DNA from: Burkholderiales bacterium
GTDB lineage: Bacteria > Patescibacteriota > Minisyncoccia > Phycocordibacterales > UBA9973
Assembly: GCA_023701005.1 (NCBI GenBank)
Contig: JAMPXW010000004.1
Location: 1-63,952 of the forward strand
Direction of reading: 5' to 3'
DNA: 63,952 nucleotides
Shown here: positions 1-63,952 of the stretch, in pieces
Layout: each line of letters opens with the position of its first letter
Numbering within the stretch: the first letter of the stretch is position 1
Made by a program: the position numbers and the translations under genes
Notes under the pieces: generated by a model
Database searches by the model: none
Told to the model about the DNA's origin: nothing
Seen by the model: only the letters and a program-made list of their open reading frames with translations

Positions 1-252
1 ATTGGCAACAGAGTGATGACATCTCCAGATGGAATCACATGGACACCTCGCACAAGTGCTGTTGATAATAGCTGGTCTTCTGTAACTTATGGCAATGGAC
101 TCTTTGTAGCAGTTGCTAATTCAGGAACAAACAATAGAGTGATGACATCTCCAGATGGAATCACATGGACACCTCGCACAACCCCAGTAGATAACAGTTG
201 GATTGGTGTAACTTATGGCAATGGACTCTTTGTAGCAGTTTCTGCTACAGGG
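1..252. repeat. 126-bp (42-codon) tandem repeat inside the giant gene, at least 2 units, probably continuing upstream of the window
   Basis: nt 10-54 are identical to 136-180 (45/45). nt 82-114 are identical to 208-240 (33/33). Confidence 0.9.
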
Positions 253-3200
253 ACAAATGATAGAGTGATGACTTTTTCTAGTAATGGTATTTATTACACA
301 TATTCTTATACTGTAAACGCAGCTAATGGAAGTACATACATAGATGGTACAGCGACTGTATCATTATCAACAACTGTGGATGCAGTAGGAAATTCATCAA
401 GTACTCCAACGAATAATACATTTACAATAGACACGGCAGGGCCAACTGTTGCACTTACCTATAGTGCAAATCCAGCACCAACAGGTGCAATGACAATCAC
501 TGCAACATACAGCGAAGCTCCAACGACTACTCCAAACATTTCTATTAATCAACCTGGAACAACAGATATTTCTAATGTTGCAATGAGTGGCAGTGGTACT
601 GTGTACACATATTCTTACACTGTGAATACAGCTAACGGAAGCACATATATAGATGGTACAGCGACTGTGAGTTTGTCGGCAACGACAGATGCAGTAGGTT
701 ATTCTTCTTCAGCACCTACCAATAATACTTTTGCGATAGACACTGTCGGACCAACAGCAACTGTGACTTATTCCATTGATCGTACAGTTAAAGGTGGAGA
801 ATCATTGGTAATCACAGCTACTTTTAATAAAGTTGTGGCAGATGCACCAGTTATGAAAATTGGAATTTCAGGAGCAAATACTGTTTCTGCTACAAATATG
901 ACGAAAGTAGATACTACACATTATACTTACACTCATACAGTCGGAGCAGGAGATGGTGTAGCTACTGTAGCTTTAAGTGTGGGTACAGATTTAGCAGGGA
1001 ATGTCGTCACTTCTTCTCCTACAAGTGGAGCGACTTTTTCTGTAGATAATATTTTGCCTTCTTCGACGATTGATGCTATTTGTTCTACTTTAGGCAATGG
1101 TTGTACGGGTGCAGGTGCATTAGCAGACCCCCAAGAATCATACAGTGTGCAGTCTATAAAAGGTACAGCTTCTGATAATGAAGGTGGTTCAGGATTAAGT
1201 TCAGTAAAAATTTCTATTAAAGACACAACGACGAATCTTTGGTATAGTGGCTCATCTTTTGCTGATGGAACTGAAACATATTTGACAGCCACAGGTACAA
1301 CTGCTTGGAGTTTTAATTCTTCTGCAATGGCATTGACAATTGATCATGTTTATCTGATACATGTTAAATCAATAGATCTTGCGACAAACGAAGAGAGTCC
1401 TGTGCAAGCTCTTAGTTTTAAATTTGTAAATTCTCCACCTACAGTTTCGAATGTAACGGCTTCTCAAGATTCTAGTGGAGTAGTAAATATTTCTTTTGAT
1501 GTATCTGATATAGAATCTTCTCAAACTACAAATTATTTATTTTATGGAATTGGAGCAACATTAAATGGAGCAATAAATAGTTCAGTAAATTCTCTTACGG
1601 TTTCAGATGCTACATATTTATCTAGTTCTGGAAGCATAATTATTGATGATGAAATAATTACTTATACAAGCAAGACTGGTAATGTTCTGAATGGATTAAC
1701 AAGAGGAGCATTAAGTACTACAGCATCTTCTCACAACAATGCTTCTAGCGTCTATGCAAAAGCCACGACTGTCACAGGCACAGGAGTAGGTCTCGTAAAT
1801 GTCGGCACTGGTAAAACGATGGTTTGGACAGCTGGAACAGATATAGATGGTTATGAAAATTTAAGTGAAGTTATAAAAGTAGTTGTCAATGATGGATCTA
1901 CTGGTTCAATGATAGGTTCACTCGTTTCTGCTACGTTTGCTTTTGATACATTGAAGCCGACGGCAGTAGTGACCTTTGACGCAGGGATAGCTGGAGTCAC
2001 AAATAGTGCAACGATAACAATACCAATGCCGGTAGATCAATCTACTGTTGAATATAAAATCAGTGATGATGCTGTGTCTCAGACGAATCCTACAAATAGT
2101 GGTTGGGTCACAATGACGCAAAGTACTACTATACCTTGGACTTTTGATTCTGATGTAGAAGCAAAAACAATTAAATATCAATATCGTGATGCTTATGGAA
2201 ATATAAGTAATGAAGTTTCTATTTCGACCCTCGCTCCAGTAGCAGCTAATTCATTTTTGGTTCAAGATTCTTCGAATATAAATATTTCTACATATGATAT
2301 GTATATTGGTTGGGGAGAGATAGTAGATTTGACAGGATTTTCCGCTTATAAAATAGAATATGCAACTTCTGATGATAATGTGACCTATGGAAGCTATACT
2401 GCGGTTACTGCAGATGGTATGTCTAACCCTACTACAAATTATTATGTTCACAGATTGTTAAATCCAAATAAATATTATAAATATCGTCTTGGTGTCGTCG
2501 GAACAAATGGAAATGTATCTGTGCGAGCAGGTGCACCTATCGTGGCTAAACCAGACGGAGTTCAAAATTACGGAGAAGGAGGAAGTGGGAGTGAGGCAGT
2601 AGTAATAACTGCATCTAAAGTAGAAAATGTAGTTCCTGTTCAAGGAGTAGATAAAAATGTGACGATTACATATCTGTTAACAGATTCATCTTCTGCTTCA
2701 AAAACAAATCCAAGTTACGAAGCTTATTTGTTTTATAATATTGGTGTCACTCTACCTTCAAGTCCGCTTAGTGGAGACAACTTAACTGTCTCGGATGCAT
2801 CTAAATTAAAATCTTCTGGATTTATTCAAATAAATAATGAAATTATTAAATATACAAGCAAGACTGGTAATGTCTTGAGTGGTTTGACTAGAAGTACTTG
2901 GCCTACAAATGGTACGACACGTACTACTAGAACCAACACTACATTTTTCTCAGGAACTCCTGTCTGGATAATGGCTTCTAGCGCTACTCCTGTACAAATA
3001 ACAAATACGAGCATAGTTACTGGGCAAAATGGTTCTATCGCCTGGGATACAAATAGTGAGACTACTTTGTCAGGCTCTGTCTATACCAATGTAGGCATAA
3101 GAGTTTTAGTGCATGACAATCAAACTACAGAATCTTTGTCTACTCAGTCTGATTTTTCTGAAATTGGAATATTAAATACTTTAGATTTGAATTCACCAAC

Positions 3201-6162
3201 TATTTCTTTTAGTACGGCTAGTGCTTCTGGGGTAGAAACGACGAGTCCTGTCACTGCAACTTTAAATTTGTCTCGAGCTTATCCATTAGATGTTTCAATA
3301 AATTATGCTGTCACGGGTACAGCTACTTCGGGTGATGACTATACTTTAGCGAGTGGCACAGAGACGATAACGGCGGGACAGACCACAAAAAGTATAAGTA
3401 TCCCTATTATTAATGATGCCGTTTCAGAATTTGATGAGACTATTATAGTCACAATTTCTAGCCCGACAAATGCGAGGTTGGGAGCTAATACAGTGTTTAC
3501 TTATACTATAGAAGATAATTTATTACCTACTTTGGCATTTAATGCTTTGACTAGTCAAAGTAATGAAGATGTAAATACTGTAAACATCCCAGTTTCTATA
3601 TCAGCTGCATATTCTGATAATGTGACATTCTCTTATGTAGTGACTGGTGGAACAGCAGATGGAGATAGTGTAGATTATCTGCTCGCAAATGGTACGGGCA
3701 CCATAACAGCTGGCAATACTTCTACTGATATTAGTCTGACTATATTTGATGATAGTATTTCTGAATCAACTGAAACGATAATCGTTACGATTTCTAATCC
3801 AACAAATGCTGTATTGGGTTCAAATCAAAATCATGTTTATTCAATATTAGATAATGAAATAGAAGTGACGTCAGTAACAGGAGGAAACATAAAATCTACA
3901 AGTGCTCGTATAACGTGGACAACAGATGATTTTACAAATAGTTTGCTTGAATATGGAATCATAGCTCCGGGGACTGAAGGTGCTTATAATCTTTCAAAAA
4001 CTAATTCAGAAAAAGTTTTGAATCATAGTATTTATATAGATAATCTTACACCCTCTACTACTTATTATTTTAAGACAACATCTGTGAATTTAGATAATGA
4101 AGATACTATAGTAGAATCTTCATTTACTACGACAGCAGGTCCTGTGACAACAGGAGTTTCTTCTAGTGCTGTCACAGACACGACTGCCACTATAACATGG
4201 ACGACGGATATTCCTGCTAGCTCTTATGTAAATTATTCTAAAGATTCTTCTTTAGCAAGTCCTACGAGATTTGGTACAGCAGAGTTAACGACAGATCATT
4301 CTGTCGCATTGACAGGGTTAGATGCTGGTTCAAATTATTATTACTATGTTGATGGAACTGATACAGATGGTAATAATGGAGAAAATGCAAATGCAGGGAG
4401 TTATTATACTTTTACGACAGCTGCTGATCAGACTGCTCCAGTAATTTCTGCAATATCTTCTCCTATTGTCACACCCACTGAAGTTGCTATTGTTTGGACT
4501 ACAAATGAATTAGCCAATGGGAAGGTAATGTATGGAACGACTTCAGGTAGCTATACAAATGAAACTGAATTAATATCTACTCCACTTATAAACCATTTAG
4601 TTACAATAAGTGGTCTTACTAAAGTCACTAAATATTATTATGTAGTTGTGTCTGCTGATTCGAATAGTAATACTACAACATCAGCAGAACAGAATTTTAC
4701 TACAGGAGATGTAGAGACGGTGACAGTAGTGAGCGGTGGTGGCGGAGGTGGAGTGATGGGTGTAGCTCGAGAATTGTATGATATATTGTTGGCTGAAAAT
4801 GCCACTTATAAATCAAAATTAAAAGATTATGATGATAAAATTCCTGTAATTTCAAATATACAGATAAATGATATTACTGCATTTGGAGCCCTTGTTTCAT
4901 TTGAGACGAGTGAAGATACTATCGTATTTATTGATTATGGAAAAGATGAAAGTTATGGATTAATAGCAGCAGACAAAGGATGGTCTAAGATACACACTGT
5001 GAAAATTTATGGATTAAGTTTGGGTACAGAATATAATTTTAAAATTAGTGCCATAGACAGATCAAACGATACTGGATATTCTGATAATCAAAAGTTTACT
5101 ACTAAGTTTTTAACTGAAGATTTGGCCGAATTGAAAAAAATAGAAAATGTAGAACAATTTCAAGATGAAATAGAGTCCACTATTGAGTCGATTCTTCCTT
5201 CTTTGGTTCCTCCTTTTATAGATAAACCAGTTGTTTCTGATATTACAGAAAATAGTGCGACGATTACTTTCCGTACAAACATAAAAGCATATCCTATTGT
5301 TAGTTATGCTGCTGAAAATAAATATGATGCGACAAAGTTGAATCCTTATGACGGAGAAATGTCAGATACTTCAGAGAAAAAAGTTCTGCACACTTTGTCT
5401 TTAGTAAGCCTGGCTCCAAATACTAAATATCATGTTATGGTAAAAGCTTATTCTTTACCACAAGTCGTCGGCAAATCAGAAGATTTTGTCTTTACTACAG
5501 AAGCTTCAAAGATTCAAGGTTCTATATTAGATATCAAAAAAGATTCCTTTACTGTAGTTTGGCAAACCGATGAAGCCACTTCTTCTATTATTGAATATAA
5601 AAATTTAAGTACAGGGAAAATAGCTCGCATGGTAGATGATGTTAAGAATATTTCTCATTCAGTATTGGTAGAAAATTTATCCCCAGGAACTTTGTATCAA
5701 GTAAATATTTCAGGAATAAATGATAAAGGAAATATAGTAGAAGGAAGTGCTCCTTTGAACGTTAAAACTTCAACAGACAACACTCCTCCCGTTATAACAA
5801 ACTTGAAAGTAGATAGTTCTTTGGTTGCAGGCAGAACAGATAAAGTGCAAGTCATTGTATCTTGGCAGACAGATGAAGCTTCTACTTCGACTGTATACTA
5901 TGAAGAGGGTTCTGGATCTTTGAAAGGTTCATTAGCAAACAAACAACAGGATGAAGAACTTACAAAGAATCATGTGGTTATTATGACTTCTTTAAAACCA
6001 GGTACTGTTTATAGATTTACAGTAGAATCGAAAGATGATGCTAATAATATAGTAAAACCTCCAATCCGTACGATAATTACTCCTAAGAAGGCTGAATCTA
6101 TTGTAGATGTTATATTTAAAAACTTTAATGAAACATTTAATTTCATAAATAATGTTCGATAA
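1..6162 (+). CDS. Giant secreted/surface repeat protein, 5' end cut by the window edge (propeller-like 42-aa repeats, Ig-like modules, two Calx-beta-like domains, long FN3-like array)
   Basis: The frame is open from nt 1 (track ORF 13..6162, 2049 aa). It has tandem MTSPDGITWTPRT...YGNGLFVAV units. Two Calx-beta-like segments are present (VTGTATSGDDYT.., VTGGTADGDSVDY.., each ending DETIIVTIS / TETIIVTIS). Many ..ITWTTD.. FN3-like units follow. Confidence 0.85.
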   Translation: MGNRVMTSPDGITWTPRTSAVDNSWSSVTYGNGLFVAVANSGTNNRVMTSPDGITWTPRTTPVDNSWIGVTYGNGLFVAVSATGTNDRVMTFSSNGIYYTYSYTVNAANGSTYIDGTATVSLSTTVDAVGNSSSTPTNNTFTIDTAGPTVALTYSANPAPTGAMTITATYSEAPTTTPNISINQPGTTDISNVAMSGSGTVYTYSYTVNTANGSTYIDGTATVSLSATTDAVGYSSSAPTNNTFAIDTVGPTATVTYSIDRTVKGGESLVITATFNKVVADAPVMKIGISGANTVSATNMTKVDTTHYTYTHTVGAGDGVATVALSVGTDLAGNVVTSSPTSGATFSVDNILPSSTIDAICSTLGNGCTGAGALADPQESYSVQSIKGTASDNEGGSGLSSVKISIKDTTTNLWYSGSSFADGTETYLTATGTTAWSFNSSAMALTIDHVYLIHVKSIDLATNEESPVQALSFKFVNSPPTVSNVTASQDSSGVVNISFDVSDIESSQTTNYLFYGIGATLNGAINSSVNSLTVSDATYLSSSGSIIIDDEIITYTSKTGNVLNGLTRGALSTTASSHNNASSVYAKATTVTGTGVGLVNVGTGKTMVWTAGTDIDGYENLSEVIKVVVNDGSTGSMIGSLVSATFAFDTLKPTAVVTFDAGIAGVTNSATITIPMPVDQSTVEYKISDDAVSQTNPTNSGWVTMTQSTTIPWTFDSDVEAKTIKYQYRDAYGNISNEVSISTLAPVAANSFLVQDSSNINISTYDMYIGWGEIVDLTGFSAYKIEYATSDDNVTYGSYTAVTADGMSNPTTNYYVHRLLNPNKYYKYRLGVVGTNGNVSVRAGAPIVAKPDGVQNYGEGGSGSEAVVITASKVENVVPVQGVDKNVTITYLLTDSSSASKTNPSYEAYLFYNIGVTLPSSPLSGDNLTVSDASKLKSSGFIQINNEIIKYTSKTGNVLSGLTRSTWPTNGTTRTTRTNTTFFSGTPVWIMASSATPVQITNTSIVTGQNGSIAWDTNSETTLSGSVYTNVGIRVLVHDNQTTESLSTQSDFSEIGILNTLDLNSPTISFSTASASGVETTSPVTATLNLSRAYPLDVSINYAVTGTATSGDDYTLASGTETITAGQTTKSISIPIINDAVSEFDETIIVTISSPTNARLGANTVFTYTIEDNLLPTLAFNALTSQSNEDVNTVNIPVSISAAYSDNVTFSYVVTGGTADGDSVDYLLANGTGTITAGNTSTDISLTIFDDSISESTETIIVTISNPTNAVLGSNQNHVYSILDNEIEVTSVTGGNIKSTSARITWTTDDFTNSLLEYGIIAPGTEGAYNLSKTNSEKVLNHSIYIDNLTPSTTYYFKTTSVNLDNEDTIVESSFTTTAGPVTTGVSSSAVTDTTATITWTTDIPASSYVNYSKDSSLASPTRFGTAELTTDHSVALTGLDAGSNYYYYVDGTDTDGNNGENANAGSYYTFTTAADQTAPVISAISSPIVTPTEVAIVWTTNELANGKVMYGTTSGSYTNETELISTPLINHLVTISGLTKVTKYYYVVVSADSNSNTTTSAEQNFTTGDVETVTVVSGGGGGGVMGVARELYDILLAENATYKSKLKDYDDKIPVISNIQINDITAFGALVSFETSEDTIVFIDYGKDESYGLIAADKGWSKIHTVKIYGLSLGTEYNFKISAIDRSNDTGYSDNQKFTTKFLTEDLAELKKIENVEQFQDEIESTIESILPSLVPPFIDKPVVSDITENSATITFRTNIKAYPIVSYAAENKYDATKLNPYDGEMSDTSEKKVLHTLSLVSLAPNTKYHVMVKAYSLPQVVGKSEDFVFTTEASKIQGSILDIKKDSFTVVWQTDEATSSIIEYKNLSTGKIARMVDDVKNISHSVLVENLSPGTLYQVNISGINDKGNIVEGSAPLNVKTSTDNTPPVITNLKVDSSLVAGRTDKVQVIVSWQTDEASTSTVYYEEGSGSLKGSLANKQQDEELTKNHVVIMTSLKPGTVYRFTVESKDDANNIVKPPIRTIITPKKAESIVDVIFKNFNETFNFINNVR

Positions 6163-6170
6163 AATAATTT

Positions 6171-6626
6171 ATGGATCTTAGAATTAAAAAAGAAAAAATA
6201 AAAATAATATTGATTGATGATGATGAGATAATGAGAGCTCTTTTTCGTAATGTTTTTTGGATACATGGCGACAAGGATGTTTACGATGTAAAAATATTTG
6301 TTTCACTCGAAGATGCTAAAAAACAAATTGATAAAGAGAGCTTTATTCCAGATATTATTTTTCTAGATATTATGATTCCTTTATTACAAAGTGGAGATTG
6401 CATGGAAGAGGAGATTAAAAGATCAAAATGTTTTATTGAAAAATTAAAGTCTGAATATAAATACAAAAATACAAAAATAATAGTTTATTCAGATCAAAAA
6501 GAAAAATCAATAAAAGAAGAAGTGTCTAAATTAGGAGCTGATGGATATATAATAAAAGGAAATTTAATGCCAAAAGAAATAGTTAATTTTGTAAACAAAA
6601 TCTATGAGTCAAATAATAAAAACTGA
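6171..6626 (+). CDS. Stand-alone response-regulator receiver (CheY-like) protein
   Basis: ILIDDDE acidic pocket, FLDIMIP phospho-acceptor region, YIIKG lysine region. No output domain. The 3' end overlaps the next gene by 23 nt. Confidence 0.7.
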   Translation: MDLRIKKEKIKIILIDDDEIMRALFRNVFWIHGDKDVYDVKIFVSLEDAKKQIDKESFIPDIIFLDIMIPLLQSGDCMEEEIKRSKCFIEKLKSEYKYKNTKIIVYSDQKEKSIKEEVSKLGADGYIIKGNLMPKEIVNFVNKIYESNNKN

Positions 6627-7953
6627 AAATCTTAATCTGTGGTATGACAAAGGGAAAGCAACAGAAGTTCATGCCCTCAAAAACATAAATATAGGAATAG
6701 AAAAAGGGGATTACGTTTCTTTTTTTGGTCCTTCTGGTTGTGGTAAAACCACGATACTTTATGCTGTCTCTGGTATAGACAGATTTCAGGAGGGTAAAGT
6801 TTTGATAAATGATGTCGATATTTCGGGTCTTACAAATCAAGAGTTGGCAGTATTTAGACAGACGGGAATAGGTATAGTTTTTCAACAATTTAACTTAGTA
6901 CCTTCTTTGAATGTTTTAAAAAATATATCTTTGCCGATGTTATTTGTTGGTATTTCTTCAGAAAAAGCAGAAATAGAAGCACGTAAATTGATTGAAAGAT
7001 TGGATCTTACAAAATATGCCAATAGATATCCTCACGAGCTTTCAGGAGGGCAACAACAAAGAGTCGGTATCGCTCGTGCTTTAGCCAATGATCCACCTAT
7101 CATAATTGCTGATGAACCATTAGGAAATCTAGATTCTGCTAATGCTAAGATGGTGTTAAATTTCTTAAAAGAATTAAATGAAAAAGATGGTAGAACCATA
7201 ATCATGGTTACCCACGAAGCTTGGAGTTTGCGTGATGTTAAGACTATTTTCCACATGAAAGATGGTGTTGTGTTGGACGTAGAAAAGACAAATGCCGGTT
7301 CAGTTGGTAATTCTATTTCTAAACATTTGAATGAACAACTTTCTTCTATGTCATCAGAAAATAATAAAAATGTTTCTGATGAAGAAAAGATTTCTGCTCG
7401 TATTTTAGCCAACTTTTTATTGCGTGGTTATTCGATGGATGAGATTAGACGTTTTGAATCTTTTGTTAACGAAAGATTTGAAAATAAAATTGATAAGAAA
7501 GAATTTCGTAGACTAATAAATAAACCTTTCAAAGAAGGTGGTGTCGGTTTATGGAAGAAAAAAGCAGAAAGAGTGACTATTTATTTGGAATCAATTCTGG
7601 ATGAAAAGAAAAATGTTGAACATATCTATAAAACTTTGGAAAAGAATCCAGAATTATCTATTATGGATGAAATCCATGCTATTAGAAATTGGTTATTGGA
7701 TGGTTATACAGGGCAGATAACACCCAATCAAGCTATGGCCCTAGATCAGGTTATTTCAGATAGAGTTAGAGATTTTATACCAAGTAGTAAAGTAGTTGAA
7801 TTATTAGATTTATCTAAAAATAAAGATGGCGTCGGTTTATCTTTCCGTGCAGCTCAAGTCATGTCTGAAAAATTAGAATTGATATTGAATGATAGTGAAG
7901 TAAATTATAATTCTTCTCATGTGGATAACGAAAATTTTGAAAAAAAGTTATAA
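6604..7953 (+). CDS. ABC transporter ATP-binding protein (FtsE/LolD/MacB type) with a ~220-aa C-terminal extension
   Basis: Walker A GPSGCGKTT, signature LSGGQQQRV, Walker B IIIADEP, H-loop VTHE. The extension from about aa 230 has no ABC motifs. Confidence 0.9.
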   Translation: MSQIIKTENLNLWYDKGKATEVHALKNINIGIEKGDYVSFFGPSGCGKTTILYAVSGIDRFQEGKVLINDVDISGLTNQELAVFRQTGIGIVFQQFNLVPSLNVLKNISLPMLFVGISSEKAEIEARKLIERLDLTKYANRYPHELSGGQQQRVGIARALANDPPIIIADEPLGNLDSANAKMVLNFLKELNEKDGRTIIMVTHEAWSLRDVKTIFHMKDGVVLDVEKTNAGSVGNSISKHLNEQLSSMSSENNKNVSDEEKISARILANFLLRGYSMDEIRRFESFVNERFENKIDKKEFRRLINKPFKEGGVGLWKKKAERVTIYLESILDEKKNVEHIYKTLEKNPELSIMDEIHAIRNWLLDGYTGQITPNQAMALDQVISDRVRDFIPSSKVVELLDLSKNKDGVGLSFRAAQVMSEKLELILNDSEVNYNSSHVDNENFEKKL

Positions 7954-7962
7954 TAAATTATT

Positions 7963-9174
7963 ATGCCTGATAAAAAATTAAAATTAACAGAATTACTTTC
8001 ATTATCAATTAGAACTTTTCGTACAAAACCCCAGAGAGCTTTTTTGACAGTGCTGGGTATGTCTATAGGTATAGCGACAGTTCTTCTTTTGGTCTCTCTT
8101 GGCTATGGCCTTCAATATATTTTGATAGGTAAATTGATGACGACAGAAGATTCTTTGATTACAATGGAGATATCTTATCCTTCTGAAAGTAATATTTTGA
8201 TTAAAAAACCATTATTGGAAAATATAAAAACATATGAAGACGTCGCAGAAGTTAGCCCTATCGCTGAATTCCCGGGAGAAGTGAATGAAGATGGTGGTTC
8301 TGGTCTTTTGGTAGATACAAATATAGTTGAACCATCCTATTTTAGATTATCAGGACTTTTACCAAATATTGGGATATCTCCTTCAGATAAAGATAAAGGC
8401 TTGGTTATATCTAGTCAAACATTGATTCCGTTAAATTTAAGTGCGACAGAAGAAACTTTGAATAAAGCTTTAAATTTTAAAGTTTTTTATCAAGATGATA
8501 AAAATAACACTTTTGAAGAGACGAATTCCATTGAACCAATAAAAATAAGAGGAATTATTAGTGACGAATCAATGCCTCCTACAACGATTATTTTTGCAAA
8601 TTCTCTTTCACAAGAGCCGCCGTTTTTTAGAAAAGTTCTTGTTAAAGCGAAAAATGTAGAAGTTTTAGAAGTATTACGTGATAGATTTTTAGGAGAGGGA
8701 TTTTTAGTATCAGCTCGTATAGATCTTGTGACTCAGGCGAGGAAGATTACAAATATAATAACTATTATATTGGGTGTTTTTGGTATTACTGCACTCATTG
8801 TGTCTTCAGTGGGAATGTTTAATACGATGCTTGTCGGATTCTTGGAACGTATTTATGAAGTTGGAATTTTAAAATCATTAGGAGCTACTGATTATGATGT
8901 TCGTAATTTATTTTTAGTTGAAGCATCTTTAATGGGATTCATGGGAGGTTTGGGTGGAGTTTTGATCGGCATAGGAGGAGGAAAGTTATTGAATCTTATT
9001 GTTAGTATCATATCTACTAAATTTGGAGGTGACCCGATAGATTTATTTTTAACACCATGGTGGTTTGTTTTTGTGATATTATCTTTTTCTATGGTTATCG
9101 GATTTTTGTCTGGTTGGTGGCCTGCTCACAGGGCAGCTGGTCTTTCTCCTAAAGAAGCTTTCACTAAGAGATAA
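7963..9174 (+). CDS. FtsX/MacB-like ABC transporter permease
   Basis: N-terminal TM helix, large extracytoplasmic segment, and a C-terminal FtsX-type 3-TM bundle (..ERIYEVGILKSLGAT..). Confidence 0.85.
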   Translation: MPDKKLKLTELLSLSIRTFRTKPQRAFLTVLGMSIGIATVLLLVSLGYGLQYILIGKLMTTEDSLITMEISYPSESNILIKKPLLENIKTYEDVAEVSPIAEFPGEVNEDGGSGLLVDTNIVEPSYFRLSGLLPNIGISPSDKDKGLVISSQTLIPLNLSATEETLNKALNFKVFYQDDKNNTFEETNSIEPIKIRGIISDESMPPTTIIFANSLSQEPPFFRKVLVKAKNVEVLEVLRDRFLGEGFLVSARIDLVTQARKITNIITIILGVFGITALIVSSVGMFNTMLVGFLERIYEVGILKSLGATDYDVRNLFLVEASLMGFMGGLGGVLIGIGGGKLLNLIVSIISTKFGGDPIDLFLTPWWFVFVILSFSMVIGFLSGWWPAHRAAGLSPKEAFTKR

Positions 9175-9208
9175 TGGCAATTTTCTAAAATTCTGTTATA
9201 TTTAAAGG

Positions 9209-11074
9209 ATGGATTTAAAATACATTAGAAATTTTTCTATCATAGCTCACATAGACCACGGCAAGAGTACTTTGGCAGATAGAATGTTAGAAATAACTCA
9301 TACCATAGAAGCACGTAAAATGCGTGCGCAATTTCTTGATTCAATGGAACTTGAGAGAGAAAGAGGCATAACCATAAAAATGCAACCTGTTCGCATGGAA
9401 TTCTCCCCGAATTCCCCGAAGCCTGGCTTAGGGGAGTTTCCCCTAAGCCAGGCTTCGGGAAAGGAAGAAACATATGTTCTAAATCTTATAGATACTCCAG
9501 GACATATTGATTTTTCTTATGAAGTTTCTCGTGCTTTGAAAGCAGTTGAAGGTTCTATCTTGCTTGTAGATGCCACACAAGGAGTGCAAGCTCAAACACT
9601 CACTACATTAGAAATGGCAAAAGAAAGTGGGCTCGTTATTATACCTGTTTTATCAAAAGTCGATTCACCGCTTGCCAGAGTGGAAGAAATAAAAATGGAA
9701 GTGGCTGTATTGCTCGACATAGATCCAGATTCTATTTTAGAAGTTTCTGGCAAGACGGGTTATGGTGTAGAAAATTTATTGGAAGAAATAATAAAACAAG
9801 TTCCACCTCCTTTGTTTTTTGAAGAAGTTAAAGATAGCGCTCAAGCATTAGTTTTTGATTTCAAATATGATAGTCATAGGGGAGTTATCGTCTATGTCAG
9901 ACTTTTTGATGGGTCTATAAAAAAGGGTGACAATCTTATTTTTTCTGTATCAGGTGAGAAATTTATAGCATTGGAGGTTGGTATATTTTCTCCAGAAGAA
10001 AATCCTAAACCATCCATTAATACTGGAGAGATAGGTTATATTGTCACAGGCATAAAAAAACCAGGTATAGCTTCTGTTGGAGATACAATTACTTTTAATA
10101 AAAAACCTTTACCTGCTTTGCCAGGATACATGAATCCAAAGCCAGTAGTTTGGGCTTCTGTCTACCCAGAAGATGCTGATGATTTTCCTAATTTAAAACT
10201 CGCATTAGGGCGTTTAAAGCTTTCTGATTCGGCTTTTTCTTATGAAGAAGAATCTTCAGGGACTCTTGGTAAAGGTTTTCGTTGTGGATTTTTAGGTATG
10301 CTCCATTTAGAAATAATTACAGAAAGATTAAAAAGAGAGTTTAATTTGCATTTAGTGGTGACGATGCCTTCGATCACATATAAAGTGATTTTAAGAAATA
10401 ATAAAGAACAAATCATTTATTCTCCACATTTTTTTCCGGATGATAGTCAGATTATTAAAATTTATGAACCGTGGGTTTCTATAAATATCATTACTCCTCA
10501 GATATATACTAGCGTGCTTATGCCATTTCTTTTCGATCATGAGGCAGAAGTTCATACTACAGATAATTTTGGAGACAATAGATCGGTAATACATTTAGAT
10601 ATGCCATTACGAGAACTAATGCGTAATTTCTTTGATGATTTAAAAAGTATTACTTCTGGTTATGCTTCTATATCTTATGAAATAGGAGAATATAGAGAGG
10701 CAGATGTTGTAAGATTAGATATATTAGTCGCAGATGAACCAATGATGGCTTTTTGTAGGGTTGTTTCAAGAAGGAAAGTAGAAGAAGAGGCCCGAGCTCA
10801 GGTAGATAGATTAAAAAAGGTTATATCACGTCAACAATTTGCTTTTAAAATACAAGGTAAGGCCTTGGGTAGGATAATAGCTTCTGAGAGTGTATCTGCT
10901 TTCCGTAAAGATGTTTTGATGCATGGCAGTAAAGTAGTCGGAGGGGGAGATGTAAGTAGAAAAAAGAAACTTCTTGAAAAACAAAAGAGAGGTAAAGCCA
11001 GAATGAAAGAAAATGCAAAAGTAAACATCACACAAGATGTGTTTTTGAAAATGATGAGGACAGGAGATAATTAA
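9209..11074 (+). CDS. lepA: Translation elongation factor 4 (LepA)
   Basis: IRNFSIIAHIDHGKSTLADR, DTPGHIDF and the characteristic LepA C-terminal domain. It contains an in-frame palindromic insert (next feature). Confidence 0.95.
   Translation: MDLKYIRNFSIIAHIDHGKSTLADRMLEITHTIEARKMRAQFLDSMELERERGITIKMQPVRMEFSPNSPKPGLGEFPLSQASGKEETYVLNLIDTPGHIDFSYEVSRALKAVEGSILLVDATQGVQAQTLTTLEMAKESGLVIIPVLSKVDSPLARVEEIKMEVAVLLDIDPDSILEVSGKTGYGVENLLEEIIKQVPPPLFFEEVKDSAQALVFDFKYDSHRGVIVYVRLFDGSIKKGDNLIFSVSGEKFIALEVGIFSPEENPKPSINTGEIGYIVTGIKKPGIASVGDTITFNKKPLPALPGYMNPKPVVWASVYPEDADDFPNLKLALGRLKLSDSAFSYEEESSGTLGKGFRCGFLGMLHLEIITERLKREFNLHLVVTMPSITYKVILRNNKEQIIYSPHFFPDDSQIIKIYEPWVSINIITPQIYTSVLMPFLFDHEAEVHTTDNFGDNRSVIHLDMPLRELMRNFFDDLKSITSGYASISYEIGEYREADVVRLDILVADEPMMAFCRVVSRRKVEEEARAQVDRLKKVISRQQFAFKIQGKALGRIIASESVSAFRKDVLMHGSKVVGGGDVSRKKKLLEKQKRGKARMKENAKVNITQDVFLKMMRTGDN
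9415..9459. repeat. Perfect 20-bp-arm GC-rich palindrome inserted in frame in lepA
   Basis: CCCGAAGCCTGGCTTAGGGG-aGTTT-CCCCTAAGCCAGGCTTCGGG. It is related to the gatB copy at 55704-55750. Confidence 0.9.
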
Positions 11075-11207
11075 TTATTTTACTTGGAATATAGGAGAAT
11101 AAAGCAAAACCATACTCACGATGATTAGTCCACACAATATAGCCCAAGCTATTTGAATCTTTTTTTGGTGTTTTTTATTGAAAAACATGTAATAATAATA
11201 ACATATT

Positions 11208-11585
11208 ATGAAGAGTTTTCAAAAGAACAAAAGGTTTAATAGATTATTCCAATCAAAAGTATTTTTGTTATTTTTGGGTATAGTTTTGTTAGTATCTTTT
11301 TATAGTATTTTTGGTTTTATGAATAAAATGAGAGAAACAGTAAAGAATAAAAATATTGTGCGAGACAAAATTGAGGAATTAGAAAAAACCAAAGAAAAAT
11401 TAAATTTAGATATAAAAAAGCTTGACACAAAAGATGGCACAGAAGAAAGCATAAGACAAAAATTTGGTTTAGCGAAAGAAGGAGAGGAAATGATAATGAT
11501 AGTAGAGGACAAAAATGTGGGTGAAGATCAAAAAGAACTTGATTCTAAAGGTTTTTTTTCTGTTATCAAAAGTTGGTTTAAATAA
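11208..11585 (+). CDS. Septum formation initiator-like protein (FtsB/DivIC family)
   Basis: Single N-terminal TM, coiled coil, and a ..IRQKFGLAKEGEEMI.. motif typical of FtsB/DivIC. Confidence 0.6.
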   Translation: MKSFQKNKRFNRLFQSKVFLLFLGIVLLVSFYSIFGFMNKMRETVKNKNIVRDKIEELEKTKEKLNLDIKKLDTKDGTEESIRQKFGLAKEGEEMIMIVEDKNVGEDQKELDSKGFFSVIKSWFK

Positions 11586-11606
11586 GCTATATGCTATAAT
11601 TAAGAG

Positions 11607-12560
11607 ATGAAAATAGCATTTTTTTATAAGTCAGAAGAAGTAAAGAAAATATTAGAAAATCGTTTATTAGAGCATGAAATAGTTTTTTTTGAGGAAAAAT
11701 TAACGATAGAGAATGTCAATAAAGTAAAAGATTTTGAAGCAATATCTATATTCGTAGATTCAGAAATAAACAAAAATATTATTGATAATTTGCCCAATTT
11801 AAAATTTATTGCTACTCGCTCTACTGGTTTTGATCATATTGATTGTGAATATGCTTCTAGAAAAGGTATAAAAGTTTCTAATGTTCCTGTTTATGGTTCT
11901 AGCACTGTTGCAGAATTTACTTTTGCTTTGCTTTTAAATCTTTCTAGAAAAATTAATGAAGCAAATAAGCAGTTGAAAGAAGGAGGTAATTTTGAAATAG
12001 ATCCAAATTTAGAGGGTTTTGATTTAGACGGTAAGATTTTGGGTGTCATCGGTACAGGGAAAATAGGTAAAAATGTCATACGCATAGCGAAAGCTTTCAA
12101 TATGAAAGTTTTGGCATACGATGTATGTCATGATGATGTATTTGCAAAGGAAAATGATTTTTTATATAAAACCTTTGAAGAAGTTATTACTAATTCAGAT
12201 GTTATTACTCTGCATGCTCCTTGTACAAAAGACAATCATCATTTAATCAACAAGGAAAGTATTTTGAAAATGAAGAGAGGTGTTTATATAATCAATACAG
12301 CGAGAGGTGAGCTTATTGATTTGGAGGCATTACTTTTTGGTATTGATGAAGGTATCGTAGGGGGTGTCGGGTTGGATGTCATTGAAGGAGAACGTAATTT
12401 TAAAAAAGGAGATAAATTATCTTTATTTAATAAAAAAAATGTAGTAATAACTCCACATGTTGCTTTTTATTCAAGAGAAGCTGTTGAGAGAATAGCAAAT
12501 ACAACGATTGAAAACATAAAGGCCTTTATCTCGGGGAATCCTACTAATTTAGTAAAATAA
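11607..12560 (+). CDS. D-isomer-specific 2-hydroxyacid dehydrogenase (glycerate/lactate dehydrogenase-like)
   Basis: NAD fold GVIGTGKIGKNV. Catalytic-triad context NTARGELID, GLDVIEGE, TPHVAF. Confidence 0.85.
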   Translation: MKIAFFYKSEEVKKILENRLLEHEIVFFEEKLTIENVNKVKDFEAISIFVDSEINKNIIDNLPNLKFIATRSTGFDHIDCEYASRKGIKVSNVPVYGSSTVAEFTFALLLNLSRKINEANKQLKEGGNFEIDPNLEGFDLDGKILGVIGTGKIGKNVIRIAKAFNMKVLAYDVCHDDVFAKENDFLYKTFEEVITNSDVITLHAPCTKDNHHLINKESILKMKRGVYIINTARGELIDLEALLFGIDEGIVGGVGLDVIEGERNFKKGDKLSLFNKKNVVITPHVAFYSREAVERIANTTIENIKAFISGNPTNLVK

Positions 12561-12561
12561 C

Positions 12562-13839
12562 ATGGAGAAACATTGGATTAAAAATTTTGATAAATTAGCA
12601 ATTACCGAAAATCGCAAAATGGCTTTAGAGATTATAGAAGCAGGGCTTGATGCGATAAATACAGAAAAAGTTATTGAATCTTCTATCTCAATGATGGGGA
12701 ATACTTTAGTTATAAAAGGTAAAAGTTTTAATTTGTCTAAATATAAAAATATAAAGATAGTAGGATTTGGTAAATCTTCTTGTGATGCTGCTTTGGCCTT
12801 AGAAAATATTTTAGGAGATAAAATAAAAGAAGGAGCTGTTGTCGGACTTCATAAGATTGATTGCAAATATATTGAAACGTTTGAAGGGACTCATCCTAGA
12901 CCTTCAGAAAAGAATATTGAAGCGGGACAAAGGATATATGATATAGCAAATGATGCAGGTGAAGATGATCTTATTATTGCGATAATATCTGGTGGTGGAT
13001 CAGCATTACTTTGTTATCCAGAAACTGAGTATAAAGAAGGAGCTAAGCTTTATGAGTCTTTTTTGAAAACGGGTAAGACTATTTCAGAGATGAATACAGT
13101 AAGAAAACATCTTTCTTTATTGAAAGGAGGAGGTTTGGCTAAAGTGGCTTATCCTGCGACTGTTGTTGGGCTTATATTTTCAGATGTTCCTGGAGATTTG
13201 TTCTCAGATGTAGCTTCTGGTCCCACCTACAAAGACAATACGACCTTAGCTGATGCCAAACAAATAATAATCAATAATAAATTGGGTGAATTTATTTTGA
13301 ATGAGACACCCAAGGATGATAAGTATTTTGAAAAAGTTTACAATTTTGTATTAGTTTCAAATAAAACAGCAGCAAAGAAAATGGCAGAAAAAGCTGAGGA
13401 ATTTAATTTTGATGTGAATGTTGTTTCTACTGATTTATATTATGAAATAAATAAATCACTTGAAAAGATATTTTTATGTAAAAAAGAGAATTCTGTTATT
13501 TTAGCAGCAGGTGAATCTCGTGTTGTTGTAGAAAAAAGTGGAGGGAAAGGTGGTAGGAATCTGCATACAGCTCTTTTAGCTGTGAAAAATAAGATTGCAG
13601 ATAGTGAACATTCTGTTTTTATTTCTTTTGCTTCTGATGGCATGGACAATAGTGACGCAGCAGGTGCTGTGGTAGATAAATATACCTTAGAAAAAATAAA
13701 GAATTTAGGTATAGATATAAATGATCACTTGGAACGTTTTGATTCGTATCCAGTATTTGAAAAAACAGGAGATATTATTATTACTGGCCCCACAGGAGCT
13801 AATGTGTCTGATCTTATGATACTTTTAACTAAAAAATAA
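12562..13839 (+). CDS. Glycerate kinase, MOFRL family (DUF4147 + MOFRL)
   Basis: GFGKSS.., IISGGGSALL, GGKGGRN and ITGPTGANVSD resemble TM1585-type glycerate 2-kinases. Confidence 0.75.
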   Translation: MEKHWIKNFDKLAITENRKMALEIIEAGLDAINTEKVIESSISMMGNTLVIKGKSFNLSKYKNIKIVGFGKSSCDAALALENILGDKIKEGAVVGLHKIDCKYIETFEGTHPRPSEKNIEAGQRIYDIANDAGEDDLIIAIISGGGSALLCYPETEYKEGAKLYESFLKTGKTISEMNTVRKHLSLLKGGGLAKVAYPATVVGLIFSDVPGDLFSDVASGPTYKDNTTLADAKQIIINNKLGEFILNETPKDDKYFEKVYNFVLVSNKTAAKKMAEKAEEFNFDVNVVSTDLYYEINKSLEKIFLCKKENSVILAAGESRVVVEKSGGKGGRNLHTALLAVKNKIADSEHSVFISFASDGMDNSDAAGAVVDKYTLEKIKNLGIDINDHLERFDSYPVFEKTGDIIITGPTGANVSDLMILLTKK

Positions 13840-13850
13840 TTTAAATAATT

Positions 13851-15068
13851 ATGGATAATAAAATTACAAAAATATTGGCAGAAGAAATAAAAGATTCGAG
13901 GAATAATCCTACGATTAAAGTCACAGTTTTTGTTGGAGATAAATTTGGGAGCTTTTCTGTGCCTTCTGGTGCTTCGACGGGTGTCCATGAAGCACATGAA
14001 TTAAGAGATACCGACGGGAAGGGAGTTAAAGAAGTTATACAAAAAATAAATGATATTATTTCTCCTGCTCTCGTTGGCCAAAATGTCTTAAATCAAGAGG
14101 TTATAGATATGATTATGATTAAATTGGATGGCTCTCAAAATAAAGACAACTTAGGAGGCAATGCATTGATTGGTGTCAGTATAGCTTGTGCGAAAGCTGC
14201 AGCTGTCGTTTCTAGTCTTGAGACTTTTGAATATTTAAGGACGCTTAAAAAGATAAAACCTTCTCAGGAAGTTCCTTTTTTATATATGAATTTGATAAAT
14301 GGAGGCAAGCACGCAAAGAACGATTTAGCTTTTCAAGAATATCATCTTATTCCAAATGTAGATAACGTAGAAAAAGCAGTAGAGATCGGTATTTTAATTC
14401 AAGATTCTTTAAAGAAAATTATTGAGAAAGATCTGGGGGAAGAATCTTTAATTTTAGGCGATGAAGGTGGTTTTGCTCCAAAGATAAGTGATATAAGAAA
14501 ACCATTAGAATATTTAGCACAAGCAATAAAAGAAAATAATTTAGAAAAGAAAGTTCGGTTGGCTTTAGACGTCGCTTCAACTTCTTTTTATGATGGTAAT
14601 TTATATAAAGTTGATGGTAGAGATATTACAAAAGAAGAATTGATGAAAATTTATGATTCTCTGATAGTTGAATTTAATTTAGTTTCGATTGAAGATCCTT
14701 TTTACGAAGAAGATTTTGCAAGTTTTAGAGAACTTAGAGAACACAATAGTAATCTATTAGCGGTGGGAGATGATTTGACGGTGACCAATAGAAGTTTGGT
14801 AGAAAAAGCGATAGAAGAAAAGAGTATTAATGCAATGATTATAAAACCAAACCAAATAGGAACTTTAACAGAGACATTAGATACCATGAAGTTTGCAAGA
14901 GATAATGACATCAAGCTGATTGTGAGCCATAGGAGTGGAGAGACGGATGATAATTTTATTGCAGATTTAGCCTATGCTTTTGGGTGTTTTGGATTAAAAT
15001 CAGGTGCCCCATTAAAACCTGAAAGAAAGATAAAGTATGATAGATTGATAAAAATAAGTATAAAATAA
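13851..15068 (+). CDS. eno: Enolase
   Basis: DSRNNPTIKV..SVPSGASTGVHEAHELRD, IKPNQIGT and SHRSGETDD motifs. Confidence 0.95.
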   Translation: MDNKITKILAEEIKDSRNNPTIKVTVFVGDKFGSFSVPSGASTGVHEAHELRDTDGKGVKEVIQKINDIISPALVGQNVLNQEVIDMIMIKLDGSQNKDNLGGNALIGVSIACAKAAAVVSSLETFEYLRTLKKIKPSQEVPFLYMNLINGGKHAKNDLAFQEYHLIPNVDNVEKAVEIGILIQDSLKKIIEKDLGEESLILGDEGGFAPKISDIRKPLEYLAQAIKENNLEKKVRLALDVASTSFYDGNLYKVDGRDITKEELMKIYDSLIVEFNLVSIEDPFYEEDFASFRELREHNSNLLAVGDDLTVTNRSLVEKAIEEKSINAMIIKPNQIGTLTETLDTMKFARDNDIKLIVSHRSGETDDNFIADLAYAFGCFGLKSGAPLKPERKIKYDRLIKISIK

Positions 15069-15136
15069 ATGGAGTGATATTGTGTTATAATATAAAGATA
15101 TTTTAAAAATTATTATTAATAAATAAGTAAAATCAT

Positions 15137-17566
15137 ATGGTAGAAGTAAAAAAAGAAAGTTTTGTAAAGTGGTATAGTGAAGTTGGTATTGTAGATGTTC
15201 CGTCTGTAGGAGGTAAAAATGCTGCATTAGGAGAAATGTATTCTAATTTGGTGCCACTCGGAGTAAATATTCCAGATGGTTTTGCTTTGACAGCAGACGC
15301 ATATCGTCATTTTTTTAAAGAAACAGGTTTAGATGAAAATATAAAGAAAATATTGGCAGATCTAAATACAAAAGATATAAAGAATCTTCAAGTACGTGGT
15401 AAGAAAGTTCGTGAAGCTATTTTAAAAGAAAATTTACCACAAGACCTTAAAGATGCTGTGACAGAAGCTTATAAAGAGTTAGGTGAAAAGTATGGCAAAA
15501 ATACAGATGTAGCTGTGCGTTCTTCTGCGACAGCTGAAGATTTGCCAGGAGCTTCATTTGCTGGTCAACAGGAGACTTATTTAAATATAAGAGGGATAGA
15601 AAATGTTTTGATAGCTACAAAGAGATGTATTGCATCTTTGTTTACAGACAGAGCGATATCTTACAGAGCAGACAAAGGATTTTCTCATTTTGATGCTGCT
15701 CTTTCTGTTGGTATTCAAAGGATGGTGCGTTCAGATATTTCTTCTTCTGGTGTTGCATTCACGATAGATACAGAGACAGGTTTTGATAAAGTAATCATCA
15801 TAAATGGTATATATGGACTTGGAGAATTTATTGTTCAGGGTAAAGTTATTCCTGATGAATTTATTGTTTTTAAACCTACTTTAGAAATGGGTAATAAGAA
15901 TCCAATAATCACAAAAAATATTGGTAAGAAAAATATTAAACTTGTTTATGCTAAAGATGGCACCAAGGAAGATAAAGTTTCTTTAAGTGATCAACAAAAA
16001 TTCTCTATTACAAATGAAGAAGCAGTTAAATTGGCAAAATGGTGTTTGCAAATAGAAAAATATTTTTCCAAGAAGCACAACCGTTATCAACCGATGGATA
16101 TAGAATGGGCGAAAGATGGGAATACAGGTGAATTGTTCATAGTTCAGGCACGCCCAGAGACTGTCATTTCTTCACAAGACAAAAATGTTTTGAAAGAATA
16201 CAAATTAGAAAAGACAAGTAAAGTATTGGTAGAAGGTATCGCTGTTGGTTCTAAGATAGGAAGCGGTAAGGTTCGTATTTTAAATAGTGCAAAAAATATT
16301 TCTTCATTCAAAAAAGGAGAAGTGTTGGTGACACAGATCACAGACCCAGATTGGGAGCCTATAATGAAGATAGCGAGTGCTATCGTCACAGACAAAGGTG
16401 GGCGTACTTCTCATGCGGCCATTGTTTCTAGAGAGCTTGGCATTCCTTGCATTGTGGGATCAAACAATGCTACTAAAGTGCTTAAAAATGGCCAGGATGT
16501 GACCGTAGATGCTTCAGGAGGCCAAGTGGGTAATGTTTATGCTGGGATTCTTCCATTTAAGGTCTTAGAACATAAATTAGATTCATTACCAAAAGTAGAT
16601 ACAAAAATAATGGTAAATATTGGTTCTCCAGATGAAGCTTTTAAAAATCATAATTTGCCAACAGAAGGGGTTGGCTTGGGAAGATTGGAATTTATTATTG
16701 CTTCTCATATTAGACTTCATCCGAATGTATTGATTGATTATGATAAATTAAAGAAAGGCAAGAAAACTCCTGCTTTGAATAAAGTCTTAAAAGAAGTAGA
16801 AGCTTTGACTCCTCTTTATAAAGATAAGAAAGATTATTATGTAGAGAAGCTTGCATTGGGCATAGCCAAGATCGGTGCTACTTTTTACCCAAATAAAGTT
16901 ATTATTCGTTTTTCTGATTTTAAAACAAATGAATATCGTACTCTTTTAGGAGGAGATATGTATGAACCACATGAAGAAAATCCGATGATAGGTTGGAGAG
17001 GTGCTTCTCGTTATTATGATCCTAAATTCAAAGAAGCTTTTGGTCTTGAATGCAAGGCCATGAAAAGAGTTCGAGAAGAAATGGGTTTTGAAAATGTTAT
17101 CCCTATGATTCCTTTCTGTAGAACACCAGAAGAAGGACAAAAGGTTATAGAAGTAATGAAAGAAAATGGTTTAGATAGAGCAAAAGATAAAAGTTTGAAA
17201 GTATATGTCATGTGTGAAATTCCTTCCAATATTCTTCTTGCTGATGAATATTTAGAAATTTTTGATGGTATGTCTATCGGTTCAAATGATTTGACTCAGC
17301 TTACGTTGGGCCTCGATCGTGATTCAGGCATCGTCACCCATATTGCGAATGAAAACAATCCTTCAGTCAAAAAATTGGTAGCTGAAATTATTCACAAATG
17401 TAAAGAAAAAGGAAAGTATATAGGTATTTGTGGCCAAGCACCTTCTGATTATCCAGAGTTTGCTAAATTCCTTGTAAATGAAGGCATAGAGAGTATGTCT
17501 TTAAATCCAGACACAGTTATAAAGATAAGAATGGCTCTAGGTGAAAAAGATAATAAAAAGGTTTAA
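15137..17566 (+). CDS. ppsA: Phosphoenolpyruvate synthase
   Basis: VGGKNAALGEM N-terminus, phosphohistidine swivel GGRTSHAAIVSRELGIPCIVG, C-terminal PEP-utilising TIM barrel. Confidence 0.92.
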   Translation: MVEVKKESFVKWYSEVGIVDVPSVGGKNAALGEMYSNLVPLGVNIPDGFALTADAYRHFFKETGLDENIKKILADLNTKDIKNLQVRGKKVREAILKENLPQDLKDAVTEAYKELGEKYGKNTDVAVRSSATAEDLPGASFAGQQETYLNIRGIENVLIATKRCIASLFTDRAISYRADKGFSHFDAALSVGIQRMVRSDISSSGVAFTIDTETGFDKVIIINGIYGLGEFIVQGKVIPDEFIVFKPTLEMGNKNPIITKNIGKKNIKLVYAKDGTKEDKVSLSDQQKFSITNEEAVKLAKWCLQIEKYFSKKHNRYQPMDIEWAKDGNTGELFIVQARPETVISSQDKNVLKEYKLEKTSKVLVEGIAVGSKIGSGKVRILNSAKNISSFKKGEVLVTQITDPDWEPIMKIASAIVTDKGGRTSHAAIVSRELGIPCIVGSNNATKVLKNGQDVTVDASGGQVGNVYAGILPFKVLEHKLDSLPKVDTKIMVNIGSPDEAFKNHNLPTEGVGLGRLEFIIASHIRLHPNVLIDYDKLKKGKKTPALNKVLKEVEALTPLYKDKKDYYVEKLALGIAKIGATFYPNKVIIRFSDFKTNEYRTLLGGDMYEPHEENPMIGWRGASRYYDPKFKEAFGLECKAMKRVREEMGFENVIPMIPFCRTPEEGQKVIEVMKENGLDRAKDKSLKVYVMCEIPSNILLADEYLEIFDGMSIGSNDLTQLTLGLDRDSGIVTHIANENNPSVKKLVAEIIHKCKEKGKYIGICGQAPSDYPEFAKFLVNEGIESMSLNPDTVIKIRMALGEKDNKKV

Positions 17567-17575
17567 TATTATATT

Positions 17576-17788
17576 ATGAATACACTTATAACAGTTCAAA
17601 CAATTTTTTATTCTCTGGCTTCTATCACTATGCTTGCCATGGGTGTGTTGTTCGGCATTGCTATTTATTACTTGATAGGTATTTTGAGAAATACTAGAAA
17701 TTTATCTAAAGATATAAATCAAACTTATCATAATACTAAAAGAACTGTTAAAAATATTATTAATTCATTAACAAAAAAGAAAAAATAA
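17576..17788 (+). CDS. Small membrane protein (hypothetical)
   Basis: One long hydrophobic helix. It is tightly packed between ppsA and the next gene. Confidence 0.45.
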   Translation: MNTLITVQTIFYSLASITMLAMGVLFGIAIYYLIGILRNTRNLSKDINQTYHNTKRTVKNIINSLTKKKK

Positions 17789-17789
17789 C

Positions 17790-18122
17790 ATGGTTATAAA
17801 AACAAAAAAAGGTGAAAAGAGTTCAAAGTTTTTGAGTGGAGCTTTGGTAGGAGCAGCGTTGGGTGTGGCTGCAGGTATCTTTGCAAATTCAAAGACGGGT
17901 AAAGAATTAAAAAAAGAAGTAAAATTAAAAGCGGCAGATTTTTACAAAACAATAAGTCCAAAGTTGAAAAAGATGAAAGAAGTAGGGGAGAAAGAATATA
18001 AAGTTTTTATTAACAAAGCTTTAGAAGATTACAACAAAGATGGAAAGTTTGATAAAGAAGATTTGAAACATTTAGCCAAACAGGCGAAGGATTCTTGGAA
18101 ACATCTTAAAAAGCATTTGTAA
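17790..18122 (+). CDS. YtxH-domain protein
   Basis: GALVGAALGVAAGIFANSKTGKELKKE is the YtxH signature. A terminator follows. Confidence 0.65.
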   Translation: MVIKTKKGEKSSKFLSGALVGAALGVAAGIFANSKTGKELKKEVKLKAADFYKTISPKLKKMKEVGEKEYKVFINKALEDYNKDGKFDKEDLKHLAKQAKDSWKHLKKHL

Positions 18123-18141
18123 AAATTAAATATAAAATAAA

Positions 18142-18170
18142 AAGCGGATTTTGCTAAGCAAAATCCGCTT
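18142..18170. terminator. Bidirectional intrinsic terminator
   Basis: 11-bp stem AAGCGGATTTT/AAAATCCGCTT with a 7-nt loop. A T-run follows on both strands, between convergent genes. Confidence 0.85.
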
Positions 18171-18193
18171 TTGGTTGTTTGTTGGAAAATCAA

Positions 18194-18757
18194 TTAATGA
18201 CATTCATCAAGAATAGACCGCGGATTATTAGCCGGATGAATTTCTTCTAAAACTTCAAAAGTGTTTTTTATAACTGATTCTGAAACATTATTAAAAGAAA
18301 TTTTCATGAGAATTTCAGTTATTTTTTCATTTAATGTACTTGGAGTAAAAGGTTTCATAATATAACCACTCGCTCCATTGTTAAGTGCTTTCTTTGTTTC
18401 TTCTTCCATTGCTCTTATCCCTACTATTAAAATAGGTAGATTTTTTAGCTTTTCATTACCACTATTGCGAATTAGACTTACTAATTCAGCGCCTAAAATT
18501 CCAGGCATATTCCAATCAGTGATGACAAAATTGATATCATTTGAAGAATTTAGTTTCTCCAGAGCATCTTCTCCGTCGGTCGCTTCGATGAAGTTTCCAA
18601 ATCCCAAACATTTAAGAGAAGTTGCATATATTCTGCGCATTGTCACAGAATCATCAACAAGTAGAAATTTTAAATCACCAATATTTGTTTCCTGGTTTGT
18701 TTTTAATTTTAAATCGTCAAGACCTTTGGGCTGGTCGCTTTCTTCACGATGTAACAT
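18194..18757 (-). CDS. Response-regulator receiver protein (CheY-like) with short N- and C-terminal extensions
   Basis: LLVDDS, ITDWNMPG and YIMKPF motifs. No DNA-binding output domain. Confidence 0.85.
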   Translation of the reverse strand: MLHREESDQPKGLDDLKLKTNQETNIGDLKFLLVDDSVTMRRIYATSLKCLGFGNFIEATDGEDALEKLNSSNDINFVITDWNMPGILGAELVSLIRNSGNEKLKNLPILIVGIRAMEEETKKALNNGASGYIMKPFTPSTLNEKITEILMKISFNNVSESVIKNTFEVLEEIHPANNPRSILDECH

Positions 18758-18767
18758 TGGTACCTCT

Positions 18768-19295
18768 TTAGTTATTTTTTAAATGGGTTATTTTTTCTCT
18801 GTCCCAATACTCTACTTTTTTTTGATTTATGTCAATAAAATAGAATTCCCCACACCATAGACCTTTAACAGGAAGTGATATTTGTTCTTCTGGTAAATAT
18901 TTTTTGCATAAGAATTCTAACAAATCCTTTGTCCCTATAATAGAAGAGGGGACTATTATGGTTGTTTCTTTGTCAGCTTGTTCAATGTCAACTTTCTCAA
19001 TTATTTCAAAAATGTTTAGGAATTTTTTTTGAATATTTTCTATGGGTTCATTCCACATTAGTTCTCCAAATGAGAGAGCTTTTGTGTCTTTTTTGAATAT
19101 GCTTGCTATGTTGTCTCCAGTTTCGACGGTATAATGATACGGTGCGGTCATAATAAAAGGAGAAATATCAGAATAATTTTCTAATATTTTTTTTAGCTTG
19201 TCTACTAATTGATCAGTTTTCCACTTTCCATTTAGGTTTAATTTGTAACTACCTTCATCATGGTCTCCATGACCAACAATTATTAATTTTTTCAC
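18768..19295 (-). CDS. Hypothetical protein (weak histidine-phosphatase/SixA-like N-terminal motif)
   Basis: GTG start with an AAGGA RBS. The N-terminus KLIIVGHGDHD resembles the RHG motif region but has G in place of R. It is co-directional with the receiver gene. Confidence 0.5.
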   Translation of the reverse strand: MKKLIIVGHGDHDEGSYKLNLNGKWKTDQLVDKLKKILENYSDISPFIMTAPYHYTVETGDNIASIFKKDTKALSFGELMWNEPIENIQKKFLNIFEIIEKVDIEQADKETTIIVPSSIIGTKDLLEFLCKKYLPEEQISLPVKGLWCGEFYFIDINQKKVEYWDREKITHLKNN

Positions 19296-19437
19296 GATAT
19301 TTTCCTTATTTTGTTTTCGATGTATTTTTCTTTAGATTACAACAAAATAGAAAAAAAGCAAGGGGTTTTCTCATACACCTGGTGTCCGGGGAAAGGGGTG
19401 TGTTATTATAAAAATATGATAAAGTATTAATAATATT

Positions 19438-19508
19438 GCGGGGTTAGTTTAGTGGTAAAATGAGTGCTTCCCAAGCATTAGACACGAGTTCGATTCTCGT
19501 ATCCCGCA
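19438..19508 (+). tRNA. tRNA-Gly(CCC)
   Basis: Cloverleaf: acceptor GCGGGGT/ATCCCGC, anticodon loop TTCCCAA, T arm ACGAG-TTCGATT-CTCGT. CCA is not encoded. Confidence 0.85.
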
Positions 19509-19536
19509 CAGATATTAAAAATTAGGCAAAAAGAAA

Positions 19537-19558
19537 CCGCTCAAAATTAATTGAGCGG
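19537..19558. terminator. Bidirectional intrinsic terminator
   Basis: CCGCTCAA-aattaa-TTGAGCGG with T-runs on both strands. Confidence 0.75.
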
Positions 19559-19571
19559 CGTTTTAAATTGT

Positions 19572-21266
19572 TTACTTTGTTAAGATCATTTTTTTTGATT
19601 GTGTAAATGATCCTGTGGAAATTTTATATATATACATTCCACTAGCCAATCCGGTTGCATCAAATTTTGCTTGATATAAACCAGCAGCTTTTTCTTCTTT
19701 AACCAACTCAGCAATTTCTCTACCGATTATGTCGTACACTTTTAGTGTAACGAATCCGGCTGTAGGAAGGGAATAGTTGATTGTAGTACTAGGATTAAAT
19801 GGATTCGGATAATTTTGTTCCAATTTGAAATCTGTTGGAGTTGCCGTTTCTTCTTCGACAGCAGTAGTTACCACAGGAGAGACGATTATTTGTCTTCCTT
19901 CGTTTACCATTCCAGAGAATTCAGTTGGAGTTTTGGCAGTGAAGATTGGATCTTTTAAGGAAGGATTAATATTAACAGAATAAGCATTATTACCTATTTG
20001 TTTAAACATTCCATTATGTCCAGATAATTTTGTATTATCTTTTAGGAAAAAATCACCATTGGTCACTTTCTCACTAGCAAAAGCTCCGTATTGTCCATTT
20101 GGCAATTTTTTCCAATTTACCGTTATCGGGTCTTTTGGTATTATCTTGCCAACAGCACCATTGTTATAACCAAATATGGGCCATTCATTCATGCTTGATT
20201 GATTCATAAGATATCTTAAAAATAAGATGACATCCCATGTTAATATTTTACCATCACCGGTCAAATCAGCTTTGACTAATGATGTATCATTAGATGGTGT
20301 TGTTCCCACAAGATCAAACATTGGACGAGCATCATTGATGTCTCTTTTTCCATCTTTTTTAAGATTACCATATTCTGTTCTTGCTAGTTCAATTATTTTA
20401 AATGGAGATATGTTCTTTTGCCAATGATTAGTTCCATCGAATAGGTCGATGTTAGATGAAAACATATTATTCTTTGTATTGTTTGAAACAAATATTAAGA
20501 ATGTTCCTAAATTTATTCCATTGTAAAAAGAAGTTGGTTCACCTACAGCAGCGAAATTTAATTCATTACCATTATAACTAGCAGATGGATATATCCAATT
20601 TGAATAATAAAATATTTTACCTGGCCAAAAGTCAAATGGCATCAAGTGATTTTCCATGTAAGTTATTTTTAATTGGGCGCGATCTAATATTCCATATCCG
20701 ATAATGTTAATTTGAGTTTCTGCATAAGTTTCAGCTCCGACAGGTCTTCCTGATATTTCAATTTTAGGAAGTTCTGATACTAACGCTATGAAAGGCGATG
20801 GAGTAGTATAAATACTCATGCTTTTACCCATAGAGCCTTCGGTGTAAGATATTTCATTTAATTGAATTTGAGCTGTTGAACCAGATGAATATCCGCCAGG
20901 AATACCAATTCCTGCATAAGAAAGATGTACTTCAAAATTAGATTTGGTATTAGCCGGAATATTGATGTTTAATCCACCAAAATGTACGACATTGCCGACA
21001 TCTTTTGAGGCTAATACAAGCGATCCTTGTTGCAACTTCATGCTTGTTATTGGTCCATAAACTTGAATTTCTAGATCTGTTACCGTTATGTTGGTATTGT
21101 AGCTTATATCATATACTACCTTACCTCCGTCAGATAAACCATTATTGCCGACTACAATGTTTTGTGTTTGTGTAGTTAGATCTTTGTTTAATGTGACAGT
21201 TGGTTGAGCAAAAGTGCTCAATGTGCAGATAACTAAAATTAATACAGCGGTGAATAGCTTTTTCAT
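19572..21266 (-). CDS. Secreted protein with dockerin-like Ca-binding repeat and T9SS-type (Por_Secre_tail-like) C-terminal sorting domain
   Basis: Signal peptide MKKLFTAVLILVICTLSTFAQP. DLTGDGKILTWDV repeat. C-terminus LEQNYPNPFNPSTTINYSLP..VTLKVYDIIGREI..SGMYIYKI. AGGAGA RBS. Confidence 0.8.
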   Translation of the reverse strand: MKKLFTAVLILVICTLSTFAQPTVTLNKDLTTQTQNIVVGNNGLSDGGKVVYDISYNTNITVTDLEIQVYGPITSMKLQQGSLVLASKDVGNVVHFGGLNINIPANTKSNFEVHLSYAGIGIPGGYSSGSTAQIQLNEISYTEGSMGKSMSIYTTPSPFIALVSELPKIEISGRPVGAETYAETQINIIGYGILDRAQLKITYMENHLMPFDFWPGKIFYYSNWIYPSASYNGNELNFAAVGEPTSFYNGINLGTFLIFVSNNTKNNMFSSNIDLFDGTNHWQKNISPFKIIELARTEYGNLKKDGKRDINDARPMFDLVGTTPSNDTSLVKADLTGDGKILTWDVILFLRYLMNQSSMNEWPIFGYNNGAVGKIIPKDPITVNWKKLPNGQYGAFASEKVTNGDFFLKDNTKLSGHNGMFKQIGNNAYSVNINPSLKDPIFTAKTPTEFSGMVNEGRQIIVSPVVTTAVEEETATPTDFKLEQNYPNPFNPSTTINYSLPTAGFVTLKVYDIIGREIAELVKEEKAAGLYQAKFDATGLASGMYIYKISTGSFTQSKKMILTK

Positions 21267-21470
21267 TTTTGATTCTCCTGGTTGGTTTGTGATTGTTTAT
21301 TTAGTGAGATATTCCCACTAATTTAAGGGCGAAAAGGGGATTCGTCCACAAATTAGCGAGAATATTTCAATTTTTTTCAACGTACTTTTATGCCACATAT
21401 ATTAGCATTTTTAAGACAAAATGTCAAGGTTAGGGGATTATGTCATATGATATAATAAATATATTAAAAG

Positions 21471-21514
21471 TAATCCCGACATTATTCGGGGCCACCCGGT
21501 AAAAGTCGGGATTA
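21471..21514 (+). promoter_or_regulatory. GC-rich two-tier hairpin in the 5' leader of the glutaredoxin-like gene
   Basis: Perfect 10-bp arms TAATCCCGAC/GTCGGGATTA enclose CGGG-gcca-CCCG. It ends 9 nt before the ATG, and a TATAAT lies at 21451-21456 upstream. Confidence 0.5.
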
Positions 21515-21523
21515 TAAAAACAT

Positions 21524-21760
21524 ATGAAAAATGTAACTATTTATTCAACACCAACTTGCCACTTTTGCCACCTAGCAAAAGATTTTTTTAAGGCGAATGA
21601 CATAGCTTATGCAGAATATGATGTAGCTTCAGATATAGAAAAAAGAAAAGAAATGATGGATAAAAGTGGTCAGATGGGTGTGCCTGTCATCGTTATTGGT
21701 GATGAGATGATAGTGGGTTTTGATAAGCCTGTAGTAGCTAAGGCTTTAGGACTTATCTAG
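21524..21760 (+). CDS. Glutaredoxin-like protein (YruB/NrdH-like)
   Basis: 78 aa, CHFC active site at the N-terminus of a thioredoxin fold, GVPVIVIG. Confidence 0.85.
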   Translation: MKNVTIYSTPTCHFCHLAKDFFKANDIAYAEYDVASDIEKRKEMMDKSGQMGVPVIVIGDEMIVGFDKPVVAKALGLI

Positions 21761-21773
21761 ATTTTTTGTATTG

Positions 21774-21845
21774 TGTCCTCGCCGGGAGTCGAACCTGGAT
21801 CAGCTCGTTAGGAGTGAGCCGTTCTATCCATTGAACTACGAGGAC
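21774..21845 (-). tRNA. tRNA-Arg(CCU), with two A-C mismatches
   Basis: Acceptor GTCCTCG/CGAGGAC, anticodon loop CTCCTAA, T loop TTCGACT. A-C mismatches at 31-39 and 51-63. Confidence 0.65.
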
Positions 21846-21921
21846 TTTAATTAAGAACTCTTATAATTTAACACAAAAAGTCAGTTTTGGAAAATTGGCT
21901 TTTTTGTTTAGCTATGATAAA

Positions 21922-22209
21922 ATGACTTTTATGGATCCTGAAACAAAAGAATTGTTAAAAACTAATCTTGTTTTAGCTGAAGAAAATAACAAATTACTTC
22001 ATCAAATAAGGGGGGTTCAAAAGAGGGAGACATTATGGCAGATAGCAAAGATTTCTGTGATAGTACTTATTGCCTTGGGATCTTTTTATTATATAGAGCC
22101 TTATTTAAATAAAGTGATGGATTTATATACTTCTGTAACAGGGATAGAACAAGATGTAAAAAGTGCTGTTTCTGGTGAATCTTTGAAGGATTTGTTGAAG
22201 AAATTTTAA
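21922..22209 (+). CDS. Hypothetical membrane protein
   Basis: First ATG within the track ORF 21895..22209. One TM helix (ISVIVLIALGSFYYI). Confidence 0.5.
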   Translation: MTFMDPETKELLKTNLVLAEENNKLLHQIRGVQKRETLWQIAKISVIVLIALGSFYYIEPYLNKVMDLYTSVTGIEQDVKSAVSGESLKDLLKKF

Positions 22210-22257
22210 AATTATTGCAAAAATAATAATTTTTAGTAATATATATGTATAGATAAT

Positions 22258-22330
22258 GCTGGGATAGCTCAGTCAGTAGAGCATTCGCCTGAAGAGCGAA
22301 GGGTCGGCAGTGCGATCCTGCCTCCCAGCA
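22258..22330 (+). tRNA. tRNA-Phe(GAA) with a non-canonical T loop
   Basis: Acceptor GCTGGGA/TCCCAGC, anticodon loop CTGAAGA, T arm GGCAG-TGCGATC-CTGCC. Confidence 0.8.
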
Positions 22331-22337
22331 CAAAAAA

Positions 22338-22365
22338 ACAAGCTCCGAGACATCTCGGAGCTTGT
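22338..22365. terminator. Bidirectional intrinsic terminator
   Basis: 11-bp stem ACAAGCTCCGA/TCGGAGCTTGT flanked by an A-run and a T-run. Confidence 0.85.
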
Positions 22366-22375
22366 TTTGTGTTTT

Positions 22376-22849
22376 TTAGATAGATTTTACTTTTATAGTA
22401 TTTTTCTTTTCTTTGTCTACTTTTTGTATTTTGATAGTCAAAAGTCCGTGTTTTTCTGTAGCTTCAACTTCTTCGGGTTCCACTTCTTGAGGTAATAAAA
22501 TTGTTCTAGAGAATTTACCCCAATAGAGTTCTTTTATAAAATAATTTTCTTCATCAATATTTCTATTTTCTTCTCTTTTGCCTTTTATAGTTATCATGTC
22601 ACGAGCGATAGTCAGATCTAGGTCTTCTGGTTTTACTCCGGCCACCATTGTTTGCACTATTATATCTGTAGAAGTTTGGTATACATCTACAGTCAATTCC
22701 ATTTCTTCATTTTCTTCTTCCATCCAACCATTTCCATTTTTCTTTCCATTATCTTTTCCTGAGATGTCTTTTATTTCTTCTTCGTCATCATTTACACTTC
22801 CGGTTAATCTATCAAAGAAACTTCTTTTTTTATTATTTTGCATATTCAT
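22376..22849 (-). CDS. Hsp20/alpha-crystallin small heat-shock protein
   Basis: The alpha-crystallin core ..VDVYQT..IVQTMVAGVKPEDLDLTI..FSRTILLP..GLLTIKI. Confidence 0.9.
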   Translation of the reverse strand: MNMQNNKKRSFFDRLTGSVNDDEEEIKDISGKDNGKKNGNGWMEEENEEMELTVDVYQTSTDIIVQTMVAGVKPEDLDLTIARDMITIKGKREENRNIDEENYFIKELYWGKFSRTILLPQEVEPEEVEATEKHGLLTIKIQKVDKEKKNTIKVKSI

Positions 22850-22870
22850 ATAAATTATTTGCTAATTATA

Positions 22871-23563
22871 TTAATTTGTAACGCTCATTCTTCTTAGTTT
22901 TTCAAAAAGTAGCATGACTATTGTTGTGACTACCCAAAGAAAACCCAAGACTCTAAAAAAATTATTACCACTATCTTCCATTATAAAAAAATTAAAGGTA
23001 CTATGCAAGGCAATAGCGAGGAATATACCTATAAAAAGATATATTTTTTTTATAAATTTACTCATAAAGAAAGACAAACCTAAAGCTATCCCTATTATTC
23101 CGCTAGACATAGCATGTAAAAGGGTAGAACCCAAGAATCTGAGTTGTCCTGTTAAGAGACTCACTGTCGTTTGTTCTAATGTCAATGGTTTTAATAAAAA
23201 CATAGTATTTTCTATTGCCGCGAATCCTAAAGCTGAAGTTATTAAAAATATAGGCCAGTCTATGGGTTCGTCTATTTTGTTTGTTTTATATAAAAGAATA
23301 ACAACAGCCAAATATTTAAAAATTTCTTCTACACTAGCCCAGGATATGACTTGCCATTCATGTATGCCTATGATATTTTTAATAAATTTTTGTACAGGTA
23401 TTACAAAAACAATAGATATCATACCCATGATAAATATAGTAGTTATTAATCCTTTGGGTTCTGGTTTTTGATTGTCTTCTTTTAACCAAAACCAAAGCCA
23501 AAGTAGGGCGGGAGCAAATCCACCCAGAATAGCAAGACTCAATATTTTGGGATCGCTAGTCAT
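22871..23563 (-). CDS. PrsW-family intramembrane protease
   Basis: Polytopic protein with EEIFKY, HAMSSGIIG and HSTFNF motifs. Confidence 0.7.
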   Translation of the reverse strand: MTSDPKILSLAILGGFAPALLWLWFWLKEDNQKPEPKGLITTIFIMGMISIVFVIPVQKFIKNIIGIHEWQVISWASVEEIFKYLAVVILLYKTNKIDEPIDWPIFLITSALGFAAIENTMFLLKPLTLEQTTVSLLTGQLRFLGSTLLHAMSSGIIGIALGLSFFMSKFIKKIYLFIGIFLAIALHSTFNFFIMEDSGNNFFRVLGFLWVVTTIVMLLFEKLRRMSVTN

Positions 23564-25754
23564 TGATGTTGTCTTTATCTATGCTTAAGGGCCAAGGTTC
23601 AACCATTAATAATTGTTTGTTTGAAGTAGGAACAAGTGACCATATTTCTTCTGTCACAAAAGGCATAAATGGATGCAATGCTTTCAATAAAGTAGTGAGT
23701 TGTGTATATAAAATAGTTTTAGCTGACTCTGTATTCTTGTTTTCTAATATTTTCTTTTTTGATCTTTCAATTATTATATCTGCGAAAGTGTGCCAAAAAT
23801 AATGATATAATTTTTCTGCTACGATAGAATATCTAAATTCATTCATTTCTTTCGAAACTTCTTTTATTAAATTATCCAATTCTTCTTTGCTTGTTTTGTC
23901 TTCTTCGTCTAATTCTGGAAGATTATTTATATCTAAATCTTTTGTTTGTTCTAATACAAACCTAGAAGCGTTCCATATTTTGTTTGCAAATTTACCATAG
24001 CCACGGATATCATTTTCATTTAATTTTAAGTCATTACCAGGAGTATTTCCTATGATCATGGCTAACCTTAATGCATCGTTACCATACTTCACTATTATAT
24101 CTAGTGGATCTATGGCTTTATCGCCAAGAGACTTAGACATTTTTTTACCATCAGCCGTTCTTATCATTCCATGCAAATATACAGTTTTGAAAGGAATTTC
24201 TTCCAATAAATATTGAGACATTAAAATCATACGCGCTATCCAAAAGAACAAAATATCATGTCCAGTCTCTAATATGTTGGTGGGGTGATATTTTTGTAAA
24301 TCTTTTGTTTTTTCTGGCCAACCTAATGTAGAAAATGTCCAAAGCCCAGAAGAGAACCATGTGTCTAAGGTATCTTCATCTTGTGTCCAGCCATCTTCTT
24401 TAGGAGGATTTATATCACAATAAATTTGGTCTCCTTTATACCAAACGGGGATTCTGTGTCCATACCATATTTGACGAGAGATACACCAATCTCTAAGATT
24501 GTTAATCCAATTAAAATAAACTTTTTCAAAATGACTTGGCAGGATTTTTATTTTTTCATCATTTACTGGCTCCAGCATTAGTTCTTTTAAACTTTTGCCT
24601 GCCTGTCTGGTAGGCAGGTTGTTTCTAGAGGGTATTTTTTTATTTACATCGATAAACCATTGAAGCATTATTTGTGGTTCTATCATTCCTCCTGTTCTTT
24701 CTGCTGTTGCTACTCTATTTACATAATTTTCATCAACAGAAATTAAAAGACCTTTTGATTTTAATTTGTCGACAATTTTTTCTCTTGCCTCATTTATTTT
24801 CATGCCAGCGAATTCTTGTGCAATAGGGAGGAGTTTACCGTATTTGTCTATTATTTGTTCTTTGTCTAATTTGTATTTTTCTGCTAGGGCAAAGTCTTCA
24901 TGAGAATGCCAAGGAGTTATCGTCATTACTCCGGTACCAAATTCCATGTCTATCACTTCGTCTTTTATGATTGTCGCTTCTATTGGGCCATTTATCCATT
25001 CTAGCGTTATCTTTTGGCCGTGTTGCCAATCTTTATATCTTTTATCCTCAGGATGCATTACTACGTATTTATCACCAAATTTTGTCTCTGGTCTTGCTGT
25101 GGCTATTTCAAAAGGACCATATTTGAAAGTATAAAATTTGCCCTTTTTTTCTTCGTAAATTGTTTCATCATCGGAGATAACTGTTTGGCCTTTTGGATCC
25201 CAATTTACTATTCTGTGTCCGCGATAAATCAAACCGTCGTCATACATTTTTTTAAATGCAGTTCGCACAGCTAAATTCCTTTTTTCATCTAAGGTGAAAG
25301 CTTCACGAGACCAGTCGAGAGAAGCACCCATTTTTTTGCATTGATTTACTATTGTGTCATGAGAGTCTTGTGCGAATTTTTCTACTCTTTTTAGAAATTC
25401 TTCGCGACCTAAATCATTTTTGCGAATACCTTCTTTTTCTAAAAGTTTTTCTACTTTTGATTGTGTTGCTATTGCGGCATGATCTGTTCCAGGTAGCCAT
25501 AATGTATTTTTACCTTGCATTCTAGCATGACGAATCATGATGTCTTGTATCACCAACATCAGAGCGTGTCCTGTGTGTAGATTGCCTGTGACATTGGGTG
25601 GGGGAAGCACAATAGAAAAAGGTTCTGCATCAGGTTTGGTAATACCTTTTTCTATACAAATGTCAGGATTAAAAAAACCACTTTCTTCCCAAAGTTTGTA
25701 TATTTTTTCTTCAGTTGTTTTTGGGTCATATGGCTTTAGCAGTTTCTCGTCCAT
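23556..25754 (-). CDS. valS: Valine--tRNA ligase (compact form)
   Basis: HIGH-type motif PNVTGNLHTGHAL and KMSKS motif. 732 aa. Confidence 0.93.
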   Translation of the reverse strand: MDEKLLKPYDPKTTEEKIYKLWEESGFFNPDICIEKGITKPDAEPFSIVLPPPNVTGNLHTGHALMLVIQDIMIRHARMQGKNTLWLPGTDHAAIATQSKVEKLLEKEGIRKNDLGREEFLKRVEKFAQDSHDTIVNQCKKMGASLDWSREAFTLDEKRNLAVRTAFKKMYDDGLIYRGHRIVNWDPKGQTVISDDETIYEEKKGKFYTFKYGPFEIATARPETKFGDKYVVMHPEDKRYKDWQHGQKITLEWINGPIEATIIKDEVIDMEFGTGVMTITPWHSHEDFALAEKYKLDKEQIIDKYGKLLPIAQEFAGMKINEAREKIVDKLKSKGLLISVDENYVNRVATAERTGGMIEPQIMLQWFIDVNKKIPSRNNLPTRQAGKSLKELMLEPVNDEKIKILPSHFEKVYFNWINNLRDWCISRQIWYGHRIPVWYKGDQIYCDINPPKEDGWTQDEDTLDTWFSSGLWTFSTLGWPEKTKDLQKYHPTNILETGHDILFFWIARMILMSQYLLEEIPFKTVYLHGMIRTADGKKMSKSLGDKAIDPLDIIVKYGNDALRLAMIIGNTPGNDLKLNENDIRGYGKFANKIWNASRFVLEQTKDLDINNLPELDEEDKTSKEELDNLIKEVSKEMNEFRYSIVAEKLYHYFWHTFADIIIERSKKKILENKNTESAKTILYTQLTTLLKALHPFMPFVTEEIWSLVPTSNKQLLMVEPWPLSIDKDNIND

Positions 25755-25786
25755 ATTTAAATAATATCATAATATTATTGTATTTT

Positions 25787-27016
25787 CTACTTCAAACGAA
25801 GATTGCCCTTGGCTTTGATACTAGATGTTTTTGGTGTTTTTCCATGCCTATCGGCAGGCAAGTTATTTTTTTTTATATATTGTAAATAGCCGGCGATGCC
25901 TATCATAATCGAATTGTCTCCAGTCAATTTCTTTTCTGGGAAAAGAAGGGCGACATCTTTGTTTATAGATTTTTTTATTTCCCTTTGTAAATGTTCATTA
26001 CAAGAAACTCCTCCCGCGACTATCAGTGTTTTGGGTTTATATTTTTCTATAGCTTTTTTTGTTTTATGAGTTAATGTTTCTACAACGGCATTTTCAAATT
26101 CTAAAGCTATGGCTTGTTTTACTTTTTCATTTTGTAAGATGTTTTGATTTTCTTTTTTAAGATCACGAATTAAATAGAGCACAGCGGTCTTTAATCCTGA
26201 AAAAGAAAAATCAAAATTTTTACTATAAATCATAGGACGAGGCAAAGAAAAAGAAAAATAATTTTTACGGGGTGTCTCGCAGGCTGAAGAGCCGAGAGGC
26301 AGCGCTCCGCGAGCACGCGGAGACAGCGACCCCGCAGGAATTGATTTTTCTTTTTCTTTGCCTTCATTTTCTTTCCTTTCTTCTTCTGCTAATTTTGAAA
26401 TTTGTGGACCGCCCGGGTATGTAAGTCCCATCATTCTCGCTACTTTGTCATAAGCTTCTCCAGCAGCATCATCCAATGTTTCTCCTATTATTTTATAATT
26501 CAACCAGTCTTTAGATAAGATTAATTCTGTATGTCCTCCAGATACGAGTAAGGATAAGACAGGGAAGTTTACTTTTGGTATTTTGAATGAACCTTCAGAT
26601 TTACCAAAGACAGACATTATATGTCCTTCCATGTGATTTACGGGAATGATGGGTATTTTGTATTTTTCAGATAATTCTTTAGCGAAAACAATTCCCGTCC
26701 AAAGTGAAGGCTCTAGTCCTGGTCCATAAGTGACGGCTATTAAATCTATGGGTTTCTTTTTTTTATCTAATCTACTTTTCTCTAGTGCATCTTGTAAGAG
26801 TATTGGTAAATTTTTTATGTGTTCTCTTTTAGCGAGCATGGGGAAGACACCGCCATATTGTGCATGGATATTTATTTGGGAATTTGAAGTGTTAGCTAAT
26901 ATTTTAAAAGAAGCCTGTCTCGCTCTGCCAAGGCGGGCATTTTTTATAGCTCCCTTAGCTTCAAATATGGTTATGGCTGTGTCATCACAACTTGTTTCTA
27001 TGCTAAGTATTTTCAT
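25787..27016 (-). CDS. tsaD: tRNA N6-threonylcarbamoyladenosine synthase TsaD, carrying extra in-frame segments
   Basis: ILSIETSCDDTA, GGVFP, PVNHMEGH, SGGHTE and GPGLE.. motifs. The start is taken at MKILSIE (27016). It looks longer than I would expect for TsaD. Confidence 0.9.
   Translation of the reverse strand: MKILSIETSCDDTAITIFEAKGAIKNARLGRARQASFKILANTSNSQINIHAQYGGVFPMLAKREHIKNLPILLQDALEKSRLDKKKKPIDLIAVTYGPGLEPSLWTGIVFAKELSEKYKIPIIPVNHMEGHIMSVFGKSEGSFKIPKVNFPVLSLLVSGGHTELILSKDWLNYKIIGETLDDAAGEAYDKVARMMGLTYPGGPQISKLAEEERKENEGKEKEKSIPAGSLSPRARGALPLGSSACETPRKNYFSFSLPRPMIYSKNFDFSFSGLKTAVLYLIRDLKKENQNILQNEKVKQAIALEFENAVVETLTHKTKKAIEKYKPKTLIVAGGVSCNEHLQREIKKSINKDVALLFPEKKLTGDNSIMIGIAGYLQYIKKNNLPADRHGKTPKTSSIKAKGNLRLK
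26268..26338. repeat. About 70-bp GC-rich imperfect palindromic block inside tsaD
   Basis: CGGGGTGTCTCGCAGGCTGAAGAGCCGAGAGGCAGCGCTCCGCGAGCACGCGGAGACAGCGACCCCGCAGG. Inner hairpin CTCCGCG-agca-CGCGGAG. Outer pairings CGGGGT/ACCCCG and GTCTC/GAGAC. Confidence 0.8.
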
Positions 27017-27092
27017 CCCATTAGAAGTTATTCTCAATAATTAATGTTTATATCAATATTCGCCCGTTGGTGAACTTCTAACGGGACACGTG

Positions 27093-27165
27093 TGGGCGGC
27101 ACAGGAATCGAACCTGTCGCCTTGTCTACGTCAAAGACACGCTCTACCAAATGAGCTAGCCGCCC
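27093..27165 (-). tRNA. tRNA-Val(GAC)
   Basis: Acceptor GGGCGGC/GCCGCCC, anticodon loop TTGACGT, T arm ACAGG-TTCGATT-CCTGT. Confidence 0.9.
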
Positions 27166-27176
27166 TTAAGTTTTGA

Positions 27177-27920
27177 TTATACAGCAATCTTTTCTAATAT
27201 TTCAAGTTCTTCTTTGGAATTAGCCCCCAAAGCTTCATGTGGATCTATTTTTATGGTTTCTATGATATCTTCGTTTTTTGAAGCTATTTTGAAAAGGTCA
27301 GTAAGATAATATTCATTTTGAGCATTGTTGTTTTTTATTTTTTCTAAATTTTGCCAAAGCCATTTTGCGTCGAAAGCATAACATCCAGCATTTACTTCTT
27401 TTATTTCTTTTTCTTTATCGCTAGCGTCTTTGTTTTCTCTTATCCCTATCACTTCATTATTTTTTCTTAATATTCTTCCAAAATTAGAAAATGATTTTCT
27501 CCATTCTTTGAAATCGGGTAATTCTGTCGTTGTAAAAGTTATTTTACTTTTTGAAGTTAAATGTTTCTCCATTAAATTTTTTATAGTTTTAGGAGATATT
27601 AAAGGTTGATCTCCAGACAACACTACGACATGATCTGCTTTCTCACACATATTTTTTGCTGAGAATACAGCATGCCCAGTTCCTAATTGTTCTTCTTGTA
27701 TTGCATAAAAACATGAATCTTTTAATTCAGACTTAACTAATTCTCGGCCGTGGCCTATTATTGCGATTGGCTTTTTGTGAAATGCTTTTTCGATGGAGGA
27801 TAGAATGTGTTTTATCATTGGCTTCTTTTTAAATTCTATTAAAACCTTTGGTAGATCACTTTGCATTCTTTTTCCTTTTCCAGCAGCCAAAATCAATATT
27901 TCAAAATTATCTTTTTTCAT
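27177..27920 (-). CDS. Sugar-phosphate nucleotidyltransferase, GlmU N-terminal-domain-like (no acetyltransferase domain)
   Basis: ILAAGKGKRM, LPKVL and LSGDQPLI motifs. The start is taken at MKKDNFEIL. Confidence 0.8.
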   Translation of the reverse strand: MKKDNFEILILAAGKGKRMQSDLPKVLIEFKKKPMIKHILSSIEKAFHKKPIAIIGHGRELVKSELKDSCFYAIQEEQLGTGHAVFSAKNMCEKADHVVVLSGDQPLISPKTIKNLMEKHLTSKSKITFTTTELPDFKEWRKSFSNFGRILRKNNEVIGIRENKDASDKEKEIKEVNAGCYAFDAKWLWQNLEKIKNNNAQNEYYLTDLFKIASKNEDIIETIKIDPHEALGANSKEELEILEKIAV

Positions 27921-28044
27921 GTAAGTCTGATTATATATCAAAAGGGGAGTTTTTTTTATTGACGTTGTATCTCTTATGTGGTATTCTCTTATTTGAAAAA
28001 GATCTTACAAAACTAAAATAAACAAATAAATAAAAGAGGTGGGT

Positions 28045-28275
28045 ATGAGCAACTTAACTCCTTCTCAAGCTAATATTATTACTTATTTTGCAGCTTGTGT
28101 AATAGTGATATGCTGGATTTCTTATTATCTTATTATAAAAAGAAATAAGAGATTAGGATATGTAATTCAAAATGGTACTCTCAAATTAAGTAAAGCAGCG
28201 CATGTTTTTTTAACTATTGTCTTTTCTGTGGCGGTGGTTTTCTTAATTGGATTTTTAATATTGTTTAAAAGTTAA
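28045..28275 (+). CDS. Small 2-TM membrane protein (hypothetical)
   Basis: ATG preceded by an AAGAGGTGGG RBS. Two hydrophobic helices. Confidence 0.55.
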   Translation: MSNLTPSQANIITYFAACVIVICWISYYLIIKRNKRLGYVIQNGTLKLSKAAHVFLTIVFSVAVVFLIGFLILFKS

Positions 28276-28285
28276 TGGAGGTCTT

Positions 28286-28495
28286 GTGAACTTTAATTTA
28301 TTACAGAATGCCTTGATCGTGTTGGTTTTACCTATTGCTGTTTTTTCAGTTTTATCTTGGTTTGTCTTAATTTTAGAAGATAAAGCAGGGTTGAGCTTAA
28401 GTATAAAAATGGCTAAGAGGATCGAAAGAACTTCAAAGATTTTATCTTTTTCTTTTGCAGCTGCTTTAATTTTTGTTCGTTTGTTTTTTAAGTAG
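28286..28495 (+). CDS. Small 2-TM membrane protein (hypothetical)
   Basis: GTG start 6 nt after GGAGG. Two hydrophobic helices. A terminator follows. Confidence 0.5.
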   Translation: MNFNLLQNALIVLVLPIAVFSVLSWFVLILEDKAGLSLSIKMAKRIERTSKILSFSFAAALIFVRLFFK

Positions 28496-28506
28496 AATTC
28501 GTAGAG

Positions 28507-28535
28507 AATCCTCTTTCCTTTTAGGAAAGGGGATT
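28507..28535 (+). terminator. Intrinsic terminator
   Basis: 13-bp stem AATCCTCTTTCCT/AGGAAAGGGGATT (one G-T pair) with a 3-nt loop, followed by T-rich sequence. Confidence 0.7.
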
Positions 28536-28564
28536 TAATTTTGGGTTTTTGATATAATTTAAAT

Positions 28565-29128
28565 ATGATAGAAAATTTCTTAAATAAAAAACCTGAGAAT
28601 CAAATTAAAGAAAATAATGAAGAATTAGAATTGCATATAGAAATTGCCAAAGAAGGTGATTGGGAAGATTATAGACGAATCAGACTCGAAGCTATTGAAA
28701 AAGAACCCAATGCCTATCATGCCACAGAAGAAAGTAAAAAATTAGAATCTAATTATTCAGAAGAGAAATGGAAGAAAGATTTGACAGGGGATGATACTTT
28801 TGTAGCTCTTTCAAAAAATAAAGATGTCCCTGTCGGCATGGCTCATGCTTTGGTGAGAAGTGAAACTAAAGATGATTGGGCTGTGAGAAGTGTTTATTTA
28901 AATAAGAAATTTAGAGGCAGAGGGCATGGAGAAGAAATAATGAATTTTTTGTTGAATGAAATAAAGAGGAGGGGAGGTAAAAGGGTGACACTTAATGTCA
29001 TAAATACCCAGAAAGAGGCTAAAATGCTTTATGAAAAGCTAGGGTTTGAATCCATAGAAGAATTTCCTGCTGAAGAAGAAAATGGAATTATTTTCCCCGG
29101 AGGCTTTTGGATGAAAAAAGAAATATAA
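28565..29128 (+). CDS. GNAT-family N-acetyltransferase
   Basis: The acetyl-CoA motif ..KKFRGRGHGEEIMNFLL..A..LYEKLGF. Confidence 0.85.
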   Translation: MIENFLNKKPENQIKENNEELELHIEIAKEGDWEDYRRIRLEAIEKEPNAYHATEESKKLESNYSEEKWKKDLTGDDTFVALSKNKDVPVGMAHALVRSETKDDWAVRSVYLNKKFRGRGHGEEIMNFLLNEIKRRGGKRVTLNVINTQKEAKMLYEKLGFESIEEFPAEEENGIIFPGGFWMKKEI

Positions 29129-29176
29129 AAAGAAAACCCCTTGCGAAACGGGGCTTCCGTTTAACAAGAGGCTAAT

Positions 29177-29668
29177 TTAATCAAATGCCATTACAGTTTT
29201 TTGGAAATTATTTATTCTTTCTTTCCATAAAGAAAAGAATTTTTTTATTTTTGATTCTTTTACTTGTTCCTTTTCGTGAGAATCACTGGGGGGAATACTA
29301 CCAGCTAGTATACTTAATTTTAATTCCTCAATATCTGCGATTCCTTCCCAAGAGGAGGTTTCCATTTTAAACAAGTATTTATCATCTTCATAAGAAAACC
29401 ATGATAATACAGCAATTGCTTTTTTGAACTTATATACTCCGAGTTCTCGTTTTGTATTTTTTAATACTGGATAGAAATATTCGGTAGCTTTAACAAAGAA
29501 ATTTTTAAGTTCTTCGTTATTTTTAATAAGATCAAAATCAATAGGCACCCTTACGTATGGTAGAGGCTCATTACCTACTGTGATTATTTCTAGTGTACCT
29601 AATTTTTGGTTACTGTTATTATTGAGGGCTTCTTCTTTTAAGTAAATGTACATATGCTTGCTATCCAT
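29177..29668 (-). CDS. Hypothetical protein
   Basis: 163-aa ORF with no recognisable motif and no clear RBS. Confidence 0.45.
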   Translation of the reverse strand: MDSKHMYIYLKEEALNNNSNQKLGTLEIITVGNEPLPYVRVPIDFDLIKNNEELKNFFVKATEYFYPVLKNTKRELGVYKFKKAIAVLSWFSYEDDKYLFKMETSSWEGIADIEELKLSILAGSIPPSDSHEKEQVKESKIKKFFSLWKERINNFQKTVMAFD

Positions 29669-29759
29669 CAGTCGATAGTAGAATTATTTCTACAATTCGC
29701 CTAGGTATAGACTCTCCGTAGAAGACTATATCATATTAAAATAGTTTTGTCAAACTTTG

Positions 29760-29831
29760 TGACCCTACAGAGAATCGAACTCTGATTACCGCCTTGAAAA
29801 GGCGATGTCCTAACCGTTAGACGATAGGGCC
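29760..29831 (-). tRNA. tRNA-Glu(UUC)
   Basis: Acceptor GGCCCTA/TAGGGTC, anticodon loop TTTTCAA, T arm CAGAG-TTCGATT-CTCTG. Confidence 0.9.
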
Positions 29832-29885
29832 AATAATTATTTACTTTTCAAAATAAAATTTAACATACCTACTTGGCCTTTTTAA

Positions 29886-29933
29886 GAAAAGGCGATGTCC
29901 GCTGTGTTCTAACTTGGTTAGACGATAGGGCCA
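29886..29933 (-). pseudogene. Degenerate copy of the 5' half of tRNA-Glu(UUC)
   Basis: GAAAAGGCGATGTCC (15/15) + 8-nt insert + CTAAC + TTG + GTTAGACGATAGGGCCA (17/17) compared with 29797-29832. There is no 3' half. Confidence 0.8.
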
Positions 29934-30134
29934 AATTGGATATCTTTATATTATATTATTTTTGAAAAAAGTGCAAAAAATGGTAAATTGAATGACATGG
30001 AGATGTGGCTATGAAATATGAACTGCTTCATATTTCATCTGATTCTGCTTTTGCAGAAATATCTAATATGCTTTAGCATAAAGATATAGGGAAGGGCCCG
30101 AGAGGGCACGAAGACACAACGACGAGTGCAACGA

Positions 30135-30221
30135 GGAGATGTGGCTGAGTGGTTGAAGGCACCGCTCTCGAAAAGCGGCATACCTGAAAAGGTATCGGAG
30201 GTTCAAATCCTCCCATCTCCG
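30135..30221 (+). tRNA. tRNA-Ser(CGA), class II with a long variable arm
   Basis: Acceptor GGAGATG/CATCTCC, anticodon loop CTCGAAA, variable arm CATACCTGAAAAGGTATC, T loop TTCAAAT. A hairpin and T-run follow at about 30231-30268. Confidence 0.9.
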
Positions 30222-30425
30222 CAAAATAAAAAACCCGTATCGTATTATTTTGTACGTCGGGTTTTTTTGAATAAATTTTGGAAAATATGTAAATTCTTTC
30301 CACTTATTGATAATAGAAGAAAGAAAAAAAGTATAAAAGAAATATAAACATATTTATAGTAATAACAAAATAGTAAGATTATTATGATTATTACTATAAC
30401 TGAAATAAGGCTTAGGATTTCTTTC

Positions 30426-30626
30426 TTAATTATTTTTTTCAAATGAACCCTCCTTTTTCTTGTTAAATTTTAAAGCTAATATCAGCATGAGAGATATCAA
30501 CAATCCAAATGATAAATATCTGTTTGCTAAAATTAGATTTTGAAACCACTTTTCTATTATACAACCAGCAATCAGGTTTTCAACAAAAATTGAAAAGATA
30601 AAAGATAAAAAAATAATTTTTTTCAT
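30426..30626 (-). CDS. Small membrane/secreted protein (hypothetical)
   Basis: ATG (MKKIIFLSF..) lies 6 nt after GGAG. Hydrophobic N-terminus and a second hydrophobic helix. Confidence 0.45.
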   Translation of the reverse strand: MKKIIFLSFIFSIFVENLIAGCIIEKWFQNLILANRYLSFGLLISLMLILALKFNKKKEGSFEKNN

Positions 30627-30710
30627 TTTGTACTCCATTCAATGTTTTTCCATATAAAAATAACATTTTTTATGATAAATGTCAAAAAAGAGGGGATTAT
30701 ATATTAAATA

Positions 30711-31655
30711 TTATTTAGTATGAATATGAACGTAAATATCTTCCAAAGCTCTTACTGCATCGCCTGCGGCTATGTTGTTTTGATGATACAAGACATCAGT
30801 ACAATCTCCAGCAGCCCAGATACCAGATACTTCTGTTTTTTGATCTAATGGATTTATTTTTATATGACCCATAGCATCCAAAGGAACTAAATCTTTAACG
30901 AAGCTAGTGTTTGGTATTTGTCCGATTTCAACGAATATTCCAGATACTTTCAATTCTTTTTCTTCATTGTTTATTTTATCTTTGTAAATCAAACCATCTA
31001 CAAATTTATCTCCTTTGATTTCAGTGACTGCCACATTCTTTATTGCAGTTATTTTAGGATTTTTAAGAACTTTTTCTACTGTTATAGAGTCAGCTCTAAA
31101 TACGTCGCTTCGGTGCAATATGGTGACAGATTTACAATAAGCAGCAAGTTGAGAAGCACTTTCAAAAGCAGAATTACCTCCACCAATGACAGCCACATCC
31201 ATATCAGCAAATAAAGGCCCATCACAAGTAGCACAATAGGTGAGTCCTTTGTGTTCTAGTTTGTCTGCATTTAATGCATCCAATTTTCTTCTTCCACTTC
31301 CTGTTGTTACCAAAATAGTTTTAGTTAAAAATTCTTTTTCATCGTTTGTCTTTACGACGAATAATTCTTCTTTTTTGGATATGGAACTAACAATGTTGCC
31401 TTCTTTTACTTCTAAAGTAGAATTTGGATTTGTTTCATTTGTAGAATTTGCTAATACATGATTTTTAAGATTATTTGCTAAATCAGCTCCAGATATAGCA
31501 GTAGTACCTATCCAATTATAGATAGTTTCAGACACGACAGATTGGCCACCCCATTCTTTTATTATGAGTAAAGTTTTAAGTCTTTTTCTGGATGCATATA
31601 CAGCAGCAGCAGCTCCTGCAGGCCCTCCACCTATTATTATTAAATCGTAATTCAT
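30711..31655 (-). CDS. trxB: Thioredoxin-disulfide reductase
   Basis: GGGPAGAAAA FAD motif, CATCDG redox centre, GGGNSAFE NADPH motif. The start is taken at MNYDLIIIG. Confidence 0.92.
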   Translation of the reverse strand: MNYDLIIIGGGPAGAAAAVYASRKRLKTLLIIKEWGGQSVVSETIYNWIGTTAISGADLANNLKNHVLANSTNETNPNSTLEVKEGNIVSSISKKEELFVVKTNDEKEFLTKTILVTTGSGRRKLDALNADKLEHKGLTYCATCDGPLFADMDVAVIGGGNSAFESASQLAAYCKSVTILHRSDVFRADSITVEKVLKNPKITAIKNVAVTEIKGDKFVDGLIYKDKINNEEKELKVSGIFVEIGQIPNTSFVKDLVPLDAMGHIKINPLDQKTEVSGIWAAGDCTDVLYHQNNIAAGDAVRALEDIYVHIHTK

Positions 31656-31716
31656 TTTATTATTATAGCATAATAGCAAAATTCCCTAAAAGATTTTAGG
31701 GAATTTTGTGTAGTTA

Positions 31717-32931
31717 TTAATTTTTCTTTCTTCTTAAGAATGCCGGTACGGCGCTCCAATCTTCAGTGTCATCATCTATTATTATTTCTTCTGCAGGCTC
31801 TGTCTTTTTTTCGATTTTTTTTAAGAATTCATTTCCATTGTTTGTATTAGAATTCAAATTTGAACTTTGGATTGTGTTGTGAATTTCTTTTACAGCTTTT
31901 GCAGCATTTTCTTCTTTTAATACTGTTTGATTTGTTGTAGGAGCACTACTAAAAAGATTCTTTACACGTGGCAATTCATTTGCGAAACTTGTAGCGATAA
32001 CTGTCACTTTCAATTCTCCTTTTTTCAATTTTTCATCTCTGATAGTACCGAAGATCACTTTGGCATCTTTGTCGATAGATTCGGTGATTATTTTTGCAGC
32101 TTCTTGTATTTCATGTATTGTGATGTCGTCTCCTCCAGATATAGCAAACAAAACACCCTTTGCTCCATTGATAGAAACTTCTAATAGGGGAGAATTGATA
32201 GCTTGTAAGGCTGCTTTTGGCGCCCTGCCGTCTCCTGAAGCGAGTCCTATTCCCATGAGGGCACTTCCAGCATCACTCATAATAGCTCTTATATCAGCAA
32301 AGTCGACATTAATGACTCCAGGTGTGGTGATGAGATCTGAAATACCTTCGACAGCTTGACGTAGCACATCATCACAAGTAGCGAATGCATCTTTGAAATT
32401 TGTTGTCTTGTCTGCTAGTTGAATTAATTTATCATTTGGAATGATGATGATAGCGTCCACTTCTTTTGCTAAATCTTCAATTCCTTTTTCTGCGATTTTC
32501 ATTCTGTGATTTCCTTCAAAGAAGAATGGTTTTGTGACGACGCCGACAGTGAGTATGCCTTGTTCTTTTGCTGCACGAGCGACAATAGGAGCAGCGCCTG
32601 TTCCTGTGCCTCCTCCCATTCCACAAGCTATGAATATCATGTCCGCACCTTTTATAGTATCTTGGATTTCTGATTTAGTTTCTTCAGCAGCTTTTTTACC
32701 AATTTCAGGATTCATCCCAGCTCCTAACCCTTTTGTTAAGTTTTTGCCGATATGTATTTTCTTTTCGGCTAGGGAATGATGAAGGTCTTGAGTATCAGTG
32801 TTCATACATATAAATGAGACACCTTTTACTTTGGAGTTAATCATGTGGTTTATGGCATTTTTGCCGGATCCACCGACTCCGATGACCATAATACGAGCAA
32901 AGCTTTCTATTTCCGGGTTTAATTTAGGCAT
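31717..32931 (-). CDS. ftsZ: Cell division protein FtsZ
   Basis: GVGGSGKNA, GMGGGTGTGAAP tubulin signature, C-terminal ..PAFLRRKK. Confidence 0.97.
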   Translation of the reverse strand: MPKLNPEIESFARIMVIGVGGSGKNAINHMINSKVKGVSFICMNTDTQDLHHSLAEKKIHIGKNLTKGLGAGMNPEIGKKAAEETKSEIQDTIKGADMIFIACGMGGGTGTGAAPIVARAAKEQGILTVGVVTKPFFFEGNHRMKIAEKGIEDLAKEVDAIIIIPNDKLIQLADKTTNFKDAFATCDDVLRQAVEGISDLITTPGVINVDFADIRAIMSDAGSALMGIGLASGDGRAPKAALQAINSPLLEVSINGAKGVLFAISGGDDITIHEIQEAAKIITESIDKDAKVIFGTIRDEKLKKGELKVTVIATSFANELPRVKNLFSSAPTTNQTVLKEENAAKAVKEIHNTIQSSNLNSNTNNGNEFLKKIEKKTEPAEEIIIDDDTEDWSAVPAFLRRKKN

Positions 32932-33039
32932 ATATTTTTAGGTTATTTATTGATAAATTTGTTAATTTTTATATATCTTATAATAGCAGAAAAAAAGGGG
33001 GACGCAACCCCCATTCTGTTCTTTAAGTTTATATTTAAT

Positions 33040-34203
33040 TTATGGCATTAGTTGTTTGATATTTGATTTTAAAATGCCTTTTATGTTTTTTAAAATGTTT
33101 TGGAAAGATCCATCAGGATATGAATCATCATTTTCGTCTGGCATAATGAGCCCCAGTACTGTAAACCATGAAGGATCACGAAGTTTTGTTTTGGTGTTAT
33201 TAAAAATTTCTGTTGAACCTATTTTTGAAGGTAGTCTTAATGCTTCTTTTGAAAAATTTTCTAATGAAGGAATATTTGCTCCGCCTCCGATGAAAACAAT
33301 CCCAGCAGGGAGTAATTCATTTCTTTTTATTTTTTTCAAATGATTTTCTATCAATTCAAAAACATCAAACAACCTAGCTTCTATTATTTCATCCAATTTT
33401 TTCTTTGAATAATCTTCTCCTATGTTCCCAAGCTTAAATCTTTCAGCATTTTCTAATGAAATTTTCATACCTAATGCGATGTCATTTGTTATGTCACTGC
33501 CACCTATAGAAAATGTGTGCATAGATACCAAGGTTCCGTTTTCAAAGACTGACAAAGACACTGTCTCAGAGCCTATATCTACCAATGCACTACCCACTAT
33601 CTTTTGTTTCTCAGAAAGGGCTATATTGCTTCCTGCCAAAGAAGATACGATGATATCTATGGGTTCTACTCCTGCCAATGTCACAACTTCTAATAAGTCT
33701 TCAAAATGTGAATTGGAGCAAGTTATGAATAATGCTTTGACTTCTAATTTTGTTCCACGCATTCCTTCAGGCCTTCCCAATATTTCTTTTCCATCTAGTT
33801 TGAAAGAGAGAGGAATAGATTTAATTATTTTTTTATTATTTAAATTTAAATTATCTTCGCAATCTTGAAGAGCTTTGTTGATATCTAGATTTGTGACTTC
33901 TCCATCTGCTTTAGATACGATGCCGACTCCGCTTACAGTGTCTCCGCGTAAAGTCACTCCGCCGATCGATACAAAAGCGCGTCTGATTTTTATACCAGAA
34001 CTTTTTTCTGCTAGAGAGATAGCATTTTTAAGCGAGCTCACAGCTTCATGAACATTTATTACATATCCATGTCGCATTCCTTTTGATTCACTTTCACCAA
34101 CACCAATAACCTTAGGATTTTTTTCTCCTTTTAGAAATTCTCCCACCACGACTCTTGTCGTCGTGGATCCTATATCTATTCCTATAGAAATATTTCTTAT
34201 CAT
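33040..34203 (-). CDS. ftsA: Cell division protein FtsA
   Basis: Actin-like fold with IDIGSTTTRVVVGE and VDIGSETVSLSVF. Located directly upstream of ftsZ. Confidence 0.92.
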   Translation of the reverse strand: MIRNISIGIDIGSTTTRVVVGEFLKGEKNPKVIGVGESESKGMRHGYVINVHEAVSSLKNAISLAEKSSGIKIRRAFVSIGGVTLRGDTVSGVGIVSKADGEVTNLDINKALQDCEDNLNLNNKKIIKSIPLSFKLDGKEILGRPEGMRGTKLEVKALFITCSNSHFEDLLEVVTLAGVEPIDIIVSSLAGSNIALSEKQKIVGSALVDIGSETVSLSVFENGTLVSMHTFSIGGSDITNDIALGMKISLENAERFKLGNIGEDYSKKKLDEIIEARLFDVFELIENHLKKIKRNELLPAGIVFIGGGANIPSLENFSKEALRLPSKIGSTEIFNNTKTKLRDPSWFTVLGLIMPDENDDSYPDGSFQNILKNIKGILKSNIKQLMP

Positions 34204-34564
34204 ATTTTTCTTCCTCTGCTTCCATTCTACTACTATGTTGCATTCCTTTCAAATGCAGCATACCGTGGATAACTAAAAATCCCAATAATTGAGAGAAATT
34301 TCTTTCAAATTTTTTTGTTTCTGTTTTTATTAATGATGGACATAAAAGTATTTCTCCGGAGTTTTTTGATAGAGGAAATGACAATATATTTGTTGCTTTG
34401 TCTTTCTGTCTATAAGCCTTATTTATTTCTCTCATCTTTTCTTTCGAAACATAAGCCATAGAAAGGGAATAATTTTCTCCCAAAATATCATTTTTAATAA
34501 CAACAAGAGGCAAACTTGGTAGTTTGCCTCTTGTTTTGTTTATTAAAGAAAATCTATCTTCCAT
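34112..34564 (-). CDS. ybeY: rRNA maturation endoribonuclease YbeY
   Basis: HGMLHLKGMQH zinc motif. The C-terminal tail overlaps the ftsA start by 92 nt. Confidence 0.85.
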   Translation of the reverse strand: MEDRFSLINKTRGKLPSLPLVVIKNDILGENYSLSMAYVSKEKMREINKAYRQKDKATNILSFPLSKNSGEILLCPSLIKTETKKFERNFSQLLGFLVIHGMLHLKGMQHSSRMEAEEEKYDKKYFYRNRYRIHDDKSRGGRISKRRKKS

Positions 34565-34573
34565 AATATAACT

Positions 34574-34801
34574 TTATTTTACTTTACCGAGTTTACGTAA
34601 TTTTTCAGTTTCTTTTCTTCTTTCTAGGTGTTTCAAAGTAGCTTTTTTGACTTTGAGTTTTGATTCTTTCCTTTTGTTATATCTTGAACCTTTAACCTTT
34701 TGAATTATGTTAGATTCTTGAATTCTACGAGAAAAACGGCGCAATATGCTTGCGTTGTTTTCATTGTTATTTTTGCTAACCTCTATTACTGTTTTTGCCA
34801 T
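34574..34801 (-). CDS. rpsU: 30S ribosomal protein S21
   Basis: Start taken at MAKTVIEV. ..ILRRFSRRIQESNIIQKVK..Y.KR.ESK.. is a basic, S21-like sequence. Confidence 0.75.
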   Translation of the reverse strand: MAKTVIEVSKNNNENNASILRRFSRRIQESNIIQKVKGSRYNKRKESKLKVKKATLKHLERRKETEKLRKLGKVK

Positions 34802-34999
34802 ATAGGATAGATTATCATAGTTTTTTAAAAAACGCAAAATCAAATAAAATAAAAACAAAAACAAATTAGCTACTTTCTTACAACTCGCATATCAACCTGG
34901 GAAAAATAAACCATTTTATAGAAGCGTATGTTGAAGAAAGTACTAATTTATTTTTGTTTTTAGCTAGACTTTTTTGTAAAAAAAAGCTAAGATTCAATT

Positions 35000-35467
35000 A
35001 TGCAACAAAGAGGAGATTATATAACAGAAGAAAAGAAAAAAGCTTTAGAAGCTGAATTAAAAGATCTAGAAGGACCAAAAAGAAAAGAAATTTTGGAGAA
35101 TTTGGAGTATGCTAAATCATTGGGTGATTTGTCTGAAAATGCTGAATATCATCAGACTCGCGAAGATCAAGGTAAGTTGGAAGAGCGTATTAAAAAAATA
35201 CAACAAATTTTGCAATCTTCAGAAGTTGTTAAAGGTGGTGGAGGAGATACGATAGAGATTGGTTCTAAGGTTGTAGTTTGTAAAGTTGGAGAGAGTACAG
35301 AAAAGACTTATCAGATAGTTGGCTCTGAAGAAGCAGACATGGCACAGGGTAAGATATCAAACAGATCTCCTTTTGGAGAAGCTCTTTTTGGTAAAAAGAA
35401 AGGAGATGAGATTTCTTTCAATGCTCCAAACGGCGTCATCAATTACAAAATAATAAATGTATTCTAA
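35000..35467 (+). CDS. greA: Transcription elongation factor GreA
   Basis: Coiled-coil with ..A.SLGDLSENAEYH..REDQ, plus a C-terminal FKBP-like domain. Confidence 0.92.
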   Translation: MQQRGDYITEEKKKALEAELKDLEGPKRKEILENLEYAKSLGDLSENAEYHQTREDQGKLEERIKKIQQILQSSEVVKGGGGDTIEIGSKVVVCKVGESTEKTYQIVGSEEADMAQGKISNRSPFGEALFGKKKGDEISFNAPNGVINYKIINVF

Positions 35468-35476
35468 ATTATACAA

Positions 35477-36967
35477 ATGTCTTCACTAGAAGAAATAAGA
35501 GATACTAAAATAAAAAAACTTCAACTTTTAAAAGAGAAAGGAGTAGACCCGTATCCAGCTAAATCAAAAAGAGAAATATTTCTAAAAGAAGCTGTAGATA
35601 ATTTTGATGATTTAGAAAAAAATGCAGATGAGAAATGGGTAGCAGGTAGGATAATGTCTGTTAGAGGGCAAGGCGCTATAGTGTTTTTGACTCTTAATGA
35701 TGGCACTGCTTTATTTCAAGCTTTATTAAAAAAAGATATTGTTGGAGAAGACAAATTATCTTTCTTTAGTGAAGTTGTAGATATTGGAGATTTTATAGAA
35801 GTAAAAGGTAAATTTTTCAAAACAAATAGAGGAGAGAAAACGATAGAAGTGAAAGATTGGAATATGCTTTCAAAAAGTTTGCGTCCTTTGCCAGAAAAAT
35901 GGCACGGCTTGCAAGATGAAGAGGAGAGATTGAGAAGAAGATATTTAGATATATTGATGGATCAAGAAGTAAAAGATCTTTTTATAAAAAAAGCAAAGTT
36001 TTGGAATACTATTCGTGAATATCTAATTTCAAAAGATTTCCTGGAAGTTGAAACTCCTGTCATAGAAAATACTACAGGCGGTGCAGAAGCTCGTCCTTTT
36101 GTTACTCATCACAATGCATTGGACATAGATGTATATTTGAGAATATCGGCAGGGGAATTGTGGCAAAAGAAACTCTTGGTGGCTAGTTATCCTAGAACAT
36201 TTGAAATAGGGCGTATTTTTAGAAATGAAGGAATGTCTAGTGAACACCTTCAAGATTATACTCAACTTGAGTATTATATGGCATATTCAAATTATGAAGA
36301 GGGTATGCAGATGACAAAAGAGCTTTATAGATTGATAGCTGAGAAAGTTTTTGGTACTACTAAATTTTCAATAAAAGGTTTTGAAATTGATTTAAATAAA
36401 GAATGGGCAATTTATGATTTTAGTAAAATTATAGAAGATAAATTTGGTTTTAATCCAGGAAATGGTATTTATCAAAAAACAGGTAAGGCGATCACAGAGA
36501 AAGAATTAGAACAAATATGCAAAGAAGCTCGTGTCGAATATGAACGCAATGAATACAGTATATCGAGTGTTGCAGATACACTTTGGAAAAGTATTAGAAA
36601 AGAATATGCAGGTCCAGGATTTCTGATAGGTGTTCCTGTGTCTATGGAACCTTTAGCAAAAAAGAATTTTAATAATCCAAGTGTTGTTGAAAGATTCCAA
36701 GTTATTTTAGCTGGTAGTGAGATGGGTAAAGGTTTTAGTGAATTGAATGATCCCTTAGACCAAAGAGAAAGATTTGAAAGACAACAAGCTTTGCGTGACA
36801 AAGGGGATGAAGAAGCACAAATGGCAGATATGGAATTTGTCGAAGCTTTAGAGTATGGAATGCCTCCAGCTTTTGGTTTTGGACTTTCAGAAAGATTGTT
36901 TAGCTTCTTAGTAGACAAGCCAGTACGCGAGACTCAACTTTTTCCTTTAATGAAACCTAGAAATTAA
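35477..36967 (+). CDS. lysS: Lysine--tRNA ligase, class II
   Basis: OB anticodon-binding N-domain. Class II motifs ..FRNEGMSSEHLQDYTQLEYY.. and ..GFGLSERL. Confidence 0.93.
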   Translation: MSSLEEIRDTKIKKLQLLKEKGVDPYPAKSKREIFLKEAVDNFDDLEKNADEKWVAGRIMSVRGQGAIVFLTLNDGTALFQALLKKDIVGEDKLSFFSEVVDIGDFIEVKGKFFKTNRGEKTIEVKDWNMLSKSLRPLPEKWHGLQDEEERLRRRYLDILMDQEVKDLFIKKAKFWNTIREYLISKDFLEVETPVIENTTGGAEARPFVTHHNALDIDVYLRISAGELWQKKLLVASYPRTFEIGRIFRNEGMSSEHLQDYTQLEYYMAYSNYEEGMQMTKELYRLIAEKVFGTTKFSIKGFEIDLNKEWAIYDFSKIIEDKFGFNPGNGIYQKTGKAITEKELEQICKEARVEYERNEYSISSVADTLWKSIRKEYAGPGFLIGVPVSMEPLAKKNFNNPSVVERFQVILAGSEMGKGFSELNDPLDQRERFERQQALRDKGDEEAQMADMEFVEALEYGMPPAFGFGLSERLFSFLVDKPVRETQLFPLMKPRN

Positions 36968-37027
36968 AAAATCTTGCCCGCCTAATTACTTTCAGCGAAC
37001 AAGATTTGTAGTTTGACCTTGACTTGA

Positions 37028-37327
37028 TTAGCTCAAGGTTATAGGAGTCATGGGTCTCCAAAAAAATACTTTATTTAGAAAAAATGGCACCTTAGTTTTA
37101 AGGCGGTGATTGTCGATTGGCAATCCACATTCATCACATAGCAGAATGTGTGAATTCTCTTCATTTTCTCCTAGTGTAGGGTATAAAACTCCGATGTAAG
37201 AAAAATTATTTTTCTTACATGTACAGGCGTGTTCTTTTAGGCCATTATCAGAAAACACGAATAATTTGATTTTCGTATTTTTGGGTGGTGGTTCTTCAAA
37301 ACTATGAGTATTACTATCGAGTGTCAT
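37028..37327 (-). CDS. Hypothetical Cys-rich small protein (possible zinc ribbon)
   Basis: CTCKK...CDECG pairs. GAGGGG RBS. TTGACT-18-TAAATT promoter-like sequence upstream. Confidence 0.55.
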   Translation of the reverse strand: MTLDSNTHSFEEPPPKNTKIKLFVFSDNGLKEHACTCKKNNFSYIGVLYPTLGENEENSHILLCDECGLPIDNHRLKTKVPFFLNKVFFWRPMTPITLS

Positions 37328-37430
37328 ATAAACCCCTCAAGTTATTTTATTTTAGTTTTCTTTGTACTAATTTATATATAATTTACCAAAATAAGGACAT
37401 TTAAGTCAAACATAATATGTGCAAAATAAA

Positions 37431-37460
37431 AACCACGTCACTCCTAAGAGTTCCGTGGTT
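37431..37460 (-). terminator. Intrinsic terminator of an orphan minus-strand transcription unit
   Basis: Stem AACCACG/CGTGGTT with an inner ACTC/GAGT. TTTTTATTTT follows on the minus strand. Confidence 0.7.
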
Positions 37461-37651
37461 AAAACTGTTCTCATTAAAACAACATCCCAGACTGAGTCCG
37501 TTAATCTGACCTTCTATCCGTTGATCTAACTTCCTATAAGTCAGAAAAGAAAACAAAAAGCAAAGAACAATTTTTATGGGTGCATGCATGCGATTCAACT
37601 ATAATTCTCCCTATTGAGGATAATATAAATTGAAAATAACCCTTATTTAGA

Positions 37652-37679
37652 ATCATAAATTATTCTTTCAATAAGTCAA
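37652..37679 (-). promoter_or_regulatory. Sigma-70-like promoter (TTGACT-16-TATGAT) of the orphan unit
   Basis: -35 at 37674-37679 and -10 at 37652-37657, read on the minus strand. Confidence 0.5.
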
Positions 37680-37715
37680 GGTTTTTAGCTTTTTGAGTTA
37701 TCCACATATATTGTT

Positions 37716-37779
37716 TTGCGTTGTGGGGGAGAGTGGTTTACAATATATATCAAGTGGGAAAAGGTGGGAAATTTGGGGG
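37716..37779 (+). promoter_or_regulatory. mraZ (dcw) promoter with phased (G)TGGG MraZ-box-like repeats
   Basis: TTGCGT-17-TACAAT at 37716-37744. GTGGG/GTGGT/GTGGG/GTGGG/TGGGG start at 37723, 37733, 37754, 37764 and 37774, about 10 bp apart. Confidence 0.6.
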
Positions 37780-37790
37780 AATATAATTTT

Positions 37791-38237
37791 ATGCTTATAG
37801 GCGAATACATACATACAATAGATGAGAAAAATAGAGTTTCTTTGCCTGTAAAATTTCGAAAGGAACTTGGCAAGAAAATTATTATTACTCCAGGGCTTGA
37901 TCAATGTCTGTTTATTTTTACGAGTGAAGAATGGAAAAAAGTTTCTAAGAGACTTTCAGATTCTGATTCCGATCTTTCATTCTTGAAGGCTGACAAGAGA
38001 AGTTTTAACAGATTTATGTTTGGACGAGCAGCAGAAGTTGAAGTAGATAGTATAGGAAGAATTTTGATTCCAGATTTTTTGAAAGAAAGAATCAAGTTAG
38101 AGGGGAAAGCTGCGATCATTGGAGTAGAAGACAGAGTTGAGATCTGGAATGACAAAACATGGATGCAATATAGAGATGTAGTAGAGAAGCAAGCTGATCA
38201 ACTAGCAGAAAAATTAAGCAAGAAAGAAGATGATTAA
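37791..38237 (+). CDS. mraZ: Transcriptional regulator MraZ
   Basis: Start taken at MLIGEYIHTIDEKNRVSLP. Two SpoVT/AbrB-like halves (DEKNRVSLP, DSIGRILIP). Confidence 0.92.
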   Translation: MLIGEYIHTIDEKNRVSLPVKFRKELGKKIIITPGLDQCLFIFTSEEWKKVSKRLSDSDSDLSFLKADKRSFNRFMFGRAAEVEVDSIGRILIPDFLKERIKLEGKAAIIGVEDRVEIWNDKTWMQYRDVVEKQADQLAEKLSKKEDD

Positions 38238-39126
38238 CAAGAATACAGAGAGTGTACATAAGACAGTTCTTTTAAAAGAAACAATAGAAGGTTTGAATTT
38301 AAACAAAGATCAATCTTTGGTCATCGATGCCACGTTTGGTGGAGGTGGTCATAGTAAAGAAATTTTAGAAGAGTACAAGAATGCAAAAATAATTGCATTT
38401 GATCAAGACAAAGGAGCTTGGGACAGAGCCAAAGATAAATTTAAAGGTTTAGAAAAAAGAATTACTTTTTTAAATCTAAATTTTAGAGAGATAAATAGTA
38501 AAGAAAAAGTTGATGGAATTATTTTTGATTTAGGTTTAAGTTCAGATCAATTAGAAAATTCCGGACGAGGATTTTCTTTCATGAAAGATGAACCGTTGCT
38601 AATGACGATGAAAGAAAATCCTCTTCCAGAAGACCTGACAGCCATGGACATAGTAAATAATTGGGGAGAAGAAAATTTGGCAGATATTATTTATGGTTAT
38701 GGCGAAGAAAGATTTTCTAGAAGAATAGCTAAAGCGATAGTCGAGTTTAGAAAGAACGAAGAGATAAATTCAACTTTTACTTTAGTAAAAATTATCGAAA
38801 ATAGTGTTCCAGGGGCTTATAAAAAAGGAAGAATACATTGTGCCACGAAGACCTTTCAAGCCCTTAGAATAGCCGTTAACGATGAATTAGGGGCATTAGA
38901 AGAAGGTTTAAACAAAGGTTTTGAAGTTTTAAAGAATGGAGGCAGAATGTCAGTGATTTCTTTTCATAGTTTGGAAGACAGGGTAGTGAAAAGATTCTTT
39001 AAAAAATTAGAAAAAGATAAAAAAGCCATATTAGTAAATAAAAAGATTATCACAGCGACAAATGAAGAAATAAAAAATAACCCAAGATCAAGAAGTGCAA
39101 AATTAAGAATTTTAGAAAAAATATAA
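38230..39126 (+). CDS. rsmH: 16S rRNA (cytosine1402-N4)-methyltransferase RsmH
   Basis: HKTVLLKE, DATFGGGGHS, FDLGLSS and SFHSLEDR motifs. Confidence 0.95.
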   Translation: MINKNTESVHKTVLLKETIEGLNLNKDQSLVIDATFGGGGHSKEILEEYKNAKIIAFDQDKGAWDRAKDKFKGLEKRITFLNLNFREINSKEKVDGIIFDLGLSSDQLENSGRGFSFMKDEPLLMTMKENPLPEDLTAMDIVNNWGEENLADIIYGYGEERFSRRIAKAIVEFRKNEEINSTFTLVKIIENSVPGAYKKGRIHCATKTFQALRIAVNDELGALEEGLNKGFEVLKNGGRMSVISFHSLEDRVVKRFFKKLEKDKKAILVNKKIITATNEEIKNNPRSRSAKLRILEKI

Positions 39127-39479
39127 TGAAACAAGCAAGTTTAAAATTAAAAAATTATGCCAGTAATGTAAATATCATAGATAATGGTAATTTACAAAGA
39201 AGAATTTTAAACATGATGCTTTTTGTATTAGGAGGTTTGGCTTTGTTTTATGTTTTTCTCTTGGGCAATATGGTTTTCAATATAGTAGAAAGAAAAGCTT
39301 TAGAAGTGCATGCACTTAATTTACAAAATGAAGTTGGCAATCTTGAATTAGAATATTTATCAAAAACAGAAAAAATAGATTTAGATTTAGCTTATTCTTT
39401 AGGATTTAAAGAAATAAAGACAAAATTTGCAACGAGAAAAGCTCTTGGAAGTATAAAAGTAGCTAAAAATGAAATATAG
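39126..39479 (+). CDS. FtsL-like cell division membrane protein
   Basis: Position between rsmH and ftsI. Single TM followed by a coiled coil. Confidence 0.55.
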   Translation: MKQASLKLKNYASNVNIIDNGNLQRRILNMMLFVLGGLALFYVFLLGNMVFNIVERKALEVHALNLQNEVGNLELEYLSKTEKIDLDLAYSLGFKEIKTKFATRKALGSIKVAKNEI

Positions 39480-41181
39480 TTCTCTTTTAAGAACCAGAAT
39501 CATATTTTTTTGTATTTCAGCTTTTGCCTTTATTTTAATAGGTAAACTTTTTTTAGTACAGGTAGTACATAGTGAATCATACAAAGAAAGAGCTGATAGG
39601 CAATACTCAACCCCTTCATCAAATATTTTTGAAAGAGGGTCTATTTATTTTTCTAGAAAAGATAATCAATTAGTCTCTGCTGCTATGCAAATAGCAGGAT
39701 TTAAAATAGCTATCAACCCTATAAAAATTATTGATAAAGAAAAAGTTTATACAGATTTATCAAATATTGTAGTTATAGATCATGATGATTTTATTTTAAA
39801 AGCAAATAAACAAAATGATCCTTATGAGGAGATAGCGACTCATCTTTCAAAAGAAGAAGCAGATAAAGTATCAGCTTTAAAAATTCCAGGAGTTTCAGTT
39901 TATAAAGAAAAATGGCGTTTTTATCCAGGTTCAAATATGGCATCTCAGTCTTTAGGTTTTGTGGCATATAAGGGTGATGATTTATCTGGCCGTTATGGGT
40001 TAGAGAGACAATATGACAATGTGCTTTCTAAAGATAAAGATAATCCCTATGTAAATTTCTTTGCAGAAGTTTTTTCTAATATCAATGATTCTTTATTTAA
40101 TAGTGAAGCAAAAGAGGGAGATGTAGTGACGACGATAGAGCCATCTGTGCAAAGTTTCTTAGAAAAAACTCTAGGAGAGCTTAGGAATAAATATCAAATC
40201 GATTCTATCGGCGGGATAATTATGAATCCTACAGATGGTTCCATCTATGCCTTGAGCACTAAGCCAGATTTTGATTTGAATAATTTTTCTAAAGTTAAAA
40301 CAACTTCTACTTTTTCAAATCCATTAGTAGAAAATGTTTTAGAGTTTGGTTCTGTGGTCAAGCCTCTCGTCGTCGCTAGTGGGCTCGATGCAGGAGTCAT
40401 CACAGCTAATACAAAATATGAAGACAAAGGTTCTGTTGTCGTAGAAGATAAAGAAATATTTAATTTCGATAAGAAAGCTCGAGGCGTAGTGACTATGCAA
40501 GAAGTGTTGAATCAATCTTTGAACACAGGGATGGTTTTTATCTATAAAAAATTAGGCAAAGAAAGAATGCGAGATTATATGCTTTCATATGGAATTAAAG
40601 AAAAGACAGGCATTGATTTACCAAATGAGACATCGGGCTTGGTATCAAATATTATTACAAGTCCTAGAGATTTAGAATATGCAAATGCCGCCTTTGGACA
40701 AGGTATAGCTTTGACACCCGTAGAGATGGTGAGAGCCTTAGCCTCACTTGCTAATAAAGGCAATCTGGTAGTTCCTCATGTTGTAGATAAAATAAAATAC
40801 AATGACGGTACAGAGAAAAAAATGATATATGAGAGTAAACGTGCTAAAATATCAGAAGCTTCTGCTGAAGAAACGACGCGAATGCTTGTGAATGTTATGG
40901 ATAAAGGTTTGGGCGGAAGCAATGGAAAGTTAGACAATTATAGCGTCGCTGTGAAGACAGGGACGGCCCAAGTGGCGAATAGTGAGGGAGGTGGGTATTA
41001 TGAAGATAGGCATACACATTCTTTCTTTGGGTATTTCCCAGCTTACGATCCTAAATTTATTGTTTTTCTTTATGCGATAAATCCAAAAGGTACACAATAT
41101 GCTGTGCAAACTTGGAAAGATCCTTTTGTGAGTATTGCGAAATTTTTAGTAAATTATTATGAAGTAGCCCCAGATAGATAA
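39469..41181 (+). CDS. ftsI: Class B penicillin-binding protein (FtsI/PBP2-type transpeptidase)
   Basis: N-terminal TM, dimerisation domain, and the SVVKP (SxxK), SLN and KTGTA motifs. Confidence 0.9.
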   Translation: MKYSSLLRTRIIFFCISAFAFILIGKLFLVQVVHSESYKERADRQYSTPSSNIFERGSIYFSRKDNQLVSAAMQIAGFKIAINPIKIIDKEKVYTDLSNIVVIDHDDFILKANKQNDPYEEIATHLSKEEADKVSALKIPGVSVYKEKWRFYPGSNMASQSLGFVAYKGDDLSGRYGLERQYDNVLSKDKDNPYVNFFAEVFSNINDSLFNSEAKEGDVVTTIEPSVQSFLEKTLGELRNKYQIDSIGGIIMNPTDGSIYALSTKPDFDLNNFSKVKTTSTFSNPLVENVLEFGSVVKPLVVASGLDAGVITANTKYEDKGSVVVEDKEIFNFDKKARGVVTMQEVLNQSLNTGMVFIYKKLGKERMRDYMLSYGIKEKTGIDLPNETSGLVSNIITSPRDLEYANAAFGQGIALTPVEMVRALASLANKGNLVVPHVVDKIKYNDGTEKKMIYESKRAKISEASAEETTRMLVNVMDKGLGGSNGKLDNYSVAVKTGTAQVANSEGGGYYEDRHTHSFFGYFPAYDPKFIVFLYAINPKGTQYAVQTWKDPFVSIAKFLVNYYEVAPDR

Positions 41182-41183
41182 AT

Positions 41184-42479
41184 ATGAAAGAAACTTTAAA
41201 AAAAATCATTACATATATTTTACGAATAGAGTCTCGTTTAGTTCTTTGGAGATATAAACCTAAAGTAGTAGCTATTACGGGTTCTGTAGGCAAAACTTCC
41301 ACTAAAGATGCTGTTTTTGCTGTTATATCTGAAATATCTTATGTTCGTAAAAGTGAAAAGAGTTACAACAGTGAGATAGGCTTACCACTTACTATTTTGG
41401 GATGTCCAAATGGTTGGAGTAATCCTTATATATGGTTTTTGAATATATTGAAAGGTTTATGGTTATTTTTATATCCTCATAAATATCCTAAATGGCTTGT
41501 GCTTGAAGTAGGCATAGGAAAAGCAGGAGATATGAAACGCACAGCATCTTGGTTGAAAAGTGATGTTGTCATCATCACTGCTATAGGAGAAACTCCATCT
41601 CATATAGAATTTTTTGATTCTCATAAACATTTAGTAGAAGAAAAAAGTCAGCTTATAAAAACTTTAAAAAAGAATGGCCTTTTGATTTTAAATAATGATG
41701 ACGATCATGTGATGAGCATGAAAACAAAAACTAAAAATATCACCGTGACTTATGGTTTCCAAGAAGGAGCAGACTTGCGAGGTTCTTCAGATAGCATTTT
41801 TTATAACGACAGGGGAGTTCCAGAAGGTTTAATATTTAGAGTAGATGGAGCGGGTAGTAGTTTGCCTGTAGTTATAGAAGGAGTTTTTGGTAGGAATCAC
41901 ATTTATGCTTCTCTCGGAGCTTTGGCTCTCGCTTCAGGTCTTAAATTAAATATGCTCGATGCTATTCATAAATTAAAAAATTATAATGTTCCTCCAGGAC
42001 GTATGCGCTTATTGAAAGGGATAAAAGATTCTTTTATTATTGATGACACTTACAATTCTTCTCCTTTTGCTTGTGAATCTGCATTGAAGACTTTAGGTGA
42101 AGTTAAATTAGTGGGGAGAAAGATTGCAGTTTTGGGAGATATGTTGGAGCTCGGTAAACATACAGAAGAAGCTCACAAAAATATTGGTAAATTTGTAAAA
42201 GAAAATGCTAATGTTCTTATTGTCGTCGGTCCTAGATCTCAAAAGATAAAAGAAGGAGCCATAGAAGCTGGCATGGATATGGAAAGTGTTTTTGATTTTT
42301 CTAGTTCACGTAATGCGGGAGAATTTCTTGATGATTTTATTAAAAAAGATGATTTGATTTTGGTTAAAGGTTCGCAGGGGATGAGAATGGAGCACACAGT
42401 GGAAGCTATTTTAGAAGATAAAAAAAATAAAAAAGAATTACTCGTTCGTCAGGATGATGAGTGGAAAAATAAAATATAA
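41184..42479 (+). CDS. murF: UDP-N-acetylmuramoyl-tripeptide--D-alanyl-D-alanine ligase
   Basis: ITGSVGKTSTKD, DDTYNSSP and LGDMLELG motifs. Confidence 0.9.
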   Translation: MKETLKKIITYILRIESRLVLWRYKPKVVAITGSVGKTSTKDAVFAVISEISYVRKSEKSYNSEIGLPLTILGCPNGWSNPYIWFLNILKGLWLFLYPHKYPKWLVLEVGIGKAGDMKRTASWLKSDVVIITAIGETPSHIEFFDSHKHLVEEKSQLIKTLKKNGLLILNNDDDHVMSMKTKTKNITVTYGFQEGADLRGSSDSIFYNDRGVPEGLIFRVDGAGSSLPVVIEGVFGRNHIYASLGALALASGLKLNMLDAIHKLKNYNVPPGRMRLLKGIKDSFIIDDTYNSSPFACESALKTLGEVKLVGRKIAVLGDMLELGKHTEEAHKNIGKFVKENANVLIVVGPRSQKIKEGAIEAGMDMESVFDFSSSRNAGEFLDDFIKKDDLILVKGSQGMRMEHTVEAILEDKKNKKELLVRQDDEWKNKI

Positions 42480-42488
42480 AAGAAAAAA

Positions 42489-42510
42489 GCAGGGGAGACA
42501 ACTCCTCTGC
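42489..42510. terminator. Bidirectional intrinsic terminator
   Basis: 9-bp stem GCAGGGGAG/CTCCTCTGC (one G-T pair) with a 4-nt loop, flanked by an A-run and TTTTCGTTTT. Confidence 0.8.
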
Positions 42511-42518
42511 TTTTCGTT

Positions 42519-42752
42519 TTAAACTTCTCTGAAAGTTTTCTCAATTTTTTCGTAATATCTTTTTGTTCTTTCATTTTTTCTTTTTTCAATAAAAAGAATT
42601 AAAAAAATGAATGGTATTCCAAGAAATAAATAGACAGCGTATTCTTGGTTTTCATTTTTCGTTACTAATTTTGTTGCAATAACGAAGATGATGATTGGCG
42701 CAATATATAAAATCAGGATACCAATTAGATTTTTAATCTTACTTTTTTTCAT
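42519..42752 (-). CDS. Small 2-TM membrane protein (hypothetical)
   Basis: Two hydrophobic helices. Weak RBS. Confidence 0.4.
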   Translation of the reverse strand: MKKSKIKNLIGILILYIAPIIIFVIATKLVTKNENQEYAVYLFLGIPFIFLILFIEKRKNERTKRYYEKIEKTFREV

Positions 42753-42857
42753 ATAAAGTACCTTTGGCTGGTTCTATATAAGCATAGCATATTTAAAGCC
42801 ACTTGTCAAGTTAAATTAAATATGCTATAAATAAAGAAGATAAACAAAGGAGATTAT

Positions 42858-43067
42858 ATGGATTTTGCTCTTGCCGTGTGCTATAGCTTTACAATTGTAG
42901 AGATTATAGCGATTTTCTATGGTTTTCTTTTAAAAGCTTTTTATTTTTTCAGAAAACATAGAAAATATGATTTTAAAAAATATTTTCTTAAAAGTTTAAA
43001 ATATTGGTTTATTGCTTGTATTTTTGTTTTGGTGATGAATCAAATTTTTAAATGGTATGGATATTAG
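42858..43067 (+). CDS. Small 2-TM membrane protein (hypothetical)
   Basis: AAGGAG RBS, two hydrophobic helices, and a hairpin with T-run at 43066-43098. Confidence 0.5.
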   Translation: MDFALAVCYSFTIVEIIAIFYGFLLKAFYFFRKHRKYDFKKYFLKSLKYWFIACIFVLVMNQIFKWYGY

Positions 43068-43098
43068 CACTTGTGAATGCAAATTTACAGGTGCTTTT

Positions 43099-44067
43099 TT
43101 AATTTAGAATTATATTAAATAAGAATCCTGTAAACATTATTCCTGCACTCACTATGCTTGCGAATATTATAATGAGTTTAGTTTTCATTACTCTTTTTAA
43201 AATCATAAATTCTGGGAAAGAAAGAGCCGTCACAGACATCATGAAAGAAAGAGTGGTGCCCATAGATACTCCTTTTTCTGTCAAAACAGAGACAAGCGGT
43301 ATGACACCTGCTGTATTCGAATATAAAGGTATACCGATAAGTACAGCGAGTGGTACGGCATACCATTTGTCACTTCCTGCATATTGAGCTAGAAAATCAG
43401 TCGGAACATAGCCATGTATAAAAGCACCGATTCCAATACCGATCAAAATATAAATCCAAACTTTTTTTAATATATCTAAAGTATAATCTTTGGCATAAAT
43501 TATTCTTTCTTTTCTTGTCATTGTTGGTAATTCAATATTTCCATTTATAGTATTTTGATATACAAATGGTTCGACTAAATTTTCTATTTTCATTTTACCG
43601 ATAATTATTCCTGAAAGAATAGAAATGATGAGCCCGCTTATTATATACAAGAGAGCTATCTTCCAGCCGAAAAGTCCCAAGAGTAGTATGAGGGCTACTT
43701 CGTTTATCATGGGTGACGCTATCAAGAAAGAAAAAGTTGTCCCTAAAGGGACTCCAGCTTGAACAAATCCTAAAAATAAAGGTATGGCAGAACAAGAACA
43801 AAAAGGTGTGATTATTCCAAAGAGGGAAGCTAAAACGTTTCCAGTATATTTATTTTTATGAGAAAGAATATTTCTAATTTTTTCTGGTGGTAAGTATGAG
43901 CGTATTATAGAAACGATGAAGATTATTACACTGAGTAAAATTAATATTTTAAAGGTGTCGTATATAAAAAAGTTAATTGCATTACCGAATGTTGATTTAG
44001 GAATAATATTTAAAATATTATAAGTAATATAATCAGCAAATAATTGTAAAGGATAAAAAATATTCAT
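43099..44067 (-). CDS. Permease of the DUF318/ArsP-like family
   Basis: Polytopic protein with the CSCSAIP motif. Immediately downstream of a thioredoxin-like partner gene. Confidence 0.75.
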   Translation of the reverse strand: MNIFYPLQLFADYITYNILNIIPKSTFGNAINFFIYDTFKILILLSVIIFIVSIIRSYLPPEKIRNILSHKNKYTGNVLASLFGIITPFCSCSAIPLFLGFVQAGVPLGTTFSFLIASPMINEVALILLLGLFGWKIALLYIISGLIISILSGIIIGKMKIENLVEPFVYQNTINGNIELPTMTRKERIIYAKDYTLDILKKVWIYILIGIGIGAFIHGYVPTDFLAQYAGSDKWYAVPLAVLIGIPLYSNTAGVIPLVSVLTEKGVSMGTTLSFMMSVTALSFPEFMILKRVMKTKLIIIFASIVSAGIMFTGFLFNIILN

Positions 44068-44307
44068 TTAAGAATTATCTTTAATTATATTTTTAATTTT
44101 TTCTATATCAGAGGTTGAGCCTATCAAAACTGGTTTGCCATTGATAGCCAACACAGGGCTCTGCATCAATCCCATAGCAACTATCTTTTGAATGTCTGTT
44201 ATATATTCTACTTTTATATTTAGATTTAATTCACTGACAGCTTTTTCTGTCAGTTCAAATAAATTTTTACAAGTTTTGCACCCCGAACCAAGCACTTGAA
44301 TATTCAT
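44068..44307 (-). CDS. Thioredoxin-family small protein (redox-active disulfide protein 2-like)
   Basis: Start taken at MNIQVLGSGCKTCK, which contains a CxxC motif. 79 aa. The upstream part of the track ORF lies in repeat A. Confidence 0.75.
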   Translation of the reverse strand: MNIQVLGSGCKTCKNLFELTEKAVSELNLNIKVEYITDIQKIVAMGLMQSPVLAINGKPVLIGSTSDIEKIKNIIKDNS

Positions 44308-44352
44308 TTTTAGAGTATAACAGATTAAAAAATAAATTATAATAGATATAGT

Positions 44353-44420
44353 GTGTGCTATGCACGCAATATTTATGTGGTCACAAATCACTAAGTATGG
44401 TTTTTCGCTATGCTCAAATT
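44353..44420. repeat. Direct repeat A (68 bp)
   Basis: 65/68 identical to 48161-48228. Confidence 0.95.
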
Positions 44421-44466
44421 TTACATAATAAAAAAGCAAGAACAACTTTTGCTGTTTTATTGATTT

Positions 44467-44495
44467 TTGACATTATTTATAGTCTGATGTAATAT
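44467..44495 (+). promoter_or_regulatory. Consensus-like promoter TTGACA-17-TAATAT for orf71
   Basis: -35 at 44467-44472, -10 at 44490-44495. An AAGAGG RBS precedes the ATG at 44527. Confidence 0.6.
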
Positions 44496-44526
44496 CCCAA
44501 TTAGATAGAAATAAAAAGAGGTACAT

Positions 44527-44742
44527 ATGATTTTAAGTGATCAACGACTTCAAGAGTTGAAAAGCATAATAGGTATGGAAGCTAACTGTTTAGTTGGTTA
44601 TATACCTACTCCAGAGGCATTAAAAGAATATTTCAACTGGATTTCAAAAAATCACAAAATTCCTCTTGAAGAAATTCAAGAGTTTGTGAGAGTTAAATAC
44701 GAAGAATCTTTTACAAAGATTCTTCGTAATCTTAGTAATTAG
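44527..44742 (+). CDS. Hypothetical 71-aa protein (orf71) between repeats A and B
   Basis: It has its own promoter, RBS and a perfect terminator. I recognise no motif. Confidence 0.6.
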   Translation: MILSDQRLQELKSIIGMEANCLVGYIPTPEALKEYFNWISKNHKIPLEEIQEFVRVKYEESFTKILRNLSN

Positions 44743-44745
44743 ATA

Positions 44746-44777
44746 AAAAAGGATTCTTTCTTTAAAGAATCCTTTTT
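44746..44777 (+). terminator. Intrinsic terminator of orf71
   Basis: Perfect 14-bp stem AAAAAGGATTCTTT/AAAGAATCCTTTTT with a 4-nt loop. Confidence 0.85.
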
Positions 44778-44797
44778 AAAATAATGTGGTTTACGAT

Positions 44798-44870
44798 AAT
44801 TATGCCTGTGGCTTCACAAAAGTAAAAAGGGCTGGAGCAGTCCAGTCCTTTTTAAGCTTTTGTGACCCTA
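44798..44870. repeat. Direct repeat B (73 bp), ending in an 8-nt copy of the tRNA-Glu 3' end
   Basis: 70/73 identical to 48276-48348. It contains a hairpin CTGGA-gcag-TCCAG plus a T-run on the minus strand. Confidence 0.95.
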
Positions 44871-44913
44871 ATTGTACGAGATTGGAACCACATTTCCAAT
44901 CAAATAAAGGTTT

Positions 44914-45960
44914 CTATGTCTCTGAGCTAGGTTTTTTGTGGTGTTTAATTGATTCTTCTTCTATAAAAAACAAATTCCTGTGCGGTCTCGAACAGGCTAC
45001 ATAGAGTTTATTTTTTGTACCAGAAACTAACTTGCTAAGTTTTTTATCTTTGAAATGTTTCATTGTAGTTTTATTAAGTACTACACAAACATCCTCAAAT
45101 TTATTTTCTCCCTTAGAATCTCCCCAATTTCTTGAGAGGCATTTATATTTACTACTTTCTCTATAAAATAATTTGACAACATTATTGTTACTAAAAATTT
45201 CCTCAATTATTTTTGGATCAGAAATAAATTCAACAGTAGACATATTGTTTTTGTGTGAGTATATTTCTATCTTAAGATTTTCAGTAATAAAATTGCAGAT
45301 TGTAGGAGTACATCTCCAGCTTTTATTTAAATGTTCCGTGTCTGGTTTTATACCAAGTTGTTCGAAGTTTTTAATATATTCTTTATAGTCATTATGTAAA
45401 TCATTATTTGTCGTACCATCTCTACTAGTATCGAAGGTGTGTTGGTAGAAATCACCAACCAGTTTTATTTCAAGCTTTGCCCTTACAAGACTTTTTAGTA
45501 AATCGAAGTCATGTCCAGCAAAATCTTGAATTTCATCAATATATAAACAGTCATAGTATTTTTCTAATCTTTCGTTTATGTCATCCAATACATTTAATTC
45601 TTGTAATAGTTTGGCAATTCTATTGTGATACAATCTTCTTCCTTCTGTTAGATAAAAAGAAAGATCACTCCTCTTTTTTTTGAGAGTATATTCGGGTGGA
45701 AAATCCCAAAATATACCTTTGACTTTTAACTTATATGATAAAAACGGTTTAAAACAAAAGCCATATAAAAATGGAAAATATGAGTATAATTGTATATTAT
45801 CTGGGAAATATCCAAATTTTTCTATAATACCATCTCTTAAGTTTTTAGTATTACTTTTAGTGTAAGTAATTAGCAAAAATCTCTTTTCTAAATTTAAATT
45901 ATCTATTATTAGGCTAGTCTTACCAGAACCAGCAACCGCTAAGATTATTTTTTTATCCAT
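44914..45960 (-). CDS. Compact UvrD-like SF1 helicase (GajB-like)
   Basis: Motif I AVAGSGKTS, motif II YIDEIQDF, motif III VGDFYQ, motif IV SWRC, motif VI LYVACSRPHRNL. 348 aa. Overlaps the upstream gene by 16 nt. Confidence 0.8.
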   Translation of the reverse strand: MDKKIILAVAGSGKTSLIIDNLNLEKRFLLITYTKSNTKNLRDGIIEKFGYFPDNIQLYSYFPFLYGFCFKPFLSYKLKVKGIFWDFPPEYTLKKKRSDLSFYLTEGRRLYHNRIAKLLQELNVLDDINERLEKYYDCLYIDEIQDFAGHDFDLLKSLVRAKLEIKLVGDFYQHTFDTSRDGTTNNDLHNDYKEYIKNFEQLGIKPDTEHLNKSWRCTPTICNFITENLKIEIYSHKNNMSTVEFISDPKIIEEIFSNNNVVKLFYRESSKYKCLSRNWGDSKGENKFEDVCVVLNKTTMKHFKDKKLSKLVSGTKNKLYVACSRPHRNLFFIEEESIKHHKKPSSET

Positions 45961-47519
45961 TGAATTGCGTCCACAATATATTGTGGGGGTTTTATTTCAG
46001 TTGATTTTTTTTCAAGCAACTCGAAAGCACAATTTGTTTTATTGGAAAGCATATAATCTTGTACTGTCAGGGTTCTTCTGCCTGCTTTAAATAATTCGTC
46101 GCAAATTTTTGAATTATTTTGGTACATTGAAATTTCAAAAGTTGGTATTTTATCATCGGTTTCAGAAAATATTCCCATATTTGAGTCTTTATAGCTCGAA
46201 TACCTATCAACACAATTTTCTTTATAGTTTCCGTCGTTGTCTGTTACCACAGCTGTTTTTATTTTTAATTCTTTTGCAATATTAAAATAATGCTTGAAGC
46301 TTGTACCTCCCACTGAAATCACATGTATGTCAGAATTTTCAAGCTTATTGGAGGTTACGTTTGTGTAAAAAGATTCCATTAACATAAACTCGGAATCACC
46401 TTCTACGAGAATCACTTTTTTGGAAAATATAAATTCAAGAACATTATTGTCAGGTGCTTTCATAAAAAATTTTGCCGTATCTTTTGGTAGTTGATCAAGT
46501 AGGATGGGAAGGGTACTATTACTATTCAGCAAAATTGATTTTCTTAGATCAAGTCTTGAGCTGATTAAATTGCTATGCGTGGTAATAAATAATTGTTTAT
46601 TTTCTGATTTGTTTATTGTATCAATTAATTTTTTCATATTGATATGACTTAGGTGATTTTCAGGTTCTTCAATTAGAATAACGTCAAGTTCTTTTTGATT
46701 TTTTTGAAGTGCAAACTCTGTTTTTATAAAACATTGTCTTCCTTTCCCTCGATTTACCAAATCGATGTCTCCTTCTTTTATTGTTAGATCAGTTTCCAAA
46801 TTTGCCCTTGAGTTGTTTCTAATAGAGAAAGAATATTCATCAGAACTTACTCTTGAATTAAGGTCACCCAATACACTATCTTTAAAATTCTCCTTGTGTT
46901 TCCTGTATTCATTTTGATGCCTATTTTTTTCTGAGTCGTTAATAATAGTATTATTATAAAGAGTTTTGATGTAAGATTTCGTTGCATATTCATTATCAAT
47001 TTCTGTGTTGTCTAAAAAAAGGTGTCTCATGTATTTTCTATAACTAGTGTAACTACTACCCTCGAAAGTTTTGAATGTTATTGAGTAAAACTCAAACGGG
47101 AAGTTGCTTTCTTTTTGTTGTAGAATATCTTTGATTTCTTTACTCAGATCATCCCTAGGTTCACATCTAAGCGCTAATCCGTGTGTTTTAACCTCATCTG
47201 AATTATTTTTGCCATCTAGATCTTTATTTGTTTGGTCATTGAAATATAATTCAATATAAAGAATTGGAAGGTCTTCATATTTTTTATTTGAAGCTAAAAA
47301 ATTTTGTATTACTTCACTATTAAACATATTGTCCAAACCACAGCTTTCTACTTTACTTCTACTTCCACTTAATACAAGATCTATAGCAGACAAAATTGTA
47401 CTTTTTCCTGCTTCGTTATCTCCAATTAATAGGTTAATTGAATCATTAAACTTAACCTCGAATTCTTTGAATCGTTTAAAATTCTTTATTTTAATTTTCT
47501 CAATTATCTTCCTAGTCAT
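45945..47519 (-). CDS. OLD-family ABC-type ATPase with C-terminal TOPRIM nuclease domain (GajA-like, class 2 OLD)
   Basis: Walker A GDNEAGKST, signature-like NRGKGRQ, Walker B ILIEEPENHLS, TOPRIM ILVEGDSE ... AVVTDNDG. Confidence 0.8.
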   Translation of the reverse strand: MTRKIIEKIKIKNFKRFKEFEVKFNDSINLLIGDNEAGKSTILSAIDLVLSGSRSKVESCGLDNMFNSEVIQNFLASNKKYEDLPILYIELYFNDQTNKDLDGKNNSDEVKTHGLALRCEPRDDLSKEIKDILQQKESNFPFEFYSITFKTFEGSSYTSYRKYMRHLFLDNTEIDNEYATKSYIKTLYNNTIINDSEKNRHQNEYRKHKENFKDSVLGDLNSRVSSDEYSFSIRNNSRANLETDLTIKEGDIDLVNRGKGRQCFIKTEFALQKNQKELDVILIEEPENHLSHINMKKLIDTINKSENKQLFITTHSNLISSRLDLRKSILLNSNSTLPILLDQLPKDTAKFFMKAPDNNVLEFIFSKKVILVEGDSEFMLMESFYTNVTSNKLENSDIHVISVGGTSFKHYFNIAKELKIKTAVVTDNDGNYKENCVDRYSSYKDSNMGIFSETDDKIPTFEISMYQNNSKICDELFKAGRRTLTVQDYMLSNKTNCAFELLEKKSTEIKPPQYIVDAIQWIKK

Positions 47520-47633
47520 AAGAATAATATAGCTCTTTTGGTTCCAAATTACTAATGGTATTGACGCTATGAAATAGTTTAATGTCTAACCTATCTTTTG
47601 AATTGACTTTTGTCAAAAAAAAGGAGAAAGAGT

Positions 47634-48137
47634 TTAAATTTTTATAATCCCTAAAAGGATTTTGACTATCTGTTTAATTTCATGATAGTACCTATTTATT
47701 TTTATATTTAAAGGATGTGTATTTTGAGTGCCAATCACTTTAATATTATAAACTCTCTCAAAAATTTTTTTAGAAAGAAGTCTGACTCGCAAAACATGAA
47801 AATCGGAAGTTACCAAAATAATTTTTTGGATTTCCAGTGTATCAATTAACTTTTTTGAAAACTTAAGGTCTTCTATTGTATTTTTACTTTCAATTATTTG
47901 TAGAATTTCTGATTCAGGTATTCTTTCTGATAATAAATATCGTTTTATATAAAAAGAATGTGGTTTGTTCGTTGTATTAAAATGAGCACCATATCCTCCG
48001 GTTGGAAGTAATTTATAGTTTTTATATTTATTAAATATCTCAATAGCTTTTTCAATTCTCTTTTTTGCGTTAGTAGTCAAATTTCCATTGTCGTCATTTC
48101 TTGATCCAAGAATTATTATTACTCCTTCAGTTTTCAT
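47634..48137 (-). CDS. DUF218 (YdcF/SanA/ElyC-like) protein
   Basis: Start taken at MKTEGVIIILGS. ..LLPTGG.. and ..ILVTSDFHVLR.. motifs. An extended -10 TGCTATAAT (48144-48152) lies 6 nt from the ATG. Confidence 0.7.
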   Translation of the reverse strand: MKTEGVIIILGSRNDDNGNLTTNAKKRIEKAIEIFNKYKNYKLLPTGGYGAHFNTTNKPHSFYIKRYLLSERIPESEILQIIESKNTIEDLKFSKKLIDTLEIQKIILVTSDFHVLRVRLLSKKIFERVYNIKVIGTQNTHPLNIKINRYYHEIKQIVKILLGIIKI

Positions 48138-48160
48138 AAGTAAATTATAGCAGGTATAAG

Positions 48161-48228
48161 GTGTGCTACGCACGCAATATTTATGTGGTCACAAATCACT
48201 AAGTATGATTTTTCGTTATGCTCAAATT
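48161..48228. repeat. Direct repeat A' (68 bp)
   Basis: 65/68 identical to 44353-44420. Confidence 0.95.
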
Positions 48229-48275
48229 CTACGTAGGTGTTTGCCGACCCCGGCTCGGCTATTTTAGTACTCAAA

Positions 48276-48348
48276 AATTATGCCTGTGCCTTCACAAAAG
48301 CAAAAAGGGCTGGAGCAGTCCAGTCCATTTTAAGCTTTTGTGACCCTA
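48276..48348. repeat. Direct repeat B' (73 bp), overlapping the 3' end of tRNA-Glu(CUC)
   Basis: 70/73 identical to 44798-44870. Confidence 0.95.
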
Positions 48349-48412
48349 CAGAGAATCGAACTCTGATTTTATCCTTGAGAAGGATACGTCCTAACCGTTA
48401 GACGATAGGGCC
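48341..48412 (-). tRNA. tRNA-Glu(CUC)
   Basis: Same acceptor, D and T arms as tRNA-Glu(UUC). Anticodon arm TATCC-TTCTCAA-GGATA. Confidence 0.9.
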
Positions 48413-48714
48413 ATTTAAAAAATATAGCATATTTTTTGATAAATAAAAAAATAGGCGCACTTTGTTGGTGCGCCTCATAGTATTAATATACATACTATGC
48501 AATAAAAGTTTTTGACATAAAACTTATTCTTTGGTTAGAAGAAAATAAAGTGCTTTGTTTTTTCTTTTTATTCTCAAGCAGATTAATTGTAATTCTGCAT
48601 TAAATTGTTGAATCGCGTCATTAAAACGTTTTTCAGTAAAAATTCTTTGACTCTTTATCATTAAATTATGCTCCATTTCTTGTGAAAGAATTTTGTTGAA
48701 ATTAGTTTTGCTAA

Positions 48715-48885
48715 TTAAATATGAGAATATTTAGGATGAGTGGTGGGACGTATTTTGTTGGAACCATCTAGGATTTTCTTAGCTTCAGCCGTTAATTCTT
48801 TTACTTCAGTAGTTTTTTGTACTACTGAACCAGAAGGTGCTGATACTACATTTTTTCTGAAGCTAGAAGGGAATGTCCTTTTCAT
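48715..48885 (-). CDS. Hypothetical 56-aa protein
   Basis: ATG (MKRTFPSS..) lies 7 nt after GGAG. A TTGACA-18-TATAAT promoter sits at 48961-48990 on the minus strand. Confidence 0.45.
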   Translation of the reverse strand: MKRTFPSSFRKNVVSAPSGSVVQKTTEVKELTAEAKKILDGSNKIRPTTHPKYSHI

Positions 48886-49004
48886 CTTGATCTCCACAAT
48901 TAAATTTTAATTTAATTAGTTAGCAGATTCAATGAACAATATATTTTTGAATCTGTCAATATTATACCTTATTTGATATATAGATGTCAAGTAGATGTGG
49001 AAAA

Positions 49005-49508
49005 CTATAAAATGTTAAGAAGAAGAATAGCAAGATACAACAACATAAATGTTATTGGGATGAATCTTTCTGTGTGTGAAAGGGGATGATATTTTTTAGG
49101 ATTTTTACCTCTGCCTAATATATGCCATTCAGTTTCAAATAAAGTGATAGGTAATTTTTGTTCTATTGTATGAATGACTTTAAATTTTGCTCTATTTAAT
49201 TGGCTATAAGAATTTATTATTCTGTACCAACAATAACCGATGCTTATGCCGACAAAGGGGACAAGCATGAAAATAATATTTGCATTAGGAATACTTTTTG
49301 TTTCTACATAACCCAATATACCGATGATGGCTGCATTTAATCCGAGAAAGAATTCGTTTGATTTTTGACGTCTTTCATTTGTGCTATTGAAGACGTGGAG
49401 ATAGATACGATATTGTTCTAGACAATAATCAACATAAGGATCTTTGCTATCCTTTATTTTGTCATTATTTCTAGTAAACAATAAATTGTCGATATCTGTA
49501 GGTGGCAT
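49005..49508 (-). CDS. Hypothetical 3-TM membrane protein (possible SLATT-like small effector; tentative)
   Basis: Cytosolic N-terminus ..EQYRIYLHVFNSTNERRQKSNEFFLGLNAA.. followed by 2 TM helices, an amphipathic linker and a C-terminal TM helix. TTGACA-17-TATACT ends 6 nt from the ATG. Confidence 0.6.
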   Translation of the reverse strand: MPPTDIDNLLFTRNNDKIKDSKDPYVDYCLEQYRIYLHVFNSTNERRQKSNEFFLGLNAAIIGILGYVETKSIPNANIIFMLVPFVGISIGYCWYRIINSYSQLNRAKFKVIHTIEQKLPITLFETEWHILGRGKNPKKYHPLSHTERFIPITFMLLYLAILLLNIL

Positions 49509-49567
49509 ATGCTAAGTATAGCATACTTAAGCATCTATGTCAAGTATAAAAAAATATTAAATATAAA

Positions 49568-49647
49568 GTTTTTAAGGGGTTTGGCGAGTGTCGACGAGCC
49601 AACTTCAGGACTTTTTTAAGCTTCAAAAAATCCGTACCGGCAAAAAT
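49568..49647. repeat. 80-bp dispersed repeat, copy 1 (inverted relative to 63823-63902)
   Basis: Exact reverse complement of 63823-63902 (80/80). Lies 18 nt downstream of the rmuC stop. Confidence 0.95.
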
Positions 49648-49665
49648 TTTGATATTTAATATTTT

Positions 49666-50709
49666 TTAATCTTCTAGTTTAGGTTTTTCTAAAGAAAGTG
49701 TAGAAAGTTCTGGCGAAGTGCCAGCGATACGAAGAACATCTTTATCTATCTTTTTCAATTCTTTATTTGAAGCATTGTAATGATTTACAACGGTACCTAA
49801 TGCATTGCCGAGCTTGTCGTGATATTCATCAAAAGATTTTAGATGTTTACCTAAATCTTCAACTTTTTTGATTATTTCTTTTGCTGATTCTTCTATTTTA
49901 AGAGCCTTCAATCCTTGTAAGACTGTTTGTAAGTATGCGAGAAAAGAAGTCGGAGATGTGATGATAACTTTGTATTTTCCTGCAGCTCTCTGAATCAGAT
50001 TTTCTCCATCTTCTAGAGCGCCGACTTTGTTTGTGAGGAGATCATAATAAATAGCTTCATGTGGAATAAACATGAATGCGAAATCAGTAGTGCCTTTGCT
50101 TGGTTGGATGTATTTTGAAGTTTCCGTGATTCTATTTTTCAAATCATTTACGAAAATTGTTTCTAATTTTTTCTTTTCGGCAGTATTTTGTTCTTCTACC
50201 ATTTTATTATAATTTTCTAAAGAGAATTTTGAATCTACGGGGATTATTTTATCTTTCACAAATACCACAGCATCAACGATGGTGCCATCAGGAAATGGAT
50301 ATTGCATTTGATAGCTTCCAGGAGGAAGGACATTTTTCAAAACTGTTTCTAAATAATATTCTCCCAAAATACCGCGTTGTTTGGGATTTTTTAAAACATC
50401 TTGAAGATTTTGTAATTGATCGGCAAAAGAGATGACTTGTTTGTTTGTCTCGTCTAGCCTCGTGAGTCTTTCTGTGACGTCACGGATTATTTCATTTGAT
50501 TGAGAAGAATGAAATTTTAAACTTTCTTGTACTTGTTTGTGTGATTCTCCAAGCTTGTTGTCTACGGTGCGAGAAAGTTCATTTAGTTGGGTGAGTATTA
50601 AATTTAAACCAGTATCATTTTCAGGTTTTTTTTCTTTTTTGTTAAATACAAAATAGGCAATAACACCTCCGATAAAGAAAGCTATGATAATGATTGTAAG
50701 GTTTTCCAT
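49666..50709 (-). CDS. rmuC: DNA recombination protein RmuC
   Basis: N-terminal TM, long coiled coil, and a C-terminal RmuC nuclease-like region (..FAFMFIPHEAIYYD..). Confidence 0.85.
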   Translation of the reverse strand: MENLTIIIIAFFIGGVIAYFVFNKKEKKPENDTGLNLILTQLNELSRTVDNKLGESHKQVQESLKFHSSQSNEIIRDVTERLTRLDETNKQVISFADQLQNLQDVLKNPKQRGILGEYYLETVLKNVLPPGSYQMQYPFPDGTIVDAVVFVKDKIIPVDSKFSLENYNKMVEEQNTAEKKKLETIFVNDLKNRITETSKYIQPSKGTTDFAFMFIPHEAIYYDLLTNKVGALEDGENLIQRAAGKYKVIITSPTSFLAYLQTVLQGLKALKIEESAKEIIKKVEDLGKHLKSFDEYHDKLGNALGTVVNHYNASNKELKKIDKDVLRIAGTSPELSTLSLEKPKLED

Positions 50710-50834
50710 CTTTATATTTTAACAAATATTATATAAGCAATTCCTATTGACTTTTGTTGTATTTTGTAATATATTATTTATCGAAAAAGTACTTCTAATA
50801 AAAATAATGTAAAACAAAAACCTTAGGAGGTTTT

Positions 50835-51224
50835 ATGAAAAAATCAACAGCTTATTCTATTTGGGGAGTTCTTATTCTTGCTTTAGCTGTTGTTGTATTA
50901 ATTAACAACAAAGAGAAAGAAAGCATAAGAATAGCTACTTACAATTTTTCTGGGGTTGTGAGTTTTGAAAAATTTGTAGATAAATTGAGCGGCAAAACAG
51001 ACATATCAGAAATGAAGATATCTCAAGAAGGCTGTTTTTATACAGTTCTTCGTTTTTCTAAAGAAACAAGATTTTTCTTTAATGGAAAAGAATTTTTGCT
51101 TAGAGATTCTTTAAAAATTAAAGAAATATATCTAAAAGAAAAAGATATTGCAATCGCTATTATATTTCCGCAAAATAGTAAATTTGGCAAACTTAAAGAA
51201 GTTGCAATAAAAGATAAAAGTTAA
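50835..51224 (+). CDS. Hypothetical membrane-anchored/secreted protein
   Basis: Strong AGGAGG RBS, an N-terminal hydrophobic helix, and a terminator downstream. Confidence 0.65.
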   Translation: MKKSTAYSIWGVLILALAVVVLINNKEKESIRIATYNFSGVVSFEKFVDKLSGKTDISEMKISQEGCFYTVLRFSKETRFFFNGKEFLLRDSLKIKEIYLKEKDIAIAIIFPQNSKFGKLKEVAIKDKS

Positions 51225-51231
51225 AATTCTA

Positions 51232-51255
51232 AGCCCGTCATATTTTTGGCGGGCT
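51232..51255. terminator. Intrinsic terminator
   Basis: AGCCCG-12 nt-CGGGCT followed by TTTTAT, between convergent genes. Confidence 0.7.
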
Positions 51256-51256
51256 T

Positions 51257-51994
51257 TTATTTATTTAAATAGTATTTTAATGTATAAATCCAGTCTTCAT
51301 CATCTGGGCTTTCTTTTTCTTTTGTTTCCAAAAACCATTCTAGATATCCACGATCTGTATTTGCGACTTCTTCTACTGTTTTGCCATTATGTTTACCAAA
51401 AGAAAATGAATACATGAGTGAAGGTCTTGCAGATATTGCAATCATTTCTTTTAATACTTCTTTATCACTTAATTCTTTTTCCCTGTCTGCCGAGGAAGTA
51501 GATTTTTTGATTTTATCAAAAAGTCTTTCATATAATTTTTCTAAAACTAAAACATCCCCCAATGCGTCGTGAGCTGTGGCTTCTATTTCTATATCTAAAA
51601 AATAACGTAAAAATTGAAGTTTGTGCTGTGGAATTTTATTTTCCTTGTCTAATGCTCTAGCTACGCGTAATGTGCAAATAATGTTTTTAGGATTTATACC
51701 TTCTTTTTTTATCATTGCCAAATCAAATTTGGCATTGTGAGCCACAACTACAGAATTTTCATCTTCAAAAAGTTCTTTTATTTTTTTGTAATTAGAACTA
51801 TCTTTGAAAGATGGTTTGTCTTCCACCATTTTGTTTGTGATGTGGTGCACGGCAGATGCTTCAGCTGGTATCTTTATTTCTGGTTTGTATAATTCGCAAA
51901 AAGTTTCGTCTTTTATTTTATAAGCGAGCTGACATAAAAAGTCTTTAGTATCTACGCCTGTTGTCTCTGTATCAAAAAATATGATGTTATTCAT
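51257..51994 (-). CDS. DEDDh 3'-5' exonuclease (DnaQ/epsilon-like) with a C-terminal helical domain
   Basis: ExoI FFDTETTG, ExoII VVAHNAKFDL, ExoIII HDALGDV. Confidence 0.88.
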   Translation of the reverse strand: MNNIIFFDTETTGVDTKDFLCQLAYKIKDETFCELYKPEIKIPAEASAVHHITNKMVEDKPSFKDSSNYKKIKELFEDENSVVVAHNAKFDLAMIKKEGINPKNIICTLRVARALDKENKIPQHKLQFLRYFLDIEIEATAHDALGDVLVLEKLYERLFDKIKKSTSSADREKELSDKEVLKEMIAISARPSLMYSFSFGKHNGKTVEEVANTDRGYLEWFLETKEKESPDDEDWIYTLKYYLNK

Positions 51995-52190
51995 ATTGGT
52001 ATTTTACCATAGTTTTGATACAATATAAAAAGAAATGTTATTTTTAAAAAGCAATCTATCTGGCAAAGCTTTGCCAGCGAACTGCTCGTCGCTCAAGAAA
52101 ATAATAAATAGAATACTATTTTTATTTTCTAAGCTTCTGCGCAAGGCTTTTTAATAACAACATTTCTTTTTAATTAAAATAAATAATTTT

Positions 52191-52640
52191 ATGTTACATG
52201 AACAAATAAAAAATAGTATAAAAGAAGCGATGTTGGCTAAAGACGCAGTTTTACTAGAGACATTACGTGCCATGGTGACGGCTTTTACAAATGAACTTAT
52301 TTCTAAAAATAGAAAGCCTACAGAATTTTTAAATGATGAAGAAGCTTTAGTTGTGATTACTCGTTTGTCTAAGCAGAGAAAAGATTCGATAGAACAATTT
52401 AAAAAGGGCAATAGAGAAGATTTGGTGGAAGTAGAAGAATCTCAATTGGCTATATTAGAAAAATATTTACCAAAGTTGATGGATAAAAGCGAGATAGAAA
52501 AGATAGCACAAATAAAGAAAGAAGAGCTTGCAATTAGTGAAGCCACAGACAAAGGTAAGCTCATGCAAGCTTTGATGAAAGAATTAAAAGGTAAGGCAGA
52601 TGGTTCTCTTGTAAAAGAAGTTGTGGATGCTTTATTTTAA
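52191..52640 (+). CDS. GatB/YqeY domain protein
   Basis: ..IKEAMLAKD...L..L.. and KG.ADG..V...V profile typical of YqeY. Confidence 0.85.
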   Translation: MLHEQIKNSIKEAMLAKDAVLLETLRAMVTAFTNELISKNRKPTEFLNDEEALVVITRLSKQRKDSIEQFKKGNREDLVEVEESQLAILEKYLPKLMDKSEIEKIAQIKKEELAISEATDKGKLMQALMKELKGKADGSLVKEVVDALF

Positions 52641-52643
52641 TTT

Positions 52644-53264
52644 ATGTACACAGTCAAATTTTTAACTACTCTTGTAGAACATCATCAAATATTAGCTTAT
52701 GCTATCATCTTTTTAGGTTTGATTTTTGAGGGGGAAGTCATCGTCATCACTACTGGAGTGCTTTGTTATTTAGGGGCGTTAGATTTTACTTTGTCACTCA
52801 TTCTCATATTTACTGGAAGTTTTGTAAAGACTTTTGCCTTATACTATATTGGTGAAGTTATGAACAGTAAATTTAGTCATAGTAAATTTTTCCAATATAT
52901 AGAAAGAAGAGTTTTTTATTTTATGCCTAGATTTAAACAAAAACCTTTCTGGTCTATATTTTTGTCAAAATTTATAATGGGGACAAATTATTTAGTTATT
53001 CTTTTTTCTGGATATAACAAAATTAGTTTAAAGACTTTTTTGAAAGCAGAAATAATATCTACCATCATTTGGGCTCCAGCATTATTGTCTTTAGGATATT
53101 TCTTTAGCCAGACAGCTATTTCTGTGAGTAAGGAGATAGGGAAGTTTTCTCTTGTGATACTCGGTTTGGTGATAGTATTTCTTCTTTTCGACAAGATTGT
53201 TTCTTCTCTGTATACTTTTTATGAATATTTGAAAAATGGAATTAATGGCAATGGGCATCATTAA
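52644..53264 (+). CDS. DedA/VTT-family membrane protein
   Basis: Polytopic protein. The N-terminal ..IIFLGLIFEGEVIVITTG.. is typical of DedA. Confidence 0.6.
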   Translation: MYTVKFLTTLVEHHQILAYAIIFLGLIFEGEVIVITTGVLCYLGALDFTLSLILIFTGSFVKTFALYYIGEVMNSKFSHSKFFQYIERRVFYFMPRFKQKPFWSIFLSKFIMGTNYLVILFSGYNKISLKTFLKAEIISTIIWAPALLSLGYFFSQTAISVSKEIGKFSLVILGLVIVFLLFDKIVSSLYTFYEYLKNGINGNGHH

Positions 53265-54183
53265 AAAATTATTAGAATTTAATATTTTAAAACCTAAAGT
53301 GAAATTAATTACTCACAATGGATCTTTCCATGCCGATGATGTTTTCGCTGCAGCTACCCTGTCTTTATTGTTAGAAAAAAAGGGGAAGAACTTCGAAATC
53401 ATTCGCACACGTGATCCTAAAATAATAGAAAAGGGTGATTACGTTTTTGATGTAGGTGGTGTGTATGATAAAGATCTAAATAGATTTGATCATCATCAAT
53501 TGAGTTTCAAAGAAATGCGAAAAGATAATATTTTTTATTCTTCTTTTGGCTTAGTTTGGAATAAATTTGGATCAGAGCTTACTCAATCAGAAAAAGCTGC
53601 AGATTTTATTGATCAAAAACTTGTTGCCTCCATAGATGCTTCTGATAATGGTTTTGATTTAGTTGAAAATAAATATGATGTGTCTCCTTACTTTATGCAA
53701 TATTTTTTCTTTGCCATGAATCCGACTTGGAATGAAAATAATCTTACCAATGATGAAATGTTTTTGAAGAGCGTAGAAATAGCCAAAGTTCTTTTAAAAA
53801 GAGAGATCATTCAAGCGAAAGATTTTATATTAGCTGAAGATAGAATAAAAAAAGATTATGAAAAAGCTGAAGACAAAAGAATTGTTATTTTAGATAAAGA
53901 TTATTCTTATGAAAATGTTTTAAATAAATATTCTGAGCCATTGTTTGTGATATATCCTAGGACAGACAAAATATCTTGGGGGGTTAGAGCTATCAGAGAA
54001 GACCCAAAGAGTTTTAAAAATAAAAAAGATTTTCCAAAAAATTGGGGAGGTTTGCGTGAGGAAGAATTACAAAAAGTGACAGGCATAGAAGATGCAATAT
54101 TTTGTCATCGAGCACTTTTCTTAGCTGTGGCAAAATCTAAAGAAGGAGCTATAAAATTAGCAAATTTAGCACTTTCAGTGTAA
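53236..54183 (+). CDS. MYG1/UPF0160-family metal-dependent hydrolase
   Basis: THNGSFHADDVFA and DVGGVYD...RFDHHQ motifs. The start is uncertain among M1, M4 and M6. Confidence 0.85.
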   Translation: MELMAMGIIKKLLEFNILKPKVKLITHNGSFHADDVFAAATLSLLLEKKGKNFEIIRTRDPKIIEKGDYVFDVGGVYDKDLNRFDHHQLSFKEMRKDNIFYSSFGLVWNKFGSELTQSEKAADFIDQKLVASIDASDNGFDLVENKYDVSPYFMQYFFFAMNPTWNENNLTNDEMFLKSVEIAKVLLKREIIQAKDFILAEDRIKKDYEKAEDKRIVILDKDYSYENVLNKYSEPLFVIYPRTDKISWGVRAIREDPKSFKNKKDFPKNWGGLREEELQKVTGIEDAIFCHRALFLAVAKSKEGAIKLANLALSV

Positions 54184-54277
54184 AATTAAGAAAATCAAAA
54201 ATTTTGGAGCCTTCGCCCTCGGAGTCATAAGGACAGGGGACCCACGACTCTTAAAATTTTTATTTTCATAATTTTAC

Positions 54278-55288
54278 ATGGCTTTTATAGATGAAATAAA
54301 AATATATGGAGAAGCAGGACGTGGTGGAAACGGCGTTGTTCGTTGGCGCCAAGAGAAATTTATACCAAAAGGAGGGCCTGCTGGTGGTGATGGAGGACGT
54401 GGTGGTGATTTTTATGCTATGGCTGTGAGAGACGTACACATACTTTCAAAATATAAAGCAAAGAAAAGTTTTATAGCCGAGAAGGGGGAAGACGGTGGTA
54501 ATAAAAGTTTGCATGGCAAAAAAGGGGGAGATTATATTTTAGAATTGCCCATCGGATCCATCATTACAAATTTAGATACAGAAGAATCTTGGCAATTGTT
54601 AGAAGAAGGACAAAAGATTTTACTCTTGAAAGGTGGGTATGGAGGCTTTGGAAATGAACATTTTAAAAGTTCCACGAATACAACTCCAAAAGAATGGCGT
54701 CCTGGTGAAGAAGGAGAAAGAGGTAATTTTCATATAGAATTAGAACTTTTTGCTGATATTGGCCTGGTGGGCCTTCCAAATGCCGGTAAATCGTCATTAT
54801 TGAACTCTGTGACCAATGCTGATGCAAAAGTAGGTGATTATGCGTTTACTACTTTAGACCCTAATCTGGGTGATTTTTACGGATACACAATAGCAGACAT
54901 TCCAGGACTCATAGAAGGTGCAAATACTGGTAAAGGTTTGGGTGTTAAATTTTTAAGACATATAAAACGCACAAAGATGATCGCTCATCTTGTGTCATTT
55001 GAAAATCTTTCAAAGGGCACGACTGGAATGATGAAAGTATATAAAGAGATTCGTAAAGAATTAGAAAAGTATGATAAGAATTTAGGTTTAGGGAATGAAG
55101 GTCTTTCACAAAAAGATGAAATAATTATTCTCACAAAAATGGATGTAGTAGAAGATGAGAAGATAATAGATAAAAAAATAGCAGATTTCAAAAAGATAAG
55201 TAAAAAAGTTTTTGCGCTTTCTTTATTTGATGATAAGTCTGTAAAGAAGCTCAAAGATGAATTGATAAAAATTCTACAAAAGAAATAA
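54278..55288 (+). CDS. obg: GTPase Obg
   Basis: Glycine-rich Obg fold (GRGGNGVV..GGPAGGDGGRGGD). G domain with GLPNAGKSSLL and DIPGLIEGA. Confidence 0.95.
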   Translation: MAFIDEIKIYGEAGRGGNGVVRWRQEKFIPKGGPAGGDGGRGGDFYAMAVRDVHILSKYKAKKSFIAEKGEDGGNKSLHGKKGGDYILELPIGSIITNLDTEESWQLLEEGQKILLLKGGYGGFGNEHFKSSTNTTPKEWRPGEEGERGNFHIELELFADIGLVGLPNAGKSSLLNSVTNADAKVGDYAFTTLDPNLGDFYGYTIADIPGLIEGANTGKGLGVKFLRHIKRTKMIAHLVSFENLSKGTTGMMKVYKEIRKELEKYDKNLGLGNEGLSQKDEIIILTKMDVVEDEKIIDKKIADFKKISKKVFALSLFDDKSVKKLKDELIKILQKK

Positions 55289-55308
55289 AAAATGATAATA
55301 TAAAAAAT

Positions 55309-56796
55309 ATGGAAAAGAAATATTATCCTACAATTGGTTTGGAGATACATGCGGAATTGAAAACAAATACAAAGATGTTTTGTAGTTGTAAAAATGATCC
55401 TGATGAAGAAAATCCTAATGTGAATATTTGCCCTGTGTGTATGGCACATCCAGGAGCATTACCTGTAATAAACAAGAAGGCTATTGAAAATGTTATAAAA
55501 GTTGGTTTAGCTATCGGAGGTAATATTGCTGATTTTACAGAATTTGATCGTAAAAATTATTTTTATCCAGACATACCAAAAGGTTATCAGATTTCTCAAT
55601 ATAAATATCCTATAGTTTCTGGAGGCAATCTGGCAGATTTTGATGTAACACGTGTGCATTTGGAAGAAGACACCGCAAATAATAAACACAGAGACGGAGC
55701 TCCCCCCGAAGCCCAGCTTAGGGGAAATTCCCCTAAGCTGGGCTTCGGGGAAGATGGATACTCTTTGATTGATTTCAATCGTGCAGGGGTTCCTCTTATG
55801 GAGCTCGTCACAGAGCCTATAACTTTTGAAAATACTGAAAGTGCAGCCAAGGCAGCATCTTTATTTGCAAAAGAACTTCAACTTATTTTGTGGTATTTGG
55901 GTGTATCTGAAGCAAATATGGAAAAAGGAGAAATGCGAGTAGAGGCAAATATTTCAGCATCAGACGATAAAAGTAAATTAGGCACAAAAGTTGAAGTTAA
56001 GAATTTGAATTCTTTCAAGAGTGTTGAAAAAGCTATTAAATTTGAATTAGATAGGATGATAGATCTTTTGGAAAATAATAAAGGAGAAGAGATAATTCAA
56101 GAGACTCGTGGATGGGATGAAAGTAAACAAAAAACATTTTCACAAAGAAAAAAGGAATCTAGTCATGATTATAGATATTTTCCAGAACCAGATTTACCAA
56201 AAATGAAATTGCATGAAGTTTTTAATTTAGAAGAAATGAAAAAGGTTTTACCAGAGTTGCCACAAGAAAAAAGATTGAGATACAAAAATGATTTTGGAAT
56301 TAAAGATGAAGATATAGAAAGTTATATAAATGACAAAGATCTCGGTGCATGGTTTGAAGAGATAGCAAAAATATTAAATGATAAAGACAAAATAAAATTA
56401 ACATCAAATTATATTACATCAGATTATTTAGGTCTTAAAAAAACTCAGCCGGATGCCAAGTGCCCGTCTGCAGAAAATTTTGCAGAACTCATGAATATGG
56501 TAGCAGGTAATAAAATATCTTCTCGTGTGGCAAAAGATATATTGGCTAAGATTGTATTGAAAGACGAATCTTCTCTTCTTATTGCAGAAAGAGAAGGATT
56601 GTTGCAGAAAAATGATGAAGGAGAAGTCAAAGTCATTGTGCAAAAGATAATAAATGAGAATCCTGATGTTGTGGCTATATATAAAGGTGGAAAAGAAAAT
56701 GCTCTAATGTCTTTAGTTGGTAAGGTTATAAAGGAAAGTAAAGGTAGTGCTAATCCACAAATAGTTATTAAAATTTTGAAAGAAGAATTACAATAA
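55309..56796 (+). CDS. gatB: Asp/Glu-tRNA amidotransferase subunit B
   Basis: IGLEIHAELKT..KMFCSC, CPVCMAHPGALP, HLEEDT and DFNRAGVPLMELV motifs. Contains an in-frame palindromic insert. Confidence 0.95.
   Translation: MEKKYYPTIGLEIHAELKTNTKMFCSCKNDPDEENPNVNICPVCMAHPGALPVINKKAIENVIKVGLAIGGNIADFTEFDRKNYFYPDIPKGYQISQYKYPIVSGGNLADFDVTRVHLEEDTANNKHRDGAPPEAQLRGNSPKLGFGEDGYSLIDFNRAGVPLMELVTEPITFENTESAAKAASLFAKELQLILWYLGVSEANMEKGEMRVEANISASDDKSKLGTKVEVKNLNSFKSVEKAIKFELDRMIDLLENNKGEEIIQETRGWDESKQKTFSQRKKESSHDYRYFPEPDLPKMKLHEVFNLEEMKKVLPELPQEKRLRYKNDFGIKDEDIESYINDKDLGAWFEEIAKILNDKDKIKLTSNYITSDYLGLKKTQPDAKCPSAENFAELMNMVAGNKISSRVAKDILAKIVLKDESSLLIAEREGLLQKNDEGEVKVIVQKIINENPDVVAIYKGGKENALMSLVGKVIKESKGSANPQIVIKILKEELQ
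55704..55750. repeat. 47-bp perfect GC-rich palindrome inserted in frame in gatB (same family as the lepA copy)
   Basis: CCCCGAAGCCCAGCTTAGGGGAA-A-TTCCCCTAAGCTGGGCTTCGGGG. Confidence 0.9.
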
Positions 56797-56800
56797 ATAA

Positions 56801-57664
56801 ATGAAATTTAATTTTGAAAATATAAAAAAAGTAGTTAAAACAGGAACTATTTTGGGTGGTGCTGCTTTGATACCATTTTCTTCAACAATTGAAAAAGGGA
56901 ATAATAATTCTGAGAAAGAATTGTCAGAATTAAATAAAGAAGAAATTAGCCATACTATAAATGTTGGAGAGTTTAAAGATTATGCTAAATTGCCTACCAT
57001 AAAAGGATTTTATGAAGCAGAAGAGAAATATCAAGGAGGCAAAGAAAATGTAATCTTATTACAAGATATTTCTAATTTAGAAAATCAATTTTCCAAATTA
57101 TCAAAAGGGAAGGCAGATATAGAACCTGGAAGTTTTGCTATCATTTCTCGTCTAGATTTAGCAGGCAAAGGAATAGAAGATGAATTTAGTGAAAAAATTA
57201 AAAGTTATAGAGGTGAAGATGTTACAAGTTTTTCGCCACTGAATAATGCATTAATCACTCGCGAGGTATCTGGTATTGTGGAAGATTCAACAATTAATAA
57301 TCAAAATAGTAATCATAATACAAAAATTTTCAGTACGGACCTTAATTCAAGAAAAGAAGTAAATAAATTTAGTGAACATATTAATATTAGTGATTATAAA
57401 TATAATAGGCCAGCTTATTATTTTGTCATAGCTCAAGAACATGACGAGAATTCTATTACGTTAAAATTAAAAACAATTTCTTCTAAGGATGAAAAAGTGA
57501 TAGACGAATTTTCTTTTAAGGAAGAATTACCAGATGGTGATCGATTTGGTCAGATTTTTGATGATTTAGTAAAAAAAGATATAGCACCGAAATTGGCTCA
57601 AAAAATTCAGGAAAAAATTCATGAATATAAATTAGATCAAAATAATGATGGAAAAGGATATTAA
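56801..57664 (+). CDS. Hypothetical secreted/membrane-anchored protein
   Basis: 287-aa ORF tightly packed after gatB, with an N-terminal hydrophobic segment and no recognised domain. Confidence 0.6.
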   Translation: MKFNFENIKKVVKTGTILGGAALIPFSSTIEKGNNNSEKELSELNKEEISHTINVGEFKDYAKLPTIKGFYEAEEKYQGGKENVILLQDISNLENQFSKLSKGKADIEPGSFAIISRLDLAGKGIEDEFSEKIKSYRGEDVTSFSPLNNALITREVSGIVEDSTINNQNSNHNTKIFSTDLNSRKEVNKFSEHINISDYKYNRPAYYFVIAQEHDENSITLKLKTISSKDEKVIDEFSFKEELPDGDRFGQIFDDLVKKDIAPKLAQKIQEKIHEYKLDQNNDGKGY

Positions 57665-57692
57665 TATTAAAAATTAATGTTAAAATAATAAT

Positions 57693-58565
57693 ATGAAAAC
57701 TTTAAGAGAATACATCAAAGAAGCTGAAGAAAAAAAGGTGGCCATAGGACATTTTAATATTTCAAATTTAGAAGCTTTGCATGGTATCTATAATGCAGCA
57801 AAGAGATTAAATGTTCCTGTTATTATCGGCTTATCAGAAGGAGAGGAGAAATTTGTAGGGAAAGAAGAAGCCGTGGCTTTAGTAAGAGCTATTCAAAAGA
57901 GGGATGACTATCCTATTTTTTTAAATGCGGATCATCATTATGGTTTTGATTCTGTTAAGGGTGCGATAGATGCAGGGTATGACGCAGCGATAATAGACAG
58001 AGTAGAATTATCCTTAGAAGAAAATATTGTGCTTACAAAGAAATGTGTTGATTATGCAAAAGAATTTTCAGAATCTAATAATAAAGATATTTTGATTGAA
58101 GCAGAGCTTGGTTTTATTGGTGTATCCTCCAAACTTCTCGATGATATTCCTGAAGGAGTGAGTGAAGACACAATGACAAAACCCGAAGATGCAAAATACT
58201 TTGTAGAGAGAACAGGGATTGATCTTTTGGCGCCTTCTGTGGGTAATATTCATGGAATGGTGAAGGGCGGCAACCCAAAGCTTGATATTGAAAGAATAAA
58301 AACAATTCGTGAAGCTTCTAATGTTCCTCTTGTATTACATGGTGGTTCAGGAATTTCCGATGAAGATTTTAAAGAAGCTATAAAAGCTGGGATTTCTATA
58401 ATTCATATAAACACAGAGATAAGAGTGGCTTATAAAGAAGCTGTAGAAAAATATTTGGATGAGAATGAAAAAGAAGTCGCCCCTTATAAAATATTACAAC
58501 CAGCCGTAGAAGCAATAGAAAAAGTTGTAGAATCTCGCTTAAAACTTTTCAATAATTTAGAATAA
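57693..58565 (+). CDS. fba: Class II fructose-bisphosphate aldolase
   Basis: HFNISN, NADHH, GNIHG and LHGGSG motifs. Confidence 0.9.
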   Translation: MKTLREYIKEAEEKKVAIGHFNISNLEALHGIYNAAKRLNVPVIIGLSEGEEKFVGKEEAVALVRAIQKRDDYPIFLNADHHYGFDSVKGAIDAGYDAAIIDRVELSLEENIVLTKKCVDYAKEFSESNNKDILIEAELGFIGVSSKLLDDIPEGVSEDTMTKPEDAKYFVERTGIDLLAPSVGNIHGMVKGGNPKLDIERIKTIREASNVPLVLHGGSGISDEDFKEAIKAGISIIHINTEIRVAYKEAVEKYLDENEKEVAPYKILQPAVEAIEKVVESRLKLFNNLE

Positions 58566-58566
58566 T

Positions 58567-59148
58567 ATGGAAAAAATGAATTTTTTAAATAACAAAAAAG
58601 AGAATATTGTATATCAAGGTAAGATTATTGAAGTGATTAATGAAATTGTTAAATTAGAAAATGGTAAAGAAATTACCTTAGAAAAAGCTCGTCGTTCTCC
58701 AGGAGTTAGATTAATAATAAAAAATAAAGAAGGGAAATTTATATTAAATAAAGAGAAAAGACATGAATTAGATGAGATAGATTATCGTCTTCCCGGTGGA
58801 AAGGTTTTTGATACTTTACAGGAATATAATAATTTCTTAAAAGAGGGGAAAGATATTTTAGAAAAAGCAAAAGAAGCTGTAAAATTAGAAGCAATTCAAG
58901 AAGCAGGCATAGAACCAGAAGAAGTAAGATATTTGTCTACTTCTCATTGTGGGGCTACTGTCGATTGGGATTTAATTTATTTTTCTACTGAGAAGTTTAA
59001 GGAAGTTGAAAAACAACCCGAAGAAGGAGAAGAAATAGAAAATATAGAAGTTTCAGAGGAAGAATTGAAAGAGCTTATTTTTTCAGGAAAAATGCAAGAA
59101 GATAGAAGTGTCGCTGTGATTTTAAAATATTTAAATAAAAAAGAATAA
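58567..59148 (+). CDS. NUDIX hydrolase
   Basis: Nudix box-like LPGGKV...AVKLEAIQEAGIE. Confidence 0.7.
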   Translation: MEKMNFLNNKKENIVYQGKIIEVINEIVKLENGKEITLEKARRSPGVRLIIKNKEGKFILNKEKRHELDEIDYRLPGGKVFDTLQEYNNFLKEGKDILEKAKEAVKLEAIQEAGIEPEEVRYLSTSHCGATVDWDLIYFSTEKFKEVEKQPEEGEEIENIEVSEEELKELIFSGKMQEDRSVAVILKYLNKKE

Positions 59149-59226
59149 TATGTCTTCGCAAATTTTTAATATAATTAAAAACTTTTTACACCTGTTTCAA
59201 ATATTTTTTGATTAGGTAATAATTCT

Positions 59227-59757
59227 ATGGAATATATAGATATATGTGACAGTGATGGTAATTTGTTGGGGAAAATAGAATCGAAAGAAGAAGTTCACAA
59301 AAATGGATATTGGCATAAAGCAGCTCATGTTTGGATTTTAAATTCCAAAAAAGAATTATTGATACAAAAAAGATCACCCTTGAAAGATAATCATCCAAAT
59401 GAATGGGATATTTCCGCGGCTGGTCATGTTTCTGCTGGAGAAGATCTTATTACCACAGCTGTAAGAGAAACTGAAGAAGAGATCGGTTTAAAATTTAAAA
59501 AAGATGATTTTATTCAGATTGGGATAGTTAAGCAGACATCTGAAAGAGAAGGATATATTAATAAAGAAATTAATCCGATTTATATAATTAAAAAAGATTT
59601 GAATTTAAATGATATAAAAAAACAGCCAGAAGAAGTCTCGGAAGTTAAATTTATCCCATATAAAGAACTTGAATATTTTATTGAGAAAGAAGATCCATCT
59701 TTTGTTAAACATCCCAAAGAATATAAAATACTCTTTGATTATTTAAATAAAAATTAA
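59227..59757 (+). CDS. NUDIX hydrolase (Idi-like subgroup)
   Basis: WHKAAHVWI.., QKRS..K...P..WD.SAAGHV, and AVRETEEEIGL Nudix box. Confidence 0.8.
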   Translation: MEYIDICDSDGNLLGKIESKEEVHKNGYWHKAAHVWILNSKKELLIQKRSPLKDNHPNEWDISAAGHVSAGEDLITTAVRETEEEIGLKFKKDDFIQIGIVKQTSEREGYINKEINPIYIIKKDLNLNDIKKQPEEVSEVKFIPYKELEYFIEKEDPSFVKHPKEYKILFDYLNKN

Positions 59758-59807
59758 ATTATTTTTCTAGAGTTGCATTTTAAAAAATTTCGGGTATACT
59801 TTGATCT

Positions 59808-60458
59808 ATGTTTATAATTAAAGCTAAAAAGAGAAACGAGGGTATAAATTTAGATACATTAAGAGCCGGAGGTGAAATCCCAGCTGTTTTTTATGGAGCT
59901 GGCAATAAAACCACATCTATTTCTGTCCCTAAAGTAGAATTTAAAAAGATTTGGAGAGAAGCAGGAGAGTCTTCTACCATTAAAGTATCAATGGATGATA
60001 ATAATGTAGATGCTTTGATCCATGAAGTACAAGTGCATCCAGTCACAGAAGAACCAATACACGTAGATTTTTTGGTTGTTGATATGAACAAGAAAATTAA
60101 AGTTAATGTTCCTCTAGAATTCGTCGGTATTTCAAACGCTGTAAAGGGCGGATTAGGAAACCTCGTCAAATCATTACATGAAGTAGAAGTAGAAGCTTTA
60201 CCAAAAGATCTTCCACATGGTTTGGAAGTTGATATTGCTAAATTAGAAACTGTTGAAGATCAAATCTTTGTTTCAGATATCAAATTACCTTCAGGTGTAG
60301 AAATGGTTACAGGCGGAGAAGAAGTAGTAGCCTCTATTGTCTTACAAAAAGAAGAAAAAGAAGAAGTTGCTCAGCCAGTAGACTTATCTGCTATTGAAGT
60401 AGAGAAGAAAGGCAAGAAAGAAGAAGAGGGTGCAGAAGGTGCAGAAGAGGCAAAATAG
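59808..60458 (+). CDS. rplY: 50S ribosomal protein L25/general stress protein Ctc
   Basis: ..LRAGGEIPAVFYG.., ..VQVHPVTEEPIHVDF.., and an acidic/lysine-rich tail. Confidence 0.9.
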   Translation: MFIIKAKKRNEGINLDTLRAGGEIPAVFYGAGNKTTSISVPKVEFKKIWREAGESSTIKVSMDDNNVDALIHEVQVHPVTEEPIHVDFLVVDMNKKIKVNVPLEFVGISNAVKGGLGNLVKSLHEVEVEALPKDLPHGLEVDIAKLETVEDQIFVSDIKLPSGVEMVTGGEEVVASIVLQKEEKEEVAQPVDLSAIEVEKKGKKEEEGAEGAEEAK

Positions 60459-60501
60459 TAAATTTATTCAATAAAATAAAGGTTATGCTATAATAGAGAC
60501 T

Positions 60502-61875
60502 ATGGTACGAAATATCGCCATAGTTTTTATTTTTATAATTTTTGTTTTTTCTATAGTTTTTCTAAAAGCACCTAAAATAGATGCTTCTTTTGACTGTCTA
60601 ACATTGAATAATGCTTCTTCTCAATCAGAGAAAGATTTTTGTAGGAATGAATTAACTCAAATAGAAGCCCAGCTTGCTGATCTTTTAAATAAACAAGCAG
60701 AACAACAAAAACAAACAGGTACTTTGAAAGGAGATATCACGTATTTAACTAGTCAGATAAATGCATTGAAAACAAAAGTGAAAGCTCGTGCTTTAAAAAT
60801 AGCAGAACTCAAAGTAGACATTAAAGAAAAAGTTTCAAAAATAGAAACTCTTTCAGAAAAGATAGAAAGAGAACATGAATCACTCGCTCAACTATTAAGA
60901 AATACAAATGATTTTGATAATAAAGATTTTATATATTTAATATTCTCAGATGAAAGTTTATCATTTTTTTATAACGATTTAGAATCTTATAGTTCTATAA
61001 AACAAGCTATTAAGGCTTCTGTCGACCAGATAAGAGGTATAAAGACAGAAACAGAAGCAGAGAAGAAAAATTTAGAAGATAAAAGAGATGCAGAGACTGA
61101 TGCAAAATCAGAATTAGAAAATGCACAAAAAAAAGTTTCTCAAACAGAAGCAGAAAAGAAAAAGTTATTGGCTATCAGTAAACAAAAAGAAAGTGATTAT
61201 CAAAAATTGGCAGCAGAAAAGAAAGCTAGAGCCAACAAGATCCGTAGTGCTTTGTTTAGTTTGGCTGGTATCTCTCAGAAGATTGAATTCGGCACAGCCC
61301 TTAAATATGCCAACGAAGCAAAAAATAATACTGGCATAGATCCTGCATTTTTGCTTGCGATACTTACCCAAGAAAGCAATCTTGGTTCTAATGTAGGTAA
61401 ATGTTATCTCACAGATATTACTGGCCCACAGGCTGGTTATGGTGTCAGTGTTTCTACTGGGAAAACTTGGTCTAATTTAATGAAACCCACTCGTGATTTG
61501 CAACCATTTTTGGATATTACTTCTAGGTTGGGGCTAGATCCTTTAAAAACTTTCGTTTCTTGTCCTATTGCTGGAGTTGCAGGATATGGAGGAGCTATGG
61601 GGCCTGCTCAGTTTATACCTTCAACTTGGAAATTATTTGAAAGTCGTCTAAAAAGTCTTTTAGGTTATGAGGCTAGTCCTTGGGAGCCTAGAGATGCTTT
61701 TATGGCTTCAGCAATGTATCTCACAGACTTAGGAGCAAAAGGCACTAGTGTGAGTGCTCAAAATAAAGCAGCTTGTCGATATTATGGTTCCGGAGGTTCT
61801 TCATGTACTTATAGTAAAAGTGTTCAAAGGTTGAAAACAACTATTCAAAATAATATAGATTTGCTTTCAAATTAA
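60502..61875 (+). CDS. Secreted coiled-coil protein with a C-terminal lytic-transglycosylase-like domain
   Basis: N-terminal TM/signal, a coiled coil of about 230 aa, then ..LLAILTQESNLG.. (catalytic Glu-Ser context) and ..AMGPAQFIPSTW.. Confidence 0.7.
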   Translation: MVRNIAIVFIFIIFVFSIVFLKAPKIDASFDCLTLNNASSQSEKDFCRNELTQIEAQLADLLNKQAEQQKQTGTLKGDITYLTSQINALKTKVKARALKIAELKVDIKEKVSKIETLSEKIEREHESLAQLLRNTNDFDNKDFIYLIFSDESLSFFYNDLESYSSIKQAIKASVDQIRGIKTETEAEKKNLEDKRDAETDAKSELENAQKKVSQTEAEKKKLLAISKQKESDYQKLAAEKKARANKIRSALFSLAGISQKIEFGTALKYANEAKNNTGIDPAFLLAILTQESNLGSNVGKCYLTDITGPQAGYGVSVSTGKTWSNLMKPTRDLQPFLDITSRLGLDPLKTFVSCPIAGVAGYGGAMGPAQFIPSTWKLFESRLKSLLGYEASPWEPRDAFMASAMYLTDLGAKGTSVSAQNKAACRYYGSGGSSCTYSKSVQRLKTTIQNNIDLLSN

Positions 61876-61898
61876 AATTGTGATATTCTGCTAAAACG

Positions 61899-62117
61899 AT
61901 GAAAAAAGATATACATCCAAAATTTGATATAAAAACTAAAGCGACATGTGCATGTGGAGCTACTTTTGATGTAGGTTCTACAATGCCTGAAATAAAAATG
62001 GAAATCTGCAGTCACTGCCATCCTTTTTATACTGGTAATGAAAAAGTTATGGACACTGCTGGACGCGTAGAACGCTTCAACAAGCGCAGAGCCGCATCCG
62101 CAAAAGCTAAAAAGTAA
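61899..62117 (+). CDS. rpmE: 50S ribosomal protein L31
   Basis: MKKDIHPKF.., C-x-C...C-x-x-C zinc form, HPFYTG. Confidence 0.93.
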   Translation: MKKDIHPKFDIKTKATCACGATFDVGSTMPEIKMEICSHCHPFYTGNEKVMDTAGRVERFNKRRAASAKAKK

Positions 62118-62121
62118 GATT

Positions 62122-62199
62122 CTCCTCTTGAGGAGTACCCTTTAGGGGGAGGTGGAAATAGTATCCACCCCGACGAAAACGTCACCCCTCAAGGAGGGG
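62122..62199 (+). promoter_or_regulatory. GC-rich multi-hairpin spacer between rpmE and prfA; the last hairpin pairs with the prfA Shine-Dalgarno
   Basis: CTCCTC-tt-GAGGAG (62122-62135), CCC-ttta-GGG, GGTGGA-7 nt-TCCACC (62151-62169), CCCCTC-aag-GAGGGG (62185-62199, contains GGAGG). Confidence 0.5.
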
Positions 62200-62207
62200 A
62201 ATTAAAT

Positions 62208-63176
62208 ATGAATTTTGATTTAGAAGAACTTAAAAAGAATCACAACACTAGCTACCTAGCTGGTATTTTAGAGCGCTTAAATCGTGAAGAAGAACAAGTG
62301 AGAGAAATGATGGGAGGTGATGACGATTTGCATGAGATGGCATCTTTGGAACTCAAATCAATACAAGAACAAAGAGAAGTTACAGAAAAACAAGTTCAAG
62401 ATATTTTGGATAAAGACAAAGAAGAAGAGGAAATGGCAAATGAAGTCGTGCTCGAAGTGAGAGCCGGTGCAGGAGGAGACGAAGCATCTCTTTTTGCTTG
62501 GGAGCTCGCACATATGTATGAATTATTTGCTACGATGAAAGGTTGGCAATGGAAAACAAATTATGAATCGAAGAATGAATTAGGAGGATATAAGGAAGCT
62601 AGTTTTGAAATAAAAGGTAGAGATATTTATAGTATGTTGAGATATGAGACAGGGGTTCATAGAGTTCAACGAGTTCCTGCGACTGAAAAGAATGGTAGAG
62701 TACACACTTCCACAGCTTCGGTAGCTGTTCTTCCTATTAGAAAGAAAGTTTTATTTGAAATAAATCCTGCAGATTTAGAAATGGAATATTCTCGCTCTGG
62801 TGGAAAAGGAGGACAAAATGTAAACAAAGTTGAAACAGCTGTGAGACTTATTCACAAACCTACAGGCATAGATGTGCGTTCGACCAATGAAAGAAGTCAG
62901 CTTGCAAATAGAGAAAAAGCGATGACGATTTTGACAGCCAAACTTCAGCAATTAAAAGAAGAGGAAGAAGCAAAGAAATATTCAGGCGAAAGAAAAGCTC
63001 AAATAGGAACAGGAGATAGATCAGAAAAGATTCGTACATACAATTACTCTCAAGATAGAGTCACAGATCATCGCATCAAAAAGTCTTGGCACAATTTGCC
63101 CAAAATAATGTTGGGTTATATAGAAGAAATAATTGAATCTATAAAATCTGGAGAAACAGGGGATGAAGAGGAATAA
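62208..63176 (+). CDS. prfA: Peptide chain release factor 1 (compact)
   Basis: PAT tripeptide (RVPATE), GGQ motif ([11 protein letters not shown]). 322 aa. Confidence 0.93.
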
Positions 63177-63364
63177 AATATAAGTGTTTATTTTGCTATT
63201 TTTTTAAATATGTGCCATACTTATTGTGTAGTTTCTCATATAGCTTTTGGGTTTTCGTTTGAGAAGTCACTGAGCGACAAGGGTATTCTACGTTTTGGCA
63301 CAGAGCCGAGACATTATAATTAGTTTTTGCTTGTTTTTTTAAAAAATGAGAGAAGTAAAATAAT

Positions 63365-63700
63365 ATGGCTACAAAGCTATATGTAGGGGGTTTACCTTAC
63401 AGTGTTCAAGAAGATGCTCTTAAAGAGCTTTTCGCACAAGCTGGTTCAGTTTCATCAGCTGTGATTATCATGGACAAAATGTCCGGTCGCTCAAAGGGTT
63501 TTGGATTCGTTGAAATGTCAACAGCTGAGGAAGCAGCAAATGCTATCTCAATGTTTAATGATCAAGAATTTGAAGGACGCAAGCTTACAGTAAATGAGGC
63601 TCGTCCAATGGAAGCTCGTCCACCAAGACAAAATGGTGGTGGATACGGCAACAGTAATGGCGGTTATGGTGGAGGCAATCGCGGACGCCGAGAATACTAA
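63365..63700 (+). CDS. RRM-type RNA-binding protein with a Gly/Arg-rich tail
   Basis: RNP2 KLYVGGL, RNP1 KGFGFVEM, C-terminal GGGYGNSNGGYGGGNRGRR. Confidence 0.92.
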   Translation: MATKLYVGGLPYSVQEDALKELFAQAGSVSSAVIIMDKMSGRSKGFGFVEMSTAEEAANAISMFNDQEFEGRKLTVNEARPMEARPPRQNGGGYGNSNGGYGGGNRGRREY

Positions 63701-63756
63701 CCTGTCTCGCATTGACGCGAGTCAAGGCGGGTTTTTAAATTTAGTTTTTCAAGAAA

Positions 63757-63780
63757 GAGCAGGTACGAAAGTACCTGCTC
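63757..63780 (+). terminator. Intrinsic terminator of the RRM gene
   Basis: Perfect 10-bp stem GAGCAGGTAC-gaaa-GTACCTGCTC followed by TTTTTCG. Confidence 0.9.
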
Positions 63781-63822
63781 TTTTTCGTTGTAATAAAAAA
63801 TAAAAGAAATATAAAAAGCAAT

Positions 63823-63902
63823 ATTTTTGCCGGTACGGATTTTTTGAAGCTTAAAAAAGTCCTGAAGTTGGCTCGTCGACACTCGCCAAACCCCTTAAAA
63901 AC
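63823..63902. repeat. 80-bp dispersed repeat, copy 2
   Basis: Exact reverse complement of 49568-49647. Confidence 0.95.
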
Positions 63903-63952
63903 ATTCTTTTTATATTTCTTTATTAAAAACTCGTTGCAGGCGTACTTTTTAA

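Follow-up and report, generated by a model that had tools for sequence, protein, structure and literature searches.

The palindromic block within gatB is probably one copy of a short, GC-rich repeat family specific to the Nomurabacteria/Paceibacteria among the CPR: a selfish, non-autonomous element that survives in protein surface loops and whose arms are kept by a DNA-level process. This reading draws on a sister copy in lepA, further copies in related genomes, and a series of filled and empty alleles at a single gatB codon.

Palindromes within gatB and lepA

Positions 55704–55750 of the window (the whole 63,952-nucleotide stretch analyzed) read CCCCGAAGCCCAGCTTAGGGGAA-A-TTCCCCTAAGCTGGGCTTCGGGG, two 23-nt arms that are 100% complementary around a 1-nt centre (23+1+23), as the initial annotation had described. 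This strandless feature is the window's copy of an element of ~51 nt, TTCCCCGAAGCCCAGCTTAGGGGAA-A-TTCCCCTAAGCTGGGCTTCGGGGAA, with CC replacing the outermost TT of the element's left arm. GC content is 64% in the element and ~32% in the window. The core pattern of the element occurs twice in the window against 0.01 occurrences expected from shuffles. Its host, gatB (55309–56796, forward strand), is intact and open across the element; the 495-aa product is identified as GatB with 521 bits (NCBIfam). The translation shows the copy read as ..PPEAQLRGNSPKLGFGE.. between HLEEDT and DGYSLIDFNRAG, where the initial annotation had placed it. Together, 23 codons at 55690–55758 on the forward strand (RDGAPPEAQLRGNSPKLGFGEDG) stand where uninterrupted GatB alleles have a 4-codon DRGD loop, a net gain of 19 codons. 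"Empty" relatives have a GatB of 476 aa, giving 19 extra residues in the window protein where the initial annotation had put about 18.

The element is a doublet of an imperfect hairpin unit of ~21 nt in inverted orientation, the whole folding as one long hairpin. The left arm (55704–55724, strandless) forms an imperfect 8-bp hairpin unit of its own, CCCCGAAG-CCCAG-CTTAGGGG, with three mismatches between the arm and its own reverse complement, and the right arm (55730–55750, likewise strandless) is the inverted copy of that unit, CCCCTAAG-CTGGG-CTTCGGGG.

A sister copy with 24-nt arms, one mismatch (96% complementarity), and a 3-nt centre lies at 9412–9462, without strand assignment, inside lepA (9209–11074, forward strand). 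This host is also intact (621 aa; LepA, 720 bits, NCBIfam) and carries the element in a turn between ITIKMQPVRMEF and YVLNLIDTPGH. The left arm contains GCCTGGC in lepA and GCCCAGC in gatB, the right arm GCCAGGC and GCTGGGC, respectively; two adjacent base pairs are thus changed in both arms, which confirms the reported paired differences that preserve palindromy. The translations also agree with the initial annotation that the copies are read in different frames, ..SPKPGLGEFPLSQASGK.. in lepA and ..PPEAQLRGNSPKLGFGE.. in gatB. Folded as RNA, the gatB and lepA hairpins have energies of −50 to −57 kcal/mol (z-scores of −7.5 to −10). Abutting the lepA copy on its upstream side is TCCCCGAA (9404–9411, forward strand), which repeats part of the element's beginning in direct orientation; a comparable stub stands ahead of the gatA copy in related locus L020 and of the lepA copy in locus L107.

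The palindrome is stop-free in two of the three frames on each strand, and both strands yield the same two peptides, so that antisense ORFs over the copies are by-products, as had been proposed. One of them, an 84-aa ORF on the reverse strand (55596–55850), is present and reads the palindrome in its other open frame as SPKPSLGEFPLSWASG; its flanking part drew no real relatives, and its matches are to ankyrin repeats only. We attribute these eukaryote-type matches (GRTPLSWAAGNGH) to a chance likeness to PLSWASG (phmmer against 50%-identity representatives).

All genic copies keep the ORF open and use only the two stop-free frames, and the length of ~51 nt, or 17 codons, is a multiple of three. 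Because the insert is always open and of such a length, it is probably translated. In an AlphaFold model of GatB, residues 123–156 have pLDDT below 50 and no secondary structure, flanked by confidently modeled strands, and the insert is missing from solved GatB structures. The model therefore predicts that the insert lies in a disordered surface loop between two strands, a position compatible with the fold.

Yeast mitochondrial GC-cluster or "byp" elements are GC-rich palindromic mobile elements that invade the coding regions of a very AT-rich genome. These byps break the reading frame, and translation bypasses them, whereas the frame is always preserved here. Our hairpin might nevertheless be cut out of the RNA as a religated mini-intron, or be bypassed by the ribosome like the byp palindromes of Magnusiomyces mitochondria: it is very stable, and GC-rich intragenic palindromes in an AT-rich genome resemble mitochondrial GC clusters and byps (mentioned in PMC6649704). 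Removal or bypass would make frame and length irrelevant, but the genic copies all have lengths divisible by three, contain no stop codon, and never use the third, stop-containing frame. We consider removal or bypass very improbable.

Copies in related genomes and at the gatB site

The two copies in the window, which had raised the question of whether any others exist, belong to a larger set. At least nine copies (eight near-identical and one variant) are present in a related Nomurabacteria MAG, GCA_026395895.1, where the eight lie in frame in murD-like, murE-like, gatA, gatB, rsmI-like, fmt, and lepA genes; the variant is found upstream of a pilC-like gene. GCA_023267215.1 carries copies in lepA and in a MOFRL gene. 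Copy number is low, two in the 64 kb of the window and at least nine in one MAG, a point against the selfish reading. Both window copies, together with eight of the nine in GCA_026395895.1, are inside ORFs. The statement that the hosts are essential translation genes holds for gatB and lepA in the window, but as a link between them it is incidental, as hosts in relatives include murD-like, murE-like, glycerate-kinase (MOFRL), and FAD oxidase genes.

Several candidates fell outside this set. A 53-aa composite of the element-encoded peptides, used to look for further host proteins, shared words with no candidate. Loose matches to the core pattern in GC-rich genomes (Actinobacteria, Clostridia, and others) have unrelated flanks and are not family members, a scan of viral contigs gave no match to the full palindrome, and a second hairpin family of the relatives (CCTCCCCCTTAnTAAGGGGGAGG) was sought in the window and is absent from it. 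The murE-like host of locus L010 and window ORF 41184–42479 are 22% identical; they are not orthologs and yield no empty site. We rejected an assembly artefact given the occurrence of such hairpins at the same site in dozens of independent assemblies (NCBI, JGI, ENA, Logan).

Many Paceibacteria have homologous hairpins of ~51 nt at exactly the same GatB codon position and phase; copies at this site are in a single phase throughout and measure 51 or 57 nt. Outgroup GatBs are without the segment, and in ~40% of close relatives the GatB loop is uninterrupted. The possibility, raised by the initial annotation, that the segment is ancestral to GatB is thereby dismissed. The TANNKH clade contains 66 empty GatB alleles (57 reading DRGD), 47 filled ones, and 44 intermediates. 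Filled and empty alleles interleave in a neighbor-joining (NJ) tree that is poorly resolved, and the two classes are not told apart in this clade by any GatB column beyond the site. A single ancestral, clade-defining insertion is thus unsupported by column association or by the tree, poorly resolved as the latter is. Simple random insertion is also insufficient, since the same gatB codon and phase recur across lineages with different inner sequences and with empty and filled alleles interleaved. To account for the recurrence requires site-specific insertion, prolonged retention at the site combined with loss, or recombinational exchange of alleles.

The hosts of the window copies also differ in their closest relatives. 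The window LepA is nearest to that of GCA_023267215.1 (88% aa identity), and the LepA of GCA_026395895.1, with 69% nucleotide identity, is not among the best 120 matches listed; the window GatB is nearer to that of GCA_026395895.1 (84% aa) than to that of GCA_023267215.1 (79% aa). On these identities, the two genes appear to conflict in their nearest relative. In addition, one contig has a filled lepA and an empty gatB.

The peptides encoded at the GatB site differ almost completely among relatives, and the DNA remains a perfect hairpin with compensated changes. This series bears on whether selection favors the insert as a protein loop with an adaptive role in GatCAB or LepA, a reading with which the intact ORFs and the modeled surface-loop position agree. 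The same DNA nevertheless gives two different peptides depending on the host, GatB-site peptides diverge almost wholly while DNA symmetry is kept, and many relatives lack any insert. We give an adaptive loop next to no credence, and the frame and covariation data refute it.

Other sites hold partial forms of the element. In locus L106, the closest lepA relative (85% nucleotide identity), the lepA site contains a lone 21-nt unit. Single-unit hairpins also stand where others have doublets in the MOFRL gene (L118 compared with L107) and at a second gatB site (L109, L110, L112, and L117), and half-elements and decayed remnants are present among the relatives. The hairpin sequences at the gatB site itself are many and unrelated.

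These forms, together with perfect arms in almost every genome, would be expected if the palindromes were non-mobile and arose locally, growing by replication template switching from hairpin to inverted duplication in permissive loops through some peculiarity of DNA maintenance in these bacteria. A conversion or template-switching model is discussed in PMC6649704 (compare the coding palindromes of Nematomorpha mitochondria). Against such an origin, the same 47–51-nt sequence occurs in seven unlinked genes of one genome, and likewise in gatB and lepA of the window. Local genesis can explain how copies are maintained and diversify, not how they disperse, and as an account of the whole family we regard it as improbable, slightly more so than selection on the hairpin itself, considered below.

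Covariation between the arms

The initial annotation had inferred that the hairpin is conserved rather than the peptide and had suggested aligning copies to look for covariation. In 22 copies compared, 96% of the pair cells are paired, and both sides have changed at 14 of the 23 pairs (71 cells). None of 500 shuffles reached the observed covariation, and slid controls were 31–64% paired. Together with the use of two frames in different genes and the divergent peptides at the GatB site, these compensated changes bear the inference out. Conservation along the hairpin is uneven: the stem base (CCCC) and the tip (GGGG-loop-CCCC) are conserved and the middle varies. The core contains ~5 G-U cells against ~8 other mismatches, and thus shows no preference for wobble pairs. 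Element identity is 66–96% and that of the host gene 73–80%, so the element diverges no faster than its host.

Several of these properties favor a functional cis-acting mRNA or DNA element, selected at defined sites in housekeeping genes, which could act as a programmed ribosome pause aiding co-translational folding, as a site of processing (by RNase III or another enzyme) or stability, or as a site for a cruciform- or hairpin-binding protein. Covariation is strong at an orthologous site in at least 13 genomes, gatB position and phase are identical in every case, stem base and tip are conserved, the RNA fold is very stable, and the element diverges no faster than a constrained host gene. The gatB element is, however, missing from ~40% of close relatives and all distant ones, one genome has a lepA copy without a gatB copy, the same sequence lies in functionally unrelated genes, half-elements and decayed remnants exist, wobble is not favored over other mismatches, and there is no match to an Rfam family. 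We judge a cis-acting role unlikely. Given the lack of any preference for wobble pairs and the polymorphic presence of the element, a DNA-level account of the covariation is better than one based on functional RNA, although the conserved stem base and tip could equally be read as function.

Searches for known structures agree with this assessment. No Rfam 15 family reaches its gathering score on the element, the best being a miRNA-precursor model at 26.6 bits against a required 100, and only tRNAs pass the gathering score across the window; a tRNA-related reading of the element was rejected. An intrinsic terminator was set aside as well: a terminator scan did not report the main hairpin, and the sequence downstream is AAGATGG, with no T run.

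A more ambitious reading is that the hairpins are the product of a dedicated, hairpin-recognizing system of Paceibacteria that homes ~51-nt palindromes into the same codon (in gatB, lepA, and MOFRL genes) of many lineages and actively keeps their arms perfect, or else that they are RNA- or DNA-level control points in essential genes. If so, the conserved base and tip, the single phase per site, and the interleaving of filled with uniform empty alleles would reflect sequence-specific recognition. We hold this to be unlikely, if a shade less so than the cis-acting element.

A probable selfish coding palindrome and its known counterparts

Under our preferred reading of a selfish repeat family, survival in gene-dense genomes would be limited to copies that keep the frame and fall in permissive surface loops of housekeeping proteins, where they would be transcribed and then translated as a functionless Pro/Gly/Ser-rich loop. 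A DNA-level process would hold the arms exactly complementary, either by arm-to-arm correction upon hairpin extrusion (template switching at quasi-palindromes) or by a copying step that passes through a single-stranded hairpin, the route suggested for REPINs. A base altered in one arm would be reverted or copied onto the other, producing "compensatory" evolution without RNA function. Spread within a genome could proceed by a trans-acting activity or by gene conversion, and between related lineages the element may travel with the flanks of its host gene.

Mobility itself we infer solely from the occurrence of identical copies at dispersed sites. Neither the ~55 window proteins (Pfam) nor the gene tables of related loci include a transposase or RAYT-like gene, and a tblastn search of 1.34 Mb of related loci with an IS200 TnpA query, a weak test, returned nothing. 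The flanks of 10 copies contain neither a target-site duplication nor a conserved motif, except for a T...A that extends the palindrome. Our literature search found no description of such elements for CPR bacteria.

The family most closely resembles the Rickettsia palindromic elements (RPEs), which are inserted in frame in unrelated Rickettsia housekeeping genes and give translational fusions considered to suit the fold of the protein (PMC10969869). Both are short, dispersed palindromic repeats of a small AT-rich genome, many in frame in genes and regarded as selfish, and the copies described here are likewise dispersed in frame in gatB, lepA, gatA, murD-like, murE-like, rsmI-like, and fmt genes. 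Length and host set them apart: RPEs are ~100–150 bp in Rickettsia-specific families, whereas ours are 47–51 nt in Nomurabacteria/Patescibacteria. RPEs are also reported, in the discussion of PMC6649704, to lose repeat identity over time; here the arms are perfect and GC-rich and recur at the same ortholog codon with the inner sequence changed on both arms.

In architecture the closer parallel is with REPINs, long hairpins built from two inverted, imperfectly palindromic units, with frequent compensatory changes, remnant-like singlets, and lineage-specific families (PMC3116915). The inverted doublet, the imperfect palindrome in each arm, the L106 lepA singlet, and the 14 of 23 pairs changed on both sides all match this pattern. 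REPINs, however, are extragenic, ~70–110 bp, present in hundreds per genome, and tied to a single-copy RAYT transposase, whereas copies here are intragenic, probably translated, few, and ~51 nt long. REPs carry GTAG or CGTC tags (PMC3733652). Neither tag is present in the window unit, CCCCGAAGCCCAGCTTAGGGG.

Correia, ERIC, and BOX are examples of bacterial MITEs. MITEs are small non-autonomous repeats, sometimes fused in frame with genes (PMC10969869); their inverted repeats are terminal and enclose an internal region, and they show target-site duplications and derive from a parent IS, whereas here the whole element is an inverted repeat, the flanks of the 10 copies hold no duplication, and no IS was found in our searches of the window and related loci. 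Mitochondrial genes of Nematomorpha share with our hosts perfect inverted repeats within translated sequence, with gains and losses between species and a perfection for which active conversion or template switching, not function, is held responsible (PMC6649704). Theirs overlap conserved protein sequence, reach 284 bp, and do not form one dispersed sequence family; the palindrome here is a loop insert, and the same sequence occurs in several genes.

The orthologous series at GatB constitutes an unusually clean natural experiment, in which the site is constant, the arms are perfect, and the sequence drifts, and which allows DNA-level maintenance of palindromes (template switching or arm conversion) to be told apart from selection on RNA structure. 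It also urges caution in taking covariation as evidence of functional RNA, as very strong covariation is found here, probably without RNA function. For the annotation of CPR genomes, such inserts account for length variation and "odd" loops in housekeeping proteins and produce spurious antisense ORFs. The genomes of CPR bacteria, or Patescibacteria, are tiny and gene-dense, and the mobile DNA in them is poorly characterized. To our knowledge, the RPEs of Rickettsia are the only other bacterial system of this type. A repeat family residing within the reading frames of essential genes would show how selfish DNA may survive where intergenic space is nearly nil.

A palindromic doublet carried within gatB and lepA

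The gatB palindrome spans positions 55704-55750 and reads CCCCGAAGCCCAGCTTAGGGGAA-A-TTCCCCTAAGCTGGGCTTCGGGG, with perfect 23-nt arms. It lies within an ORF (55309-56796, +) assigned to GatB (NCBIfam equivalog, 521 bits) and is flanked in the protein by HLEEDTANNKH and DGYSLIDFNRAG. A sister copy, the only other in the 64-kb window, lies inside lepA (9412-9462; LepA, 720 bits). The two differ at two adjacent base pairs, changed in both arms (GCCTGGC/GCCAGGC in lepA versus GCCCAGC/GCTGGGC in gatB), as well as in the loop, and they are read in different frames. On checking, the initial annotation had described the palindrome, its paired arm changes, the frames and the position relative to HLEEDT correctly. 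The feature is far beyond chance: dinucleotide shuffles yield 0.01 expected occurrences of the core pattern, and the window holds two. GC content is 64% in the element and ~32% across the window, and the window copies fold as RNA hairpins at -50 to -57 kcal/mol (z = -7.5 to -10). The hairpin lacks a T-tract and is not called by a terminator scan, and we discarded a terminator reading; no Rfam family matches the element at gathering score.

The complete element measures 25+1+25 = 51 nt, or 17 codons. Taken singly, the arms are imperfect hairpins themselves (CCCCGAAG-CCCAG-CTTAGGGG), and the whole can thus be described as an inverted doublet of a ~21-nt unit. Two of three frames are stop-free on both strands, the third containing TAG and TAA; because the element is palindromic, both strands encode the same two peptides (FPEAQLRGxSPKLGFGE and SPKPSLGExPLSWASGK). 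This accounts for an 84-aa antisense ORF at 55596-55850(-), which reads the element's other frame and is, as previously proposed, a by-product of the palindrome.

Compared with the solved GatB of T. maritima (3AL0), the window protein has this segment as an insertion. In an AlphaFold model built from 40 homologues (mean pLDDT 82), residues 123-156 have pLDDT <50 and no secondary structure, between confident strands at 111-120 and 162-168. The LepA site falls between two conserved alignment segments, just before the DTPGH motif. Judged from the model for GatB and from the alignment for LepA, both sites look like permissive surface loops.

Several further features of the window merit mention. 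Adjacent genes at 44914-47519 (-) encode an OLD-like TOPRIM/AAA_15 ATPase (524 aa) and a UvrD-like helicase (348 aa), the domain pair of Gabija-type anti-phage systems, here in a CPR genome. An AT-rich inverted repeat (38559-38631; 24-nt arms, 92% complementary, 25 nt apart) lies within the rsmH/mraW CDS (38230-39126). An ORF of 2049 aa at 13-6162 (+) probably encodes a giant surface protein; its domains are of the Calx-beta, fibronectin type III and purple-acid-phosphatase N-terminal types.

Dispersal and turnover among relatives

A core-pattern scan of one genome per species identified seven copies on six contigs of the Candidatus Nomurabacteria MAG GCA_026395895.1, and an eighth, with a longer loop, resides in its gatB (locus L109). 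The host genes are murD-like, murE-like, gatA, rsmI-like, fmt, lepA and gatB; a pilC-like gene has, immediately upstream, a variant whose arm changes are compensated. All genic copies in this MAG are in frame, using one of the two open frames. Assembly GCA_023267215.1 carries the element in lepA, at a site identical to the window's; a MOFRL (glycerate kinase) gene of this assembly contains a sequence variant. The element is therefore not limited to the two copies first noted, a possibility that the initial annotation had left standing, but a dispersed repeat, of which near-identical copies sit in genes that are not linked. Genic copies are always open and a multiple of three in length; since frame and length are never disturbed, the element is probably neither removed from the mRNA nor bypassed by the ribosome. 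Dozens of independent assemblies rule out an assembly artefact. Looser patterns matched GC-rich Actinobacteria, Clostridia and others, where unrelated flanks marked them as different hairpins. Wherever a close relative of GatB or LepA has a source name, this is Nomurabacteria, Paceibacteria or Patescibacteria, except for one distant LepA match labelled Bacteroidota. Nothing was gained from a viral-contig scan for the palindrome, peptide-based censuses of hosts, or comparison of a relative's murE-like gene with the window.

Other hairpins occur in these genomes. A shorter family, CCTCCCCCTTAnTAAGGGGGAGG (13-bp arms; L003:5661-5687 and L006:6430-6456), is found in the related Nomurabacteria MAG, once also inside lepA, and is absent from the window. 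Two genomes share an in-frame MOFRL site, holding a 46-nt doublet (L107:14283-14328) and a 29-nt single hairpin (L118:14375-14403); the window's MOFRL gene (12562-13839) has no palindrome. A 51-nt in-frame palindrome, TTCCAAGGGCATCCCTTGGA..., lies in a FAD-oxidase gene (L113:12790-12840).

We aligned 120 GatB homologues, 73-84% identical. Uninterrupted alleles (475-476 aa) read KH-DRGD-[FY]SL, and many others carry inserts of 8-20 residues at exactly the same point with very different peptides. A function of the inserted peptide is excluded by this turnover and by the use of two frames. At the DNA level (80 metagenomic loci plus 8 more contigs), ~20 gatB inserts are strong, GC-rich, perfect or near-perfect hairpins (-35 to -58 kcal/mol), compared with -5 to -13 kcal/mol at empty sites, which lack structure. 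A large share of them are clear homologues of the window element, having the ends TTCCCCGA...TCGGGGAA and the tip GGGGAAATTCCCC in common, with an inner 5-10 bp that differs from the window and is perfectly compensated (for example TTCCCCGAAGTTAGACTTAAGGGAGATTCCCTTAAGTCTAACTTCGGGGAA in L110; likewise L111, L112, L113, L114, L115, L116, L036, L076 and L032). These occupy one phase throughout, and most keep the right junction (element, xG, YSL).

Presence of the element is polymorphic between relatives. Within the TANNKH clade, empty GatB alleles number 66, those lengthened by at least 17 residues 47 and intermediate ones 44, the last including visible half-elements (L050, compared with L051, and L030). 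Distant GatBs are mostly uninterrupted, a few bearing unrelated inserts at the site (L104, L085, L095); together with the polymorphism of close alleles, this shows that the segment is not ancestral to GatB. Filled and empty alleles cannot be told apart by any GatB column outside the site (best column 71% correct; baseline 58%), and the two interleave in a poorly resolved neighbor-joining tree. On one contig of GCA_023267215.1, lepA is filled and gatB empty.

The lepA site is empty in most relatives, and a minority hold various inserts in the same turn. The window's closest relative (95% LepA amino acid identity; 85% nucleotide identity over 5.4 kb of synteny) has only one 21-nt unit there, CCCCGCCTTGATAAGGAGGGG; in L118 two small tandem hairpins occupy this lepA site, and the MOFRL site, filled by the doublet in L107, contains a hairpin of one unit. 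Such polymorphic fillings, half-elements and single units imply quick turnover. As regards the two element-bearing assemblies, the window's LepA is nearest GCA_023267215.1 (88% amino acid identity), that of GCA_026395895.1 falling outside the 120 best matches (69% nucleotide identity); its GatB is nearer GCA_026395895.1 (84%) than GCA_023267215.1 (79%). This conflict in sequence relatedness suggests recombination between lineages.

A second gatB hairpin site, near residues 385-390, holds perfect GC-rich hairpins with 13-14-bp arms whose sequences differ among relatives (L109:7370-7398, L110:4837-4863, L112:2262-2290, L117:11079-11107); the window has only a decayed version (56440-56480, CAGCCGGATGCCAAGTGCCCGTCTGCAG). 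Between gatB and a class II fructose-bisphosphate aldolase gene, the window has a 287-aa ORF without Pfam match (56801-57664, +); in L109, L112, L114, L115 and L117 the aldolase gene directly follows gatB. Upstream of lepA, L118:2827-5943 encodes a class I aminoacyl-tRNA synthetase, leuS-like by its domains, of 1038 rather than ~800 aa; its internal DUF559 and MTES_1575 endonuclease-like domains show that another type of insert has entered a housekeeping gene here.

Covariation between the arms

The initial annotation held that the hairpin, not the peptide, is conserved, and proposed a covariation analysis. Across 22 aligned copies from at least 13 genomes, counting long-hairpin pairs, standard pairs fill 96% of 505 cells; shuffling the columns lowers this to 81%, and sliding the partner by 1-3 columns lowers it to 31-64%. 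Both sides have changed in 14 of the 23 pairs (71 cells), and none of 500 shuffles reaches any covariation measure. Symmetry is thus kept while the sequence drifts, and with two frames in use and peptides turning over at the GatB site, the earlier claim is borne out. The element is not conserved to an unusual degree: copies are 66-96% identical to that of the window, and the gatB genes of the same genomes show 73-80% nucleotide identity.

Covariation, with a conserved stem base and tip, is what a functional RNA or DNA hairpin would produce. Such a reading sits badly, however, with an element that is present in some relatives and absent from others, occurs in unrelated host genes, leaves decayed remnants and shows no preference for wobble pairs. 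Non-Watson-Crick cells are rare in the stem core, and G-U (~5) is no commoner than other mismatches (~8). Since selection at the RNA level normally tolerates G-U, this strict symmetry points to a process acting on DNA.

Origin and relation to known repeats

No transposase was found in the window or in the gene tables of related loci, and an approximate IS200 TnpA query gave no tblastn match in 1.34 Mb of related loci. The flanks compared show no visible target-site duplication; a stub, TCCCCGAA, precedes the lepA copy (9404-9411), and a similar one precedes the gatA copy of L020. Simple random insertion leaves the recurrence at a single gatB codon position and phase unexplained. Long residence with loss, site-specific insertion, perhaps targeting pre-existing hairpins, and allele exchange by recombination are possible causes.

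In behavior the element comes closest to the palindromic elements of Rickettsia, found in frame within housekeeping genes (PMC10969869), and in architecture to REPINs, inverted REP doublets with compensatory changes (PMC3116915), yet it belongs to neither. It is three times shorter than the former, perfect, and in another phylum; from the latter it differs in its location inside genes and its small number of copies. Neither a GTAG nor a CGTC tag is present in the window element, and the search for a RAYT was negative. Full-text literature searches returned no account of such elements in CPR bacteria.

For Nematomorpha, whose genes contain perfect palindromes, template switching at quasi-palindromes has been discussed (PMC6649704). 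Purely local genesis by this route would account for maintenance of the copies and for single-unit hairpins, but not for dispersal, leaving identical copies in seven genes unexplained. We instead favor a selfish, non-autonomous element. Its arms may stay identical because one templates the correction of the other in a hairpin, as in the template switching just mentioned, or because copying passes through a hairpin intermediate as in the REPIN model (PMC3116915), and it would be tolerated in its host genes because it is translated as a loop.
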